64,000 nt of DNA from contig JBIKUD010000002.1 in NCBI GenBank assembly GCA_044347745.1, forward strand, positions 21,764-85,763. Direction: 5' to 3'. The stretch's first letter is position 1, and each line of letters starts with the position of its first letter. The notes beneath the pieces were generated by a model, which ran no database searches, had not been told where the DNA came from, and saw only the letters and a program-made list of their open reading frames with translations. Shown piece after piece: positions 1-64,000 of the stretch. The translations under genes and the position numbers were made by a program. This stretch comes from Bdellovibrionota bacterium (GTDB lineage Bacteria; Bdellovibrionota_C; UBA2361; JAFLCA01).

Positions 1-1
1 T

Positions 2-817
2 GCTTTTGACAGGGGAGATACTGATATCTCTGTGCTTCATGTTCCCCTCACCCATACTTTTGGAACTAAGGGTGACTCACAAAGGCTTCAAATACGCGCT
101 GCCTTGGGATATTTGAAATCGACAGGTTCAAGCACCGCACTGTATGATCTCTCAGAGCAGCTGGAACTTGAAGACCCCAGCCTTTTCAGCTTCGAGAACC
201 AGCCAGATTTTGAGAACAATGAATCTACCTCTCTTTCCCTTGGACTCGGCCTAGTGCTTGAACCTATTCAAGGATTGCAGATAACACCCGCGCTCGATGC
301 GGTATGGACACATGTAAGGCGTGAATTTGATGCCAACAATTTAGTAAGTAAGCTCGTCGCCACACGTTACGATCGAGACATTTTTAATAATAGCACTGAA
401 GCTATTTCATATTCTCCAAGTTTACTGGTTTCTTACCAAATTCCTGTGACTGACTGGCTTAAATTAAAACCTTCGGTAATGTACACCCACATTTGGTCTG
501 AGGATCTATGGAGCAAAAGCAGATATGGCAGATTCTCCATCGACTCCGGCGTGATTCAAGCGGGAATCGCAGCTACCCTTCCGCTTCCTTTTGAATTGCT
601 AGCAGGCAGTGGTGCTTTTCTTCGCCCTAATTTGCAACTGACTGATCTCCATGGAGCAGTAACCAAATCTGTGGGCACCAACACGTTTGTTGAGTATGGT
701 ATCGAACTTGGAACCTCGCTGCAGGACCAAATTATCTCAGAAATTTCCCTCGGCTTTACTTATGTAAATGCCAAAAATTTTGACGGCAGCAGACTGAGTC
801 TTGCAATTGAGTGGTGA
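2..817 (+). CDS. Outer-membrane autotransporter-like beta-barrel protein, 5'-truncated by the window edge
   Basis: Frame is open back to position 2; alternating hydrophobic beta-strand pattern; C-terminal aromatic barrel signature (RLSLAIEW). Confidence 0.6.
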   Translation, partial: AFDRGDTDISVLHVPLTHTFGTKGDSQRLQIRAALGYLKSTGSSTALYDLSEQLELEDPSLFSFENQPDFENNESTSLSLGLGLVLEPIQGLQITPALDAVWTHVRREFDANNLVSKLVATRYDRDIFNNSTEAISYSPSLLVSYQIPVTDWLKLKPSVMYTHIWSEDLWSKSRYGRFSIDSGVIQAGIAATLPLPFELLAGSGAFLRPNLQLTDLHGAVTKSVGTNTFVEYGIELGTSLQDQIISEISLGFTYVNAKNFDGSRLSLAIEW

Positions 818-928
818 CCGTCGGCTGTAATATAAAGCCCCATCTCTTATCAATCTGGTTGATAACCTGAGCGTCCAGCGTTCTTCCTGTGCTTGTGAAA
901 ACGAGTTTAACGGGCAATCATACTCCCG

Positions 929-2611
929 ATGTTGAACTCTAGATCTGCAGAAATGCCGCCATCCCTACGTCTCCTCGCGCTACTCCTCTGCGCCGCCGTT
1001 TTACTACGTGGCAGCCTGCTTGAACATTCCGAGCTCATAGATCCCACAGAAACCCGTTACGCTAGCGTAGCACAAGAGATGATACTCACAGATAACTGGC
1101 TTACACCTCAACTTCCTATGCCTGAAGGGGTGGTTCCCTATATGGGCAAGCCCCCACTACACTTTTGGCTTACGGCATCTGCATATAAGATTTTTCGAGT
1201 CGAAGAATGGACAGCTCGTCTGCCAAGCTGGTTAGGTAGCGTGGTCATTTTGGCGGTTATTTGGTGTTTTGCTCGGCGCTATTTTGACTCCGCGATGGGA
1301 CTGTCTGCCGGATTGGTGGCATTTAGTTCAGTTATGTTTTTTTTCCTTGCCGGAGCCAGTGTTACCGACGTAACTCTTACCGCTCTCGTCTCACTCGCTA
1401 CCTACTCCCTCTATGTCTTCGCTAGTTCCGACAACCCCACAAAAAAATGGGCCTGGGCCAGTGCTGCATGTATAGCCTTGGCTTTTCTTACCAAGGGTCC
1501 AGTCGCTATCGTGTTGTCGTGGCTTCCCGTGCTGCTTTGGAGTCTCCTTTTCAAAAAATTTGCTTGGCTCAAGAAAGTTCCTTGGTTTACCGCAAGCATC
1601 CTTTTTGTTGCCATTACTTTGCCCTGGTTCCTTGAAAATGAGAAAGCTCAACCAGGGTCTCTTTGGTACTTTTTTTGGAATGAGAACATAGGCCGTTATC
1701 TCTTTAAAGAATATGGGGACAAATACGGAATTGGGCATGTGCGACCATATGGCACATCTTGGCTCATGCTCTTGGTTGCGTTTTTGCCCTGGTCAATTAT
1801 TCTCATCCGTCATTGGTACAAAGTAGGAACAGCGGAACTCAAAAAAACGGTATACTCCAACCCGCACTTATGTTTCTGCCTTGTGTGGGGCCTCAGCGCA
1901 GCTTTGTTCTTTACTTTTGTTCGCCAGCTACACGCCATGTACTTACTGCCGGCTGTTCCGGGTCTTGCTCTCTCCACAGCAGTATTGCTGCGACACTTTG
2001 AGTCTGACGCTGCAACTCACGCAGGTGTGACGCAGCGATCCAAGGTGCCCTTGGTACTGGCATGTTTTCTATTTGGCGCTCATTATCTTGGTTTTTATTT
2101 GGACGGATCCATTTGGCTTCTCATATACGGCTTATTAGTTAGTGTCTTTGGGTGTCTCCTACTTTCCCGCATAATGCATGCCAATTCTGAGCATAAACTC
2201 ATCGCAGCACTCTCCCTCGGTGCTTTTCTCCTATACTTCGCAGCCATCATGGGAGTAACTCCGTTTACAGATCAACTTCGCTCGACTTCTCGCCTCCTCG
2301 AATTAATAGCGGAAGACAGCAAAGAGGACCCCCGCGTACCGCTTGTTGGTATGATGAGTAAAAATGGATTTTCCATGTATTGGGGATCCAGAGCATGGAA
2401 AAATGAATTATCCAGCGAAATAAAGGTGGACTACGTAGAACCAAATGAAATTCCAGCCGAAATGACTTATCTGATCTTAAGAAAAGAGCACATCAAATTT
2501 CTAATGGAAAAAGAGAAAGCCGACTTTAAATTAGAAATTAAGCGTGGCAGCTGGTACCTATTTAAACGGCATGTATCACCAGCACCCGGCGAGCCCCCAA
2601 AAACATCCTAG
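929..2611 (+). CDS. ArnT/GT83-like (GT-C fold) polyprenyl-sugar glycosyltransferase
   Basis: Motifs ETRYASVAQEM, KPPLHFW, ARLPS, LTKGPV; many TM segments. Confidence 0.85.
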   Translation: MLNSRSAEMPPSLRLLALLLCAAVLLRGSLLEHSELIDPTETRYASVAQEMILTDNWLTPQLPMPEGVVPYMGKPPLHFWLTASAYKIFRVEEWTARLPSWLGSVVILAVIWCFARRYFDSAMGLSAGLVAFSSVMFFFLAGASVTDVTLTALVSLATYSLYVFASSDNPTKKWAWASAACIALAFLTKGPVAIVLSWLPVLLWSLLFKKFAWLKKVPWFTASILFVAITLPWFLENEKAQPGSLWYFFWNENIGRYLFKEYGDKYGIGHVRPYGTSWLMLLVAFLPWSIILIRHWYKVGTAELKKTVYSNPHLCFCLVWGLSAALFFTFVRQLHAMYLLPAVPGLALSTAVLLRHFESDAATHAGVTQRSKVPLVLACFLFGAHYLGFYLDGSIWLLIYGLLVSVFGCLLLSRIMHANSEHKLIAALSLGAFLLYFAAIMGVTPFTDQLRSTSRLLELIAEDSKEDPRVPLVGMMSKNGFSMYWGSRAWKNELSSEIKVDYVEPNEIPAEMTYLILRKEHIKFLMEKEKADFKLEIKRGSWYLFKRHVSPAPGEPPKTS

Positions 2612-2614
2612 TTT

Positions 2615-3754
2615 TTATCCATCACGAGTGGGGATACGTTCGTTCACCAATATAGGCTCGACTAGTCCAACCATGGAGTGATACGTAAGCACTTTTGTCA
2701 GTACAGCCGGACTAACCACAAACCCCTTGCGTAAAAGTAATTTGCCGTTTTTGTCTTTAACATCTGATAATAATCGGTGTCCGGGGCAAAGTTCTCGAAC
2801 CTTCACCGGAAAACCTTGCGGTTCGAGTATGCCCGAACCCATAGGTTCCTGCGCAAGCCGATCAAGATGCTCAAGCAACTTCAATTCCTCTTGGTTACAA
2901 GCTGACCGTTCAGCAGAACCTAAGTTATAGACCAACGCCTCATCGGGATGTGCATCAAATATTTTGGCCGCAAGTCCAAACAAAGCTACCTGTTCACGCA
3001 TCGCCTCATCACTGGCTGATGTACCCTGATGCCAAAATTCAAGTATCTGCGACAATCGCTCGAACCGAGGAATTACTTTAAGAAGTCTGACTGTCGTATC
3101 GACAGAGCCATTCAAAGAATGCTCCTCAAGGTCGCTTAATTTTTGCCCTTGCGAAATCTTGAGTAACACTTCAAGCGGCAACGCAAGTCGACCGACACCC
3201 TGCAGCAATGCAGCCAATTCAAGCTCAACCGTTGATATCTGCAATTTCGTTCCGATTTCACGAAGAATCTGACGCATTCGAGCCGCACGAGCGATCCCGT
3301 CTGGATCTACAAATGTCAGTAAATCGTTAAGTAAACGAATGACCCCACCAAGAGTATTCTGCAAAAGATCCCGCTCATGTGCGAGCAGGGCTTTTCGTTC
3401 AACACCATCCTTTACCGCATTTTCAAGGGTCTCTATTGAGCAGGGTTTTGCGAGAAAGCGAAAAAACTGCCCCTCATTAATAGCTCGGGCAGCGGTTTTC
3501 TGGTCAGCCAAACCTGTTAACATGATTCGAGTGGTATCGGGTGAAAGCTTTGAAATCTCGCGCAACAACTCAACCCCTTGCACACCAGGCATGTGCATAT
3601 CAGAAACGACAACCGCCGGAGTTGGACCCGCTTTGAGGAGTGAAATAGCTTGACTCGCGCTGGTAGCAACCGCCACATCGTAAGAACTCGATAGTTTCCT
3701 TTTGAAGGCAGCTACTACATTGGGTTCATCGTCAACTAACAACACTCGTTCCAT
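2615..3754 (-). CDS. Response regulator: REC plus degenerate HD-like output domain
   Basis: VLLVDDE...VSDMHMP...MLTG...FLAKP receiver; LELAALL HD-like helix lacking the HD pair. Confidence 0.8.
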   Translation of the reverse strand: MERVLLVDDEPNVVAAFKRKLSSSYDVAVATSASQAISLLKAGPTPAVVVSDMHMPGVQGVELLREISKLSPDTTRIMLTGLADQKTAARAINEGQFFRFLAKPCSIETLENAVKDGVERKALLAHERDLLQNTLGGVIRLLNDLLTFVDPDGIARAARMRQILREIGTKLQISTVELELAALLQGVGRLALPLEVLLKISQGQKLSDLEEHSLNGSVDTTVRLLKVIPRFERLSQILEFWHQGTSASDEAMREQVALFGLAAKIFDAHPDEALVYNLGSAERSACNQEELKLLEHLDRLAQEPMGSGILEPQGFPVKVRELCPGHRLLSDVKDKNGKLLLRKGFVVSPAVLTKVLTYHSMVGLVEPILVNERIPTRDG

Positions 3755-3766
3755 GAGCTATTTAAA

Positions 3767-3783
3767 TGCAAAGGCCATACCAA
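3767..3783 (-). promoter_or_regulatory. sigma54 -24/-12 promoter for the 3754 gene
   Basis: Minus strand TTGGTATGGCCTTTGCA = GG-N10-GC; a sigma54 activator is encoded next door. Confidence 0.6.
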
Positions 3784-3834
3784 CTGTGGTCTAAGAGATA
3801 CACCTAGAGACTTGAGGCCCTTTGGAGATTCGAG

Positions 3835-5199
3835 TTACGATTCTGCAGACTGCGGGTGAGAATTTCCACTGCGTTTGAGAACATTATATACGGTCCTCAA
3901 GCTCACCCCCAACATGGCGGCGGCTCTAACCTTATCTCCACTGCATAAATCAAGTGTTTCACGAAAAAGCTGTTCCTCAACATCCTTTAATGTTCGCCCA
4001 GCCAAAGAGGCCCGCTCAGGATTCGCCACAGTTGCTTCAAATTGAGGAAGCTCTAGGTCTTTAACCGCGATAGTGGCTGAATCGGCAAAAGCAACTGCGC
4101 GTTCCAAAACATGCTCAAGCTCACGCACGTTACCCGGCCAGGGATACGCCTTAAGTGACTGCGCAGCCTCGGCAGAAATAACGACATTTTGGTGAGGCGC
4201 AATCTTCTGGAGGTGATAATCGGCAATGGGAAGTATATCGTCGACTCTATCTCGTAAAGCAGGAATTTCAAGCGACAGCACATTTACGCGGTAGAAAAGA
4301 TCACCTCGAAATTTCCCCAGGGACACTGCACCGGCGAGATTGGTATTTGTTGCCGTTATTATTCGGACATCAACCTGTTTGGTCGTTCTCCCGCCAACTC
4401 TACGCACAACTTTATCCTGCAAAAAACTCAGTAATTTGGGCTGCAACTCAAGAGGCAATTCACCTAATTCGTCCAATAAAACAGTGCCTCCATCACATTG
4501 CTCAAATATCCCCACTTTACTGGCACTCGCTCCCGTAAAGGCGCCTTTTTCATGCCCAAACAACTCTGATTCAAGAAGATCTTTGGGAAGTGCCGCACAA
4601 TTTATCGCCAAGAATGGTTTTGCATTTCGTTTGCTCATTGCATGAATTAAGGATGCAATTGCCGTTTTCCCCGTCCCACTCTCGCCAAGCAGCAAAACGG
4701 TGGCATCGAGAGATGCAATCTTCTCGAGTCGCATAAAGAGCCTTTGCATACTGGGGGATCCGGCGATAAAATTCTTATAGGCTGTGCCCACGATTTGTTT
4801 CTGCCGCCCAGAGCCTACCGTTGCCAGATGATACAGGACGCTCGCCCGAGCAGTTAAATTGAGTAAATCCTCAGCAAGCCAATTCGGGGCTAATACCCAA
4901 AAGAGCTTCTCTTGACTGAGTTTTATCAGATCCCCTAAATGTGCATGAGAAGCACACACAATAATTTGCACTCGTGTCGCCATCCGGTGGATCTCTGAGG
5001 CTAGTCGTAATTGGGTTTCGATGCCAAGATCCGCACAGAGAACAACACACTCAAGCCCGTCCAAGATAAGGGTTTGGATACCCGCGATACTGTCGCGAGC
5101 CAGCGAAGAATATCCAGCCCCTTTTAACAGAGATTCAATATGAGTCCGCTCTTCATTCGCCAGCCCAACTACGAGTATTTCGTACGTATTCATGCACAT
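3835..5199 (-). CDS. NtrC-family sigma54 enhancer-binding protein with degenerate receiver
   Basis: Walker A GESGTGKT, ESELFGHEKGAFTGA, LLDELGE, WPGNVREL, Fis-type HTH. Confidence 0.93.
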   Translation of the reverse strand: MCMNTYEILVVGLANEERTHIESLLKGAGYSSLARDSIAGIQTLILDGLECVVLCADLGIETQLRLASEIHRMATRVQIIVCASHAHLGDLIKLSQEKLFWVLAPNWLAEDLLNLTARASVLYHLATVGSGRQKQIVGTAYKNFIAGSPSMQRLFMRLEKIASLDATVLLLGESGTGKTAIASLIHAMSKRNAKPFLAINCAALPKDLLESELFGHEKGAFTGASASKVGIFEQCDGGTVLLDELGELPLELQPKLLSFLQDKVVRRVGGRTTKQVDVRIITATNTNLAGAVSLGKFRGDLFYRVNVLSLEIPALRDRVDDILPIADYHLQKIAPHQNVVISAEAAQSLKAYPWPGNVRELEHVLERAVAFADSATIAVKDLELPQFEATVANPERASLAGRTLKDVEEQLFRETLDLCSGDKVRAAAMLGVSLRTVYNVLKRSGNSHPQSAES

Positions 5200-5223
5200 T
5201 TTGCTCCGATGATTGTAAATTTT

Positions 5224-5250
5224 ACATCGACCAACCTCAGTATTTCTTGA
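5224..5250 (-). promoter_or_regulatory. Possible sigma28 (FliA)-type promoter for the NtrC-family gene
   Basis: Minus strand TCAA-N15-GTCGATGT vs consensus TAAA-N15-GCCGATAA. Confidence 0.35.
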
Positions 5251-5362
5251 GGTACTGAAAATACGACCGCAAAAATAAGACTTTTTCTGATCTCATTTGC
5301 TTATTTTTCAATTTAAGTCGAATCAAACGCCAAAAAACCACCAGTACGATTGCAATTTTTTC

Positions 5363-5378
5363 TGGCCCCCTTTTTGCT
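5363..5378 (+). promoter_or_regulatory. sigma54 -24/-12 promoter for the chemosensory operon
   Basis: TGGCCCCCTTTTTGCT = GG-N10-GC, ending 13 nt before ATG 5392. Confidence 0.55.
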
Positions 5379-5391
5379 CTGTTTACTCCAC

Positions 5392-6441
5392 ATGAGTCTA
5401 ACTGGAGCTACGCAGCAACATCAGCGAATCTTACTAGTTGATGATGACGTGCATATTGTCGAAGCTCTGAAGCGACGATTGGGCCAATTACCAGCTCATC
5501 CTCTGGTAACCGCAGCTACCTCCGCAAAAGAAGCCATTCACATTTCCAAACAATTTCCCTTTGACCTCATTATCTCTGATTTACGCATGCCCGAGATGGA
5601 CGGCATCAGCCTGCTAAAACAGATGCGGAGATCACAACCCCTCGCTATTCGAACTATTCTTTCAGGGCAAGCGAATACAGAGCAGGTCATGACCGCACTC
5701 CCCATCGCTCATGGCTACTTAGAGAAGCCATGCCCGTCCGCCGAGATTGGCCGACTCCTGAATGGAGCCCACACAATAAACTGCCTACAACTCCCCCCTG
5801 CCCTTCTTCGTACGTTAATGAGTCTGACCGCTTTACCATCAGATATTGATGGCATTCGTCAATCTCGGGCCAATTTAAAGGAGAAGGTCACCTCGGGCGC
5901 TGAACAATCGAGGTTGTTACCGTTCGATTTAGGACTTCAAATCGCCACCTACCGCTCTCATGCTATTGCTGATGGGCGGGGGAACAAACGCAAGCCCCTT
6001 CACACCAGCGATATTTCAGATACGGTACTCGATCTACTTATTCACTATTGGCTGCTTGCCCCAATTCGAGAAGATAAAGAGCTGCTAAGTGCACTTCGAT
6101 GTTTATCAATAAAAACAGAGCTGTTGAGGAGAAATTTACTCTCACTTGGCCAATTTGAATATCCAGACCTGATAGCGATGACTGCTTACCAAGGCGAGCT
6201 CGCCATCCTCGCAGCAGTAGGCGGTGACCCCCGTACCATCGGCAGGTTTCTTAGCTACAGGGTTCAGGCAAGCAGCTTGTTCTCAATTCTCTGGGATCTC
6301 CCTCATAGCAACACCTGCCCAACAGTTCTAGAACTTCAGAAAAAAATAGATTCGATATTTGATTACCAAGCAGCTTCTGAACAATCGCCAGATGAACTTC
6401 TTAACTTACTTCAAGAGGTAATATGTTCGAACAATTTGTAA
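5392..6441 (+). CDS. Response regulator: REC plus degenerate HDOD-like domain
   Basis: ILLVDDD...ISDLRMPEMDG...ILSG...YLEKPC; LTALPS and LWDLP HDOD remnants; ATG 5392 preferred over TTG 5350. Confidence 0.75.
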   Translation: MSLTGATQQHQRILLVDDDVHIVEALKRRLGQLPAHPLVTAATSAKEAIHISKQFPFDLIISDLRMPEMDGISLLKQMRRSQPLAIRTILSGQANTEQVMTALPIAHGYLEKPCPSAEIGRLLNGAHTINCLQLPPALLRTLMSLTALPSDIDGIRQSRANLKEKVTSGAEQSRLLPFDLGLQIATYRSHAIADGRGNKRKPLHTSDISDTVLDLLIHYWLLAPIREDKELLSALRCLSIKTELLRRNLLSLGQFEYPDLIAMTAYQGELAILAAVGGDPRTIGRFLSYRVQASSLFSILWDLPHSNTCPTVLELQKKIDSIFDYQAASEQSPDELLNLLQEVICSNNL

Positions 6442-8142
6442 ATCGCCTCGGGATGCTGAAAAAGATGCTGCTTTTAATTGTCACCTTTACTGTGCCATTT
6501 TTTGCAAGCGTCTGGCTCGCGATACTCCCTGCTATCGATGATATAAAAATCGCGGCAGAAGAACTAAAAGGCCTCTCGAAGGCACAAGAATTATACCGAT
6601 CACTCTTTAATGAAGTTCCTTCCGGTGACATTAGGCCAGTTCTGAATGAGCTACATGAAATTACGGATGACTATGGACTCTCCACTGACCCATCTCTTGA
6701 CTCGTATCACCTAATTATGATCGTAACATACGTAGTGCCAAATTTGGCTGAAACCATTCACAGCGAGCGAGCAAATCTTGATAAGTCTGTGACGGACCAG
6801 CAACGCGCCCTCGTATCTTTCCTGTTAAATGAAGCCGATTCGTACCTTAACGATGCGTACACGTTCAATAGGAACGAGGCCCAACAGACCTCAGTAGGTC
6901 TACTGCTAAAAAACCTGGACGCCGTGAAAGCTACGATAACTTCATATTTTGAGGATAAAAAACAGATCGAAAGTAGTTGGCAAGCACTTAAAGACCTAAC
7001 TTTGCGTTCTATAGCGGAGACCAAAACAGCGATTAGCAACCGACACAAGCAACACGTGAACGACGCGAAGCAATCTGCGATATTGTTTTCTCTCGCCATG
7101 CTCTCCTTTGGCTTCTTTGCTTGGATTATCACTCATACTGTTTCTAAAAGATTACGTGCCCTTAGTCAGGTAGCTAAACGTGCCGGTAGTGCCAAAGACC
7201 TGTCTATCTTATCGAATGACGCAAGCGAAGATGAAATTGGGGTAGTGGCTCTTTCTTTTAATGAGCTCATCAGCACACTACGGACCATATTGCATAACAT
7301 CAAGCACAGCGGCTCCTTGGTTAGCAATTCATCAGCTGAAATCGCAGCTGTCTCTCGCCAGCAGCAAGCCACCACTGCACAAATTGCTGCAACAACAACA
7401 CAGATAGAAGCAACTTCAAAACATATTGCCGCAACATCTGGGGAGCTTGCTGCTAACATGCGAAACATTCAGCACATTACAGAGCAAACCTCCAGTAGAG
7501 CCACTGATGGGCAAGAGAATCTCGAAAAAAATGCGGGCCACCGTCCATGGAATTACCACAGCAGTTGAGGGAATCTCGCAAAAGTTAGCTGCGCTGAACC
7601 AACAAGCAGCTTCGATTGGCGGCGTCGTGGTTACCATAGCTAAAGTTGCGGACCAGACAAATCTTCTGAGTCTCAACGCTGCAATAGAAGCTGAAAAAGC
7701 CGGAGAATACGGGCATGGCTTCGCTGTGGTAGCCAGAGAAATTCGCCGTCTGGCTGATCAAACCGGTGCTTCAACTACCGACATAGAAAAAATGGTACGT
7801 GAAATACAGGGGGGCGTGAGCGCAGGAGTGATGGCAATGGAGAAATTTGCCCACGAAGTGCAACGTGGGGCCTCCGAAATTGAGGACTCAAGTGGCGTCT
7901 TCTCCGAAATTATTCAGCAGATTCATGCACTCACCCCAACGTTTGTAACGGTCAGCGAGGGGATGGACCTACAGGCAAAAAGCGCACTTCAGATCACCGA
8001 AAGCCTGGGCCAATTGAGCTCGGCGGCGCGGCAAACAGCCGATTCTCTTGCGCAGTCGAACCAATCGATTGAGCAACTTCATCAAGCGACGCTTCTTATG
8101 CAGGGAGAGGTAGATAAATTTAAAGTCGACGGAGTCCAGTAA
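6423..8142 (+). pseudogene. Methyl-accepting chemotaxis protein (WspA-like), split by one extra A in an A7 run at 7525-7531
   Basis: ORF 6423-7568 has TM-sensor-TM-HAMP (SEDEIGVVALSFN); ORF ending 8142 has the signalling tip [34 protein letters not shown]; deleting one A joins them ([10 protein letters not shown]). Confidence 0.85.
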
Positions 8143-8525
8143 TGAAAGCTCTGATTATCAAACACGCTGGGGTTAGGTATGCGGTACCATTAGTATCAAT
8201 AGGTGGAATAGCGTCTATTCCCCGGCCTCTCGCAGCAAGCATCGTTGAGGGACACCTTCTACCCTGGGTACAACTTGCATCGGGTCCGAAACAGCTCAAT
8301 GATTTTCTACCTCAAAAGCCACTAGACCTAGGTGCAATAAAGCCTTCTTCAAGACTTTTACACCTGCACGACTGTCCGGAAAAAGTATACCTCATTGAAC
8401 ATGCTGAAGGTGTTGAAGATGTAACGCCTTACAGCGACCCACGTTTTGCACTCGATCCAAAAGGTCAGACTGTCAGTTTCTGGACTCCAGCTCACACCAA
8501 AAATAGCACGGAATTTTATTCATGA
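8142..8525 (+). CDS. Degenerate CheW-like protein (WspB position)
   Basis: N-terminal RYAVPLVSI motif; coupled between MCP and CheR. Confidence 0.55.
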   Translation: MKALIIKHAGVRYAVPLVSIGGIASIPRPLAASIVEGHLLPWVQLASGPKQLNDFLPQKPLDLGAIKPSSRLLHLHDCPEKVYLIEHAEGVEDVTPYSDPRFALDPKGQTVSFWTPAHTKNSTEFYS

Positions 8526-9622
8526 GCTCGCACTGCGCACAAACCTCGGTAATTGAAGCCATCGTTAAATACACTGGCAACAAGTGCGATGAAATTGGTT
8601 GCGCCCGACTTACAGCCATCGAGCAGCGACGAGCGAAAGAGCAAGGGCTCACTCTCGATGCCTATGCGAAACTTGTTCTACAAAACCCTAGCGAACTCCA
8701 TTTACTTGCTGAGGAATACCTCGTGGTTGAATCTTGGCTATGGCGCGAAATAGAACCAATCAAAGCGGCGCTAACGGAGCTGCAAAAAACTTGTTCGCAA
8801 CTTCGAGTTCTATCCATACCATGTGCAAGAGGCGAAGAGGCCATCACCACTTTGGCTTTAGCTCTCAGCATCGGATTCTCCTTGGAGAACCTTAGCGTGG
8901 AGGGCTACGATCGCTCATCAATCGCGCTCAGAACCGCAAAATCCGGACGACTTATCAAATCTGCTGTTCGTGGGGACTTTCCAATGTATTTGTCACCTCT
9001 CGTTGAGATGGTAGACTCGGAATACCGTTATACGGAGAAGGCAAAAAATCGCTGCCTCTTCCAGAAGGCAAATATTCTTAGCCCGCATTGGATACCAATT
9101 CAGCAGCAGTATGACCTCATTTTATGCCGTAATCTGCTCATCTACCTTGATAAAGCGTCGCAAAACAATCTTCTAACTAAACTAAAGGGCCTACTCTCCC
9201 CACATGGTCATCTAATTCTAGCGACCGCTGAAATGCCGCTCCTATCCAATCTGAATAGTCTACCCCACTTTGTACATCCGGAAATAAAAAAGCATAAAGG
9301 AGATAAGAAGAAAAGCGCTAGAGGCCTTAGTTCCTCAGACAACAAAAAACCTGCCCGTGTGGCGAAAGAGTCGACACATTCAGCTACGACGAATACATCA
9401 AGCGTCACCTGTGAAGATGCCTGCGAACAGCTCCTTAGGTACCTAGATGAAAATCCCCAGTCTGGGCGTGCAATGTCAGAACTTGGCTTTCTCCTCTCTT
9501 CGTTGAACAAAACTGAGCTAGCGATTCTCGCACTTGAACGCGCGCTTACGCTTGATGGTTCCTTAGAGGAGGCACGGATCCTAGTTGAAACCTTGAAACA
9601 AGCCGCAAGGAATGAACTATGA
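8522..9622 (+). CDS. cheR: CheR methyltransferase with C-terminal TPR (WspC-like)
   Basis: LRVLSIPCARGEE, YDLILCRNLLIY; C-terminal TPR-like helices. Confidence 0.88.
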   Translation: MSSHCAQTSVIEAIVKYTGNKCDEIGCARLTAIEQRRAKEQGLTLDAYAKLVLQNPSELHLLAEEYLVVESWLWREIEPIKAALTELQKTCSQLRVLSIPCARGEEAITTLALALSIGFSLENLSVEGYDRSSIALRTAKSGRLIKSAVRGDFPMYLSPLVEMVDSEYRYTEKAKNRCLFQKANILSPHWIPIQQQYDLILCRNLLIYLDKASQNNLLTKLKGLLSPHGHLILATAEMPLLSNLNSLPHFVHPEIKKHKGDKKKSARGLSSSDNKKPARVAKESTHSATTNTSSVTCEDACEQLLRYLDENPQSGRAMSELGFLLSSLNKTELAILALERALTLDGSLEEARILVETLKQAARNEL

Positions 9623-10089
9623 CGGGCATAAACGAACCGATTACACCTTCCCAGCTTCATTTGTTTGATGAAGTAAAACTTGAGCCTGTCAGTACACAAA
9701 ACTTCTCGAAGTCATGTCAATTTATTGCTATTGAACTTGGCGACAATACATATGCAATAGAAACAAGCAGTATCGATTCGATTGCTCCCTATAAGCAGCC
9801 CCATCCTGTTGCTTTTCTCATGAATTCCCGGATTGATGGCTTCTTATCTTACCGTGGTGTACCCGTACCCCATGTGTTCCTCTCGCAAATTCAGGATGGT
9901 ACCGCACAGGCCGATAAACTGACACGCACAATCTACTTTTCCTACAAAGGGGCGATTTCTGCACTCTCGGTTACCAAGGTCTTAGGTACGATTGAGTTAC
10001 CAGTGCCAGCACCGGGTGGCGCGGAATTAACTACCTACGGCGCACTAAAACGACTTTCCATCGCCAAGATTCTAGGAGATGAGGTATGA
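9619..10089 (+). CDS. cheW: CheW-like protein (WspD position)
   Basis: ELGDNTYAIET, PHPV, GFLSYRG CheW motifs. Confidence 0.7.
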   Translation: MTGINEPITPSQLHLFDEVKLEPVSTQNFSKSCQFIAIELGDNTYAIETSSIDSIAPYKQPHPVAFLMNSRIDGFLSYRGVPVPHVFLSQIQDGTAQADKLTRTIYFSYKGAISALSVTKVLGTIELPVPAPGGAELTTYGALKRLSIAKILGDEV

Positions 10090-12062
10090 ACGACACGTTG
10101 CGTGACCTCTTTGCAGTCGAGCGGGCAACCCACGTAGGAACTCTCGTAGCTTGTGTAAAGGAATTTGCACTTGAGCAGAAAGTAAACGAGCAAACCATCC
10201 AACAATTCCTTAGAGCAGCACATTCACTTAAGGGGGCCGCAAGACTCGTGAATGACCTATTCGTGGAGAAGACTGCTCATCAATTAGAGTCGCTCGTACA
10301 AGAAACAGTAAAGAACCCTGAAAATCCCCAAGCCATCCTTTCTGAATCTGTACTCAACCTCTTTAAGAATCACTTGAGAAACCTAGGTGTAGATTCGCTA
10401 GAACTTATCGCCGGAATAACAGCTTCAGCATCTACCGTGCAATCGGAGGGTGTCTGCCAAGTTACCGAGTCTGACCTATCGAAACTCAATCACCTTGCAT
10501 CAGAAGTGGCTCTCAGTATGAAACGGATTGAGAACCTACTCAATTCAACAAGCGTATCAGACAACGCACAAACCCGAGTCCTGGTGAATCAAGGTCGTGA
10601 AGAAGCGGAGCGTGGCCTTGAACTTGCCCGGCGCCTTCAAAGTCAAACATTACAACTCCAGCTTGTGTCGATTCAGGATGCAATGCGTTCCCTGAATACC
10701 ATGACGCAGGACTTGGCACTCCAACTAGATAAATCCATCAGATTAGTCGTAAAACCGGGATACACCTTAATCGATCGAAGCCTCGCACGACTCATTGAGC
10801 CTGCATTAATTCAACTCATTAGAAACTCCATAGACCACGGAATAGAAACAAAGTCAGAACGTGAACTATCAGGGAAACGCCTAGAGGCTGTCATTGAACT
10901 AAGTGCTCGTCAAAGGGGCACTACAGTTGAGGTAAAAATCCGTGATGATGGAAGAGGCATTGGACATGAACATATTCGCCAATCTGTAACAGAAAAGGGA
11001 CTTCATAGTAGTGAAGCCGCTAGCAAATTGACCAACTCGGAGCTAGAAGAGTTTATCTTTTTGCCTGGATTCAGCACCAAAAAGCAAGTTGGCCCAGTAA
11101 GCGGCAGAGGCATAGGACTTGATATCGTCAGGCCCAATTTAAGAGAGGTATTAGGTGATGTGACTGTCAGTTCTGAGCACGGCAAAGGCACGACCTTTAC
11201 AGTCACACTTCCCGGGCGTCTCTCTGTCCTTAAAGCGCTCATCCTCGAGGTCTCTGGTTGTGCAATCGCTTTGCCTCTTTCTTCAATACAAGCGGTAGTG
11301 CCCAAAGCAGAATATCCGATACAGCATGTAGACGGGGTACCCTGCATTATCGCTAATAATCAAGTAGTACATCTTCTCGATAGTCAAAGACTCTTTAGTC
11401 TGCCAAGACCTGACAACTTAGATTCTCATACAAACATTTCGCACTATGTTCTCTTCCCTCTTCAAGAGCAGATGGTCGCCCTGCCAGCGGATAGGATTCT
11501 TGGTGAGACCGACATTCTGATCCATCCACTCGATGGGAGGTTTAAGCAAAATCGTGCTGTTCTGGGTGTCGGCCGAGCTCTGGATCGTGACATTGTCACC
11601 ATTATAAACACAGAAAACCTAAGCCCCGTAACCCAGCAGAATGCGTCAAAACATGCCAGTATCAATGCTCACATAGAGAAGCGACAGATTCTCATAGTCG
11701 ACGACTCCCCAACGGTACGTGAGCTTGAACGGCGAATTTTAATGCTCCAAGGATACGAGTGCACGATTGCCGAGGATGGTCTCGACGCTCTAGGAAAAAT
11801 AGACTCCGCTCATTTTGACCTGGTAATTACAGACATCGATATGCCACGCATGGATGGCTTTGGACTTATACAGGGAATTCGTTCCCGTCCTAATCTTCAT
11901 GGGACTCCAATTCTCGTAGTCTCCTATAAAGACAGAGTAGTAGACCGTGAGAAAAGTATTTCCCTAGGTGCCCAGGCCTATTTAAGTAAGGGAAGCTTTA
12001 AAGATGATTCCTTTGTTCAAACTGTCGGCAATCTTTTACTACAACCGAAAGGGAACGTATGA
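10086..12062 (+). CDS. cheA: CheA-REC hybrid kinase (WspE-like)
   Basis: Hpt RAAHSLKGAAR, LIRNSIDHGIE, DDGRG, FLPGFST, SGRGIGLD, CheW domain, C-terminal REC. Confidence 0.93.
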   Translation: MNDTLRDLFAVERATHVGTLVACVKEFALEQKVNEQTIQQFLRAAHSLKGAARLVNDLFVEKTAHQLESLVQETVKNPENPQAILSESVLNLFKNHLRNLGVDSLELIAGITASASTVQSEGVCQVTESDLSKLNHLASEVALSMKRIENLLNSTSVSDNAQTRVLVNQGREEAERGLELARRLQSQTLQLQLVSIQDAMRSLNTMTQDLALQLDKSIRLVVKPGYTLIDRSLARLIEPALIQLIRNSIDHGIETKSERELSGKRLEAVIELSARQRGTTVEVKIRDDGRGIGHEHIRQSVTEKGLHSSEAASKLTNSELEEFIFLPGFSTKKQVGPVSGRGIGLDIVRPNLREVLGDVTVSSEHGKGTTFTVTLPGRLSVLKALILEVSGCAIALPLSSIQAVVPKAEYPIQHVDGVPCIIANNQVVHLLDSQRLFSLPRPDNLDSHTNISHYVLFPLQEQMVALPADRILGETDILIHPLDGRFKQNRAVLGVGRALDRDIVTIINTENLSPVTQQNASKHASINAHIEKRQILIVDDSPTVRELERRILMLQGYECTIAEDGLDALGKIDSAHFDLVITDIDMPRMDGFGLIQGIRSRPNLHGTPILVVSYKDRVVDREKSISLGAQAYLSKGSFKDDSFVQTVGNLLLQPKGNV

Positions 12063-12724
12063 AACCGAGAGTGGCTACAAATTTACAGGCAGGCCCTCCC
12101 CCCGCTAGCAAAACTACGTATGCCTTATCCACGCCTCCGCTCATTCTTGTCGGCGCATCAACTGGGGGCCCCGGTGCATTAAAATCTTTGCTTCTTCAAA
12201 TACCGAATCAATTCTGGGGCTCTATCATAATCGTGCAGCGTCTTGATTCGCAGTTTCTTAATGGCTTCGTAGATTGGATAGCCGAGGCAACAGGGAAACA
12301 AGTCAAAGTTCCAGAAAGTGGCCAAATGCCAGAACCAGGAGTTGTCTACATAGCAGGTGCCCATGGCAATCTACAGCTTAACCAGAGAGGATGCTTTGAG
12401 TATGCCCCGTGCAATCCAAAGCAACACTATTGTCCCTCGATAGACGTGCTTTTTGATTCAGTTGCGAATGCGTCCTTCGCGCCAAGTATCGCTTGCCTGC
12501 TCACTGGTATGGGTAGCGATGGCGCCTTAGGGCTTGCAGCGCTCGCTAAACGCGGTTGGAGGACGTACGTCCAGACGCCCCTTTCTTGCGCAGTTGATGG
12601 CATGCCTATGGCTGCTCTAAAAATTCACCCTGCACATAATTCAAGCAGCATTGAACAGATGAGCAATCAAATCCGTGTTTCCACAATCAATTTTATGCGA
12701 GGTACTTATGCAAACCAGAAATAA
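12059..12724 (+). CDS. cheB: CheB methylesterase domain only (no REC), catalytic His replaced by Arg (WspF-like)
   Basis: GASTGGP, IVQR instead of IVQH, PSIDVLF, LTGMGSDG. Confidence 0.85.
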   Translation: MKPRVATNLQAGPPPASKTTYALSTPPLILVGASTGGPGALKSLLLQIPNQFWGSIIIVQRLDSQFLNGFVDWIAEATGKQVKVPESGQMPEPGVVYIAGAHGNLQLNQRGCFEYAPCNPKQHYCPSIDVLFDSVANASFAPSIACLLTGMGSDGALGLAALAKRGWRTYVQTPLSCAVDGMPMAALKIHPAHNSSSIEQMSNQIRVSTINFMRGTYANQK

Positions 12725-13862
12725 TGAACATAAAGTTCTCCTTTGTGATGACCAAGAAATTGTGGCTGTGGCACTCAAACAAATGCTCCACGACAAAGAG
12801 GGCATCATATGTATGCATGTCGCCAGCCAAGCCGCATTATTTGAAGCTCTCCAAAGTTTTAAACCAACGGTGCTCCTTCTTGATTTAATTCTGCCAGAGG
12901 CTAATGGGATTCAGATCACCAAACAAATCAGAGCCGATAAGAATATTCCCCATATTCCCATAGTACTGCTGTCATCTGCCGATGAAGCTCAGGTAAAAGC
13001 GGATGCATTCATTGCAGGGGTAAATGACTATCTGGTGAAATTCCCCAATGCAGTTGAGCTCGTTGCCCGGGTAACTTACCACTCTCAAGCTTTTATGGAC
13101 CATCAGGCGAATATCAAAGCCCGCTCTGAATCTGAGCAAAGGTCTCGGGTAGAAGCACTCGGCACCTTAGCCGCCGGCATCGCCCATGAAATTAATACCC
13201 CACTCCAATATGTCACGGCCAATCTTGAATACGTGCTTACAAGCATTGAGTCCGCGACCGTAGAGTCCGAAGTTCCTGCAGCTTTGAAGGACGCACTGCA
13301 AGGAGTACAGCAAATCTCTTCAATTGTTCGTGCAATGAAAGCTTTTGCCCATCCGGGAAGAGAGGAACACGTTACCGTAAAGGTTCATGAGCTATTATCA
13401 GATGTTGCCCTTCTTAGCCGAAACGAATGGAAAGATGTCGCAAGACTTGAAGTTGCTCCCATACCCGAAGGACTGACCGTTACTGGCTCACCTGGCGCAC
13501 TCAGTCAGGTACTCATAAATCTCGTTGTGAATGCTGCGCAAGCGATACGTGACAACAAAATTGCCGCCGGGCTTATCTCTCTGAGAGCCGCTAATCATAA
13601 CAACACTCTTCTTATCGAGGTTGAAGATAACGGCGGTGGAATTCCGCTAGAGGTCCAAGGCAAAATCTTTGACCCATTTTTTACCACAAAAGATAGAGGT
13701 GAAGGCAGCGGACAGGGATTAACCATATCGAGAAGCCTTATTGAAGAAACACATCAAGGGAAACTTTCATTTGAGTCTAGCCCCGGAAAAGGAACTACCT
13801 TCAAAATTGATTTGCCCCTTAGTAGTACCCAACCTCATGATCTTCAATCGGCAACCCATTAA
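12708..13862 (+). CDS. WspR-like REC fused to a histidine kinase
   Basis: VLLCDDQ...GVNDYLVKFPNAVELVARVTYHS; H-box AHEINTP, NLVVNA, DNGGG, FFTTK, GQGL; GAGGT SD before ATG 12708. Confidence 0.88.
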   Translation: MQTRNNEHKVLLCDDQEIVAVALKQMLHDKEGIICMHVASQAALFEALQSFKPTVLLLDLILPEANGIQITKQIRADKNIPHIPIVLLSSADEAQVKADAFIAGVNDYLVKFPNAVELVARVTYHSQAFMDHQANIKARSESEQRSRVEALGTLAAGIAHEINTPLQYVTANLEYVLTSIESATVESEVPAALKDALQGVQQISSIVRAMKAFAHPGREEHVTVKVHELLSDVALLSRNEWKDVARLEVAPIPEGLTVTGSPGALSQVLINLVVNAAQAIRDNKIAAGLISLRAANHNNTLLIEVEDNGGGIPLEVQGKIFDPFFTTKDRGEGSGQGLTISRSLIEETHQGKLSFESSPGKGTTFKIDLPLSSTQPHDLQSATH

Positions 13863-13877
13863 TCAGAAGGAAGCAAC

Positions 13878-14384
13878 ATGAATAACAAACCAATTGTTCT
13901 ATTCGTTGACGATGAACCCCAAATTCTTAATGCATGGCGCCGCGCCTTTGGCGGAGAACCGTACACCATGCTTACCGCGGGAAGCGGCAGCGAGGGCCTA
14001 CGCATCGCGAAGGAAACAAGGTTGGCTGCGGTCGTAAGTGACTACGCAATGGCAAACGGCGACGGCTTAGACTTTCTCAAATACATCAATCAAGTATATC
14101 CAGACACGACCCGCATCATGATAAGCGGACACGCGACACTTGAGGTCGCGAAGGCGGCCATTAATTCATGTGGAATCATGCGTCTGTTTCAAAAACCCTG
14201 CTCTACGGTTGAACTTGGGGTCGCCATACGCGAGGCAATTAGCGAACATTACCGCCGTTGCCCAGCTTGCCCAATTGGGAGCCGCAGCTCAGAAGTTATT
14301 CAACTTGAGAACAGTTATCCGGGCATCACCAAAGTGGACCGCGATTCCAGTGGACGGATACTATTAGATGAAGGCACAAATTAA
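13878..14384 (+). CDS. Single-domain response regulator with short C-terminal tail
   Basis: VLFVDDE...VSDYAM...MISG...FQKPC. Confidence 0.85.
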   Translation: MNNKPIVLFVDDEPQILNAWRRAFGGEPYTMLTAGSGSEGLRIAKETRLAAVVSDYAMANGDGLDFLKYINQVYPDTTRIMISGHATLEVAKAAINSCGIMRLFQKPCSTVELGVAIREAISEHYRRCPACPIGSRSSEVIQLENSYPGITKVDRDSSGRILLDEGTN

Positions 14385-14458
14385 GGTACTGTCTGTAATC
14401 GACCAAGGGTGAACTGCCCTAGCAGTCAGTGATAAAGCTAAATTTGTCGGAAAAATCT

Positions 14459-14644
14459 CTAGAAGCAATCTCACAATTCATACATTTGAGATAGCTTCTA
14501 GGCGCGCCAAGAATAGCGTGCTCGGCGACCGAGCTTGCGAAGAGTCTGGTATGACGCAAGGACGGGGCCTTTATCGGGTCCCGGTCCAAGCTTGTGGAGC
14601 ACTCTCATACCTGCCAGAGAAGGCATAAATGGAATAAGTTCTAG
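14459..14644. mobile_element. CTAG-ended structured repeat / MITE-like element, copy A
   Basis: CTAGAAGCAATCTCA...TGAGATAGCTTCTAG hairpin plus core GCGCGCCAAG...CTCGGCGACCGAG...GGACGGGGCC shared with 34027-34223 and 24341-24516. Confidence 0.75.
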
Positions 14645-15960
14645 TTGGACATTTTTACCAAAGTTTTTCCTGCGTTACGCCAAGCAAGCAGACCTCCTGC
14701 TAAGGAAAACGCGCTATACCCCTGAGATTGTAGATACGCCGCATACCGTATGGTTTTCTCGCCAACAGGACAAAGCAACAAAATCGCTCGCTCCTTAGGA
14801 AAAGGAGCTGCGCCATCGATCATTTGCTCAAGCAGTTGCCAAGCGATATTTAATGCACCGGGTAAAGTCATAAGCTTATAAGAAAGATTGCCACGTACAT
14901 CGATAATAAGCGGGTTATTCTCCTCTATCCATTGTGGAGCTGCCTCCACGGAAATTGTACAGCCTGCCCCACTCGGAGATCGTTCAAAAGCCTGCAATCC
15001 CTTACTGCTGGCATCTGCTGAAAATAGTTGCGGCCTTCTCGCTCGGATATAATCCATATACCATTCGAGACGGTCACAGACGATAAACACCGCTTTCTTG
15101 CGCTCGGTCAATGTGGGCGCAATCTTTTGAAGGTAACGCAACGTCCCTAAATAACTTGCGCCGCTGGTCGGGCCGCACAGGATACCTACCTTTCGGACAA
15201 GTTCCATCATCGCATCAACAGCATCACCCGAATCTACATACAAAAAGTCTGCATAGTGTTCTTTGGTAAACAATCCAGATTCCCACATTTGATCTAAACT
15301 ACGAATCCCAGGAATAAAATCATTCTTACTGGCGCAGACACCAACGGTAACAAGATCCGGACTTCTGCCCTGCTTCAATCTTCGTGCAACTCCCAAAGTA
15401 GAGCCCGACGTACCTAGTCCGCCAAAAAAATAATCGACCCGACCCAAATCATCTTCAATCTCTTTACCAGTAGTTGCAAAATGGACGTCTGGATTTTTTG
15501 GATTGGTAAATTGTGAAGGGAAATAGGCTTGTGCCGGGTTAGCCTTAACTGTTTTTTCAATCAAATATTGAGGGTCATTGGGATCGTTTGGATCAAAACA
15601 CTCGCTGCCACCAACAACTTCCTCAATCTCAGCTCCGAGAAGTCGCACGATATCTTTGACACCCTCTAGTTTTGCAAGATAGGTAATAAGTTTTGTGCGT
15701 ACCCCATGTATACTGGCTATAACTTGCAATGCTTTAGCGGTGTTCCCCGAGGAGTTTTCATAAATCGTCTGACCTTTTGCCTGAATATCAGCGATATCAT
15801 CTTTGATCATTCCCCAAGCAATTCTATCTTTCACCGAACCGAATGGATTCATCATCTCTAGCTTGGCGTATAAATCAATGTGTGGCAGACCGTGAACCTC
15901 TGGGGGAATACGCAGAAGTGGTGTGTTACCAATTAAATCCGTTATCTTCTGATAAATCAT
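14641..15960 (-). CDS. PLP-dependent cysteine synthase-family enzyme fused to a C-terminal rhodanese domain
   Basis: IGNTPL, KLEMMNPFGSVKDR (PLP Lys), SSGNT, GLGTSG; IIDVRG...CPVGEKT...SLAGGLLAW rhodanese. Confidence 0.9.
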   Translation of the reverse strand: MIYQKITDLIGNTPLLRIPPEVHGLPHIDLYAKLEMMNPFGSVKDRIAWGMIKDDIADIQAKGQTIYENSSGNTAKALQVIASIHGVRTKLITYLAKLEGVKDIVRLLGAEIEEVVGGSECFDPNDPNDPQYLIEKTVKANPAQAYFPSQFTNPKNPDVHFATTGKEIEDDLGRVDYFFGGLGTSGSTLGVARRLKQGRSPDLVTVGVCASKNDFIPGIRSLDQMWESGLFTKEHYADFLYVDSGDAVDAMMELVRKVGILCGPTSGASYLGTLRYLQKIAPTLTERKKAVFIVCDRLEWYMDYIRARRPQLFSADASSKGLQAFERSPSGAGCTISVEAAPQWIEENNPLIIDVRGNLSYKLMTLPGALNIAWQLLEQMIDGAAPFPKERAILLLCPVGEKTIRYAAYLQSQGYSAFSLAGGLLAWRNAGKTLVKMSN

Positions 15961-17477
15961 TTGAGCATCCTTTGAGCTAGCGGATTATACAGCTCTTCCC
16001 TGAACCAACAAAAACGCCCATCAACCTCAACAACTGCCACCTTATCCGCAATACGCTGTTGCAATACGGTAGTTTCGGCAAAATCCATCTGGTAAGCAGC
16101 CGTATTAACAAATGCAACCACATCCCCCGCCTGCGGAAGAAAACCCGGAAACGTTTTGTGATACTGAATCATGTCGTGCGTAAGACAAAGATTTCCGACG
16201 TAATACACTCCATTTTCTGCGGGCTGCGACGCAAGACCTTTATGCAACACGATAGGATCTGTAAGCAGTTTAAGTTGGGTTGCATTCAAATTCGTGCGAT
16301 TCATATCAAGCATCACTAACGTTTCATTGGTGAGCGACTGTTTAATAAAATTAACTCGGGCAAGTGTGATGCCACACTGGTCCAAAAGCGCACGCCCAGG
16401 CTCTACATAGAGCTCCATCAAACTATCGCTGAGTATGTTTGCAAGACTTTGATTGCCAAAGGACGGCAAATGCGTATCAATTACAGAGGCAAGATCCCCG
16501 GGTCCGTCATCCTTATGGAAATGTTCCATAAAATTTGGCGCTCCCTTAAGCACCCCTTTCTCACTACTAAATCCAAGTCCGCTTTCGTTCCAGGTAATTG
16601 AACTGCGCTGCCCCAGAACAGATGCCTTCAACTCTTCGACCCAGAGATTCCATTCATCCTGCGAGGCTGCATACCGAATCCGATATCCTCCCCCAATATT
16701 CAAACCTCGTGGATTTAGACCACGCTCAATACAGGCAAAAGTTAGTTCAAGACACTTTTCTATTGCCAGCGGACGTCGAATATAATCACCCGCGTTAAAG
16801 TGGAAAGAGAACCCTCGAAAATCGATGGTTTCCCTATGTGCAAGGAGAAAATCAATCAGACCGGCAACCTCTTCTGCACGATTTCCAAATGCACTGTCTT
16901 GGGCAGTAAATTTTTTATGGGAAGAGACAAAACCATCAAGGCGCACCAGCACTCCAATTTTTTCTCGCTTTGGAAGCACTGCCGCCATCTGCACCAATTG
17001 CTGCAGCTCCACAAAGTTATCCACATTGAACAAGATCCCGTGCTGTACCCCCAAACTAAGGTAATCAAGATTTTTTGGACCAGTTGCCTCAATACGCGAG
17101 GGATGGAAGCCCGTCGTTAAACCATTTTTAAGTTCGCCTTCCGACGATACATCAAGGCCAACTGAAGTAAGAGCCGCGCGTTTCCTCAATGCTAAAGATT
17201 TATTTGGCTTAGAAGTGTAGAAAATTCGACCTTGCAACGATCGCTCGCGATACACCTTCTCAAATCCCGCAATGGTTTCGGCTATATTATCTGGGAAAAT
17301 GATATTGAGGGGTGAGCCTAATCCATCTACCAGGGAAAAGGCCAAATCTTTGGAATCCAGAAATCGCTGAATTGACGGATGAATTGCTGCTCTCACCCGT
17401 GGCCGGATTCGATTTAACTGCGTACCCAGTAATTGATCAGCGAGACAAGAAGCCGACTCCCCAACAGTGCTGCTCAT
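15957..17477 (-). CDS. Y4yA-type PLP-dependent decarboxylase (diaminopimelate decarboxylase-like fold)
   Basis: YTSKPN, DVSSEGEL, ATGPK, NIGGG, EPGRALL, GNLC, TAAY; ATGA overlaps on both sides. Confidence 0.85.
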   Translation of the reverse strand: MSSTVGESASCLADQLLGTQLNRIRPRVRAAIHPSIQRFLDSKDLAFSLVDGLGSPLNIIFPDNIAETIAGFEKVYRERSLQGRIFYTSKPNKSLALRKRAALTSVGLDVSSEGELKNGLTTGFHPSRIEATGPKNLDYLSLGVQHGILFNVDNFVELQQLVQMAAVLPKREKIGVLVRLDGFVSSHKKFTAQDSAFGNRAEEVAGLIDFLLAHRETIDFRGFSFHFNAGDYIRRPLAIEKCLELTFACIERGLNPRGLNIGGGYRIRYAASQDEWNLWVEELKASVLGQRSSITWNESGLGFSSEKGVLKGAPNFMEHFHKDDGPGDLASVIDTHLPSFGNQSLANILSDSLMELYVEPGRALLDQCGITLARVNFIKQSLTNETLVMLDMNRTNLNATQLKLLTDPIVLHKGLASQPAENGVYYVGNLCLTHDMIQYHKTFPGFLPQAGDVVAFVNTAAYQMDFAETTVLQQRIADKVAVVEVDGRFCWFREELYNPLAQRMLK

Positions 17478-18430
17478 GGTGCCTCATTCGCCAGAAAAAA
17501 GTTTTGATCAATCTGATTACTCACATCGCCGTAGCTCAATTTTACCCACTCTTTCTCGTTTAAACGCTGATGCAATCGGCGAAGCATAACTTGGCGCTGT
17601 TTCGGAGAAATTCGTGGAGCAGAAGCAAGTGTGTAAATTCGGTCCATTAATTGATGCAGCTCGTTAGTCAAAGTTTGTGCGGGTATTGCGTGGCCTCGCT
17701 GGCGCATCCTTTTTAGTTGCGGCATAAAATCAATAGTCCCAAGCGCCGATACTCCTGTATGCTCTGCAATAAAAGCTAAGTCTTCTGAATTTTCTACTTT
17801 ATTTGCGACTACCTGAACAATGGTCTCGATTCCTGCGCTTTTTGCGAGATTAAGGTAGAGCTTTGAAACCGCAACCGATTCGGGAGTTGGTTCTGTCAGG
17901 AGGACAATACAATCAAATTGTACATACATTGAATACGCAAATGAATCGGTGCCGGCAACCATATCACAGACAACATCAAACTTTTCAGCCAACATATGTG
18001 ACAGAAGGTTCTCGGCCACAAACAGGTGGGAGTGATAGCAGGTTTGCCCAATACCAGATGTTTCATACGTACCCACCGTCAGTAATTGTGTATGGGCATC
18101 GATAGGTAAAGCGTAATCCTCAATCACTGAATCGTGAATATGTGAAATAACATTTGAGCCAGGACCCGGAGGGGTGGTTGGAAGAAACATTTTTATATCT
18201 GGTATACGAGAATTGGCTCCCTTTAAATGAGTGCGAATTGAAGCCGCAACTTCGGGTGAGGACAAAAAGCGCTCCGAGGGACAGTGCACTCCAAGCAACC
18301 CGCTGAGATTCATATTTATATCGGCATCAATTGCCAGCGTATCCCTGGCCTTTGCTTGTAAATATCTTATAAACAGGGCAGCTACCGTGCTCTTTCCCGA
18401 TCCGCCCTTGCCTACAAATGCAATTTTCAT
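17474..18430 (-). CDS. CooC/MinD-like P-loop ATPase with CYH motif
   Basis: MKIAFVGKGGSGKST, IDAD, GQTCYHS, DMVAG, EPTPES, VANKV; GGGGAG SD before ATG 18430. Confidence 0.85.
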   Translation of the reverse strand: MKIAFVGKGGSGKSTVAALFIRYLQAKARDTLAIDADINMNLSGLLGVHCPSERFLSSPEVAASIRTHLKGANSRIPDIKMFLPTTPPGPGSNVISHIHDSVIEDYALPIDAHTQLLTVGTYETSGIGQTCYHSHLFVAENLLSHMLAEKFDVVCDMVAGTDSFAYSMYVQFDCIVLLTEPTPESVAVSKLYLNLAKSAGIETIVQVVANKVENSEDLAFIAEHTGVSALGTIDFMPQLKRMRQRGHAIPAQTLTNELHQLMDRIYTLASAPRISPKQRQVMLRRLHQRLNEKEWVKLSYGDVSNQIDQNFFLANEAP

Positions 18431-18449
18431 TCTGTACTCCCCTTTCCCT

Positions 18450-19583
18450 TTATCTGGACTGATACATCTCACTCACTGCATGTTGTATCATACCTGCAGC
18501 TTCCTCTACCTCTGCTCGTGATGTCATACGACTGAATGATATGCGCACGCACTCGCGAGCAGCCTCCACCCCCGCAATCGCCGATATCACATGAGAATAC
18601 TCGTTCCGCGAACTGCTACAGGCAGCTCCAGTGCCGAAGGACACCTCTGGTAACGCCATAACGAGGGCTTCGCTATCAATTCCAGGGAATCGTAAGGCTA
18701 ATATTCCTGGGACTTGCCAGGCTTCATCAGCATGCCCGTAGACAACGGGACCAAGCTGCTTCAAAACTCCTAAGAACTTATGACGCAGCGCCTGCTGCGA
18801 AGCAGTGTTTATTTCTAATATGTCGCACGCCTTTCCGAATCCAACACACAACGCTGTCGGAAGAGTTCCTGATCGCAAGTTTTTTTGCTGTCCTCCACCT
18901 CGTAAAAGTGGCACTACCTCCTTCTGTAGCTCTGCTCGAAGGTAGAGAGCTCCTATGCCCTGAGGACCATGAACCTTATGGGCAGACATGCTCGCAAAAT
19001 CGACCGAAGCACTCACCACATCAAATGGTATCTTTCCAATCGCTTGAGCAGCGTCGCAATGCAGCAGAATATCACGACCTGCCAACAGCGCCGCCACCTC
19101 TTTGACAGGTTGAACTGTGCCAGTTTCATTGTTCACAGCCTGCAAACACACCAGACCTGTCTTTTCAGTTAAGTACGGATCAATGGTGCTGGCTTCAACC
19201 ATTCCGCAAGGTTTTGGCGGCACCATAGTCACCGTGAAACCATCTATGCAATTTATTGCCTGAAGAACACTTGAATGCTCCAGCGCACTCGCAATAATGT
19301 GAGTCTTTCCTTTGCTCAATAAGTAGTCTGATATCCCGTGTACCGCCAAGTTATTGGCTTCGGTTGCGCCCGACGTAAAAATAATCTCTTCAGGCCTGGC
19401 ATTCACCGCGTTGGCAACACTATTTTGCGCCTCACTTACCGCACGCTCTGCAGCAGCCCCATGCACATGATGGCGCGCATGCGGATTCGCCGGAAATTGG
19501 AACCACGGCAACATTGCCTCCAGCACTCGCGGGTCAACACATGTACTTGCTGCCGAATCTAAATATATCGCTTGAGCACTCAT
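18450..19583 (-). CDS. Cysteine desulfurase (IscS/NifS group I)
   Basis: YLDSAAS, FTSGATEANN, NNETG, DAAQ, SAHKVHGPQG, RSGT, GAACSS catalytic Cys. Confidence 0.92.
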   Translation of the reverse strand: MSAQAIYLDSAASTCVDPRVLEAMLPWFQFPANPHARHHVHGAAAERAVSEAQNSVANAVNARPEEIIFTSGATEANNLAVHGISDYLLSKGKTHIIASALEHSSVLQAINCIDGFTVTMVPPKPCGMVEASTIDPYLTEKTGLVCLQAVNNETGTVQPVKEVAALLAGRDILLHCDAAQAIGKIPFDVVSASVDFASMSAHKVHGPQGIGALYLRAELQKEVVPLLRGGGQQKNLRSGTLPTALCVGFGKACDILEINTASQQALRHKFLGVLKQLGPVVYGHADEAWQVPGILALRFPGIDSEALVMALPEVSFGTGAACSSSRNEYSHVISAIAGVEAARECVRISFSRMTSRAEVEEAAGMIQHAVSEMYQSR

Positions 19584-19707
19584 GAAGACGATCAACACAA
19601 TTCAAAATTACGCACCAAGTAACAATCAAATCAGCGTGAAACATTTGTCATGCCGACTGAGAGACTAAGCCATTAGAACCCATAGAACTTTTCTCCCCCC
19701 TTGCATA

Positions 19708-19745
19708 TGCAACTGAGTTGCGTTACATAATGCAACCAAGTTGCA
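19708..19745. promoter_or_regulatory. Two Fur/Zur-type operator boxes in the divergent promoter region
   Basis: TGCAACTGAGTTGCG (19708-19722) and TGCAACCAAGTTGCA (19731-19745) overlap TTGCAT...CATAAT promoter elements. Confidence 0.75.
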
Positions 19746-19801
19746 AATTAGTCAAAGTCCCGTTATTTCAAGGACAAAGGACATTTTAGGGGGAAGTCCA
19801 G

Positions 19802-21439
19802 TTGTTAAATCTAAAGCCCTCAGTACCAACATCAGAGCCTCTCACTGTCGAACCACAGGTAGTGGCACTTATCGGACCATGGGGCTCGGGCAAAACCACC
19901 ATTCTCAACTCCATCCAACAGACCGCCGGATTCGCAGGCACCCGAGTCGGCGTTATCTTCGCTGAATTTGGTGAAGTGAACGTCGATGCAAGTCGAATTA
20001 GCGCCGATAAAATTGTAGAGGTTCAAGATCGCTGCATCTGTTGTCATGGTGCAGAAGCCTTAGCTACCGGCATCAACCAATTACGGTCTCAAGTCGATTT
20101 GCTCTTGGTTGAAACCTCTGGGGTTTCGAACGGCTCTAACATCCGTGATGTCTTGAAGAGCCTTGGCCTTAATTACTCCATTCTTGGTACTGTGAGCACG
20201 GCAGGTTTTTCCAAAGAAGACATCGATTTACTTGACGCTCAACTGCCTGTGGTAGATCGGGTACTACTCACCCACAATGAATGGCTTGGAAGCCCACCAT
20301 CACTGGACGACACCAAACTTGCACCACTGACAAGTTACCTTTCTGGCTTAGGTATCATAGACAAAGTCAGCTTCGCCCATCCTAACAGAGGAATAGACGC
20401 AAGAGATTGGGAATCACTTAAAGTGCAGTCTCATCTGCCAGACAGCCTGTACATGCCGGCACGGCAAGCTTCGGCGCTTTCCACTCGCGAGCGGCAACAC
20501 CATCAAATTGTTCTTACCGTGGTATTGCACCCTCAAACTAGGGTTGAACAGCTACAAGAAACCCTCGCCCAACACGGGCCTCTCATCGAACGCGCCAAAG
20601 GTGTTATCTGTGATCAACATGGCGTTGCTTACGACTTTGACTATATCAAAGGGCGAGATCCAAAAACTGGAGAACCCAGTATGCAGCTAACCCTATCCCG
20701 CGAACCTTCTCGCTCCACTCTACTTGGTGGTAGACCTCACGTCGTACTTTTCTCACGCAACAATGAAGGGCTACTCACCCACTCATTATTCCTAGCTATC
20801 GGCTCGCCGCACATCACAGATGAGAGATTGGAAAAAGCGTTCTCGCGCTATCCGGAACACATAGAGTACTTTTCTAGATGGAATACATTCCCTGCGTACA
20901 ACAAGGAGGGCGACAGATACTATGGCGTCCTCTACCCAATCATAACGTCTATTGATCGCATCCCCCGGCATGCAGACAGGCTCGGCATTGAACATTTTTG
21001 GAATAGAACCATAGAGGCGTATTTGGCTTGGCGAATTAAGGGCATCGAGGCTCTCGATCAGCTTCGCAATCAAGGCGTTTCAGACGCCCATCTGTTAGAT
21101 CCTGAAAATTTATTAGCAACCAACCTTCTTTGGCATCTCCTCAATGCCCCGCGAGAGCTTTCCTTAGAGACAAAGACACGTATTGAGCAACAGACTCCTG
21201 CCAAAAGATTTTTCGCTTCAATGGCAACACTTTCTCAACCGCCCGAATCGGGGGGTAATCGAGAACTTTCCCCTGAGTTTCTTGTAATGATCGCTCAGTT
21301 CGCCAAATACGGCCTCCGTAACGAAGGGCTTAACCTTGGCGATATCCGAGATGCCATGGCCCATGCTGAAAAGGTGGATAACGGTGGAACTTGGGCCGGT
21401 GCCTCAGAGCGACTTCTCTCTTTGCTTGACACTGAGTAA
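19802..21439 (+). CDS. COG0523/CobW-family metallochaperone GTPase with long unknown C-terminal extension
   Basis: GPWGSGKTT, EFGEVNVD, CICC, VETSG, ERAKGV; AGGGGGA SD before TTG. Confidence 0.85.
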   Translation: MLNLKPSVPTSEPLTVEPQVVALIGPWGSGKTTILNSIQQTAGFAGTRVGVIFAEFGEVNVDASRISADKIVEVQDRCICCHGAEALATGINQLRSQVDLLLVETSGVSNGSNIRDVLKSLGLNYSILGTVSTAGFSKEDIDLLDAQLPVVDRVLLTHNEWLGSPPSLDDTKLAPLTSYLSGLGIIDKVSFAHPNRGIDARDWESLKVQSHLPDSLYMPARQASALSTRERQHHQIVLTVVLHPQTRVEQLQETLAQHGPLIERAKGVICDQHGVAYDFDYIKGRDPKTGEPSMQLTLSREPSRSTLLGGRPHVVLFSRNNEGLLTHSLFLAIGSPHITDERLEKAFSRYPEHIEYFSRWNTFPAYNKEGDRYYGVLYPIITSIDRIPRHADRLGIEHFWNRTIEAYLAWRIKGIEALDQLRNQGVSDAHLLDPENLLATNLLWHLLNAPRELSLETKTRIEQQTPAKRFFASMATLSQPPESGGNRELSPEFLVMIAQFAKYGLRNEGLNLGDIRDAMAHAEKVDNGGTWAGASERLLSLLDTE

Positions 21440-21485
21440 AACAACTTTCTTGATACAAAAGCACAAAGGTAGCAGAAATTTAATA

Positions 21486-21863
21486 CTACGGCTTTGAACA
21501 GCTTCGGCATTTCCCAGAGAGAACGAGCGATTCCCTCGCAATGACCAAACCCTTGGGCCGCAGATTTTTCAAATCGACCACATCGTCTCCAAGACACATA
21601 ACCTGACTGCAATCTTGGCAAATAAAATGGGGGTGCCCCGCCACTTCTTTTAGTTCATACAAAGAAGCTTGGCCCGGGACCGAGATGCACACAATTTCCC
21701 CAGATTCGACGAGAACTTTTAGGAATCTATAGACGGTTGACTTGTTGAGATCTGATCTTTTTTTTGAAACATCTTTTAGAATTTCTACAGCAGTAATAGG
21801 CCGCCCGGAACTTCGAAGAGTGGCAGTTATCTCTACTCGGGCTTGTGTGGTTCTTGCGGACAT
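21486..21863 (-). CDS. Fur-family regulator, probably Zur
   Basis: RTTQAR, STVYRFL, HPHFICQDC, GKCRSC; ATG 21863 is 6 nt after a -10 box; next to COG0523. Confidence 0.88.
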   Translation of the reverse strand: MSARTTQARVEITATLRSSGRPITAVEILKDVSKKRSDLNKSTVYRFLKVLVESGEIVCISVPGQASLYELKEVAGHPHFICQDCSQVMCLGDDVVDLKNLRPKGLVIARESLVLSGKCRSCSKP

Positions 21864-21869
21864 GCCCAA

Positions 21870-21908
21870 ACGATACACGATCTGCTCCCTTATCGCAACC
21901 AAGTTGCA
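21870..21908 (-). promoter_or_regulatory. Leaderless fur/zur promoter with autoregulatory box
   Basis: -35 TTGCGA (21898-21893), 17 bp, -10 TATCGT (21875-21870); box CGCAACCAAGTTGCA (21894-21908) overlaps the -35. Confidence 0.75.
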
Positions 21909-22026
21909 ATTACCAACAACTATTACCCTATTTCTAAAAACTTCTAAAATTGACAGCACCGAAACGCAGAAGTAGGTGCTCAAGCAACGAATTTGGTCGT
22001 ATTTTGCAACACGTGCCAAATTTTCT

Positions 22027-22055
22027 TTGCGTATTGTATAGAGCTAAGATATACT
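22027..22055 (+). promoter_or_regulatory. sigma70 promoter
   Basis: TTGCGT-17bp-TATACT. Confidence 0.6.
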
Positions 22056-22080
22056 CAGTGGGTCGTTTATTAGAGTTTTT

Positions 22081-22230
22081 ATGTTGCCAGCAATTATCCA
22101 AATTAGCGCCTCACCTTCACTAATTAATCGTGAAGTGCTTGTGCCTGCGCGATTTCTTGCTGGGTCAAATGTGAAACTCTCTCTTAGCCCAGTCAAGATG
22201 CTTCAGCGTAAGCCAGCGGCGCGTATTTAG
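22081..22230 (+). CDS. Small ORF, 49 aa (MLPAIIQISASPSLINREVLVPARFLAGSNVKLSLSPVKMLQRKPAARI)
   Basis: ATG...TAG frame 25 nt downstream of a near-consensus promoter; below the ORF-track cutoff. Confidence 0.4.
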   Translation: MLPAIIQISASPSLINREVLVPARFLAGSNVKLSLSPVKMLQRKPAARI

Positions 22231-22541
22231 CCTCGATTTTTCGGGCTTCCAAGTAAAATTAGGTCGATAAAACTGCTCCGTAAGGGGCGCTTCGCCCGGC
22301 ATGGGATTCTCCCAGCGCACGGGGTGTTAATTCGATCTTCCACCTACAAAGAAATCCGGCCGAGGCTCCAAACATCAGGCAGCTTTTAGCTTTTGCCTGC
22401 CATACGGGTAGATGATTTCGAAGGTTTTCAAAATAACCGTAGCCCACTTTGCTCACTACCCCTCTGACACCGCGGATTGGAGGAGGAAAGAAGCAAATTG
22501 GTTGCTTCAACTCCAATTCAAAACAGAAAAGGAGGAAGGTT

Positions 22542-24344
22542 ATGAACACATTAGGTGATGTGAAACGGGTTATCAGTGATGCAAAACGTTTGGTGCTCCT
22601 TACGTGGCGCGAAAAGAAGTGGTTGGTTATCTGCCTCACCGTAGCAACCCTATTGGCGTCAGTTCTGCCATTCGCACAAAATTTTGCGATTGGCAGGATG
22701 CTGAATGCCTTGGTAGAGAGCTCGGGCGAGCAGAAAGAATCTGCAGTTCAACTGCTTTTGATTGCAGCTATTGTGTGTGGAACAGCCTACGCATTAGCTA
22801 ATTTTTTGCAGTTTCTCTTAAAATCCATTTTGTACAAGGAACTATTCCATGTACTCAACGTGGTAATTCTAAGAACAACTGCAAACCTTGATATCGCTTC
22901 ACACGAAAACCCCGAGCGCAGAGATTTGCTTACAAAGGTTGAGGAGAACGCCATGTGGCGCGCTCCAGATTTTATGCAACGACTATTCCAGTTGTTACAG
23001 AATCTAACTGAAGTAAGCATAGCTGCTCTCATATTCCTCGGTGCCGACTGGCAACTAGGGATGGCAATTATCTTGGTGTCCTTACCAAGAATCTGGAATG
23101 ACCTGACCTACAACAACAAATTGTGGGAAGTGGAAACCCAGGTTGCCGAAACCAGAAGAAAATTCTGGTACTCACGATGGTTCCTGATAGCAATGGCAGC
23201 TTTGCCCGAGGTGAAGCTTTTCCAAAATGTGCCCTACTTTGTAGGACGCATTGATAGGCTATTAGGAAGTATCAAGGCGAAGGAGATGGAAGTTGAGCTA
23301 CGAAATGCTGGCGTTCAGCTTGCAGTACTCGCAGCATCAGAGGCAGTAGCAATCACCGCCCTGGTGTTCTTTGTACACCGAGCACTAAGCGGCAGTATCG
23401 ACTTAGGAACACTGGCGTTTCTTATCGGTAGTTCGTCAGTCTTTCGTTCGTCGTTGCAGTCGCTTTCGCAAAACATTGGTAGCCAGTTCCGAGATGGCAA
23501 GTTTGTACGAGACATGTTTGAGGCCTTTGACCTTAAACCGCTTGTGCATACAAATAGCCAGTCCAAAAAGCAGCTAGACGGGCAAATTGAAGAAATTCAA
23601 TTTGAAAATGTCTGGTTCGCTTATCCTGGAACTGAACGATGGATTCTCAAGGACTTTAACCTGCGCATTGCGGGTGGAAGCACCATAGGAATCGTTGCTG
23701 AAAACGGCTCAGGAAAATCGACTTTGGCCAAGTTACTCTGCCGAATGTACGATCCGACTCGCGGGCGCATCCTCGTAAACGGCGTGGATATTCGCGAGTT
23801 TGATCTGGACTATTGGCAAAGTAAGTTGGGGGTAGTCAAGCAAGACTTTCTGCACTACGACCATTTGGATATTAAATCTGCCATTTGCCTAGGAAGGGCA
23901 AGTGCGGAACCCACTGATATTCAAGCAGTTCGTTTTGCAGCAGAAGCCGCTGACGCCCATGGCTTTATTGAGGCACTTCCTCTTGGGTATGCAAGTACCC
24001 TAGGAACCTCATTTAGAGGTGGCGTAGAGCTGAGTGGTGGACAATATCAACGCCTTGCTTTGGCGCGGGTGTTTTATCGCCAACCAGAAATTGCCATTCT
24101 CGATGAGCCAACGTCAGCGGTTGACTCTGATGCAGAGGCCAGAATTTATCAGAAAATTCTGAGTTGTCTCCCGGCGTGCACCAAAATCGTTATTTCACAC
24201 CGTTACTACACCTTAAGAAAGGCAGACAAAATTTGCCTGCTCCAAAATGGTGAAGTGACCGAGTGCGGGACTCACGATGAGTTGATGCAACTGGGAGCCG
24301 TATATGCCGAGCGCTACAAGGCGCAAGCGGCTGAGTATCACTAG
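22542..24344 (+). CDS. ABC exporter, fused permease and ATPase
   Basis: AAGGAGG SD before ATG 22542; TM domain; AENGSGKS, LSGGQYQR, ILDEPTS, ISHR. Confidence 0.92.
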   Translation: MNTLGDVKRVISDAKRLVLLTWREKKWLVICLTVATLLASVLPFAQNFAIGRMLNALVESSGEQKESAVQLLLIAAIVCGTAYALANFLQFLLKSILYKELFHVLNVVILRTTANLDIASHENPERRDLLTKVEENAMWRAPDFMQRLFQLLQNLTEVSIAALIFLGADWQLGMAIILVSLPRIWNDLTYNNKLWEVETQVAETRRKFWYSRWFLIAMAALPEVKLFQNVPYFVGRIDRLLGSIKAKEMEVELRNAGVQLAVLAASEAVAITALVFFVHRALSGSIDLGTLAFLIGSSSVFRSSLQSLSQNIGSQFRDGKFVRDMFEAFDLKPLVHTNSQSKKQLDGQIEEIQFENVWFAYPGTERWILKDFNLRIAGGSTIGIVAENGSGKSTLAKLLCRMYDPTRGRILVNGVDIREFDLDYWQSKLGVVKQDFLHYDHLDIKSAICLGRASAEPTDIQAVRFAAEAADAHGFIEALPLGYASTLGTSFRGGVELSGGQYQRLALARVFYRQPEIAILDEPTSAVDSDAEARIYQKILSCLPACTKIVISHRYYTLRKADKICLLQNGEVTECGTHDELMQLGAVYAERYKAQAAEYH

Positions 24345-24516
24345 AAGTCATTTTTTAAATAAAAATTGACTTCTAGCCGCGCCAAGGATGACGCGGGCGG
24401 GCCCCGAGCAAAGCGAGAAAGGCCCGGCGCGACGCGAGGTTGGGGCGCTTGAGGCCACAATCGAGCTTGGAGCGCTTTTTAAAGACCAGGGATGGTCATT
24501 AAAAAAGAGGCTCGAG
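24341..24516. mobile_element. CTAG-ended structured repeat, diverged copy C
   Basis: CTAGAAGTCA...TGACTTCTAG hairpin then CCGCGCCAAGGATG...GAGCTTGGAGCGCT core. Confidence 0.6.
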
Positions 24517-24595
24517 CTGACGAGAGCCAGCTTAAAAATAGGAGTTATAGAAGCACATAACTCCAAACGTGGGACTCCCGTCCCACGTGGTGTTT

Positions 24596-24632
24596 GAGGG
24601 TAGGAGTGCCATTGCACTCCTACCCTCTTTTT
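24596..24632 (+). terminator. Intrinsic terminator
   Basis: 14-bp stem GAGGGTAGGAGTGC/GCACTCCTACCCTC followed by T5. Confidence 0.7.
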
Positions 24633-24715
24633 CGCCAACATCACCATTTATCAACACCGTAATCACAGGTTTTAGCTTCCACCTCCAATCTAAATGCCCA
24701 ATAATACGTCGATAT

Positions 24716-26794
24716 ATGTACCAACTTCGATCACTAAAACGTGCGTCGCTCATCGATATCGTGGGCCTGCTCTTATATTCATTCCTGATCTGCTTGGCCC
24801 TTGAAGCCTTCCCGCCTTATTTTTTTTGTGATGAAGCAATTCATGGGCTAGAAGCGCACTCTATCCTTGAGCATGGAACCGCGCTTAATGGAGAACCCTG
24901 GCCACTCTTTTTTAAAGGCCTAGGGCAGTATCAACTCTCTTTTTCAGTGTACACAAGACTTCCCTTCATAGCGGCGTTGGGAATGACTGTTGAATCGGTA
25001 CGTCTTCCGAATGCGCTTGTAAGCATTCTGGGCGTCTTGGCTTTTATGTACCTTGTGAAACAAACGCAGAACGCCAGTAAACAACCCACCTGGATACCGT
25101 ACTTACTGCTAGTATCTCCGGTCTGGTATCTGCATGCACGTTCTGGTTTTGAAGCACTACAAGCAGTATCCTACCTTCTCCTAGCTCTTTCCCTATACAT
25201 ACAGTGTTTTTCCGCTCGGCCGTACTCGCGCTTAAACTTTGAAACTCTTTTTCTTGCTGTTGGCTCAGCATTCTTTTTTGCGCTTACCTTCTATACCTAC
25301 ACTGCTGCCCGTGGTTGGGTTTTCTTCACCTTACTGGCGCTGGGTCTGGGCAATTTAATTGCCCATCTAAAGAACTTTAAGGCTTCTCTCATCTTTATCT
25401 GTTTTTTCTGCCCCATCTTCTTGGGACCTTACTGGAAGCTTCACTTCCTAAGCCCAGAGGTGGCGAACGCTCGCCTTGAGGCAGTTGGTTACCCCACTCT
25501 CGCAGAGCTATTTACCGAAGAACGTCTAGGCCTCATTTTGAATCAATTAGGGATAGCGCTGAACCCAGGATTTTGGTTTACCTGGTCCGGCACCTATACA
25601 TCCGGAGCACAGCTGCGCCATATTATTCCAGAGCACGGATTATTCCCCTGGTTCCTCGCTCCTTTTCTATTTGTCGGCGTCTGGAATCTCCTTAGGAACA
25701 TTGGCAGCTTAAGCGCCCGCAGCATATTATTAGCCACCCTTGCTTCACCACTCACCGGCGCACTTGCAGAAATTAATAGCTTACGCTCACTCGCAACTGG
25801 CTGCCTCTATTTTTTGATTGCATGCATCGGACTGGGGCAAGTTCTGCAGTTTCTCTACAACAAAGTAAGTCGGACCTGGCTCATCACAGCACCCATCTTG
25901 CTATTTTGTGTTCTCTATCTGGTTAAGTTTCAGCACTTTGTGCTTTACCAAGCTCGGCATCAGTATAGTGCATACGATTTTTACGGCATCCAGTATGGCG
26001 CCGCTGACATTTCTGAATGGATTAGTACCCAAACTGGAAGCGAACAACGCATATTTCTAGCATCAAACATTTTTAATGCAGCGGAAAGTTTACTTGATTT
26101 TTTCCTCGATACTAAAATTCGAAACAGAATAAGAATCGCACATACGGACGAACTTTGTGACCCCGGAAGCCCAATTTTTGGTCAACATAAAAATTCCGTT
26201 TGGATCATTCCGGTTTCATCAGAAACAGAAGCCACCCCAAAAAACTGCCCGCTAGAATTTAAAAGGGAATCCGTGCTGCATGACCCAAATATGAATCCTC
26301 TCTATGTAATTGGTCATTACATCGAAGTGGGTTCTCTTGACGAGTTTCAACGTCATCATCTTCAAACACTCCATAAACTAGAAGAAACTCAGGTTAAAAC
26401 ACGACAAGGGCCAATTGACGTTGCGCATTCAAAACTTTTTGATTCGGTAGAGTACGCATTTGATGGAAATCTACAAACCTTGACCAAAACCGCTCGAGTA
26501 AATCCGTTACGAATACAACTACGGAGCGATTTTTCTAATGCACATGAAATAAAAATTATTGTCTCACATGCTCGGGAACTGCAAATTACCCTCGCCGCAA
26601 TTCTTGAAGATGGCATCACCCTGCAGCAAGTGAATAGCTCGGTGGTGAAAATTGACCAATTACACAATAGAGGAGAAGTAGCCTTTATTTTGCATAATCT
26701 GCCTTTTCGGCATAAAGGGCTGCAAATTGAGATTAAACAGAATGCAGAATCTCAGTTTGCTATCGTGCACCTTAACGAAGTCTCGTGGCAGTAA
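24716..26794 (+). CDS. GT-C (PMT/ArnT-like) membrane glycosyltransferase with C-terminal soluble domain
   Basis: PPYFFCDEA, GEPWPLFF, SVRLPNA, YTYTAAR; multiple TMs. Confidence 0.75.
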   Translation: MYQLRSLKRASLIDIVGLLLYSFLICLALEAFPPYFFCDEAIHGLEAHSILEHGTALNGEPWPLFFKGLGQYQLSFSVYTRLPFIAALGMTVESVRLPNALVSILGVLAFMYLVKQTQNASKQPTWIPYLLLVSPVWYLHARSGFEALQAVSYLLLALSLYIQCFSARPYSRLNFETLFLAVGSAFFFALTFYTYTAARGWVFFTLLALGLGNLIAHLKNFKASLIFICFFCPIFLGPYWKLHFLSPEVANARLEAVGYPTLAELFTEERLGLILNQLGIALNPGFWFTWSGTYTSGAQLRHIIPEHGLFPWFLAPFLFVGVWNLLRNIGSLSARSILLATLASPLTGALAEINSLRSLATGCLYFLIACIGLGQVLQFLYNKVSRTWLITAPILLFCVLYLVKFQHFVLYQARHQYSAYDFYGIQYGAADISEWISTQTGSEQRIFLASNIFNAAESLLDFFLDTKIRNRIRIAHTDELCDPGSPIFGQHKNSVWIIPVSSETEATPKNCPLEFKRESVLHDPNMNPLYVIGHYIEVGSLDEFQRHHLQTLHKLEETQVKTRQGPIDVAHSKLFDSVEYAFDGNLQTLTKTARVNPLRIQLRSDFSNAHEIKIIVSHARELQITLAAILEDGITLQQVNSSVVKIDQLHNRGEVAFILHNLPFRHKGLQIEIKQNAESQFAIVHLNEVSWQ

Positions 26795-26815
26795 CTGTAT
26801 AGATTCTGTTTTACT

Positions 26816-27442
26816 ATGATGAGTCAAAAAGTAAATACTTTTGTACTTGGAATCGCTGGTGGCACAGCCAGCGGAAAGACAACTCTTTCCCAGTTACTTC
26901 ATAAAACCTTCGGCGAGAAATACTCAACTCTCATTTTGCTCGATTCATATTACAAAGACCAATCACATCTACCTTTTTCTGAACGTGAGAAAACAAATTT
27001 CGACCATCCAGATGCATTTGAGTGGACTAAACTCATCGATCACATCCATTCACTCCGTTCTGGATCTAGCGTAGCTGTGCCTCTGTATGATTTTACTCGA
27101 CATACACGCTCGTCCGAGACCAGCAGAGCATTTCCCCTGCCACTCATAATAGTCGAAGGAATTCTTACCCTACATTGGCCTGAATTGCGCTCTTCATTCG
27201 ATTATACTGTTTTTGTTGACACCCCCTCATCGGTGCGATTTGAAAGGCGCCTTTTACGTGACACCACCGAAAGAGGCAGGACAACACAATCAGTTAGAAC
27301 TCAATGGAATGAGACAGTCACCCCTATGCACACCACTTTTTGTGAGCCTTCAAGACAGTTTGCAAATCAAATAGTTGAAGGCACAAGTTCATTCGAGCCA
27401 TGGATCTCAAGATTCCTTTCGATGCGGCAGTTTCAAGACTAA
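26816..27442 (+). CDS. udk: Uridine kinase
   Basis: GIAGGTASGKTT, DSYYKD, NFDHPDAF, VEGIL, RRLLRD...ERGR. Confidence 0.93.
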   Translation: MMSQKVNTFVLGIAGGTASGKTTLSQLLHKTFGEKYSTLILLDSYYKDQSHLPFSEREKTNFDHPDAFEWTKLIDHIHSLRSGSSVAVPLYDFTRHTRSSETSRAFPLPLIIVEGILTLHWPELRSSFDYTVFVDTPSSVRFERRLLRDTTERGRTTQSVRTQWNETVTPMHTTFCEPSRQFANQIVEGTSSFEPWISRFLSMRQFQD

Positions 27443-27973
27443 AACACAAAATAATTTTAAATATCTTGTTGACTAAGTTAGGCATCACGCGTACCTTCGA
27501 AAAATGCAATCAATTAGCAGCATATTCACTTCTCAGCTCCACGGCATCGATGCCGGTTGCTGGACTGCTGCCATGCCATCCTCTTATTATTGGCATTTTA
27601 GTATCCATTTTCGCCGCTAAGGCGAATATACCCTGACCCCAGAGCGGCTATTCTTAAACTGCTCTTAGCAAACCCCAAATGTCCCTAAAACCCTCGGAAA
27701 TCCGAGAAATTAAGAGAAAATGTATGAAAAGCAAACAATCAGAACCTAATAATGTCCAACCCCCTTTAGGCTGTAGCTCAGCCCAAAATAAAAGCTCATC
27801 TTTCGCGATCTTCCGCGCCCACTTCCGCTTCTCCTATCGCCATTATTGGCGCTTTCACTTTTTTGCCCCATACGCTGGGTAAATAAAGTTCTGCGCCTTA
27901 GGCGCTAAGTCTTCACTCTTTTTCGTTTGTATTTTTTGGCTGCACTTTATGGCGGCCCGTAGGATCACGTTTT

Positions 27974-29404
27974 ATGTTAAGCAAAATAATTCAATCACTC
28001 ATTCCTTCAACCTCTGAACCAGTTGCCTCGGCGCAACCTTCAGTAGCGGCTGATTTCGCTTCCTTGCAGACAGGTAAACTTGCCCAATTTCGCTCAGACC
28101 AAAATGGCGAACGCATAGTGAGAGAGAGGCAAATTCTAAGCCTAGGCATTGCTGACGACAAAACAAGCAAAAAGACTTTAGCTTCGCTTGAGAAGGCAAT
28201 TGCAGAAGAACTGCTTCCCCAAGGGAGCAAAACCGAAAACAGAGGAATTACTCTCAATCGTTTGCTAGGCGATGAGTCAGACAAAAAAGTATTTCTTAAA
28301 ACTCAAATTGGCGAGAATGGGCCCAGTTTCTACGTCAGACTGCGTAATGGAGTTGGCAAAGCCCTTGATGCTTCCACTCCTATCGATCTTATTTCCGGGG
28401 TATGCCTCTTTGGAGGCGCGAGCATCAGTATGCAGCGCCTCGATGGAACTGGCACTGTAAATCTTGTGGACCCTGAATCAAAACTTGACTCACCGCTAGG
28501 CAATATTACGGTGTCTTCAAAACTGACAGCGTATGAAATTGAATCTGTAACTAGGCTCTGTGCTTGCCTTCAGGCGGTGAGCAAACGTGGCGAGAGTACG
28601 GATGTAAAAGAAGTATCAAACACGGCGCCTAAAAACGAAGTACGATCAATAAGCATCCAGATTCCAGAACAAGAATACTTTTGCTACCTCATTCCCGCTC
28701 TCTATGACGGGAATATTAGCAGAAGCGATTTTCAGGCATATGTTGCGGCTGTGCGCACCCGTAGCATGATAATGGAGAAATATGTTGGAAAAGAGCTTGG
28801 AGCAGCAGCATCGCTGGCCAAATTTGGGCGTCCTTTAGCAGCTCTTGACGATATATTGGCTAATCCTCCTGCAACTGCCGCCGAATTTAAGGCTGCAATT
28901 GAAACAAGGTTAAAGTCTTTACCTCTGCTTGGGGCCTTAGCAGCAGAACGCGAGCTCATTGCGCCGAAGCGTGACTCTGAATCGGTAAATCAGACGCAGG
29001 CATTAACCAAACTATTGCCTGTTTTATCTTACCTTAGCTTTTACCTTGGTCAGGACCTTGGAAAATTAGGCGAAAAACGCAGAGTGTTGGCAATTGAAAA
29101 CGCAAGTGAAGAACGCATCTTGGTTGGCATAGACACCTTAAGCAAAAAGGCCAAAGGATTTGCCGATTGTCTTCAGTCGCAATTCTCAGCTTTATACGTT
29201 GCCGAACAAGTGGTGCCAATTACCGGAGAAGCGAGCGTCACTACGAGAATAATTCCGCCAATAGCAGCATTCCGCGGAGTTCCCATGGTCACGCCAAGCA
29301 CCCCGCTTCAAGAGACCCTCAGTACAGGACCTATTCTTTATAGGCTTCCGCAGCTTATGACCTCCGCCCTTAGGGCAGAGATTAAAGCGCTCTACAAAAA
29401 GTAA
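27974..29404 (+). CDS. Hypothetical protein, 476 aa
   Basis: Long ORF, 24 bp upstream of the DUF917 gene; no motif recognised. Confidence 0.7.
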   Translation: MLSKIIQSLIPSTSEPVASAQPSVAADFASLQTGKLAQFRSDQNGERIVRERQILSLGIADDKTSKKTLASLEKAIAEELLPQGSKTENRGITLNRLLGDESDKKVFLKTQIGENGPSFYVRLRNGVGKALDASTPIDLISGVCLFGGASISMQRLDGTGTVNLVDPESKLDSPLGNITVSSKLTAYEIESVTRLCACLQAVSKRGESTDVKEVSNTAPKNEVRSISIQIPEQEYFCYLIPALYDGNISRSDFQAYVAAVRTRSMIMEKYVGKELGAAASLAKFGRPLAALDDILANPPATAAEFKAAIETRLKSLPLLGALAAERELIAPKRDSESVNQTQALTKLLPVLSYLSFYLGQDLGKLGEKRRVLAIENASEERILVGIDTLSKKAKGFADCLQSQFSALYVAEQVVPITGEASVTTRIIPPIAAFRGVPMVTPSTPLQETLSTGPILYRLPQLMTSALRAEIKALYKK

Positions 29405-29428
29405 GAATCATACAAAAGGAATGTCACC

Positions 29429-30436
29429 ATGAAAAAATTATTGACCGCATTAGACCTCGAAGCCATTTCCATGGGCAGCACCATCTTTGCAACAGGAGGT
29501 GCATTCTCATTTGATGAACAAAAGCGTCTACTAGAGGGTTTTAAGCCCTTTGATTCTAAAGTTACGCTATGGAGTATCGATGAATTTCCACCCGACGCAA
29601 CTTTCGCCACGGTGTACGGAGTTGGAGCCGCTGGCGCAAGTCCCGACGCGCTAGAGGCACTGATTCCCAAAGCCCTCGAGCTGGTACAGAAACGGGTTAA
29701 AAAAAACATAACTGGCATATTCCCCGGAGAGACCGGCATTGAAGCCTTTTTATTTAGGGCCGTCAGTAAGCTTGGCATTCCAGTGCTCGATGCTGACGGA
29801 ACAGGAGGACGGGCAGTACCCGAAGTGCGCATCGATAATTTTATTCTTCAAGGTGTTTCGACCCTTCCCCTTTTTGCACTGAGAGATGACGGGGCAATCC
29901 TACAAATTGATGATTCAAATACGTCGGGAAGTGCACTTGAGGCAAAGATACGAAACTTTAGTCTTGATGGTGGAAGCGGCTCGGTGCTGGTCTTAGACCA
30001 CCTTTGTAGCCCCAAACTTGCTGCAGCAAACTTAACTTTAGGCACTATCTCTAGGAGCCTCACTTTAGGTAAAGCACTCCAAAGTGCAACACCACTAAGT
30101 GAGGTGCTCAACGCCATAGACGCAAACTTTATGGGGAAATTTACAATAATAAAATCTGAATTAGCTAGGAAAAACGGTTTTCTTGCCGGCAATGTATATC
30201 TAGAAAATCAATCAAGTGCACTCACCGTTGAGGTAAAAAACGAAAACTTAAGAGTCCGCAATAATGATAAAACGATAATTCAAGCGCCGCAGCTTATTTT
30301 TCTTATAGATGAGCTCAAACGTACTGCCGTACATAATGCTGAAATTATCGAGAAACAACAGGTTTTGCTGTACACCCTAAAACCAGAAAGCCGCTGGGCA
30401 ACAAAGAAAGCAGAAGAGTTTTTTTGGGCGGCGTGA
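29429..30436 (+). CDS. DUF917-family protein
   Basis: GSTIFATGG, LGIPVLDADGTGGRAVPE, GTISRSLTLG, KNENL, AP.LI. Confidence 0.8.
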   Translation: MKKLLTALDLEAISMGSTIFATGGAFSFDEQKRLLEGFKPFDSKVTLWSIDEFPPDATFATVYGVGAAGASPDALEALIPKALELVQKRVKKNITGIFPGETGIEAFLFRAVSKLGIPVLDADGTGGRAVPEVRIDNFILQGVSTLPLFALRDDGAILQIDDSNTSGSALEAKIRNFSLDGGSGSVLVLDHLCSPKLAAANLTLGTISRSLTLGKALQSATPLSEVLNAIDANFMGKFTIIKSELARKNGFLAGNVYLENQSSALTVEVKNENLRVRNNDKTIIQAPQLIFLIDELKRTAVHNAEIIEKQQVLLYTLKPESRWATKKAEEFFWAA

Positions 30437-30490
30437 GAGTTAGAGCGAGGAAAGGATGAAGTTATGGGACAACACAGGCCGTAGCGAAGA

Positions 30491-30531
30491 GAGGCACTCT
30501 TCAACTGTTTAATACAGCAGAAGAGTGCCTC
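30491..30531. terminator. Hairpin between convergent genes
   Basis: GAGGCACTCTTC...GAAGAGTGCCTC 12-bp stem with inner CTGT/ACAG. Confidence 0.55.
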
Positions 30532-30539
30532 GGCGAGAC

Positions 30540-31229
30540 TTAGTATCCCGCTATCTGAGCTTCGGCATCTTTTACAGACATTACCTGGTCACCAAACACA
30601 ATTTGCGTTTCGCCAGCACATGATTCACCCGACGCATCGGCGTTCAGAGCAGCTGGATCAATCAAGCCCAAACTTGCAAGCGCATCTGATGATATTGCTG
30701 AATCGGACTTACCAATTGATTTACCTTGAACCTCGCCACGGCACTCAGTGCAAGGACCGCAGCCCACTTTCCATCTTACCTGGTATACCAATGTAACTTC
30801 CCACCCATTCGAGGTTTGTTGAATTTTTGGATAGTTTGAAAGTTTAAACTCAATATCGTGTAGCTTGGCCGCGCAAGGGAATCCGTCTTCGCACTTATTG
30901 CAAATGTTCTTATCGTTTTCTTCTATCCACTTTGTTGCAGCTTTTTCAGCCTCTTTCATGGCGGCTTCTTTTTCTTTATCCGTTAAATCGCGAGCCACTG
31001 GAGGAGTACTAGGTGGCGCCCCAGGAGGTGAAAAACCAAAACCCAGGCCACCTTGGGCAGAAAATCCTTGCCCCAAAAATTTGGCGGCTTTGCCAATACC
31101 GGAGGGGCCTTTAGTTACGGTAATTGTAAGCTCTCCTGTGCCGGTCTTCTCACCTTCACACTTGATCGTCGTACAACCGGATGCGAGCACGGCGCAACAG
31201 ACGAGCGCCCAAGAAATAAATCTATTCAT
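30540..31229 (-). CDS. Cys-rich hypothetical lipoprotein
   Basis: Signal peptide with lipobox LASG-C; GAGG SD before ATG 31229; multiple Cys incl. CNKC and CGPCTEC. Confidence 0.7.
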   Translation of the reverse strand: MNRFISWALVCCAVLASGCTTIKCEGEKTGTGELTITVTKGPSGIGKAAKFLGQGFSAQGGLGFGFSPPGAPPSTPPVARDLTDKEKEAAMKEAEKAATKWIEENDKNICNKCEDGFPCAAKLHDIEFKLSNYPKIQQTSNGWEVTLVYQVRWKVGCGPCTECRGEVQGKSIGKSDSAISSDALASLGLIDPAALNADASGESCAGETQIVFGDQVMSVKDAEAQIAGY

Positions 31230-31574
31230 ACACAAACCTCTAATAATAATTAACCTAACAAGCGTCATGCTCGAGGGTCGCTGGATTGATAATTTCAGTT
31301 ACTTTTTGAGAAGCAAAAGAAAAAAGGCGACTAAATTAGATTGTTTACGAACCTAATTCACCCACAAAACCCAGTACATTCGAGACAACTGCCAAACCTA
31401 ACCTGCCGAATAAGTTCCACCAAAACTCGGCAAAGCAGATGCATATAGAGAGTTATGAATGCACTCGAAGCGAGTGTTGCATAAAAATGCTGCTCTTGAC
31501 CCGCCTCAAGCTAACTATCTGATTTAAATAGTTCCCAACAATTCTGTTGGGAACTACTGCAAATTTGTCCCGAC

Positions 31575-33308
31575 TTATCGGAGGTTTTTTTGCTGCTCGA
31601 GGAAATCCCCCAAACTAAGCGGAATACCAATTGCCTTCCCCAACTCCTTCCTCGCAAGCCCGATTGGATCACTGAGCTGATAGGCTGCTGCCAATAAATC
31701 CATAAATCCCACCTCTTTTTCCATGACAATGCCAGGCCTTGACGGTGCAACCCGTGGGGCTTCGCCCTTTTGATACTGTTCACGCTTCTGCTCTATGGGA
31801 GCCTTGGTGGGACAAAGCACCTTCCACAATGACGCTGGCCAAACCGATTTATCCCCCACTGTAATGGCCTGTCTACAAACCGCGAGGAAAATGGGCATTA
31901 TATCACCATCAAAAAATGCCAAAGCCTCGGGAGCAGTAATTTGGGTATACTGGTTATGTGTGGGGTTTTCTGCACCTGCCTTTACAACAACTAAATTTAC
32001 TTTCCAGCCGTCCACACCATATCCGCTTGCAGTTTTCTCAAACGAGATACTATCTCCCGACTGAATAATGCGAAGCATAGTGCTATCTGGAAGTGCAACA
32101 AACACAGGAATTGATTTTTTAGGAGGATGCCTCTGCACCGTAGGGCCGTAGGTAACCAAACGCGGCTCTGCGAGGGATTCCTGCAAAGCAGATTCGTCAA
32201 CCTGAATTAAGGGCAAAAGCCTAGAAAGAATAAATTCAGCATGTAAACTTTGAGGAAATCGGTCTTCTTGCGCCCGTACACTCATTTTTAGAAACTCAAC
32301 ATTATTTCGTACATAAGCAATTGCCTCCAAATAGGAAATCTCACCATATACATGCGCCTTCGAATAATCAGACCCACCTCCCAATTCAACGCCCTTAAAA
32401 CCAATTCCGCCTTCTCGTCCATACTCAGCGTACCCTGATGATGTTTTGAAACAATGAAGCTCTCCGTCTCTGGCGTGAAACATCAGCAAATTATTGTCAT
32501 CTAGGCGCACAAAAGCTGGAGTGCACTTACGTACATCTCGAAATTGCAGCTCTTTCTCTCGCGCCATTTCGCGCTCAGCAGATGCAATTTGAGCAGCTCT
32601 TTGAAGCTCTGCCTCTTTTCGCGCTGCCTCCTCCAATCGGGCCTTTTCGGCCGCCAATTCCTGATCTTGCTTAAGTCTTTCAAGATGACTTGGAGGAAGA
32701 TTCCAAGCTGTATCGAGACGAATGCTTCCTTTGTAGGGTTCTTTACTCACACTGAATAGTGCAGCCTCAATTTCTGGCAGGCCCGCTAGTTTTTCGATCT
32801 TTAGAAGATTTGCTAATGAACTTAAGTTTTTGTACAGAAGCTTCCCCTCATAGAAACTCGCACTATATCCAGCATTGTCGTTTGGTATTTTCTGTGATTT
32901 TAAAGCACCGCTAAAATCTCCAAGCTCCGAGTACAATTTACCAGCGCCCACAGCTTGTTCAGTGCTCAAAGCACCGGAGCCAATTCCAACTTGAAGAGCC
33001 TCATCAAACAGCTGGGTAAAATCTTTGATTTTTGAGAGGAGATAATCACTCTGAGGCTTGGCTAATCTTCCAAGGAGTCCTGGCTCCAAACTTTCGCCTA
33101 TTAAACTAGTAAGCAAAACTGGTACAAAACCACTCAGCGCCCTCTCAAATTTTTGCATCGCTTCTTTCCGCGCTGTTTCTGTTTGAGTTATTGAGGAAAC
33201 TGGTACGGGTGTCTTTTGCGCATCAGGCACTGTTGCGCAAGCACCGAAACCAAACATAAGCCCCAATGCTAACGTTGCTCCCGATTTATCCGCCTGTGTT
33301 GTGTGCAT
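31575..33308 (-). CDS. Hypothetical lipoprotein with central coiled coil
   Basis: LGLMFGFGA-C lipobox-like; E/K/A/R-rich helix. Confidence 0.7.
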   Translation of the reverse strand: MHTTQADKSGATLALGLMFGFGACATVPDAQKTPVPVSSITQTETARKEAMQKFERALSGFVPVLLTSLIGESLEPGLLGRLAKPQSDYLLSKIKDFTQLFDEALQVGIGSGALSTEQAVGAGKLYSELGDFSGALKSQKIPNDNAGYSASFYEGKLLYKNLSSLANLLKIEKLAGLPEIEAALFSVSKEPYKGSIRLDTAWNLPPSHLERLKQDQELAAEKARLEEAARKEAELQRAAQIASAEREMAREKELQFRDVRKCTPAFVRLDDNNLLMFHARDGELHCFKTSSGYAEYGREGGIGFKGVELGGGSDYSKAHVYGEISYLEAIAYVRNNVEFLKMSVRAQEDRFPQSLHAEFILSRLLPLIQVDESALQESLAEPRLVTYGPTVQRHPPKKSIPVFVALPDSTMLRIIQSGDSISFEKTASGYGVDGWKVNLVVVKAGAENPTHNQYTQITAPEALAFFDGDIMPIFLAVCRQAITVGDKSVWPASLWKVLCPTKAPIEQKREQYQKGEAPRVAPSRPGIVMEKEVGFMDLLAAAYQLSDPIGLARKELGKAIGIPLSLGDFLEQQKNLR

Positions 33309-33662
33309 ACATTTCCACCATCAATAAAGAGAATTCAAACCTAGTGCCGTTTTTGCAGATCTGCTGGGCACAACGCGAGCAGAATTTTTATTTTCCCTAG
33401 CTTTTACTCAAATGAGATAGCTATTTTAAACTTTTGGGTAAAAAGTGAGTCGATAATCCGCAACTGGACAGCACGAGGAACTGAGGTTCATCGTTAATCT
33501 GAAAGATGTGGGTGGGGCACCAAGCCTAATAGATCTGCCTAGCGCTGTATCTGCCGCCTAGTCAGTTCAATAGATCCTCGACTTACGTTTCAAGCACAGC
33601 AGCGGTGCGATTATAAGCACGTACACAACAAGAACCGTAGAGGCTTGCTTCTCAAATATCTT

Positions 33663-33680
33663 TATCGTATTTTTACGATA
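33663..33680. promoter_or_regulatory. Likely ArsR operator
   Basis: TATCGTA-N4-TACGATA palindrome 11 nt before the arsR ATG. Confidence 0.65.
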
Positions 33681-33691
33681 TATATAATTAT

Positions 33692-34030
33692 ATGGCAGCA
33701 GCAAAACCAAACAAGTTTGATCCCCAGGTGGCGTCCCTTGCGCGCTACGCTAAAGCTCTCGCCCACCCCGCGCGCATTGCGATTTTACAGACACTTGCCG
33801 AAAGAAATACTTGCATCTGCGGCGAAATAGTCGAAGTGCTGCCTCTTGCCCAATCTACTGTTTCACAGCATTTAAAAGAATTAAAAGCGGCTAATTTAAT
33901 TCGCGGTGAAATCGAAGGGACCAGCAGCTGTTATTGTATCAATCCCGAAGCGTTTAAAGATTTAGAAAAGCTTCTGGGCCCGCTTCTTAAAAAGTGCCGC
34001 GCAAAATTGAATAATAAAAGGTGTTGTTAG
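33692..34030 (+). CDS. arsR: ArsR/SmtB repressor
   Basis: KALAHPARIAIL, CICGEI, QSTVSQHLKEL, C-terminal CC. Confidence 0.92.
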   Translation: MAAAKPNKFDPQVASLARYAKALAHPARIAILQTLAERNTCICGEIVEVLPLAQSTVSQHLKELKAANLIRGEIEGTSSCYCINPEAFKDLEKLLGPLLKKCRAKLNNKRCC

Positions 34031-34223
34031 AAGCCATGATTAGAGCCCACTCAGTAATTCGTAAAATTGAGATGGCTTCTAGGCGCGCCAAGGATGGCGT
34101 GCTCGGCGACCGAGCATGCGAGGAAGCCGGTGCGACGCAAGGACGGGGCCTTTATGGGGTCCCCGTCCGAGCTTGGAGCACTCTCATAAATGCCACGGAT
34201 GGCATTTATGAGATGATTTCTAG
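34027..34223. mobile_element. CTAG-ended structured repeat, copy B, inside the ars operon
   Basis: Core nearly identical to copy A; ends TAGAAGCCAT / ATGATTTCTAG. Confidence 0.75.
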
Positions 34224-34232
34224 GAGTATACG

Positions 34233-35051
34233 ATGAAAAATGCTGATGAAATTAAAGCTTCTGTTCGCGAGAAATATGCTGAAATAGCAAAAAAATCGCT
34301 GAACCAATTACAAAACACCACCTGCTGCGGAACTCAATGCTGCGAAGCACCGCATGACTTCACTGCTTTTAACGATGATTATACAAAGCTGCCTGGCTAC
34401 AACAAAGACGCGGACCTGATGCTGGGCTGCGGAGTGCCCACCGAAGTGGCTGCGATTAAAGAGGGCGATACGGTGCTTGACCTTGGCTCTGGTGCTGGCA
34501 ATGACGCCTTTGTTGCTCGCGCTTTAGTTGGGGCTAGGGGCAAAGTAATTGGGCTCGATATGACTGAGCCTATGATTGAGAAGGCTCGCCAAAATGCAGC
34601 TAAACTTGGCCTAAATAATGTAGAATTTCGTTTAGGCGAAATTGAGAAAATGCCCATAGAGGACAATTCAATCGACGTTGTTATTAGTAATTGCGTGTTA
34701 AACTTGGTGCCAGATAAAAAAGCAGCTTTTCGCGAAATGTTTCGAGTGCTTAAACCCAAAGCTCATTTTTCTGTCTCTGATATTGTCCTTGGAGCCGTCC
34801 TTCCTGCAGGTCTTCAAAAAGATGCTGAGATGTACGCAGGCTGTGTGTCAGGTGCAATTCTAAAATCTGAGTACCTAGAACTTATTCAGCAGAGCGGTTT
34901 TAAAAACATCCAAGTAAAAATTGAAAAACCTATCACTTTGCCCCAAGAGGTGCTGCTAAAATACCTAAGCCCTGAAGAAGCTCGGCAGTTTGAAACAAAT
35001 GGTAATGCACTTCAAAGTATAACCGTATATGCCGAAAAGCCCTCGCGTTAA
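34233..35051 (+). CDS. arsM: Arsenite S-adenosylmethionine methyltransferase
   Basis: CC pairs, LGCGVP, VLDLGSGAGND, ISNCVLNL, YAGCVSGA. Confidence 0.93.
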   Translation: MKNADEIKASVREKYAEIAKKSLNQLQNTTCCGTQCCEAPHDFTAFNDDYTKLPGYNKDADLMLGCGVPTEVAAIKEGDTVLDLGSGAGNDAFVARALVGARGKVIGLDMTEPMIEKARQNAAKLGLNNVEFRLGEIEKMPIEDNSIDVVISNCVLNLVPDKKAAFREMFRVLKPKAHFSVSDIVLGAVLPAGLQKDAEMYAGCVSGAILKSEYLELIQQSGFKNIQVKIEKPITLPQEVLLKYLSPEEARQFETNGNALQSITVYAEKPSR

Positions 35052-35052
35052 C

Positions 35053-35490
35053 ATGAAAGCAAAAGTATTGTTCTTGTGCACAGGCAATTCATGCCGCAGC
35101 CAAATGGCCGAAGGCTGGGCGAAGGCTCTACTTCCCGAGTTAGTTGATGCTTACTCAGCCGGCACTAAGCCCCAGGGGTTAAACCCCCTGGCTACTTCTG
35201 TCATGGCGGAAGCTGGAGTAGACATTTCTCGGCATACTTCAAAACACCTAGACTCTCTTGGCCACATCAAATTTGATCTCGTTATTACTGTTTGTGATAA
35301 CGCGGCTACATCCTGCCCAACTCCACCGCAGGGCACCAAAGTTGTGCACGCCCCCTTTGCGGATCCGCCAGCTTTGGCACAAACAAAAAAAACCGAGGCA
35401 GCAGCGCTAGATTGTTATCGCCAAGTACGCGACCAAATTAAAGAGTATGTCGCAAATGCCCTGCTTGCCTATTTACCCAATCAGCACTAG
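35053..35490 (+). CDS. arsC: Arsenate reductase, LMW-PTPase type
   Basis: [30 protein letters not shown]. Confidence 0.92.
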
Positions 35491-35501
35491 GAAAGGCCCC
35501 C

Positions 35502-36587
35502 ATGTCTTCGCAATATTCAGCGCCTACTTCTCTATGCTGCCGTCCGTCACTTTCCTTCCTCGACCGTTATTTAACGCTTTGGATATTTTTGGCCATGGCG
35601 ATTGGGGTTTTTGTTGGGCACAGTTTCCCAAGACTAGCGGGCAGCATTTCAAGCTTTTCTGTGGGCACTACCTCCATTCCGATTGCTCTGGGGCTAATTT
35701 TAATGATGTATCCGCCTCTTGCGAAGGTGAAGTACGAAGAGCTTCCTAAAGTTTTTCGAAACTGGAAGATGCTGTTTCTCTCCCTTATTCAGAATTGGGT
35801 CATAGGACCAATATTGATGTTTGTGCTTGCGCTAAGTCTACTGGGCGACAAGCCAGAGTACGCTATCGGGCTCATTATGATTGGGCTAGCTCGCTGTATA
35901 GCCATGGTCATTGTGTGGAATGACTTAGCCCGCGGAGATGCTGAATATGCGGCAGGGCTTGTAGCCCTAAATTCAATTTTCCAAGTTTTTTGTTACCCCC
36001 TCTATGCCTGGGTCTTTATTGCATGGTTACCAACCGCTCTCGGCTTCAACTTTGGTGCGGTAGATTTATCGGGGATAACAATTCGAGCAATTGCTGAAAG
36101 TGTAGCTGTGTATTTAGGCATACCGTTTGTGGCTGGTATAGTTACCCGCATTTTTCTCATTAAACGCAAAGGCCGCGGTTGGTATGAGGGAACATTTGTA
36201 CCCAAAATCAGCCCCATCACTCTCATTGCCTTATTGTTTACCATAGTGCTGATGTTTTCGCTTAAAGGCGAGTATATTGTAGCCCTGCCCTTTGATGTGC
36301 TGCGAATAGCCCTGCCGCTCGTCATCTACTTTGTGCTTATGTTTTTTATCTCTTTTTATCTTGGCCACCGACTGGGGGCTGATTACTCAAAAACTGCGAC
36401 ACTGTCATTTACGGCAGCCGGGAATAATTTTGAACTGGCGATAGCCGTGGCTGTTGGCATATTTGGACTTAACTCTGGAGCAGCTTTTGCGGCTGTTATA
36501 GGTCCATTAATTGAGGTTCCAGCCTTAATTGCACTGGTTAATGTTTCGCTCTACTTTAAGCGCAGATATTTTTCTGAATCACTTTAA
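35502..36587 (+). CDS. acr3: ACR3 arsenite efflux transporter
   Basis: [49 protein letters not shown]. Confidence 0.95.
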
Positions 36588-36595
36588 GCCATGAA

Positions 36596-36898
36596 CTAAA
36601 CGTATTTCTCGCCCCGCAGCACCGAAGCATCTACAACCCAGCAAACAACGGCATAATTCTGGAAGTAGCGCGCGGAAACGAGCTCCATAATTTTATCAGC
36701 AACCGCAGCACTTACGAGCGTCTCAATACGCACGTTCTGCCCAGGAATTTCTCCCGTACGCGTACCTCTAGAGCCCTCACCAGCCGATGCAACAGCCGTG
36801 TAACCCCGAGCACCAGCCTCTTTGATAGTTGCAACAACTTGAGCCTCAAGCACCGACTCAATAACTAAGGTGACTAGCTTTAAGGTTGTTAGTTTCAT
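36596..36898 (-). CDS. sbtB: SbtB/PII-like signalling protein
   Basis: LKLVTLVIES, GARGYT, GEGSRG, NVRIETLV; GGAGG SD before ATG 36898. Confidence 0.8.
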   Translation of the reverse strand: MKLTTLKLVTLVIESVLEAQVVATIKEAGARGYTAVASAGEGSRGTRTGEIPGQNVRIETLVSAAVADKIMELVSARYFQNYAVVCWVVDASVLRGEKYV

Positions 36899-36911
36899 AA
36901 TCACCTCCAAA

Positions 36912-37901
36912 TCAATTCACAAAATATTTTGAGATCTCAAAATAAAGTGGAATACCAAGAACCACATTAAAGGGAAATGTAATTGCGAGCGCTGCGGTAA
37001 GATAATAAGCAGGGTTTGCATCCGGCAAGGTAATTCGTACGGCTGGAGGAGCTGCTATGTACGAGGCACTTGCCGCCATAGCTGCCAGCACCGTGCAGCC
37101 GCCTACGGACAGGCCAGCCCAGGAACCAAGTACTATCGCCAAGCTTCCATGTAAAACAGGAACAAGCGTTCCAAATCCCACCAAAAAGAGTCCAGCTTTT
37201 TTGAGATCGCCCATACGAGCGCCCGTAACCAGACCCATTTCCAACAAAAACAAACACAAGAGCCCCCGAAACACAGCTCCCTTTGGGTCATAAAAAGGAG
37301 CGACCATCTCCCAATTTTTTTGTCCAATAAAATACCCAATCACAAGCCCGCCCACCAAAAGCACCATGGTGCGACCCACAAGCACTTCGTGCAGAGCCTT
37401 TTTTAGCCCCTGACCACCACCGCTTGCTCCCATTACGCCAAGAGCCAAAGCAATTTGCAGTCCTGGTGCCTCAAGCAGTGCCAGCAAAGACGCCATAAAA
37501 CCTTCCAGCGCTGGAATTGTCGGGTCCTTTGAAGCTACCTCCAATACAAACGACTGTGCGGCAATAAAGGTGACCGCTGAAACCGAACCATAATGCGCGG
37601 CGATCGCTGCCGAGTCAGCCGAAGAAAATTTCCCCAGTCGACGTAAAATTAAGAATGACGAGACAGGGGTAACACACCCGATAAAAAGTGTTACAAGCAC
37701 CGGTAGCGCAATCGTTTCCCAGGGCGCCTTGGCAAGCTCAACTCCTCCCTTTAACCCCAGCGCCAAAAGCAAATAAATTGAAATACCCATGTACACATCA
37801 CGAGGCAGGGCAAAATCGCTGCGCAGAAGTTTTGCCAAAATGCCAAGTAAAAAACATAACGTGATGGGACTAACGAGATTGAGATAAAGGATGTCATTCA
37901 T
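36912..37901 (-). CDS. sbtA: SbtA-like (DUF897) sodium-dependent bicarbonate permease
   Basis: IYLLLALGLKGG, AAHYGSVSAVTF, FLLEMG, ASASYIAAP, ITFPFN. Confidence 0.88.
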   Translation of the reverse strand: MNDILYLNLVSPITLCFLLGILAKLLRSDFALPRDVYMGISIYLLLALGLKGGVELAKAPWETIALPVLVTLFIGCVTPVSSFLILRRLGKFSSADSAAIAAHYGSVSAVTFIAAQSFVLEVASKDPTIPALEGFMASLLALLEAPGLQIALALGVMGASGGGQGLKKALHEVLVGRTMVLLVGGLVIGYFIGQKNWEMVAPFYDPKGAVFRGLLCLFLLEMGLVTGARMGDLKKAGLFLVGFGTLVPVLHGSLAIVLGSWAGLSVGGCTVLAAMAASASYIAAPPAVRITLPDANPAYYLTAALAITFPFNVVLGIPLYFEISKYFVN

Positions 37902-37951
37902 AGCGCATTGACATATGACATTTATTTCATGTATTGTCTAGCAGGTGTTAA

Positions 37952-38248
37952 ATGAAAAAATCTCGATCACAATCAGCCCCAGCCGCTCCCTGGACCTTTT
38001 TTACAAACCACAGCCATGTGCTTATTTGCCTCTACCGAGAGCCAGATTTGGCAGTTAAAGAGATTGCCTTGCGTGTCGGCATTACCGAACGCGCGGTGCT
38101 CCGCATTTTAGGCGATCTAGAGACTGAGGGTTACCTAAAACGCGAACGTGTTGGCCGCAATAATCGCTATAGCTTTCAACTTGATAAACCCCTGAGGCAT
38201 CCAATTGAGGCGCACGCCAAGATTAAGGCGGTGATTAAGGCTCTGTGA
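37952..38248 (+). CDS. Winged-HTH regulator divergent from sbtA
   Basis: [32 protein letters not shown]; ATGA-N8-TCAT palindrome in the 50-bp gap. Confidence 0.85.
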
Positions 38249-38539
38249 GTTTTTTCCACACTTCACCAAGTCTTTAATAGGCTAAGACTCTTATTACTGA
38301 CCATGCCGTAGATATTAGGCCTTTTGGTCAAGTAGTTGGCAACAAACCAGTTTACGCTTTCGAAACACCCTGGGGCCGCCTTAGCGCAGACCAAGTATCT
38401 AATTCCAGAAAGGTGCAAACCAATATAAGCCTTGGCGCTTTGGAGCTACCTGTTCTTGTAGAACGCGATGACTGTGCTGATTAGACCCAGATGTAAATCT
38501 GAGTAGCCTAAACCACTAGTTTGGCGCTAATCTGCCGGC

Positions 38540-39295
38540 ATGAAAAAACACCCTATAGAAGAAGAAGTTGCGATTCCTACTCCTGACAAAAAGATAATTT
38601 ACGCCACCATTGGGCAACCGAAAGGAAAACCTAAAGGAATGATCGTGTTTGTGCATGGACTTGCATCCACAGCACTGTGGCCAACCATGCTTTTAGGAAG
38701 TTGGTATTTCCGTAATAAAGGCTACGCCTATTGCAGAGTGAACCTTTACGATTGGAGACCAAAGGCAAGAAGTTTAATGACCTCAGACCTGCTTCAACAC
38801 GCTAAAGATACCGACACCGTGGTTGCATATTTAAAACGGCGCAAATTTCGCAATATTTGCGCCGTAGGTCACTCGTTTGGGGGCTTAACTCTTCTGCAGG
38901 CTAAAACCTCAGCCCTCACTGCTGTTAGCTTTTGGGATATGACCTCATTTATTTCATTTCCGCCAAAGTTTTGGTTTCGCAAAGACAAAAATACAGGGGC
39001 CACCTATACACGCGGCAGCTATGAATTATTAATGTCCAGACGCTACGTGAATGGCATTAAGAACTTTCCAGACGAGCTTGGCTTGATTTCAAAAATTAAA
39101 GTGCCCTGCCAAATTTGTTATGCCTCGGGCGAAGGCGCCATGCTGGTTGAAAGCAGCAGGCGTTATTATGCGCATTTATCTGCTGACAAAGAACTTGTTG
39201 CCATCCCCCACGCCAGCCACTCTTTTACAGAAGAAGGCATTGCCGAAAACCTTTTTAGTAAGACCGAAAAATGGTTTAGAAAATATTGCGCATAA
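38540..39295 (+). CDS. Alpha/beta hydrolase
   Basis: FVHGL, GHSFGG nucleophile elbow, HASHSF. Confidence 0.85.
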   Translation: MKKHPIEEEVAIPTPDKKIIYATIGQPKGKPKGMIVFVHGLASTALWPTMLLGSWYFRNKGYAYCRVNLYDWRPKARSLMTSDLLQHAKDTDTVVAYLKRRKFRNICAVGHSFGGLTLLQAKTSALTAVSFWDMTSFISFPPKFWFRKDKNTGATYTRGSYELLMSRRYVNGIKNFPDELGLISKIKVPCQICYASGEGAMLVESSRRYYAHLSADKELVAIPHASHSFTEEGIAENLFSKTEKWFRKYCA

Positions 39296-39325
39296 ATACT
39301 TACGCGCATCGCCACCCAACGCAAC

Positions 39326-39880
39326 TTAAGTCTTACTGCGATGCTGAAGCCAATCTTCTTTTCTTAGCTCGTAGAGCTCTTTCTCCGTTAAAGTGGGGTC
39401 CACAAAAGTATCTGGAACCGTTCTAAGGAACTTGGCACCAGTTTTTTCTTTTACTCGGCCCGAACGAGGGTTGCCCACTGCATTACTAAAAATTAATTTT
39501 TCAAATCCCAGTTCGTTAAAGGCGTAGTCCAGTATGGGGCGCACAGCTTCCGTCATATACCCGTTGCCCCAATACTTATGCCCCAACCAAAAGCCCCTAT
39601 TATCAGGATTTGCTTCGCGCCATAGATCCACCACACCAATTAGTTCATCTGGCTTCTCTTTTAGCGTAATTGCCCACACCCATTTATCTTTGCCCTGATT
39701 CGGAAGCACCCGTGTGCGCAGGAATTCGAGCACACCTCCTTTGGGATAAGGCCACGGCACGACAGATGCAAGGGTACGTACTACGTTGTAGTCAACGAAG
39801 TATCTTTCGTAAGCTGCTGCATCTGATTCAACAAGCTCACGCAAAACTAAGCGAGGTGTGTAAAAGGTAGGGATTGGCAT
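39326..39880 (-). CDS. RimJ/RimL-type GNAT acetyltransferase
   Basis: TPRLVLR, GFWLGHKYWGNGYMTEA, NPRSGRVKEKTG. Confidence 0.9.
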   Translation of the reverse strand: MPIPTFYTPRLVLRELVESDAAAYERYFVDYNVVRTLASVVPWPYPKGGVLEFLRTRVLPNQGKDKWVWAITLKEKPDELIGVVDLWREANPDNRGFWLGHKYWGNGYMTEAVRPILDYAFNELGFEKLIFSNAVGNPRSGRVKEKTGAKFLRTVPDTFVDPTLTEKELYELRKEDWLQHRSKT

Positions 39881-39957
39881 CTAGGCATTATAGCTCAGTG
39901 AGGCTCAGAACTCATCTGCCCCATTTTTATGCCGACAAGTTGCATTACTTGCCTAGA

Positions 39958-41202
39958 TTAACTTCGCCCGGAGCCCCGAAACCCTGCTGAAATAGAGTAG
40001 ACGCTTGTAGGCACAATACGCCACTCTTCGCCCGCATCAGGGGTAATGCCCGGAGTGTCGTTGGCAAGTGATAGAATCTTTTTAAAATCTCCATTATCTA
40101 TCATCATTTTTAGCTCTTCTCGAAGTGTTACGCGGACTGAATCGAGAACCGGCATCAATAGTTTACCCGTAAGTGCAGCAAGTGGAGCTCCAGCTGGCAA
40201 GGCAAAAGCCGCCGCATCTGATGCCTCTTCCCCTGAACCCAGCCTTAAATTCGACCGTCGGAACTCTTTTTTGGCATGATCTTCATCTCGTACACGCGAC
40301 GCGTTAAATTGCCTCAGAGCCTCAGCCTTTACAGGAGAGTCAAAGAGGCGTGCAAGTAATGCCTGGGCTCCAAAACTGTATTGCCCTACTAATTGTAAAG
40401 CATTTGGCAGCTTCCCATCCTCAGTAAGAAGGCTTCGATATCCACTACTGCGCGGCCCTTCAAGCGCAGATTCATTTAATGAAACTCGCGGGCTTATGCT
40501 TATATCCCCAACCTGATTTCCTTCGTCTACATATTTAAAGGAAATGCAAAAATTATCGTGCCTTCTTATTGAATCGGATGACATTGAGGACCTTGGCTTT
40601 TTATTTATTTCTAGCTGATATACTTCAACTATCCCCTCGTGTTTTCTTACAAGCACTGCGCCAAAGCCTTCATTACGCTCAACACTATACGGCTGAATAA
40701 ACTCGGAGACTGACCCAGCCCGCAACCGAAACTGACCGATGGCGTAGGGTGCCTTTTCGCCCATCACATTCCTTGCCATTCCAAAAAGATCGCTCGGGGC
40801 AGGAAGTGCTTGGTAGCCAGTAACACCGGCGGAAACACTTGGTGGCTTTAGGGCACTGATTCCTTCTTCCAACAATGCTGCCCGAACTTCTTTAGTTGTG
40901 TTTTGAGAACCAAGTTCCCGCAGGTACGTGAGTAGGTCATTTGGATCTGAAGGAACATTTTTTAGCCCCACAGAGCCTGCTAGACGAATGGCATCGCCCT
41001 TATTTCCGTCGCCAATCAAATCGACCAGCCGAGCAACAAACTGTGTCTGCCTCTCTGGCGGCATTGATTCAAATGAGTTCTGTATTCTATTCATAAGAGC
41101 ATGATCAAAAATTACTATTTTACGTGCCGAGGCAGTATCGCCCCTAGGTATTATGCTGGGTTTTTTTCCCAGCGTTTCATAAGCATGTTCGCTCCGCATC
41201 AC
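39958..41202 (-). CDS. Hypothetical protein, 414 aa
   Basis: Long ORF with GGAG SD; no motif recognised. Confidence 0.7.
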   Translation of the reverse strand: MMRSEHAYETLGKKPSIIPRGDTASARKIVIFDHALMNRIQNSFESMPPERQTQFVARLVDLIGDGNKGDAIRLAGSVGLKNVPSDPNDLLTYLRELGSQNTTKEVRAALLEEGISALKPPSVSAGVTGYQALPAPSDLFGMARNVMGEKAPYAIGQFRLRAGSVSEFIQPYSVERNEGFGAVLVRKHEGIVEVYQLEINKKPRSSMSSDSIRRHDNFCISFKYVDEGNQVGDISISPRVSLNESALEGPRSSGYRSLLTEDGKLPNALQLVGQYSFGAQALLARLFDSPVKAEALRQFNASRVRDEDHAKKEFRRSNLRLGSGEEASDAAAFALPAGAPLAALTGKLLMPVLDSVRVTLREELKMMIDNGDFKKILSLANDTPGITPDAGEEWRIVPTSVYSISAGFRGSGRS

Positions 41203-41520
41203 TCCGTATTAAACATGCTCTAAGCTTTCTAAGGTGTTGTAACTCTTGAAGAGATTCCCCGGCTTTCAGTAATTCAAATGAGCTCTACCTGGCATTTTGG
41301 CAGCCTTAGGCTTCGAGCTGAGCAGCGCTCCGCAGACCTTAAAAAAAGTGGGTTCCACGTGAAAATATCCAACCGCTATCCCTAATCCCCCACTTAAAGC
41401 ATCGGGCCAAAAGAGTCGATACCCCTAAGGCACTGAAAAGAATGCGTTCCCGCAAGAAACTGTTTAGCCAGCCTAAGCTGGCACCAAGATTGCATAATTT
41501 AGTGCGGCCTTTGAAATTAG

Positions 41521-43950
41521 GTGTTGCGGTTTGTGGTAAGTCTTCGCCCAGGTATAGCTTTTCTTATTTCGATACTCATATCGATAAGCACAGCTGTAGC
41601 TGCAGAGCAGCCCGCCTATCCCGGCAACCCTAAGGTCTACAGCCTCACAAAAAAGCAGAAAAACCTTATTAAGGGCGATAATCTTGCCTGCTACCATCGC
41701 AGCACGCGGAATCTTAGTACCTTAACCCGCATTAAGCGCGGAGACCTTAAGGACAATAGCTTCACGTTGAATCCTGTCAAAGCGAAAGACATTCGCGCAA
41801 ACCTTCAGCGCATGGTACGCAGCAATAAAGTTGCACCTTCAGCCAGAAAAAAGTTTGAAATTCTTTTCTACAAAAAGATGCTGGAGCATTTTAGTGAATG
41901 TAAAACCTGGACTGGGCCAGTTACACCTACGCCAACCCCAATAAGCACTCCTACTCCTGAGCCCGGACTAACCCCGACCGCTGCTCCAACAGGCACCGCC
42001 AACGGCAACATCTCTGACCTGGAACCAACACGAACACCGGACCCAACAGCTACGGTTTCTGCCACAAATACTGCAACACCAACACGAACAGCCACACGTA
42101 CTCCAACTGCAACGGCAACCAGCGTGGTCACAAATACCCCAACACGCACCCCTACCCCAACTGCAACACGTACGCCGACTGCAACTGCAACCCGCACTCC
42201 CACTGTGACTAGTGTGGCCACAATTACCCCGACAAGAACCCCAACACCAACTGCAACTCGCACCCCAACTGCAACCGCAACCAGAACTCCCACACCAAGT
42301 GCTACCGCTACGCCAACTGTAACCGCAACACCAACCCGAACGAGCACCCCCACAGCCACGCCAACCGCCACTGCCACTTCATCTTCCGGATTTCCCCGGG
42401 CACCAACCTCAGTGGTAAACAGTCTTACCTATGACAACATTACCGTTTACTTTGATAGGCCAGTGACCATTGCCTATTACGCCACTGGAGAACCAGCAGC
42501 ATTAGCGCCGTTTGCAATTACCGCCGTAGACCCAGCCCCAATTGACCAAACCGTCATGGGACAAACAGGCCGCCTGACACCAGCTCTTGGAATGCCCTAT
42601 GGATGTATACAAGACGAAACATTCTGGAATACCCATTGTAACGAATATGACCGCACCATGTATGACGCCAAGTGCGGACCAGATTCATCGGCTTGCTACT
42701 ACGACAGGCGGCGACACTTAAGCCTTCTTAATCCTATTCCGGGACAAGTGCAGAGTGTAACCAGCCGCGCCGGAGGCTCTCCTGGCCTTGGAGTTACCTA
42801 TCCCCGACTATTTAACAGCAGTTTAACTGAATCACTCGTACTTACGCGCAGTGTTCCAGATGCACGAGAATGCACCCCGGCTGGCACAAGCGTAGCTGGC
42901 TACTATGATCATAAAAATCGCTGCAACTGGTCCGGCGTTCGGAATGCTTTTGTATTCACCATTGTGCCCAACGCTGACGCATTGCCTTACACCGATGAAT
43001 TGCGCCCACCTTATCCGCGCATGGTGCCAGCTAATTCGCAAAAACCGAGAATTTTACTCCGTAACCTCAACACAACGTACCTTTCTATTGCATTGCCCAC
43101 CGTGTCTAACATAGCACCCTATGCAGCAGCGCTGCGTGGAGTTCAAAAGACATGGCTCGTTGACGCAGCTGCAGAAGGTTATACAAGAACTTCTCCAAAC
43201 CAGAACATGAGCTCCTACGGCACCGCCGTCAGCATGGATATGGGAGACGCCATGCTTTGGCTCGTCAGTGCCGGCATCTCGCTACAACAAAAAATTGATA
43301 TAGCAAAACACATTATTCAAATTGGATTTGATGCCTACTACGCCACTGAAGCCGGCAAAGCGTATGTCAGCAACTGGCCAGGTTATATTGGAGCCAATGG
43401 ACACGCCGGATACGGACAAATAGCTCCCATCGTAGTTGCTGGCGCTTTGATGCAGCAAAACAATCTGCGCGACTATGTGCTTCAGGGCACCAATAAATTT
43501 CTGTTCCGTAAAACCTGCGGACCAATTTATGACGCACCAGCAAATCCGATGTATTTAGGAATCAACAACTTCCCGCGCTACAACTCCAATTTTCCATGTA
43601 CCACCTGGCCAACCGGAAACTGGGATCGCAACACCTACAACAATTACTATTTTTGCTGCGGACCAAGCGCCTGGGTTGGAGAATTTTTGGTGCTCAGACT
43701 CTTAGGGCTCGAAAGCTCTTTTGCAAACTCAGCAATCTTTGATTTGCTCGATCGCGTATACAACGAAGGTTATGTTTCTGGGGCCCATTCCTCTCCCGGA
43801 GCCATGGCCAGCTGGACCGCCTATAGCAATTTCCCAAATCTTTGTGCCAACGGAGCACAAAATAAATGTCACCCTGGATGGTGTAACTCGCTTTCTGGGC
43901 CACCATATACCCCAGCTGAAACCAGCATAGACGTTGGGCCAGCTTGTTAG
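41521..43950 (+). CDS. Secreted protein with Pro/Thr-rich linker and Cys-containing C-terminal domain
   Basis: Signal peptide (AVA-AE), basic N-domain, ~150-aa TPT linker, aromatic-rich globular domain. Confidence 0.8.
41917..42378 (+). repeat. Coding low-complexity [10 protein letters not shown] repeats
   Basis: Repeated [23 protein letters not shown] units with synonymous codon variation. Confidence 0.85.
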
Positions 43951-43993
43951 CTTCTAGAAACACTGCTTAGGCACCTTCAACCTTTATTCCAGC

Positions 43994-46900
43994 TTAACCA
44001 TTGTAGACAAAGGCGCTCACGAGCTGGGTTACTCCACCAGCAGTAGTCACCTCAATGTCTACTGGCTTAGGCCTATTGGCAGTTGCTGGGTAATTGGTGG
44101 GCATAGTTACCTGCAGCGTATCCCCACCTAAAATTTGATACTTGGCTTTTAACCTTCCCACGCGAACTAGAGAGGTGGTGTCGAAATTTGCACCTTTGAT
44201 TATAACAACTACCCCCTCACCATTTGGCAGCGCCGTAGGCCCATACGCAGGAATAACCTGGGTGATTACCGGCGCAGGTAGTAGGTTTAACGTTGAGATT
44301 GCTGGAAGCGCAATCGCAATTTGCCCAAAGTTTGCCAAAGTCTGACCAAGAGCAGGATCAACTAAGCGAATATTCCCTAAAGAAAGACCAGTTCTTGGCA
44401 ATGTGTGAAGCAAGGTCAGCGGAATCACTAAGTCAGCCAAGTAGGTTCCCGGTGCCGCAACTGTAAGCACCGTATCTAACGATTGGTTCACCACATTTGG
44501 TCCCGCCAAATCTCCTATGAGCCTAAATGTACCGGCAGCAATCGCGTTCACCGTAAATCTGAGTCTCCAAGCATCAACTCGCCCTGTTTGCGGATTTAAC
44601 ACCATTTGCTGCGACACAGTTGGCGCAATGGTGGCGGCGTTTGAAATAACTTCAAATGAGTTTTCAGAACTACGCATAATAGGCCAGCCAGCCCACACAT
44701 AACTTGCGTAGTTACTAATTCTATAAAAGCCAGCTTGGGCCGTGCCGGTAAAATAGTTTGCATAGGTGCCATTATTTGCAGCGCCGTCTCCGTGTAGCCC
44801 ATCGTCAAAAAGATCAAGCTGAGTCTGAGCGCCATCCGGTGCAGTTATCACCGTGCTAATTGTTCCACTATTGGGTGCTATGACGCCTCCAGACGCCCCA
44901 CGCATCTTGGCAATAACAGTGACTGTGGCATTAGGCGGATAACTCTCGAGGTTTGTTGAACCAGTTAAAAACCTCTTATTAAGAAAGCCAATTCTTCCGT
45001 AAGCCTCGGCAGGACCAGTAGAGCTAAGTCTCAGCTTTCGTACTCCCGTGCCATTTATATCCACGTCAAACGACTCTGTGTACCAGCCACTACCCGATGG
45101 CGACACAACGCGATTTAACTTAGGGTATACCGTTGCTCCCGTATTGTTGGTTACCTCAATTGAAGCATTAGCATCTGAAATATCGAATTCAAAGTGAATT
45201 GCTCCAAACGAATCGACCTGAAATGTATAGTTAACGCTTCCGGAAGCTAGCAAGGACAACTTGGTATCAAGCTTCCCAAATGGAGTTGTATCAGCTGGCG
45301 GCTGAACCCCACACCCATAAGCGGCGTATCTAGAATCCATTGGGTCCGCAGAGAATTCTGCCTGCGTGCTGCTTGCACCAGGATCTAGTGCAGTTCCAAT
45401 TGCGGGCCTGCCGCCGTCGGCAAAAAAGCGCGCGGCCGTTACAATATCTCTGGTAATTGTTTGAAGAGAATGATTGCCCTCTGGAACCAAAAGCTCCCAG
45501 CCACCAGCAAACCGCGCACAGTGACCATTAGGGCCACCATCGTAACGTGATGTACCCATGGTTCTGCCAACCCCAAGTGCCGAAGAATCTGGGGAAATAA
45601 CTTCGCATAAAGGATTTAACGGGCTACATCCACTATCAGATAAGAATAGATGATTTGCACTCGTAGACAAAAAGTTTGAATAGTTCCAACCCTTACTGTT
45701 TGGAGCGGTCAAATCGAATGGTGAGGTGCCATTAATACTTCTTTCTCTAAAAAAATTAGAGCGATTTAAACTACTAAATACATTGCTTCCTCCATGCACA
45801 CCATCAAAGCTGACGTACCGATTGATAAGCGGATAGGGCTGACGAAGCGCCATAAAGCCGCGTGAAATGATACCGCCATAGCTATGCGCAGAAATGTTGA
45901 GCGGAACACTATTTACCTCGTTACCTTGAGTGATAGCCTCAAGCGAAGGCTTCACTCGATCTTGGATATAATCGTTCAACCTACCGATGTTACTATAGAC
46001 TCCTCGTTCCGTTAACTTTAGTGGCGCATTATCATAGCCCCATGAGACGCCATCGCTAGCCCATGAAGTAGGCACACTGGGGCCTCCAGATGGCATGGCA
46101 TAAAGTAGGAACGACGGGATGGGCCTCCGACCCAGGGAAGGAATACCCCTTTTCACGTACTGGTCCGCTGACGACCCTGCCGAATCGAGCGCCAAAAAAT
46201 CTCTAAAACTTGAAACACTTGAAGCTATGCCATTAACCGTTCCAAGCACCCCGGGCTGAAAAACAATTGGCGAAGGGAAATAAATAGTTCTATCGAGCTT
46301 TCCCGACCTTAAAGGCGACAGAGGGTCCCAGCCGGGATAATTTGAAATTGTTCGAATATTAAGATTGGGTAACCCGGTGTCCTCAGCGTAATCTACAGAT
46401 GCCCTAATTCCACGCATAATTTCTCCAGGTTGCAACGGAGCGCTAAAATACTCCCGCGGAATAAGGAATTTGCCCTGCGAATCGCTACGGCGAATTGAAG
46501 AAAGCGGATCTGCTGGAAGAGGATTAAAAACCGGAAACGACTCGCTGCCCGAAACCCAGTAGGCCGAAATAAGCGCGTTTGTAATTCCCTTCACCGGCAC
46601 CGCTGGCGCTTGCCACCTCACCCGCCCCTGACATTTATCTACCTTACCGTCGCCACCAAATTCGGCACTTGAATCGAGACTAGGATTTGCAAGAATCTGA
46701 AGACTATCCCACACCCCATTATCATCGCAGTCTGTTTGGCAGTTATCATTCACTCCAGGAACAATTGTTTGAGGAATGTTGTTCACTAAAGAATCACAGC
46801 TATCTGATACGCCATCTAAGTTACAATCTGCGGCTTGGTTGTTGACCGTGCTATAAATAAATTTCCACTGCCAATCGAAAAAGGCAGTTGATTGCCAAAA

Positions 46901-47578
46901 CGAAGAGTAAACCCAAAGAGTACTGCCCAAAAACTCCATGTAGCATTGAGAAGTGAGCATCAAATTAAAAGGATAATATCCCCAAGGCGCACCAAAGGCG
47001 GTGGCGGGTAGCGTTTGATTAAGCACCCCAGATGCAGAGTTTGTGCGAGTGAAGCCAGAAGTGCCGCTGTAATCGGTAATTCCATCATATCCCGATACGT
47101 ACACACCACTTAAGGTTGAGCTCTGAGTAAACGGAGTAAAATATTGCGCCCCCGCGTGAGTGGTGCTGGCATTAAGGGCCATACCATGAACGGGAGTGAC
47201 AACTGATGCCCCCCAACCCGTAAGCAATTCTAATCCACCAGTAAGGGAACACTGCATATTCACCCCAAGCCTCGCTTCAATAAGCGTGGCCGTACCCTGC
47301 CCGTCTGGAAAATTTGGAGTGGGCAACTGCTCCCACGCAGCAGGAAAACTAATAAGAGGAATGGTAGCCGTGGGCACACCACTAAAAGTTGGCGGAAAGC
47401 CAGGATAAAAAAACTGATTAAGACTGGTTGTGCCTGTCTGAGTACGAGAAAAACACTCTTCAAGTTGCGCCTCGCTCGTAGCCACTTGCCCAAACAAAAA
47501 TAGGAACGAGAAAGTTAAAATAAACTTAAACTGAGCACAGTGACGTTCAGCCAGGCCGAATACGAATGAGGTTTGCAT
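43994..47578 (-). CDS. Large secreted multidomain alpha/beta hydrolase (lipase-like)
   Basis: Signal peptide; DCNLDGVSDSC/DCDDNGVWD Ca-binding repeats; PGVLG, AHSYGG, GVHGGS; LFDDGLHGDGAANNGTY; C-terminal IPT/TIG. Confidence 0.8.
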   Translation of the reverse strand: MQTSFVFGLAERHCAQFKFILTFSFLFLFGQVATSEAQLEECFSRTQTGTTSLNQFFYPGFPPTFSGVPTATIPLISFPAAWEQLPTPNFPDGQGTATLIEARLGVNMQCSLTGGLELLTGWGASVVTPVHGMALNASTTHAGAQYFTPFTQSSTLSGVYVSGYDGITDYSGTSGFTRTNSASGVLNQTLPATAFGAPWGYYPFNLMLTSQCYMEFLGSTLWVYSSFWQSTAFFDWQWKFIYSTVNNQAADCNLDGVSDSCDSLVNNIPQTIVPGVNDNCQTDCDDNGVWDSLQILANPSLDSSAEFGGDGKVDKCQGRVRWQAPAVPVKGITNALISAYWVSGSESFPVFNPLPADPLSSIRRSDSQGKFLIPREYFSAPLQPGEIMRGIRASVDYAEDTGLPNLNIRTISNYPGWDPLSPLRSGKLDRTIYFPSPIVFQPGVLGTVNGIASSVSSFRDFLALDSAGSSADQYVKRGIPSLGRRPIPSFLLYAMPSGGPSVPTSWASDGVSWGYDNAPLKLTERGVYSNIGRLNDYIQDRVKPSLEAITQGNEVNSVPLNISAHSYGGIISRGFMALRQPYPLINRYVSFDGVHGGSNVFSSLNRSNFFRERSINGTSPFDLTAPNSKGWNYSNFLSTSANHLFLSDSGCSPLNPLCEVISPDSSALGVGRTMGTSRYDGGPNGHCARFAGGWELLVPEGNHSLQTITRDIVTAARFFADGGRPAIGTALDPGASSTQAEFSADPMDSRYAAYGCGVQPPADTTPFGKLDTKLSLLASGSVNYTFQVDSFGAIHFEFDISDANASIEVTNNTGATVYPKLNRVVSPSGSGWYTESFDVDINGTGVRKLRLSSTGPAEAYGRIGFLNKRFLTGSTNLESYPPNATVTVIAKMRGASGGVIAPNSGTISTVITAPDGAQTQLDLFDDGLHGDGAANNGTYANYFTGTAQAGFYRISNYASYVWAGWPIMRSSENSFEVISNAATIAPTVSQQMVLNPQTGRVDAWRLRFTVNAIAAGTFRLIGDLAGPNVVNQSLDTVLTVAAPGTYLADLVIPLTLLHTLPRTGLSLGNIRLVDPALGQTLANFGQIAIALPAISTLNLLPAPVITQVIPAYGPTALPNGEGVVVIIKGANFDTTSLVRVGRLKAKYQILGGDTLQVTMPTNYPATANRPKPVDIEVTTAGGVTQLVSAFVYNG

Positions 47579-47803
47579 AAATAACTTTTTAAAAGTTACA
47601 AAGGTAAGTAGAACCTGTCCCTTCTACGCCAGAGATTTACGCGACTCAATCACTATCTATAATTTGCCGACCTTAGAGCTTAATGAGGCTACTTTTTTGA
47701 TTTTTAGGCACTTTTTTGGTGAATTAAAAATATTGCCCAGAGATTTTTGAATTTGTTCGCCTTATGCTCCCCCAATTGGGCGCACTACATTTACTTGCGC
47801 TAA

Positions 47804-47839
47804 ATATCGGATAGGTATAATATTAAAGCTATCCGATAT
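47804..47839. promoter_or_regulatory. Inverted-repeat operator around the fic -10 box
   Basis: ATATCGGATAG-N14-CTATCCGATAT flanks TATAATAT and reaches the ATG; TTGCGC -35 at 47795. Confidence 0.7.
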
Positions 47840-48752
47840 GGCACAAAAAATACTCGAAAGAATTGAAACTAAAAAGCAGCAGCTTGCAAAGCTACGTCCG
47901 CTGCCCCAAGCAGCATTAAAACGCCTTAAATCTGAACTAGCTATCGAGTGGACCTACAATTCCAACGCTATTGAAGGCAACACTCTCACGTTACAGGAAA
48001 CTAGATTGGTTCTTGAGCAGGGAATTACCATAAAAGGCAGAAATCTCCGTGAACACTTTGAGGCAAAGAACCATGAGAAGGCAATCTACTATGTCGAGGA
48101 ACTGGCTAAACCGAAATATATTCTGAAGGAAAAGGACATTTTCGGCATTCATAGCTTGGTATTAGAGAATATAGAATCCGAATTTGCGGGAAGATATAGA
48201 AACGGGCAAGTTCGCATACTAGGAGCAAATTTTATTCCGCCCAATTTTACAAAAGTCAGCCGACTTATGAATGAGTTGGTAAATTATGCAAACGTGAATC
48301 CGGACAAGCTCAATCATGTTGAGTTAGTATCTAGATTTCATCATCAATTTGTCTGGATCCACCCCTTCTTTGATGGCAATGGAAGAACTGCTCGCCTATT
48401 AATGAATCTATTACTGATGAAGTTCGAATACCCTCCTGCGATCGTTCTCAAGAACAATAGAAAACAGTATTACCGCGCGCTTAACGACGCAAACAAAGGA
48501 GATTACAAAGCTTTTATTCTGTTAATTGCTCAAGCTTTGGAACGATCGCTAGATTTGTATCTTGAAAGCTGTGGGGCGCTAGGAACCGACGAATATGTTC
48601 CGTTATCTGTTCTAGCGAAAAAACTTCCTTACTCTCAGGAATATTTGAGCCTGCTTGCTCGGCAAGGAAAGATCGATGCGCATAAGAAAGCAAGAAACTG
48701 GCTGGCAACTGAAAAGTCGGTAGCGGACTACCTAAGCAGCCTGAAAAAATAA
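47838..48752 (+). CDS. Fic-family protein with C-terminal HTH-like extension
   Basis: HPFFDGNGRTARL; N-terminal inhibitory SNAIEGN; YSQEYLSLLARQGKI tail. Confidence 0.93.
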   Translation: MAQKILERIETKKQQLAKLRPLPQAALKRLKSELAIEWTYNSNAIEGNTLTLQETRLVLEQGITIKGRNLREHFEAKNHEKAIYYVEELAKPKYILKEKDIFGIHSLVLENIESEFAGRYRNGQVRILGANFIPPNFTKVSRLMNELVNYANVNPDKLNHVELVSRFHHQFVWIHPFFDGNGRTARLLMNLLLMKFEYPPAIVLKNNRKQYYRALNDANKGDYKAFILLIAQALERSLDLYLESCGALGTDEYVPLSVLAKKLPYSQEYLSLLARQGKIDAHKKARNWLATEKSVADYLSSLKK

Positions 48753-48935
48753 TTTTGGAAATGCCCCGCCGGGCACTATGGCGGGACATGCTGTCGGAGC
48801 CACCTTCGCTCTGTTGTGCAGGGAAATTACGTTAAGAGAATGGCATTAGGCGGGCTTCAAGAATGCATTTTGCACTTGGGTTTTGCTCACGAGTTGAATT
48901 TGCTACGGCTGCTGTATTTAGCTAATATTAAAATT

Positions 48936-49211
48936 AATATACCGCTCACGAAATGAATTTCCGTCTTTAGCCGCACAAGGCCTGAGGTGAGCGGTATAAC
49001 GCGAGGCGGAGCCGAGCCAGGGGCAAATATACTGAGCGCAAAAAAAGAGACTATCACCCGCAGGGCGTCCATTTTATTTAGTCTTTAGCGGAGTTAATTT
49101 TTATATTCTGTGAGCGGTATATTTGTTGATGGCTACGGCTTCGCCTCCGCGGATATACTTCGCGATGCAAAGTCAGTGATAGTGGCGGAAATTCAAACTG
49201 CGCTCAGTATA
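48936..49211. repeat. Nested inverted-repeat (MITE/REPIN-like) element
   Basis: AATATACCGCTCAC (48936) vs GTGAGCGGTATA (48987, 49110); TATACTGAGCGCA (49028) vs TGCGCTCAGTATA (49199). Confidence 0.65.
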
Positions 49212-49224
49212 ACTGGTAAAACGT

Positions 49225-50676
49225 GTGAGAAATCAAAAGCAGCATTGGAATATTTGCCTAGAGTGCCAAGGGCTAGGCAGGAAACAGAAAAAAATTGGAA
49301 AAGGTCAACGACTACGCTACAAGATTGCTTTAGATAAGTTTGAAAAAAATAACGGCGAGGGAATTGCTCCTATTCCCCCGAAAGGCGCGCCCTATGCCTG
49401 CTTGAATTGTTCTGGTTCCGGTTTAATTCTTGCAAGTAAAAATCAAAAAGCTGATAAAGAAAATTTTCCATGCATTGCAATTATTGGTGCAGGCATTGGA
49501 GGTGTTGCACTTGCAGTTGCATGTTTGCATCGCGGAATCCCATTTACGATCTATGAACGCGATAACGCTTTTAATGATCGTGCTCAAGGCTACGGGCTCA
49601 CCTTGCAACAAGCTAGTAATGCGATTAAAGGCTTAGGTCTTTCCTCTCTAGAAAATGGCGTTAATTCGACACGACATGTGGTGCACACTACTGATGGAAA
49701 AGTAATTGGGGAATGGGGCTGTAGAAAGTGGCTAAATTCCGATAAGAAATATTCTCCCAAGCGAATCAATATACATATTGCTCGACAGTCGTTGCGTTTA
49801 GCTTTACTTGAGCAACTTGGAGATCAAGGCGTTGTGCAGTGGGGACATCGCTTAGTAGATTTCAAGGAAAATGCAGATCGAAGTATGGAACTGAGTTTTC
49901 AAGTGAATGGCAACATGCTGAGTGCTAACGCAGATCTGATAGTTGGAGCAGATGGAATTCGAAGCACTGTGCGCAAGTTGTTGATTGGTGATGCAATAAC
50001 TCCATTACGCTATCTAGATTGTATTGTAATCTTAGGGATATGTCCTTTAAAAAACCTCGAAGGTTTTAAACATTCTTTGCTCGACTCTGCGACGGTATTT
50101 CAAACCGCTAATGGCAAGGAGCGAATTTATATTATGCCGTATGCTTCTGACTCTGTAATGTGGCAACTTAGTTTCCCTATGTCAGAAATGGAAGCGAAGG
50201 AGTTAAGTGCCAAAGGAGCAGATATATTGAAGGAAGAAGCAAGTCGCAGAACGCAGTGGCACGATCCTATTCCTCAGATTATAGCAGCAACACAAACAGC
50301 TCAAATTTCTGGCTATCCAGTTTACGATCGAGCGTTGCTGGATCTGGAGTTATTAGGAAAAGGAGATCGCATAACCTTAATTGGGGATGCAGCTCATCCA
50401 ATGAGCCCATTTAAAGGGCAAGGCGCAAATCAAGCGCTGCTCGATGCCTTAGCGTTGGCTCGTGCAATCTCACGAGGATGCGGGCCATTTTCAAAATGGC
50501 GAGAAGTAGGATTGAGAAAAAGTGTGTTGACTGAGTTTGAATCAGAAATGTTAGAGCGCACTTCCTCTAAAGTAAAGGATTCTGCAGAAGCGGCTGCATT
50601 TCTGCATTCTGAAATTGTACTTCATGAAGCTAATGAGCCTCGAGGATCCTGTAGAAAGAGAAAGACGATTTTTTAG
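49225..50676 (+). CDS. FAD-dependent monooxygenase with N-terminal CxxCxGxG zinc finger
   Basis: CLECQGLG, CLNCSGSG; GAGIGG, GADGIRS, GDAAHPMSPFKGQGANQA. Confidence 0.9.
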   Translation: MRNQKQHWNICLECQGLGRKQKKIGKGQRLRYKIALDKFEKNNGEGIAPIPPKGAPYACLNCSGSGLILASKNQKADKENFPCIAIIGAGIGGVALAVACLHRGIPFTIYERDNAFNDRAQGYGLTLQQASNAIKGLGLSSLENGVNSTRHVVHTTDGKVIGEWGCRKWLNSDKKYSPKRINIHIARQSLRLALLEQLGDQGVVQWGHRLVDFKENADRSMELSFQVNGNMLSANADLIVGADGIRSTVRKLLIGDAITPLRYLDCIVILGICPLKNLEGFKHSLLDSATVFQTANGKERIYIMPYASDSVMWQLSFPMSEMEAKELSAKGADILKEEASRRTQWHDPIPQIIAATQTAQISGYPVYDRALLDLELLGKGDRITLIGDAAHPMSPFKGQGANQALLDALALARAISRGCGPFSKWREVGLRKSVLTEFESEMLERTSSKVKDSAEAAAFLHSEIVLHEANEPRGSCRKRKTIF

Positions 50677-51148
50677 CGGTGGAGCATCAAGACAGAGTGT
50701 CTACAATCACACGCACTCGTACACCGCTATTTTGAAGGTAAGAATTTGCAAGGCTGAAATATTTTATTTGCTCAACAACTTTTCCAATCAGGGGTGAAGC
50801 GCGATCAGCGCGAGAGAGGACGCAGTCCCCTGCCCCAGAGCGTCGAGCGGGAAATAAATGGGGTGGGGTATTTTGGATAAGCTAAACTGTTAAGATCAAA
50901 CAGTTTCCTGATCGACCAACTGCCAAACGGCAGCCAATTTTTGTAGGTTTTCTGAAATATCCTGAAAGGCTGTGAATGCGAAGTTGCGGCTTGCCCGTTG
51001 TGGTCAAAATATCTTCCATATGACAACAAGCACTTCGTTCGTTGTCATATGGTAAGCTGCACATCATTATGACTGGCTAATGTTACAAAATGGCAGGTTA
51101 ATCAGGCACATCGTAACATATTGATATCACACATTATCTATCTTTATT

Positions 51149-51209
51149 TGCAAGAAATATCATAAATATATCTTACACAATGTAAGAAACAATGCAATAA
51201 TTTCTTACA
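51149..51209. promoter_or_regulatory. Tandem inverted-repeat operator of the AbiE-type operon
   Basis: TGCAAGAAA-N11-TATCTTACA, 3 bp, TGTAAGAAA-N11-TTTCTTACA ending at the ATG. Confidence 0.7.
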
Positions 51210-51823
51210 TGGAATCTATCCAAGACAAAATCGAAAAATTCATTCTCAAGAATAAGAAAACGCAAATCTTTATACCGACTGACTTTCTCAATTTTGGAAG
51301 CCGCAGTGCGATAGATATAGCCCTCAAAAGATTAACTGAGAATGGAACGATAAAAAGATACGCTCAAGGACTCTACGGGCGTCCGCGGTACAGCGAGACA
51401 TTAAAAACCGAAATCATTCCTAGCGCTGATGAAATTGTTGCCGCAATTGCCAAGCGCGAGAACCGAATTGTGCAACCAAGCGGAGCTACGGCCGCCAACA
51501 TGCTTGGACTATCACTCCAAGTTCCTGCGCGAATGACTTACTTAACAAATGGTACTCCCAAAAAGATAAAGGTGCAAAACCTGATTATCGAGCTAAAGCA
51601 CGCTTCTACAAGATCACTGGTTGGAGCGGGATCAGTTGCAGGCCTTGTAATTCAAGCGCTCAAGTATCTTGGCAAAGAAGGCATTGATGAAAAGACGATT
51701 GCTAAACTGCAGGATATTCTTAAATCGAGTGACAAACGAATGCTTAAGAAGAATATCAATTATATTCCGGCCTGGATGAGACCTGCAATCCAATCGATCA
51801 CCATCGAGAAGGAGGCCAAATAG
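51209..51823 (+). CDS. AbiEi-like antitoxin (DUF6088 type)
   Basis: DFLNFGSRSAIDIALKRL, GLYGRP, AANMLGLSLQVP, YLTNG, IQALKYLG, PAWM. Confidence 0.85.
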   Translation: MESIQDKIEKFILKNKKTQIFIPTDFLNFGSRSAIDIALKRLTENGTIKRYAQGLYGRPRYSETLKTEIIPSADEIVAAIAKRENRIVQPSGATAANMLGLSLQVPARMTYLTNGTPKKIKVQNLIIELKHASTRSLVGAGSVAGLVIQALKYLGKEGIDEKTIAKLQDILKSSDKRMLKKNINYIPAWMRPAIQSITIEKEAK

Positions 51824-52860
51824 TGGACAAAGTCGCCCACCTCTCTACCGCAGAGCGCCTTCAGCTTTTCGAGCAAGTTGCAGCTCGTCGAAATATCGCG
51901 TTCGACATCGTGGAGAAGGATTTTTGAGTTTGCTGGATTCTTGATGTCTTATTTGGATTACCGGACTTTAAAAACACTTTTATCTTTAAAGGCGGCACAT
52001 CTCTTTCAAAATGTTTCAACATAATTGAACGCTTTTCAGAGTACATCGACATCTCGATTACTCGGAAGACTTTGGGGTTTGCGGGTGATAAAGACCCAGA
52101 ACGTCAAGATTCTAAAACAAAGACGGCGCAAGCGGTAAAGGATCTGCGCGACGCCTGCCAGGAATTTGTAAAGCGAAAAGTCTATCCAAAGTTTGATGAA
52201 GCCGTTAAAAAACGAACAAGCACGGAGTGGCCACCAATCTGGGGACATAGGGTGGTTAGCATAACTGAAGATGGCTCAATTGAAGAAGGTGTCATCACAT
52301 TTATGTATCCGCGAACAAAAAACTCTGTATCCAGTTATATCCCCCAAGCAGTGAGGATTGAATTCGGGGCGAGTTCGGATCCATACCCGATTAGCCAGCA
52401 CGGGGTGGCATCTTATGCCGAAGATGAATTTCCACATCTGTTTCAGGAAACGAAAAACGAAATTACAGTGCTAAATCCGGAAAGAACATTTTGGGAAAAG
52501 GCGACTCTCGTTCACGCCGAATATCATCGGCCAGAAGATTCTAAGACGCCTTCTCGGCATTCGCGTCACTACTACGACTTGTTTAGACTCGGTCAGACAG
52601 TTCATGCAAAGCGCGCCTTGAAAGACCGAGCTTTACTTGAGAGAGTTGTAGCTCATAAGAGTGTGTATTTTCGATCTGGCTGGGCCAATTATGACGCGGC
52701 AACGGCAGGCAGCCTCAGACTAACGCCTCATCCAAGTCGTTCTGCTGATTTTGAAAGGGATTTTGAGAAAATGAAATTAATGATTTTTGGCAACATTCCT
52801 ACTTGGGCCGAGGTCGTCAATTTTCTCAAAACCTTGGAAGGCGAAATCAACAAAGGCTGA
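51823..52860 (+). pseudogene. AbiEii nucleotidyltransferase toxin, inactivated
   Basis: GTG overlaps the antitoxin stop after GGAGG; EKDF-TGA-VCW at 51925-51927; FKGGTSLSK; RFSEYID instead of RFSEDID; RTFWEK; SRHYYDL. Confidence 0.9.
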
Positions 52861-53390
52861 GTTCGATGCTTTCTCTTGTTTAGAATTGTGCAGACCAACC
52901 TGCACAATGTAGATGTGGATCTAAGAAAATTCGTAGTGGGGTGGAAGTATCTGGACCCCTCAAAACCCGCTTAAAATGCGGGTTTCATGAATTCGTGCAT
53001 CCCACCGTCGCTAAAGCTATGGCGGACAAGCCTTTTTGCACCCAATTATGGGGTAATTTTGAAATTTCTTGAAAGGTAAATCAAAAGATGCGGACTCTCG
53101 ATCTAAACCAGCACCACATTGTCGGATCCGCAATGAACTGATACAAGATACTTACGGAAATAGCGCCAGACCTAGCAATAGGTGACGAGGGGCGGGGAAA
53201 ATCGAAAATTCGGCGGATTCCCCGATGGTAACTCAGCCATCGAGACAGACTCAAAACTTCTTGGTAACGGGAAGGACAAATGTCTGTCAGAGTATTAAAT
53301 CCTTAGACCATAAATTTCCAAACATAACTGCACTCGTTAATCGGAGCCTTTGGCTTTTCCGGCATTCGTGTGCTTTTTTTGAGAGGAATT

Positions 53391-54035
53391 ATGCATTTCG
53401 AAGGATTGATTTTTGATCTTGATGGGACGCTTTGGGATTGTAGTAAAGCAAGTGCGCATGCGTTCAATCTCGCCTATGAGAAATTCGGAATTGATCGGCG
53501 GGTATCCGCGGATTTTGTTAAATCAATTTCGGGAAAACCGTCCAGTGAGTGCGATGAGATTTTGCTGTCGGGAATTCCAGATTCAATTCGAAAGGATGTG
53601 TCCCAATGTTTTGACGAATTGGAAATTGCGGCGGTTCAAGAATATGCGCCGAATTCTCTCTATCCCGAAGTAATTCTGGGACTTGAGACGCTGAAGCTCG
53701 ATTACAAATTACTCGTGGTGAGCAACTGTGGCGAACGATACCTAGAAGTTTTCCTTCGCCATACTTCGATAGGAACTCTTTTTACCGACAGTGAGTGTTT
53801 TGGACGCACTCGAAAACTGAAGCACGAAAATATTCGGGCAATTATAGAACGCCAGAAATTACTATCACCTTGTTATGTCGGCGACACAGCGGGTGATGAG
53901 GAGGCCGCGGCGAAAGCGGGTGTGCCGTTTTTTCATGCGAGTTATGGATTTGGGGTGCCGGTTGGTAGGCCGGTGGGCTTTGCAAGTTTTGGGGAGCTTA
54001 CACGCTACTTCTGTCAACTGGCTGGCGAGACGTAG
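53391..54035 (+). CDS. HAD-superfamily phosphatase
   Basis: FDLDGTLWD, VSNC, YVGDTAGD, YGFG; GAGAGG SD. Confidence 0.9.
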   Translation: MHFEGLIFDLDGTLWDCSKASAHAFNLAYEKFGIDRRVSADFVKSISGKPSSECDEILLSGIPDSIRKDVSQCFDELEIAAVQEYAPNSLYPEVILGLETLKLDYKLLVVSNCGERYLEVFLRHTSIGTLFTDSECFGRTRKLKHENIRAIIERQKLLSPCYVGDTAGDEEAAAKAGVPFFHASYGFGVPVGRPVGFASFGELTRYFCQLAGET

Positions 54036-54120
54036 TCTCGCCGAAGGCGTCTGTCGGCTAGCTTGCAGATTCTAAACTTAAAAGGAAACTTTTAGCTAAA
54101 AAGCGCGATTAGTATTGTGT

Positions 54121-54384
54121 ATGCAATACGTGTATCTGCTAAACAGCATAAAATTTCCGAAAGAATTCTACATTGGGGTTACAACTTCAATAAAAGAGAG
54201 ATTGAAGCAGCATAACGAGGGTATTTCGACTCACACTGCCAAATTTCGCCCGTGGAAACTGGTTGTATTTATTGGCTTTGTTGATGACGAGGACGCAGAG
54301 CGATTTGAGAAGTATTTGAAGTCGGGATCAGGGAGGGAATTTGCGAGGAGGCACTTTCGCCCTCCTACGCCCCGCCTTCGCTAA
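54121..54384 (+). CDS. Small stand-alone GIY-YIG nuclease (UPF0213/COG2827-like)
   Basis: YVYLL...FYIGVT...RLKQHNEG...RPWKLV...FEKYLKSGSGREF. Confidence 0.92.
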   Translation: MQYVYLLNSIKFPKEFYIGVTTSIKERLKQHNEGISTHTAKFRPWKLVVFIGFVDDEDAERFEKYLKSGSGREFARRHFRPPTPRLR

Positions 54385-54633
54385 AGCTCCCGCGGGGACT
54401 ACGGCGGGCATCCACCTACGATCTCGCTCCGCTCGATGTCCCGGCGGACTAGTCCGCCGGAGCCGGCGCAAGCTTTCGCAAGCACTAAAAAATGAATTCA
54501 GAGAAGAGGAAGTACGCCCACCTACGCTTTCGGCTTCGCTCGCGAAGCCGAAAGACTCCGGCGGGCACCAGCCTTCGCTCGCCTTGGAACGGACTTGCCA
54601 GCCGTAGTCTCGCCGCAGGCGAGCGAAGGCTGG
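54371..54633. repeat. Cluster of GC-rich REP-like palindromes between GIY-YIG and tRNA-His
   Basis: CCCRCCTWCG-(variable hairpin)-CTMCGGCGGGCA units; CACCAGCCTTCGCTCGCC/GGCGAGCGAAGGCTGGTG inverted repeat. Confidence 0.75.
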
Positions 54634-54710
54634 TGGGGTGGCTGATGGGGCTCGAACCCACGACAACCGGAATCACAATCCGGGGCTCTACCAGCTGAGC
54701 TACAGCCACC
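54634..54710 (-). tRNA. tRNA-His (GTG) with encoded G-1 and CCA
   Basis: GGTGGCTGTAGCTCAGCTGGTAGAGC CCGGA TTGTGAT TCCGG ... GTGGGTTCGAGCCCCAT CAGCCACC CCA; 8-bp acceptor stem. Confidence 0.97.
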
Positions 54711-54871
54711 AAACTAACAACTAACTACTGAACTTGCTTGTGCCACTGCGTCCATCCCGCCGTAGTCCCCGCCGTAGCCGGCCGTTAGGCCGCGTAGGTG
54801 GGGCGAAGGATGACGGGCTACAGCCACCAAATTCACAAGGCCCCGATTATTAAGCAAAAGTGGGTTGAATA

Positions 54872-55951
54872 TCAAGTCGGCCAGCTGTTTATGCTTGCTC
54901 TATTCCCCGGCAGTCTGCGAATCAGGGCCAAAAGCTCTAATTCACTTAAGGCGCTGAGTAATTGAGTGGGGCTTAGAGTTAGGCTGCGGCCAAGCTGGTC
55001 TAGGTCTTGGGGCCCTTGGCTGCATAGTACGGCGTGAATTTTCGCTGCTTCGGCTGACACTTCCTCCGTCGTGCCTATGTCCTGGCTTACGGGGGGCAAT
55101 AATGGGCTAAGATGCGGCACTACTTCTTCGGGCCTAGTTACCAAAAAGGCTCCTTGCTGGATAAGTCGGTGCGAGCCGACATACCGCTGGTCTCGGCTGC
55201 TGCCGGGTAACACCAAAACATCCTTCCCCTGCTCTGCTGCAAAACGGGCTGTGGCAAGGGCTCCCGATTTTTCGCCGGCTTGAATCACGAGCACGGCTTC
55301 AGAGAGGGCTGCTATGACCCGGTTGCGATTTACAAAATGTCCTGGGAGCGGATTCTCTTCTAAGGCGAATTGGCTAATTATCAGGCCGCCGGCGGCTAAA
55401 ATTTTTCCTGCTAGTCCTCGATGCGCACGCGGATACACATCGGTGCCTAACCCCTGCCCTAAAACTGCGATGCTGGGAATGTCGCTTGGGCATTGCAGCG
55501 ATTCTGCGTGGGCGTGTCCGTCTACTCCATAGGCAAGGCCACTTACGATGCAGGCTCCACGCGAACTGAGATATGCCGAAAACTCTCGCGCCAAGGCGCA
55601 GCCTTCTTCGTCTGCGTTGCGCGATCCGACTATGCCTACGCTGGGGCCAAGATTGAGCAACGCTTGGCTGTTCCCTCTGACGCTGATCACAAATGGCGCA
55701 TCGGCAATGTGTCTTAAGCCTTGCGGATACCGTGGGTCGCTTAGGGGGATAAGTTCTACGCCGCGTTTTTCGGCCAAAAGCTGTTCTTTTTGGCTTTGAC
55801 TGGGGTTAAGAAAGCCCATTTTTTCTGCGTACTGATGCAGTGCTCCGGGCCGGGGCCTTATGCCGAGAGCTTCAAAAGCAGCCAGGCGTTCGGCGCGGGG
55901 TCTCTCCCTTAGGTTTAGAGCCGCTGCGGTATCTATTTGAAAATAATCCAT
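54872..55951 (-). CDS. dprA: DNA processing protein DprA
   Basis: YPQGL, VGIVGSR, IVSGLAYGVDGHAH, FVNRNRVIAALS, KSGALATA, C-terminal wHTH; AAGGAG SD before ATG 55951. Confidence 0.93.
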   Translation of the reverse strand: MDYFQIDTAAALNLRERPRAERLAAFEALGIRPRPGALHQYAEKMGFLNPSQSQKEQLLAEKRGVELIPLSDPRYPQGLRHIADAPFVISVRGNSQALLNLGPSVGIVGSRNADEEGCALAREFSAYLSSRGACIVSGLAYGVDGHAHAESLQCPSDIPSIAVLGQGLGTDVYPRAHRGLAGKILAAGGLIISQFALEENPLPGHFVNRNRVIAALSEAVLVIQAGEKSGALATARFAAEQGKDVLVLPGSSRDQRYVGSHRLIQQGAFLVTRPEEVVPHLSPLLPPVSQDIGTTEEVSAEAAKIHAVLCSQGPQDLDQLGRSLTLSPTQLLSALSELELLALIRRLPGNRASINSWPT

Positions 55952-56062
55952 TTTTTCATTCTCCTTGAAGCGTATGGTCTTACTTTCTATTCGCAAGAAT
56001 CGGGGCAAAGTTGCGTGCGGGATCTGCCGATATTTCGTAGATGAAGGGGAGTATTTAAAGTC

Positions 56063-58039
56063 ATGGAAGATTCGACCCCAAAGTCGAACCATTTTGAGCT
56101 GGTTTTCGAGGGTCCGGTTGATGACTCTTTAGAAACCATGCGCAAACTGCGCGCCAGTCTGCTTGCAGACTTAGGGCTTAGTGTATCTGAGGCCCAAGAG
56201 GTGCTGTCCTCCACTCCCGCCACGGTAAAAACTGCTGAGGTCGAAGACGACTTGCAGCCTCTGTTTGCGGCTCTCAAAAAAGCCGGTGGCAAAGTCTTAA
56301 TTGTGCGGCCAGCCAGCGCTGCAGACAGCGACGACGAAACAGATCCATTTGATCCCAAGGTAGAAGAACCTGAGGGATATTTTCTCGATATAGAATCTTC
56401 TAATTTAAGCGATGAACTCTTAATGAGTTTGCATGGGCTTGATACCAACGAATCTGAGCCTCAAGAATCTGAGCCAGACAACGAAAAGGCCTATGCCTTA
56501 GACCTAGAAGATGCGGCCGATGTAGAGTTGCCTTCGCTGCTCGAAAAAGCGGCGCCGGCGCTGCGTGCTGGTGGTTTAGCTGATAAACCTCAAGCCTTGC
56601 CAGAAGCTGACCAGAAAGAAGTACATTCAAATGTGCCTCCCCCGTCTGAAACTACGCCAGCCTTAACACCTCAAGTTGCTTCCGAAGCAGATTATGGCCT
56701 CGACCTTACGTTGGAGGAAACTGCGCCTGCTGTGGCAGCGGCAATCTCGCCTCAAGCCCCAAGTCAAAAGCCTTCGCTAAGCGCCATTCGAGCAGAACTA
56801 TTTAAATTAGACGACGAACCTACAGAGTCAGAAAAAGCACCAGCGTCTCATGCGGTAGTGTCCACTGAATCGGCGCCAATTCAGCCTCTCACTTTCGAAT
56901 TTGCATCCAGCGCTGAAGCCACGCCAAATACTTCAAAAGCTACTGCTCCGTCTGCCCTGTCTGCTCCCCCTGCTCCCTCTGCTCCGTTTGCTCCTCTGCC
57001 CCCAAAGCCGGGCGCGGCAACGTTAGATTTTGGTCTTGAACTGGCACCTGAAGAAGCTGTGCTTCCAAAAGCAGCAGAGCCCGTCAAAAAAACTACTCAG
57101 GCAGAAGATTTCTCAAGTGATGCACTTTCGGCTGCATTAGCGCTTCAAACCGAGTCGCCCGCTGCGAGCAAAACTGCACCTAAACCAGCACCTGCCCCTG
57201 CGGCAAAACCAAAGTCGCCAGAGCCAAAAACTTCGGCGCTACAGGTAGAAGTTTCGGCGATTGCCACCGAAGCCCCGCAGCCTGTTCCTGTTGTATCAGG
57301 CAAGTCTGAAGTTGCACATCAGCCTGCTCCTCAGCATGCACATCAGCCAACCCAAGCTGTGGCAGAAAACACTGAGGTAGCTGCAGTTCCGCGTGTGCGC
57401 ACAAAAAGTACTAAGCAAAATGTGCTTGCAGAATTAATGTTGCCTATCGCCATAGGAGCCTTGGTGCTTGGTGTTGCAAACTGGATTTATTTTGCGGGCG
57501 ACGGCGGCATTGCCTCCATTTCGTTTGAAATTCCTGATGAGAAACCCGCTGAACTCAGCGTCGATGCGCTTAGAGGTCAAAGAACAGCCGCAAAAGAGCC
57601 TGTTTCAGCTGGGCAATATTCTTCTGATCAATTTTCACTAAACTGGACTGTGCATTTTGATGGGAAGCTGCCGCTGGCGTTATCGTTAGAAGTGCAAACA
57701 CCGCCCGTAGCAGAACTAACCCCTGAAGAAATTGTGCGAAAAGTAAGTCCAAGACTTTGGGTCAAAAAGATTGAAATTGTGCGGGTGCCGCTTACGAAAC
57801 TTGCTGATGGAAGATATGGGGTAAACACCCAGGGGCGTGTGTTCATTGAAAAAGGAAATATTAAAAAGCGTGTGCCCGCCGAAATTATAGCGAGAGTCAG
57901 AAATCCCGAGCCCGGTAAATCTGCTGAATTAGAGCTCTTATTGCAGCGTGGGTTTGGCGCTAGTGCTTTGCCAAGATTTTCACTTGAAGAAATTGCGCAG
58001 GGTGATGTGCGCATCGCCGTTGCAGGCACATTCGAATAG
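56063..58039 (+). CDS. Hypothetical bitopic membrane protein with long acidic/Pro-Ala linker
   Basis: Small N-terminal alpha/beta domain, long low-complexity linker, single TM (LMLPIAIGALVLGVANWIYF), C-terminal beta-rich domain. Confidence 0.75.
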   Translation: MEDSTPKSNHFELVFEGPVDDSLETMRKLRASLLADLGLSVSEAQEVLSSTPATVKTAEVEDDLQPLFAALKKAGGKVLIVRPASAADSDDETDPFDPKVEEPEGYFLDIESSNLSDELLMSLHGLDTNESEPQESEPDNEKAYALDLEDAADVELPSLLEKAAPALRAGGLADKPQALPEADQKEVHSNVPPPSETTPALTPQVASEADYGLDLTLEETAPAVAAAISPQAPSQKPSLSAIRAELFKLDDEPTESEKAPASHAVVSTESAPIQPLTFEFASSAEATPNTSKATAPSALSAPPAPSAPFAPLPPKPGAATLDFGLELAPEEAVLPKAAEPVKKTTQAEDFSSDALSAALALQTESPAASKTAPKPAPAPAAKPKSPEPKTSALQVEVSAIATEAPQPVPVVSGKSEVAHQPAPQHAHQPTQAVAENTEVAAVPRVRTKSTKQNVLAELMLPIAIGALVLGVANWIYFAGDGGIASISFEIPDEKPAELSVDALRGQRTAAKEPVSAGQYSSDQFSLNWTVHFDGKLPLALSLEVQTPPVAELTPEEIVRKVSPRLWVKKIEIVRVPLTKLADGRYGVNTQGRVFIEKGNIKKRVPAEIIARVRNPEPGKSAELELLLQRGFGASALPRFSLEEIAQGDVRIAVAGTFE

Positions 58040-58077
58040 CAGCCAGTTTGCGAATGAAGACGCTACGAAGAGAGGCT

Positions 58078-58551
58078 CTAGGCAACTTTTCGTTTTTGTT
58101 TGCCTGATGCCTTTTTACTTGCAGGCTTTGAAGATGCTCTTGATTTTGGAGCGGGAGCTGGTTTTGCCTTTTTAGGGGCTTCAGTTTTTTTGCCTGGTTT
58201 GGCCGATTTTGCGGCAGCTTTTGCTGCGGTCTTTTTGGAAGCCCGTTGGCTCTCCTCATCTTCAATGGGCAAAATGGCTTCATCTTCAATTTCAGGGGCA
58301 GCACGCTCGTAGTCGGTTTCTGCCTCAGGGCTTTCTTCGCCTTCTTCTTTGGCTTTGGCTTCGCCAAGGAGCTGGTTAAACGAAGCACGCTCTTGTTCTT
58401 GGCGCTCAAGAATGAGGTGAAGTTCTTCTTTTCGGGTAGACCAGGTGGCGCCATCTAGGCTGTACATGGTGACTGTTTTGCCAGCAAATTTGACGCTTTT
58501 GCTTAGGTATTTCGCTTTCTTTTTATTGTCCGTCATTTGCGATCCTAACAT
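58078..58551 (-). CDS. Hypothetical protein with acidic middle and Lys/Ala-rich histone H1-like tail
   Basis: MYSLDGATWSTRK domain; KKTAAKAAAKSAKPGKK tail; start at 58551 or 58536. Confidence 0.75.
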   Translation of the reverse strand: MLGSQMTDNKKKAKYLSKSVKFAGKTVTMYSLDGATWSTRKEELHLILERQEQERASFNQLLGEAKAKEEGEESPEAETDYERAAPEIEDEAILPIEDEESQRASKKTAAKAAAKSAKPGKKTEAPKKAKPAPAPKSRASSKPASKKASGKQKRKVA

Positions 58552-58929
58552 GTGTCTTTAGGGCTTTTGGCCCATCCTCTAAATACAAATCGGTTTGGCC
58601 AAGGCTCCCGTATGGGCGCCTTTCTGGCCTTATCTGGCGTATGCGCGCTTTAAAGCGGGCCCTAAAGCCCAGCTGCGCGGCATAAAATACACGCCTACGT
58701 TCATATGATGTGCTGTTGGCCTATGCGGTTCCCCAAAAATACTGGCTTTGCCCCTCTTTCCTGAGATGTAAGGAGGATTTAGAGTAGGAGGTGGTTGAGG
58801 CGGTTCGCTTGCTCTTTAGAACCTAACCCACTGGACTTACTAGATTTCGCTCTGTGGTGCAGGCTTCCCTCGCCTACCGGTTGTTTGGGCTCTCCAGGCA
58901 TCCATATTGACTGAATTTAGGAGTTTCCC

Positions 58930-60393
58930 ATGTCCCCCGCTTCAGCGCTTAGCAAAAGTCCCATCCATCGTAAGACCAAAATTATTGCAACCATCGGTCC
59001 AGCGTCACGCTCACCCGAGGTGCTTAAGCAGCTTATTGAAGCGGGCGCCAATGTGTTTAGGCTCAATTTTTCACATGGTTCGCATGAAGAGCATTTGCAA
59101 TCGCTGCAAACCATTCGTCAAGTTTCCTCTGCCTTGCAATGCCCAGTTGCGGTGCTGCAAGATCTTTCTGGTCCCAAAATTCGCATTTCAAAAGTGAAAG
59201 AAGATTTTGTAACCCTGAGTGACAACGCCAAAGTTACTCTCAAGTATTCCGCCGATACCTTAAGCTGCGCCGACACCATTTATGTAGAAGGCCTCAATCC
59301 GGTGGACGTGATGCAAGTGGGTCAGCAGGTGCTCTTAGCTGACGGCATTCTTGAGTTTCGGTCCACCGCTGTTAGTAAAGACGGAGTGGAATGCTTAGTT
59401 GTCAAAGGTGGACGGCTGCGTTCGCGAGTTGGCATTGCGTTTCCGGACAGCGCCGTAAATCTGCCTGCAACCACTGATAAAGATATTGTCGATTTACAAT
59501 GGGGCATTGAAAACGAAGTTGATTATGTGGCTGTGTCTTTTGTAAATAACGCCGCCGACATTAAGCGCCTGCGCGAAATTAATAAACGCGAAGGCGGCGA
59601 TGTGCGCATTATCGCAAAGATAGAGCGTAAAAGCGCTCTTGAGAACATAGCAGAGATCATGGACACCTCTGACGGCATCATGGTTGCACGCGGAGATCTG
59701 GGCCTTGAGTTACCCATAGAGCGTCTGCCATTGGTACAAAAGCAGCTCATTGAACAAGCAAATTACCGCGGCATCCCTGTTATTGTAGCCACGCAAATGC
59801 TGCACTCAATGATCACTTCCATACGCCCCACTCGTGCTGAAGTATCCGATATTGCCGCAGCAGTAATGAGCGGAGCCGACGCCGTTATGCTTTCAGAAGA
59901 AACCGCCATTGGGCAGCATCCTGCTGAATGCGTGAAGTATTTAAGCAAAATTGCTGTGGAAGCTGAGCGTTCATTTGCCTTTGAAGAGTATAAATTACGT
60001 CTCCGCGATGCTGACCGAGCTACGGTGCCAGATGCTGTGGCCTATGCTGCCTGTGCGGCTGCGGTAAAAGTGCAGGCCAGCGCCCTCATTGCCTGCACCG
60101 AAACGGGAACTTCTGCGCGGCTTGTGGCCAAGTATCGGCCTCAGCAGCCAGTGTATGGAGTGTCCAGTAGCCCTTGTACGTTGCAGCGTATGTGTTTGTA
60201 TTGGGGAATTCAGCCAATCCCATCCTCGCCAACACGCAGCCACTACGACGAGATTGAAGGGGCTATGCGCATTGTGCAATTACGTGAGGACTTGCCCAAT
60301 GGAAGCCTTGCAGTCATTACTGGTGGTGTGGCAGTACACACCCCTGGTGGAACCAGCGTACTTGAAATTCGAGAGCTTTCGTTTAGAGATTAA
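58930..60393 (+). CDS. pyk: Pyruvate kinase
   Basis: RKTKIIATIGPAS, RLNFSHG, DLSGPKIR, IIAKIE, MVARGDLG, ATQML, PTRAEVSD, DAVMLS. Confidence 0.97.
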   Translation: MSPASALSKSPIHRKTKIIATIGPASRSPEVLKQLIEAGANVFRLNFSHGSHEEHLQSLQTIRQVSSALQCPVAVLQDLSGPKIRISKVKEDFVTLSDNAKVTLKYSADTLSCADTIYVEGLNPVDVMQVGQQVLLADGILEFRSTAVSKDGVECLVVKGGRLRSRVGIAFPDSAVNLPATTDKDIVDLQWGIENEVDYVAVSFVNNAADIKRLREINKREGGDVRIIAKIERKSALENIAEIMDTSDGIMVARGDLGLELPIERLPLVQKQLIEQANYRGIPVIVATQMLHSMITSIRPTRAEVSDIAAAVMSGADAVMLSEETAIGQHPAECVKYLSKIAVEAERSFAFEEYKLRLRDADRATVPDAVAYAACAAAVKVQASALIACTETGTSARLVAKYRPQQPVYGVSSSPCTLQRMCLYWGIQPIPSSPTRSHYDEIEGAMRIVQLREDLPNGSLAVITGGVAVHTPGGTSVLEIRELSFRD

Positions 60394-60411
60394 CTGATAG
60401 GAAAAAGAAGT

Positions 60412-61107
60412 ATGGGCCTTCAAAACTTTATTTCCGAGCAAGAGGCAACTCGTTTAACGGGTATGTCGGTTTCAACCTTGCAACGTTTTGCTGAGGCGGG
60501 CTATTTGCAAATTGAGACCGATACCGATGGCTTGCGGCTCTTTTCGCAAGATGAGCTTGCTCAGATATTTGGCATTCGCGGCGATTCAAAACGAAGCCCT
60601 GAAGGCTTAGGCGCAAAGCCACGTAGCCAAACTGCCCAACCTGGCGCAGAAGCTGCGGCCCGTCCAAGCACCCTAGCCTCATTTGTAGAAACGGTCATTT
60701 CTGAAGAACCTCACGACTCTTCGGCCTCTACGCACTCTTTGAGCGAGACCCCAGCGATGGAAAAAGCAGAGCCTGTGGCAGCAGACCCAGCCCTGCTTGA
60801 AGAGGTGCAGCGCCTACGTCAACTTGTAAAACTTCAGGAGCGCATTCTTGATTTAAAGGAACAGGAAGTAAAAGACCTTCGCGAACAGCGCAACTGGCTT
60901 CAGGCCCGAGTTGAAAAACTTGAAGATAAGAGCGACAGAGACCAAGTGCTCATTTTGACCGAAAGCCAAACGATTAAAACTTTGGTGAATATGCAAAGCC
61001 AGCAAAAATCTTCAGTGCGAAAGGCGCTTGAGTGGTTTGGTTTTGCTGATGCTCCGCAGACACAAAATCAAGGCGAGGCGATTGAAATTCATAAGCGCGG
61101 GCAGTAG
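60412..61107 (+). CDS. MerR-like HTH plus coiled-coil protein
   Basis: SEQEATRLTGMSVSTLQRF...GLRLF; C-terminal heptad repeats. Confidence 0.75.
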   Translation: MGLQNFISEQEATRLTGMSVSTLQRFAEAGYLQIETDTDGLRLFSQDELAQIFGIRGDSKRSPEGLGAKPRSQTAQPGAEAAARPSTLASFVETVISEEPHDSSASTHSLSETPAMEKAEPVAADPALLEEVQRLRQLVKLQERILDLKEQEVKDLREQRNWLQARVEKLEDKSDRDQVLILTESQTIKTLVNMQSQQKSSVRKALEWFGFADAPQTQNQGEAIEIHKRGQ

Positions 61108-61373
61108 TTCGCCGTGAAAATCTGAAAAACGCTTTAAATTGCTGGAAGTTGAGCTCGCTATGTGCCTGATATACTTGCAAGGAAAATGGCATTTCTAGCT
61201 CAATTCCTTGCAATTTTCTAAGCGTTTTTCATTGCGTTCATACTTTGTTCCGAGGCTCGGGGCCTCCCTGCGAGGTGCGTTTAGCACCCCTCCCGCCTAC
61301 GCACAATGCTACGGCGGACAAACAGTCGGCCCACGAGCCTCGCGCCTCGTCTGAACGCATTTTGACGGCGAAC
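61107..61373. repeat. Large multi-branch palindromic element
   Basis: Terminal IR GTTCGCCGTGAAAAT/ATTTTGACGGCGAAC enclosing several nested stems and one REP-like unit (61292-61320). Confidence 0.7.
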
Positions 61374-61436
61374 AGAAAATCCAAGCACCCGTGTTAATAA
61401 TGCGCCTCTGGGAAAACGGACCTCTTCACATTGATC

Positions 61437-61470
61437 AAAGAAAAGGGGCTCATTTGAGCCCCTTTTCTTT
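61437..61470. terminator. Bidirectional intrinsic terminator
   Basis: AAAGAAAAGGGGCTCA-TT-TGAGCCCCTTTTCTTT. Confidence 0.85.
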
Positions 61471-61493
61471 TGATTTGCAGATTCAACTAACTA

Positions 61494-62255
61494 TTAGTTT
61501 GTTGCTGACTCTACACTTACTTCCACTCGGCGATTAACTGCGCGAGCCCAATCTTCTTGGTCAGCAAGAAGTGGCTGCGACTCACCAAAGCTGATGGTCG
61601 AAAGACGATCTGCTGGTACGCCAAGAGCTACAAGTTCTTGACGAAGAGCATCGGCGCGATCCATTCCAAGCTTTTGGTTATAGCCATCATCACCTTTGAA
61701 ATCTGCATGCCCTTGAAGCACAACTTTCAGGCCGGGCTCTTTCTTTAAAAGAGCGGCAAGCTGATGTGCACGGCCACGACCAAGGTCGTTCAAGGCGCGC
61801 TTGTCGAAATCAAAGTTTACGTCTGGCATATACACCTGACGATCGCTGGCTACTGCTGCGGCAACTGGCTGCCCTTCAACTGCGCTTCCTGTTCCATCGG
61901 TCACAGGGTTGTCGTAGTTAAATGGCATAATGGTGCGGCAATCAGGCGAGCTATCGTCCGCTGAGAAACAATCTGGCTGGCGATAATCAAACGGCTCACG
62001 ATAACCGAACACACTGCGTGTGGTCTCGGTTGAAGAAGCGAAGTAGCTAAAAGGACGGAACACTACTTCACGTGCAAGCCAACCAATTGGGTGCAGCACG
62101 TATGCAGCAACACGCAATGGGTGCGACTCACTTTCGCGATACCGCGGTGAAGAATGATAGCTGGCTAAGCCGTTGTCGGCCGGTAATAGATCCTGCGCAG
62201 ACACCAAACCTGGGCACAGGACCAATGAAACCATGAGGGCGGTTTTCTTTAACAT
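61494..62255 (-). CDS. OmpA C-terminal-domain (peptidoglycan-binding) protein
   Basis: Signal peptide; VNFDFDK, LQGHAD, YNQKLGMDRA, SFGESQP, NRRVEV; exact start uncertain. Confidence 0.88.
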   Translation of the reverse strand: MLKKTALMVSLVLCPGLVSAQDLLPADNGLASYHSSPRYRESESHPLRVAAYVLHPIGWLAREVVFRPFSYFASSTETTRSVFGYREPFDYRQPDCFSADDSSPDCRTIMPFNYDNPVTDGTGSAVEGQPVAAAVASDRQVYMPDVNFDFDKRALNDLGRGRAHQLAALLKKEPGLKVVLQGHADFKGDDGYNQKLGMDRADALRQELVALGVPADRLSTISFGESQPLLADQEDWARAVNRRVEVSVESATN

Positions 62256-62772
62256 GGACATTTTCCTAAGAAAAAACATGACGTTCCGCGATGAAAACAC
62301 GAACCAAGCCCCATCGCAACGGCAAGATTCTATATAACACAGCTATGCCTCCCCTCCTAGCCCTTTGGCCACCTACCAAGGTGCAAATTCTGGGGTGCAC
62401 GGCATGGTAACCATATAAGATTAGGGAAAGGCATTAAGGATGTAGGAATTATCGGATATTTAAAGGCTTGGGAATACCGTAATTAAGGTCTTGTTTTAAC
62501 TAACAAAACAGCTTTGCAGATTCTATAGGATAAGGAGGGGGGCTCCTGTACCTGAAAAGCTAACTGCCTGATTTAAGTCGATTCCTCAACCTGCCGACAC
62601 TCATCTTAGTAATTGTAACGGTTTTCTACCCGTCCCGCTCAGGCTTTGGGGAGGCCATGGGCGATACGCAAATGCAGTTAATTAAGTACGCGCTGTGACT
62701 TGAGCAGATCCTGCGGCATTGGGCCGGCATCTCACTTCAAGGTACAGGTGTATCTTTTTCAAAGGTGGCAAT

Positions 62773-64000
62773 GTGCGCCCATTAAACCGCAACTTCTCTG
62801 CCCCGGTAGTCCTTGGACTTGCCGCGTTGGCCACTAATGCAATTTTGCTTTTCCTGCTTTGGGGAGAAAATCCCCTTCCAGCCGGCAACATCTTCTTGCT
62901 CTGTGCCGCCGGAGCTTTGCAGCCAGCGTACGCCCTTATGGCGGCAGCGCTTGGATCTTTCCCCATCGCCTTTTGGACTGGCGATCTATTCGAAGCCTTT
63001 CGTGTCACCATGTTGTGTGTGGGCTTGTCTTATGCGGCCGCTCGCGCCCCAAAAATTCCTGGCTTCGTGCTCACTGCCCTAGCCTGGGCGCTATGCTTTA
63101 TTCCGCTGCAGCTCTACTGGCACGGACAAAATACAGAAGCGCTGAATTTAAAATTAGCATTTGGAGTATGCAGCGAGACGGTATTCTCCATGATTGCCGG
63201 CGCATTGTTATTAAACACCTCCGTGTGGGGCGCCATTACTCAACGTCCGCGGCATGTAGCCCTTTCAAGTTTGCTTGCTCACTTTTTGGCAATCACCGCT
63301 AGCGTTGTCATGCTGGCCATGATGTCTATGCAAGTGCGCGGGGCCTTGCGTCTTAGCGACACCACCTTTACTGGCTCGCTCTACACAGTCATGGTGCTCA
63401 CGCTTCTCTGCGTGGCACTTCCCTTATATCTTGGGTTTAGACTTGCACGGCGAATTGGAGTTGATTCACAAGAAATTATTGGACTCGGCCACTCCTTGGG
63501 CCGCAACACCACTACCTTTACCAATATTCGCAGAGGCCGGGTGGAAGAACCCTCCTCCTCTTCCGATTTTGTTCCAGGCTCTGGAAAAACCGAAGGAGCA
63601 TTACCCGCTGTTGCCGCAAAAAACCTACCCAGCGGCATTTCATCTGAATTGGGAATTTGCGCGTTAAACCGAAATGGCACTGTTTCCTTTGTAAATCGCA
63701 AGTTTCGTCAACTTGCAGAAATGAATAACAACGAAGTTCTTGGCAAGCGCCTAGATAGCGTTGACATGAATGCAACGCTACGCACCCAAATTCTCGAGCT
63801 CATTGAGCTTACCTTCGCCAAGGGGCCACGCGCCATTGAAGTAAAATTAAATAAATTGCCAGATAAACTGCGCTACTACGAAATAAGCTCCCGTAGGCCA
63901 GATGAGTTAGACAATTCTTCCCTCGGTGACGGGCCAGATAGTGTTATCCTCACAGTTAAAGACATCACCGATCGCCGCACCGTGGAGTCTCATTTGCTGC
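62773..64000 (+). CDS. Multi-TM sensor with PAS domain, probably a histidine kinase, truncated by the window end
   Basis: Missing from the ORF track because it has no stop; open from GTG 62773 (AAGGTGG SD); several TMs; GICALNRNGTVSFVNRKF...TVKDITDRRTVESHLL. Confidence 0.85.
   Translation, partial: MRPLNRNFSAPVVLGLAALATNAILLFLLWGENPLPAGNIFLLCAAGALQPAYALMAAALGSFPIAFWTGDLFEAFRVTMLCVGLSYAAARAPKIPGFVLTALAWALCFIPLQLYWHGQNTEALNLKLAFGVCSETVFSMIAGALLLNTSVWGAITQRPRHVALSSLLAHFLAITASVVMLAMMSMQVRGALRLSDTTFTGSLYTVMVLTLLCVALPLYLGFRLARRIGVDSQEIIGLGHSLGRNTTTFTNIRRGRVEEPSSSSDFVPGSGKTEGALPAVAAKNLPSGISSELGICALNRNGTVSFVNRKFRQLAEMNNNEVLGKRLDSVDMNATLRTQILELIELTFAKGPRAIEVKLNKLPDKLRYYEISSRRPDELDNSSLGDGPDSVILTVKDITDRRTVESHLL

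Follow-up and report, generated by a model that had tools for sequence, protein, structure and literature searches.

A recurrent four-gene operon encoding a PALP::rhodanese fusion and a CooC-like ATPase, a candidate new variant of zincophore-type pathways

A cysteine-synthase-fold enzyme paired with a DAP-decarboxylase-like enzyme builds the metal chelator staphyloferrin B (SbnA/SbnH), and the same pairing is found in the aesA-D system for EDDS of Amycolatopsis japonicum, whose genes are Zur-controlled and in which EDDS production is zinc-repressed through Zur. The fungal PLP 'cysteine-synthase-like' enzymes AMA synthase and Fusarium poae Fda4 have a two-domain PALP and rhodanese-like architecture and, according to an excerpt of PMC12751119, condense O-phosphoserine with an amino acid (L-Asp in AMA synthase), their products being AMA, a zinc chelator, or the Dap unit from which it is built; the abstract of PMC8829947 describes AMA as a natural Zn2+ metallophore. 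CooC is the nickel-insertion ATPase of CO dehydrogenase. The COG0523 zinc metallochaperone GTPases (e.g., ZigA, YciC/ZagA, and YeiR) combine a CxCC motif with a G3E P-loop, and Zur regulons repeatedly include znuABC, COG0523 genes, and TonB receptors (excerpt of PMC6103462).

In a 64-kb window (the whole stretch of DNA analyzed here) we examined a four-gene operon on the minus strand (14641-19583) that combines features of these systems. From the operon start, a cysteine desulfurase is followed by a CooC-like ATPase, a DAP-decarboxylase-like enzyme and, last, a PALP::rhodanese fusion (Table 1). The genes are tightly packed: 20 nt with a GGGGAG ribosome-binding site separate the desulfurase stop from the ATPase start, and the decarboxylase gene is overlapped at both ends, gene annotation and a sequence check having confirmed the two ATGA overlaps (ATPase/decarboxylase and decarboxylase/fusion) described in a first-pass annotation of this DNA. 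That annotation had also pointed to an absence of Fe-S scaffold, dnd, and CODH genes nearby, and we likewise saw none among the annotated neighbors. Our literature search found no paper describing the four-gene module, which is real, recurs across many phyla, and seems to be uncharacterized. We regard the operon as a new variant of zincophore-type pathways, its product most likely being a small N/S metal-binding molecule and the operon bringing its own metal-handling ATPase.

Table 1. Features of the operon and its surroundings (positions are those of the window)
Feature	Coordinates	Strand	Remarks
PALP::rhodanese fusion	14641..15960	-	439 aa; Pfam PALP residues 6-296 (E 1.2e-46) and Rhodanese residues 339-429 (E 1.9e-09)
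Fold-III PLP decarboxylase, DAP-decarboxylase-related	15957..17477	-	506 aa; Pfam Orn_Arg_deC_N
CooC/MinD-class P-loop ATPase	17474..18430	-	318 aa from MKIAF start; CbiA/MinD-type P-loop
Group-I (IscS/NifS/DndA-like) cysteine desulfurase	18450..19583	-	Class-V aminotransferase, Aminotran_5 E 4.3e-73
Two exact palindromes, divergent promoter region	19709-19721 and 19732-19744	.	Proposed Fur-family repressor operators
Atypical G3E/CobW-like GTPase	19802..21439	+	545 aa; cobW match residues 20-114; divergent from operon
Fur-family regulator	21486..21863	-	~125 aa from MSARTTQ start; Pfam FUR E 2e-16
Third exact palindrome	21895..21907	.	32 nt 5' of regulator ATG 21863; probable autoregulation site
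Imperfect palindrome GCAAATTGGTTGC	22493..22505	.	1 mismatch; 37 nt 5' of likely ABC-exporter start; weak
MsbA/CydDC-like ABC exporter	22542..24344	+	ABC_tran and ABC_membrane, fused permease/ATPase; candidate product exporter

The fusion enzyme has a single rhodanese domain, and its PLP-lysine motif, SSGNT loop, and rhodanese Cys397 were invariant in 26/26 aligned homologs. Against the PDB, the fusion-family profile scored CysM (E 7.7e-48) above 8h4q/8h4h (9e-41) and SbnA (1.9e-40); 8h4q and 8h4h are PALP+rhodanese chains labeled 'Rhodanese domain-containing protein' in the PDB, and the match spans residues 14-375. Scores against curated models were 157 bits for cysM (cut-off 394) and 139.5 for the SbnA equivalog (cut-off 349.95), and the window's assembly (G000) holds two further PALP genes besides the fusion. 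The analogy to SbnA/SbnH drawn in the first-pass annotation is strengthened by AMA synthase and Fda4, whose PALP::rhodanese architecture matches that of the fusion and which serve chelator or Dap biosynthesis. These fungal enzymes differ in acting outside Fur/Zur control and without a decarboxylase, desulfurase, or ATPase as partner. The window's rhodanese domain, in addition, keeps the invariant catalytic Cys and, when searched alone, matched active sulfurtransferases, 8h4h being absent from the 27 matches at E<=1. Relative to SbnA/SbnH, the module adds the rhodanese domain, the desulfurase, and the CooC-like ATPase and, unlike the Sbn system, has no SbnB/ornithine-cyclodeaminase-type partner or NIS synthetase among its annotated neighbors.

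For the decarboxylase, the nearest NCBIfam model was lysA (114.5 bits, cut-off 297.9) and the best PDB matches were DAP decarboxylases (E 3.6e-14), with the PLP-Lys, GGG, EPGR, and C-terminal Cys motifs kept in 40 homologs. We do not take it for a housekeeping enzyme, because four of the five other carrier genomes also hold a canonical lysA above the cut-off; G000 itself has no other lysA above it. The desulfurase scored 341 bits against DndA and 323 bits against IscS, each below its cut-off, and its SAHK PLP lysine and AACSS catalytic-Cys loop were kept in 24 homologs; a higher-scoring PF00266 match lies elsewhere in G000. A persulfide relay from the desulfurase to the rhodanese domain is plausible; against it, 8 of the 38 module loci described below lack a desulfurase, and the characterized PALP::rhodanese enzymes form C-N rather than C-S bonds.

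The ATPase carries a deviant Walker A (GKGGSGKST) and a GQTCYHSHLF block, both invariant in alignment A1. Its best solved relative was CooC1 (PDB 3kje, E 1.9e-10), both proteins having the deviant Walker A and, at the same alignment position, a metal motif, with TCYH of the ATPase sitting over QCYC of CooC1; the ATPase differs in a C-terminal extension of ~60 aa (318 aa vs 254 aa), in the absence of a CODH gene nearby, and in its Zur-type boxes. That CYH stands in place of the CxC of CooC, as had been noticed beforehand, held across the family: of 104 segments down to 29% identity, 102 have CYH and the other two CFH. A role as ligase, also suggested at that time, is unlikely because the Walker A is of the deviant MinD/CooC-dimer type, Actinoplanes has the ATPase by itself behind Zur-like boxes, and some decarboxylase-fusion operons do without it. 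It looks like a separable metallochaperone instead.

Exact copies of the palindrome GCAAC-N3-GTTGC (GCAACNNNGTTGC) occur in the window only at the three sites of Table 1, which agrees with the first-pass placement of two in the divergent gap and one upstream of the regulator. At <=1 mismatch the window held 8 matches; 100 shuffles averaged 2.72, and none reached 8. Of the 6 exact copies in the entire 3.26-Mb assembly (~3 expected), 3 are those in this 2.2-kb stretch. Promoter-like elements of the minus-strand operon (-35 at 19755-19750, -10 at 19732-19727) enclose the copy at 19732. The regulator, with two CxxC pairs and an H-x-H block, is the sole Fur-family gene found in G000 (one PF01475 match; assembly 94.5% complete). 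Its nearest solved relatives were Fur, Nur (3eyy, the third-best), PerR, and Zur with no clear preference, so that comparison of the regulator sequence does not discriminate among these four.

The positions of the palindrome in related genomes were more informative. In all 10 CobW-like loci (the window and 9 other genomes of its order) a copy with <=2 mismatches lay just 5' of the gene, and five relatives have sites of this type ahead of a canonical COG0523 gene, a Fur gene, a ZnuA operon, and two TonB-dependent receptors, one boxed operon among these relatives being decarboxylase-fusion-ATPase. Since COG0523-like, ZnuA, TonB-receptor, and Fur genes follow it, the palindrome behaves like a Zur-type box and, judging from these placements, like a lineage-wide operator, in keeping with the Zur-type regulon originally proposed. 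Genome-wide counts of the 1-mismatch box in the five relatives were barely above those of a reversed-pattern control (34 vs 20), so the regulon reading rests on the positions of the best sites. Within the same order an exact box lay directly 5' of 6/25 decarboxylase-fusion pairs and one more pair was behind a boxed COG0523 gene; other pairs come after a two-component system, and the three loci with the window's gene order had no exact box directly upstream (best match, 4 mismatches). In G000 the zinc-uptake genes have no box, the regulon there being the window's locus alone. Loci of other phyla have Fur/Zur-type boxes of their own ahead of the module: L068, L086, and L075 have window-like boxes, and in L028 a TGATAA-N4-TTATCA site precedes the operon and two COG0523 genes. 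Matches to the mycobacterial-type Zur box (experimentally defined boxes are listed in PMC4298942) were 13-fold enriched 5' of actinobacterial ATPase genes, six of them sitting 72-76 nt 5' of the ATPase start.

The divergent gene had been called a COG0523 GTPase, which was right in part. The protein is G3E/CobW-like, with the P-loop and a CICC version of the CxCC motif, and it sits behind an operator that also precedes canonical COG0523 genes in relatives, but it is not canonical: the cobW match covers no more than profile positions 2-100 of 180, there is no CobW_C domain in its Pfam annotation, the ~400-aa C-terminal part is without assignment, and the score against the ZigA model was 46.7 bits (cut-off 600). 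Two genomes of the order have homologs of near full length (45-48% identity), with another CobW-like match after each, and only 7 proteins among 7,999 scored candidates were related at E<=1e-20. The ABC exporter scored 240.7 bits against MsbA and 194.6 bits against CydD, both below the cut-offs, and AGGAGG precedes its ATG; its candidate link to the operon comes from adjacency and one imperfect site only.

That the genes co-occur elsewhere, a point the first-pass annotation had staked its proposal on, is borne out in several phyla. Among 80 loci fetched with the ATPase, 38 have the ATPase, decarboxylase, and fusion on one strand, 30 of these with the desulfurase, in Melainabacteria, Micavibrio, Pseudobdellovibrionaceae, Actinomycetota, Patescibacteria, Gammaproteobacteria MAGs, and a Nanohaloarchaeon. 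The decarboxylase-fusion pair is kept as a unit with the ATPase (73-78% identity between phyla), and a Fur-family gene adjoins 12/38 loci. Micromonospora loci also hold two ATP-grasp enzymes, an MFS, and a TauE/SafE transporter; an MFS gene comes after the fusion gene in L010, and a His-rich membrane protein is upstream in 9 loci. Other versions of the module have a cystathionine-gamma-synthase-like PLP enzyme in place of the desulfurase, and a ThiO-like FAD oxidase lies behind the same box in two relatives. One relative has a weak NicO-like match (25.6 bits, below cut-off) beside Fur; nickel or cobalt also fit some features, such as the CooC kinship, this NicO-like neighbor, and the His-rich tails.

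We think it somewhat more probable than otherwise that the locus as a whole is a metal-starvation unit, most likely zinc-responsive, making an N/S metal ligand that is exported in some lineages. The metal-loaded Fur-family protein would bind the TGCAAC-N3-GTTGCA palindromes and so shut down the operon, the CobW-like GTPase gene transcribed away from it, and the regulator gene itself, and may also repress the neighboring ABC exporter; metal shortage would then lead to expression of the operon. The PALP::rhodanese enzyme would make PLP-aminoacrylate from O-phosphoserine or O-acetylserine and then add a nucleophile, either an amino-acid nitrogen (as AMA synthase, Fda4, and SbnA do) or sulfane sulfur, in which case cysteine sulfur would reach the invariant rhodanese Cys by way of the desulfurase. 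Loss of a carboxyl through the DAP-decarboxylase-like enzyme, comparable to the SbnH step of staphyloferrin B synthesis, would follow. The predicted outcome is a small ligand of amine/thiol(ether)/carboxylate type for the metal in short supply, which would be exported in at least some lineages. The ATPase may be a separable, ATP-driven dimeric metallochaperone with a metal-holding Cys/His site where the two subunits meet.

The same regulation would also suit an intracellular low-molecular-weight thiol/amine that buffers or traffics metal or guards emptied zinc sites, or a zinc-independent bypass for an essential metabolite, and the ATPase would then pass metal to clients like COG0523 proteins. 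This we consider unlikely: MFS, TauE/SafE, and ABC transporters and ATP-grasp ligases adjoin the module in several loci, TonB-dependent receptors are under the same box in relatives, and the closest characterized enzymes make secreted chelators or building blocks, whereas its appeal lies in the very small genomes holding the module (Patescibacteria, the Nanohaloarchaeon), in which secretion of a chelator would be out of the ordinary, in the importers and TonB receptors of G000 without a box, in the solo ATPase of Actinoplanes, and in the single imperfect site linking the window's exporter. Possible, if rather doubtful, is a product without any sulfur transfer, the fusion making C-N bonds only, the decarboxylase giving an ethylenediamine-type aminocarboxylate (EDDS/AMA-like), and the desulfurase and rhodanese Cys serving elsewhere, e.g., in loading or regulating the ATPase. 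Both characterized PALP::rhodanese enzymes do condense O-phosphoserine with an amino acid (excerpt of PMC12751119), some module loci do without a desulfurase, and the boxed ThiO-like oxidase recalls the Fda3 step. The invariant rhodanese Cys, the matches of that domain to active sulfurtransferases rather than 8h4h, the desulfurase of most module loci, and its substitution by a cystathionine-gamma-synthase-like enzyme in other versions all speak for sulfur transfer.

It is improbable that the metal is nickel, cobalt, iron, or manganese, with a Nur-, Fur-, or Mur-like regulator and an ATPase that is a Ni/Co insertase like CooC. Among solved structures, CooC comes nearest to the ATPase and Nur ranks third for the regulator. 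The TGCAA-N5-TTGCA core is similar to the Nur box (TTGCAA-N5-TTGCAA), the weak NicO-like match lies beside a Fur gene, and neither ZnuA-family nor G3E proteins are confined to zinc. However, COG0523, ZnuA, and TonB receptors under one box are the classical Zur pattern, the boxes of the actinobacterial ATPase genes match experimentally defined mycobacterial Zur boxes, the nickel motif C-x-C is replaced in all 104 ATPase segments, and no CODH, hydrogenase, or urease genes were seen among the annotated neighbors. Ordinary CysK/CysM and LysA genes with a spare desulfurase, merely adjoining metal genes, are a very improbable explanation: cysM and lysA are indeed the best family matches and G000 has no second lysA above the cut-off, but both scores are far under the curated cut-offs, G000 has its two other PALP genes, most other carriers hold a canonical lysA as well, and the pair is conserved between phyla as a unit with the ATPase.

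We found the module of ATPase, decarboxylase and PALP::rhodanese fusion, usually joined by a cysteine desulfurase, to be a real, conserved, mobile and uncharacterized metal-starvation unit. No paper describing this gene set was found in the open-access literature (supplements aside), and look-ups in the ESM Atlas returned unnamed PALP+rhodanese and CbiA clusters and nothing else. The operon (see table) had been described in the first-pass annotation as tightly coupled, with two ATGA overlaps, and both were found in the sequence, where they link its last three genes (ATPase, decarboxylase and fusion); the gap between the desulfurase and ATPase genes is 20 nt. Each of the three PLP enzymes has catalytic motifs that are conserved in its family. 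The genes for the 741-residue polytopic membrane protein and for a uridine kinase are found past the ABC exporter, and the chemotaxis-type cluster (CheR, CheW, a CheA-like hybrid kinase, CheB, a receiver-kinase hybrid and a lone receiver) has no apparent tie to the metal unit.

Features of the operon, its surroundings and related loci (window positions, or positions in fetched homologous loci where prefixed with L)
Feature	Position	Strand	Remarks
Group-I cysteine desulfurase	18450-19583	-	operon gene 1
MinD/CooC-class P-loop ATPase	17474-18430	-	operon gene 2; 318 aa from MKIAF start
Fold-III PLP decarboxylase	15957-17477	-	operon gene 3; 506 aa; nearest is diaminopimelate decarboxylase
Cysteine-synthase-fold enzyme::rhodanese fusion	14641-15960	-	operon gene 4; 439 aa
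G3E/CobW-like GTPase			545 aa; divergent from operon; partial cobW match plus CICC motif
Fur-family gene	21486-21863		~125 aa; sole PF01475 match in the window's own assembly, G000 (94.5% complete)
MsbA/CydDC-like ABC exporter	likely start ATG 22542		adjoins Fur-family gene
Polytopic membrane protein	24569-26794		741 aa; 3' of ABC exporter; without Pfam or NCBIfam family
Chemotaxis-type cluster	8522-14384		directly next to operon, on side opposite GTPase, Fur-family and exporter genes
Exact GCAAC-N3-GTTGC copies	19709, 19732, 21895		no further exact copy in window
Paralogous decarboxylase-fusion lineage	L099:1026-7543, L159:520-7037, similar loci		after two-component system
MCKFHK-start protein	L015:5649-6734, L021:5653-6804, L027:6156-7280, L029:6138-7265, five more loci		upstream of cassette

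A database search identified 1,677 relatives of the ATPase at E-values of 0.001 or less among 3,866 candidates, many with >50% identity. A scan of species-representative genomes confirmed 126 ATPase relatives, and among the best 80 of these 126 loci the ATPase, decarboxylase and fusion genes were present on one strand and in the same order in 38, a partial cassette was present in three, and 39 (mostly Actinoplanes) had the ATPase without the decarboxylase and fusion. A desulfurase homolog accompanied 30 of the 38 complete loci and was missing in eight, its gene lying upstream in close relatives and downstream in distant ones; the search for the four-gene neighborhood suggested in the first-pass annotation thus does find it in other genomes. 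Carriers included Melainabacteria/Obscuribacterales MAGs, Micavibrio (with a complete genome of M. aeruginosavorus), Pseudobdellovibrionaceae, Micromonospora, Actinoplanes, Jiangellaceae, several Patescibacteria, Gammaproteobacteria MAGs and one Nanohaloarchaeon; of these, M. aeruginosavorus and strains of Micromonospora and Actinoplanes are cultured. Since the decarboxylase and fusion enzyme share 73% and 78% identity, respectively, with those of one Micavibrio MAG, whereas the best fusion-enzyme homolog within the window's own order has 56% identity and a homolog is present in 21 of 91 genomes there, the cassette moves between lineages.

The palindrome GCAAC-N3-GTTGC, the proposed operator of the Fur-family regulator, had been noticed twice in the divergent gap and once before the regulator, and the exact copies do lie at these places. 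The window has eight matches with up to one mismatch against a mean of 2.72 in 100 shuffles, none of which reached eight, and of the six exact copies in the whole G000 assembly three are at this locus. The 19732 copy sits amid promoter-like -35 and -10 hexamers of the operon, the 21895 copy is 32 nt 5' of the regulator start, and a one-mismatch copy is 37 nt 5' of the exporter ATG, so the locus pairs a putative Fur-family repressor gene with palindromes at promoter-like or upstream positions (three of them exact), as a Zur regulon does. We rejected a wider regulon in G000, as scans of its intergenic DNA with up to two mismatches gave no convincing target beyond this locus. A second carrier genome (G045) has a single Fur gene, which adjoins its cassette, and no lysA.

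The 545-residue GTPase, used to search 91 genomes of the window's order, returned 10 loci (the window and nine other genomes), and TGCAACNNNGTTGCA was matched with two or fewer mismatches just 5' of the CobW-like gene in all ten (9/9 other genomes). Scanning five of the nine relatives for YGCAAC-N3-GTTGCR, we found it ahead of a canonical COG0523 gene (cobW plus CobW_C), a Fur-family gene, a ZnuA-containing operon, two TonB-dependent receptors, a MerC-like gene, a ThiO-like FAD oxidase gene and a decarboxylase-fusion-ATPase operon; the ZnuA, TonB-receptor, COG0523 and Fur genes behind the box were in genomes G028, G070 and G060. Hallmark genes of Zur regulons thus stand behind the box in relatives, and in G000 the box was found at this locus alone. 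Because znuABC, COG0523 and TonB receptors are recurrent Zur-regulon members (PMC6103462), and the box precedes such genes, it behaves as the putative Zur box of the lineage. Its count at one mismatch in the five relatives (34) was close to that of a reversed-pattern control (20). An exact box was directly upstream of six of the 25 decarboxylase-fusion pairs inspected in the order and of none of the three loci with the window's four-gene order, and one of the 25 pairs follows a COG0523 gene that has the box itself. The order also has a paralogous lineage of decarboxylase-fusion pairs, which come after genes for a histidine kinase, a Fis-type response regulator and three small uncharacterized proteins and have no Zur-like box; L099, one of these loci, has two decarboxylase-fusion pairs in <8 kb. 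Another sequence, TCCAACGAAGTTGCA, is repeated on six or more contigs of G060 and G070; it probably belongs to a repeated element or a conserved gene rather than being an operator.

Other phyla appear to use boxes of their own, which we take as independent support for Zur-type control of the module. In L028 (Melainabacteria), TGATAA-N4-TTATCA occurs ahead of the operon and of two COG0523 genes, each divergent from a Fur gene; a box of this kind precedes the ATPase gene in L026, and window-like boxes were present in L068, L086 and L075. Across 43 actinobacterial loci, sites matching the mycobacterial-type Zur box (boxes listed in PMC4298942; up to three mismatches) were 13 times commoner in the 245 nt 5' of the ATPase than in the remaining sequence (10 in 10,578 positions versus 49 in 669,537), and six of them were 72-76 nt 5' of the start codon. 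Of the 38 complete loci, 12 have a Fur-family gene next to them. Zinc is the probable metal sensed, with nickel or cobalt the main alternative; the regulator itself matched Fur, Nur, PerR and Zur structures without clear preference.

The divergently transcribed GTPase had been called a COG0523 protein, and this holds in part: it is a G3E P-loop GTPase that keeps the CxCC motif of that group (CobW/ZigA/YciC) as CICC, but only positions 2-100 of the 180 in the cobW profile were matched, leaving it without a full G3E domain, the Pfam CobW_C domain is absent, and it scored 46.7 bits against the ZigA model (cut-off 600). For the ATPase, a role as ligase or metal-insertion factor had been suggested. 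The deviant Walker A motif GKGGSGKST is invariant in our alignment of ATPase homologs (in agreement with the MinD-class pattern xKGGxGK[ST]), as is the block GQTCYHSHLF, and among solved structures the best match is CooC1, a nickel insertase. Since a deviant Walker A implies an ATP-dependent dimer rather than a ligase, and CooC is the best solved match, we set aside an amide ligase (BioD/CobQ-like) and retained the metal-handling reading. While the ATPase shares this Walker A with CooC, it differs in the C-x-C dimer-interface metal motif: C-Y-H lies over the C-Y-C of CooC1, and CYH (102) or CFH (2) is found in every one of the 104 family segments, even at 29% identity, the histidine after the C-Y-H motif being variable. 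It also differs from CooC in that no CO dehydrogenase/acetyl-CoA synthase genes were present among annotated neighbors in the window and the related loci inspected. In Actinoplanes the ATPase gene stands alone behind Zur-like boxes and some decarboxylase-fusion operons lack it, which, together with the deviant Walker A, suggests a separable metallochaperone, presumably with a Cys/His site at the dimer interface. In three Saccharibacteria loci (L081, L083 and L086) a C-Y-H ATPase is followed by a ~290-residue short-chain-dehydrogenase-like protein that replaces the decarboxylase and fusion, and L086 has a Fur gene and a TTGCAA-N5-TTGCAA palindrome upstream.

We considered whether the PLP enzymes serve ordinary metabolism. 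The desulfurase motifs SAHK (PLP lysine) and AACSS (catalytic cysteine) are kept in 24 homologs, and its equivalog scores all fell below the respective cut-offs (341.4 for DndA, cut-off 480; 322.9 for IscS, cut-off 643.2). Fe-S assembly was not supported as its purpose: a stronger PF00266 gene is present elsewhere in G000, and no Fe-S scaffold gene was found among the annotated neighbors of the operon, in agreement with the earlier remark on the lack of such genes nearby. The decarboxylase scored 114.5 bits against the lysA model (cut-off 297.9), and the fusion enzyme, despite its PLP-Lys and Asn-loop motifs, scored below the cut-offs for both cysM (157.3 versus 394.2) and cysK (124.4 versus 350.95). 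G000 has no lysA above the curated cut-off (best match 104.9 bits, on another contig; assembly 94.5% complete), as would suit a cassette devoted to lysine; however, a separate lysA that scores above the cut-off is present in four of five further carriers, and given this and the low scores we rejected housekeeping lysine or cysteine synthesis. A lanthionine-to-thialysine route is pure speculation, since the decarboxylase has CLTHD instead of the DAP-type C-E-S motif.

Prediction of the product from sequence failed, as the PALP domain scored about equally against several solved structures; the fusion-family profile matched CysM (7.7e-48), chains 8h4q/8h4h (9e-41, residues 14-375), which are labeled "Rhodanese domain-containing protein", and SbnA (1.9e-40). 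The order of PALP and then rhodanese-like domain in one chain (Pfam) is shared with AMA synthase and Fda4, which, according to PMC12751119, condense O-phosphoserine with an amino-acid nitrogen (L-aspartate for AMA synthase); in the Fda4 route, L-Dap is then released by an FAD oxidoreductase. As AMA is called a natural Zn2+ metallophore in PMC8829947, chelator biosynthesis offers a precedent for this architecture, albeit through C-N rather than C-S bonds. The rhodanese domain of the window's enzyme is unlike the fungal one: taken alone it matches active sulfurtransferases, 8h4h is absent from its 27 matches at E-values of 1 or less, and its active-site cysteine is invariant in 26/26 fusion-enzyme homologs. 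These features, the frequent desulfurase, and the cystathionine-gamma-synthase-like PLP enzyme that takes the desulfurase's place in other cassette versions make incorporation of sulfur into the product the more likely reading. Compared with the SbnA/SbnB/SbnH system of staphyloferrin B, the fusion enzyme scored 139.5 against the SbnA model (cut-off 349.95), and neither an SbnB-type dehydrogenase nor an NIS synthetase of the staphyloferrin B/EDDS-type pathway was seen among annotated neighbors.

The module fits best a zincophore-type pathway with a candidate new metallochaperone family attached; its product, metal and step order we infer. More tentatively, and with considerable doubt, we propose a pathway, widespread in bacteria and archaea, by which a desulfurase-fed PALP::rhodanese enzyme and a DAP-decarboxylase-like enzyme would make an unknown sulfur-containing zincophore, jointly with C-Y-H CooC-like ATPases as a second zinc-starvation metallochaperone family besides COG0523, able to act with the pathway or alone. 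Bacteria are known to make only a few zinc-scavenging molecules (opine-type metallophores, EDDS and some siderophores), and we know of none from Melainabacteria, predatory bacteria or tiny-genome Patescibacteria; if true, a compact, mobile ligand cassette independent of NRPS and NIS would explain trace-metal competition in such organisms. Because a fungal relative of the key enzyme makes aspergillomarasmine A, the product may be of interest as a zinc chelator of the metallo-beta-lactamase type, and a CooC-like ATPase with C-Y-H that stands under Zur-type boxes in three phyla would be a new player in starvation metal allocation. Neighboring genes, too, suggest that the product is a small molecule: in Micromonospora the loci also encode two ATP-grasp enzymes together with an MFS and a TauE/SafE transporter, L010 has an MFS gene after the fusion gene, and in nine loci of alphaproteobacterial or Bdellovibrio-like genomes a membrane protein with a histidine-rich tail is encoded upstream. 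The latter proteins (~375 residues, MCKFHK start, C-terminal membrane helices) matched no known family and are often accompanied by a 236-residue CPAC-motif protein and a small membrane protein.
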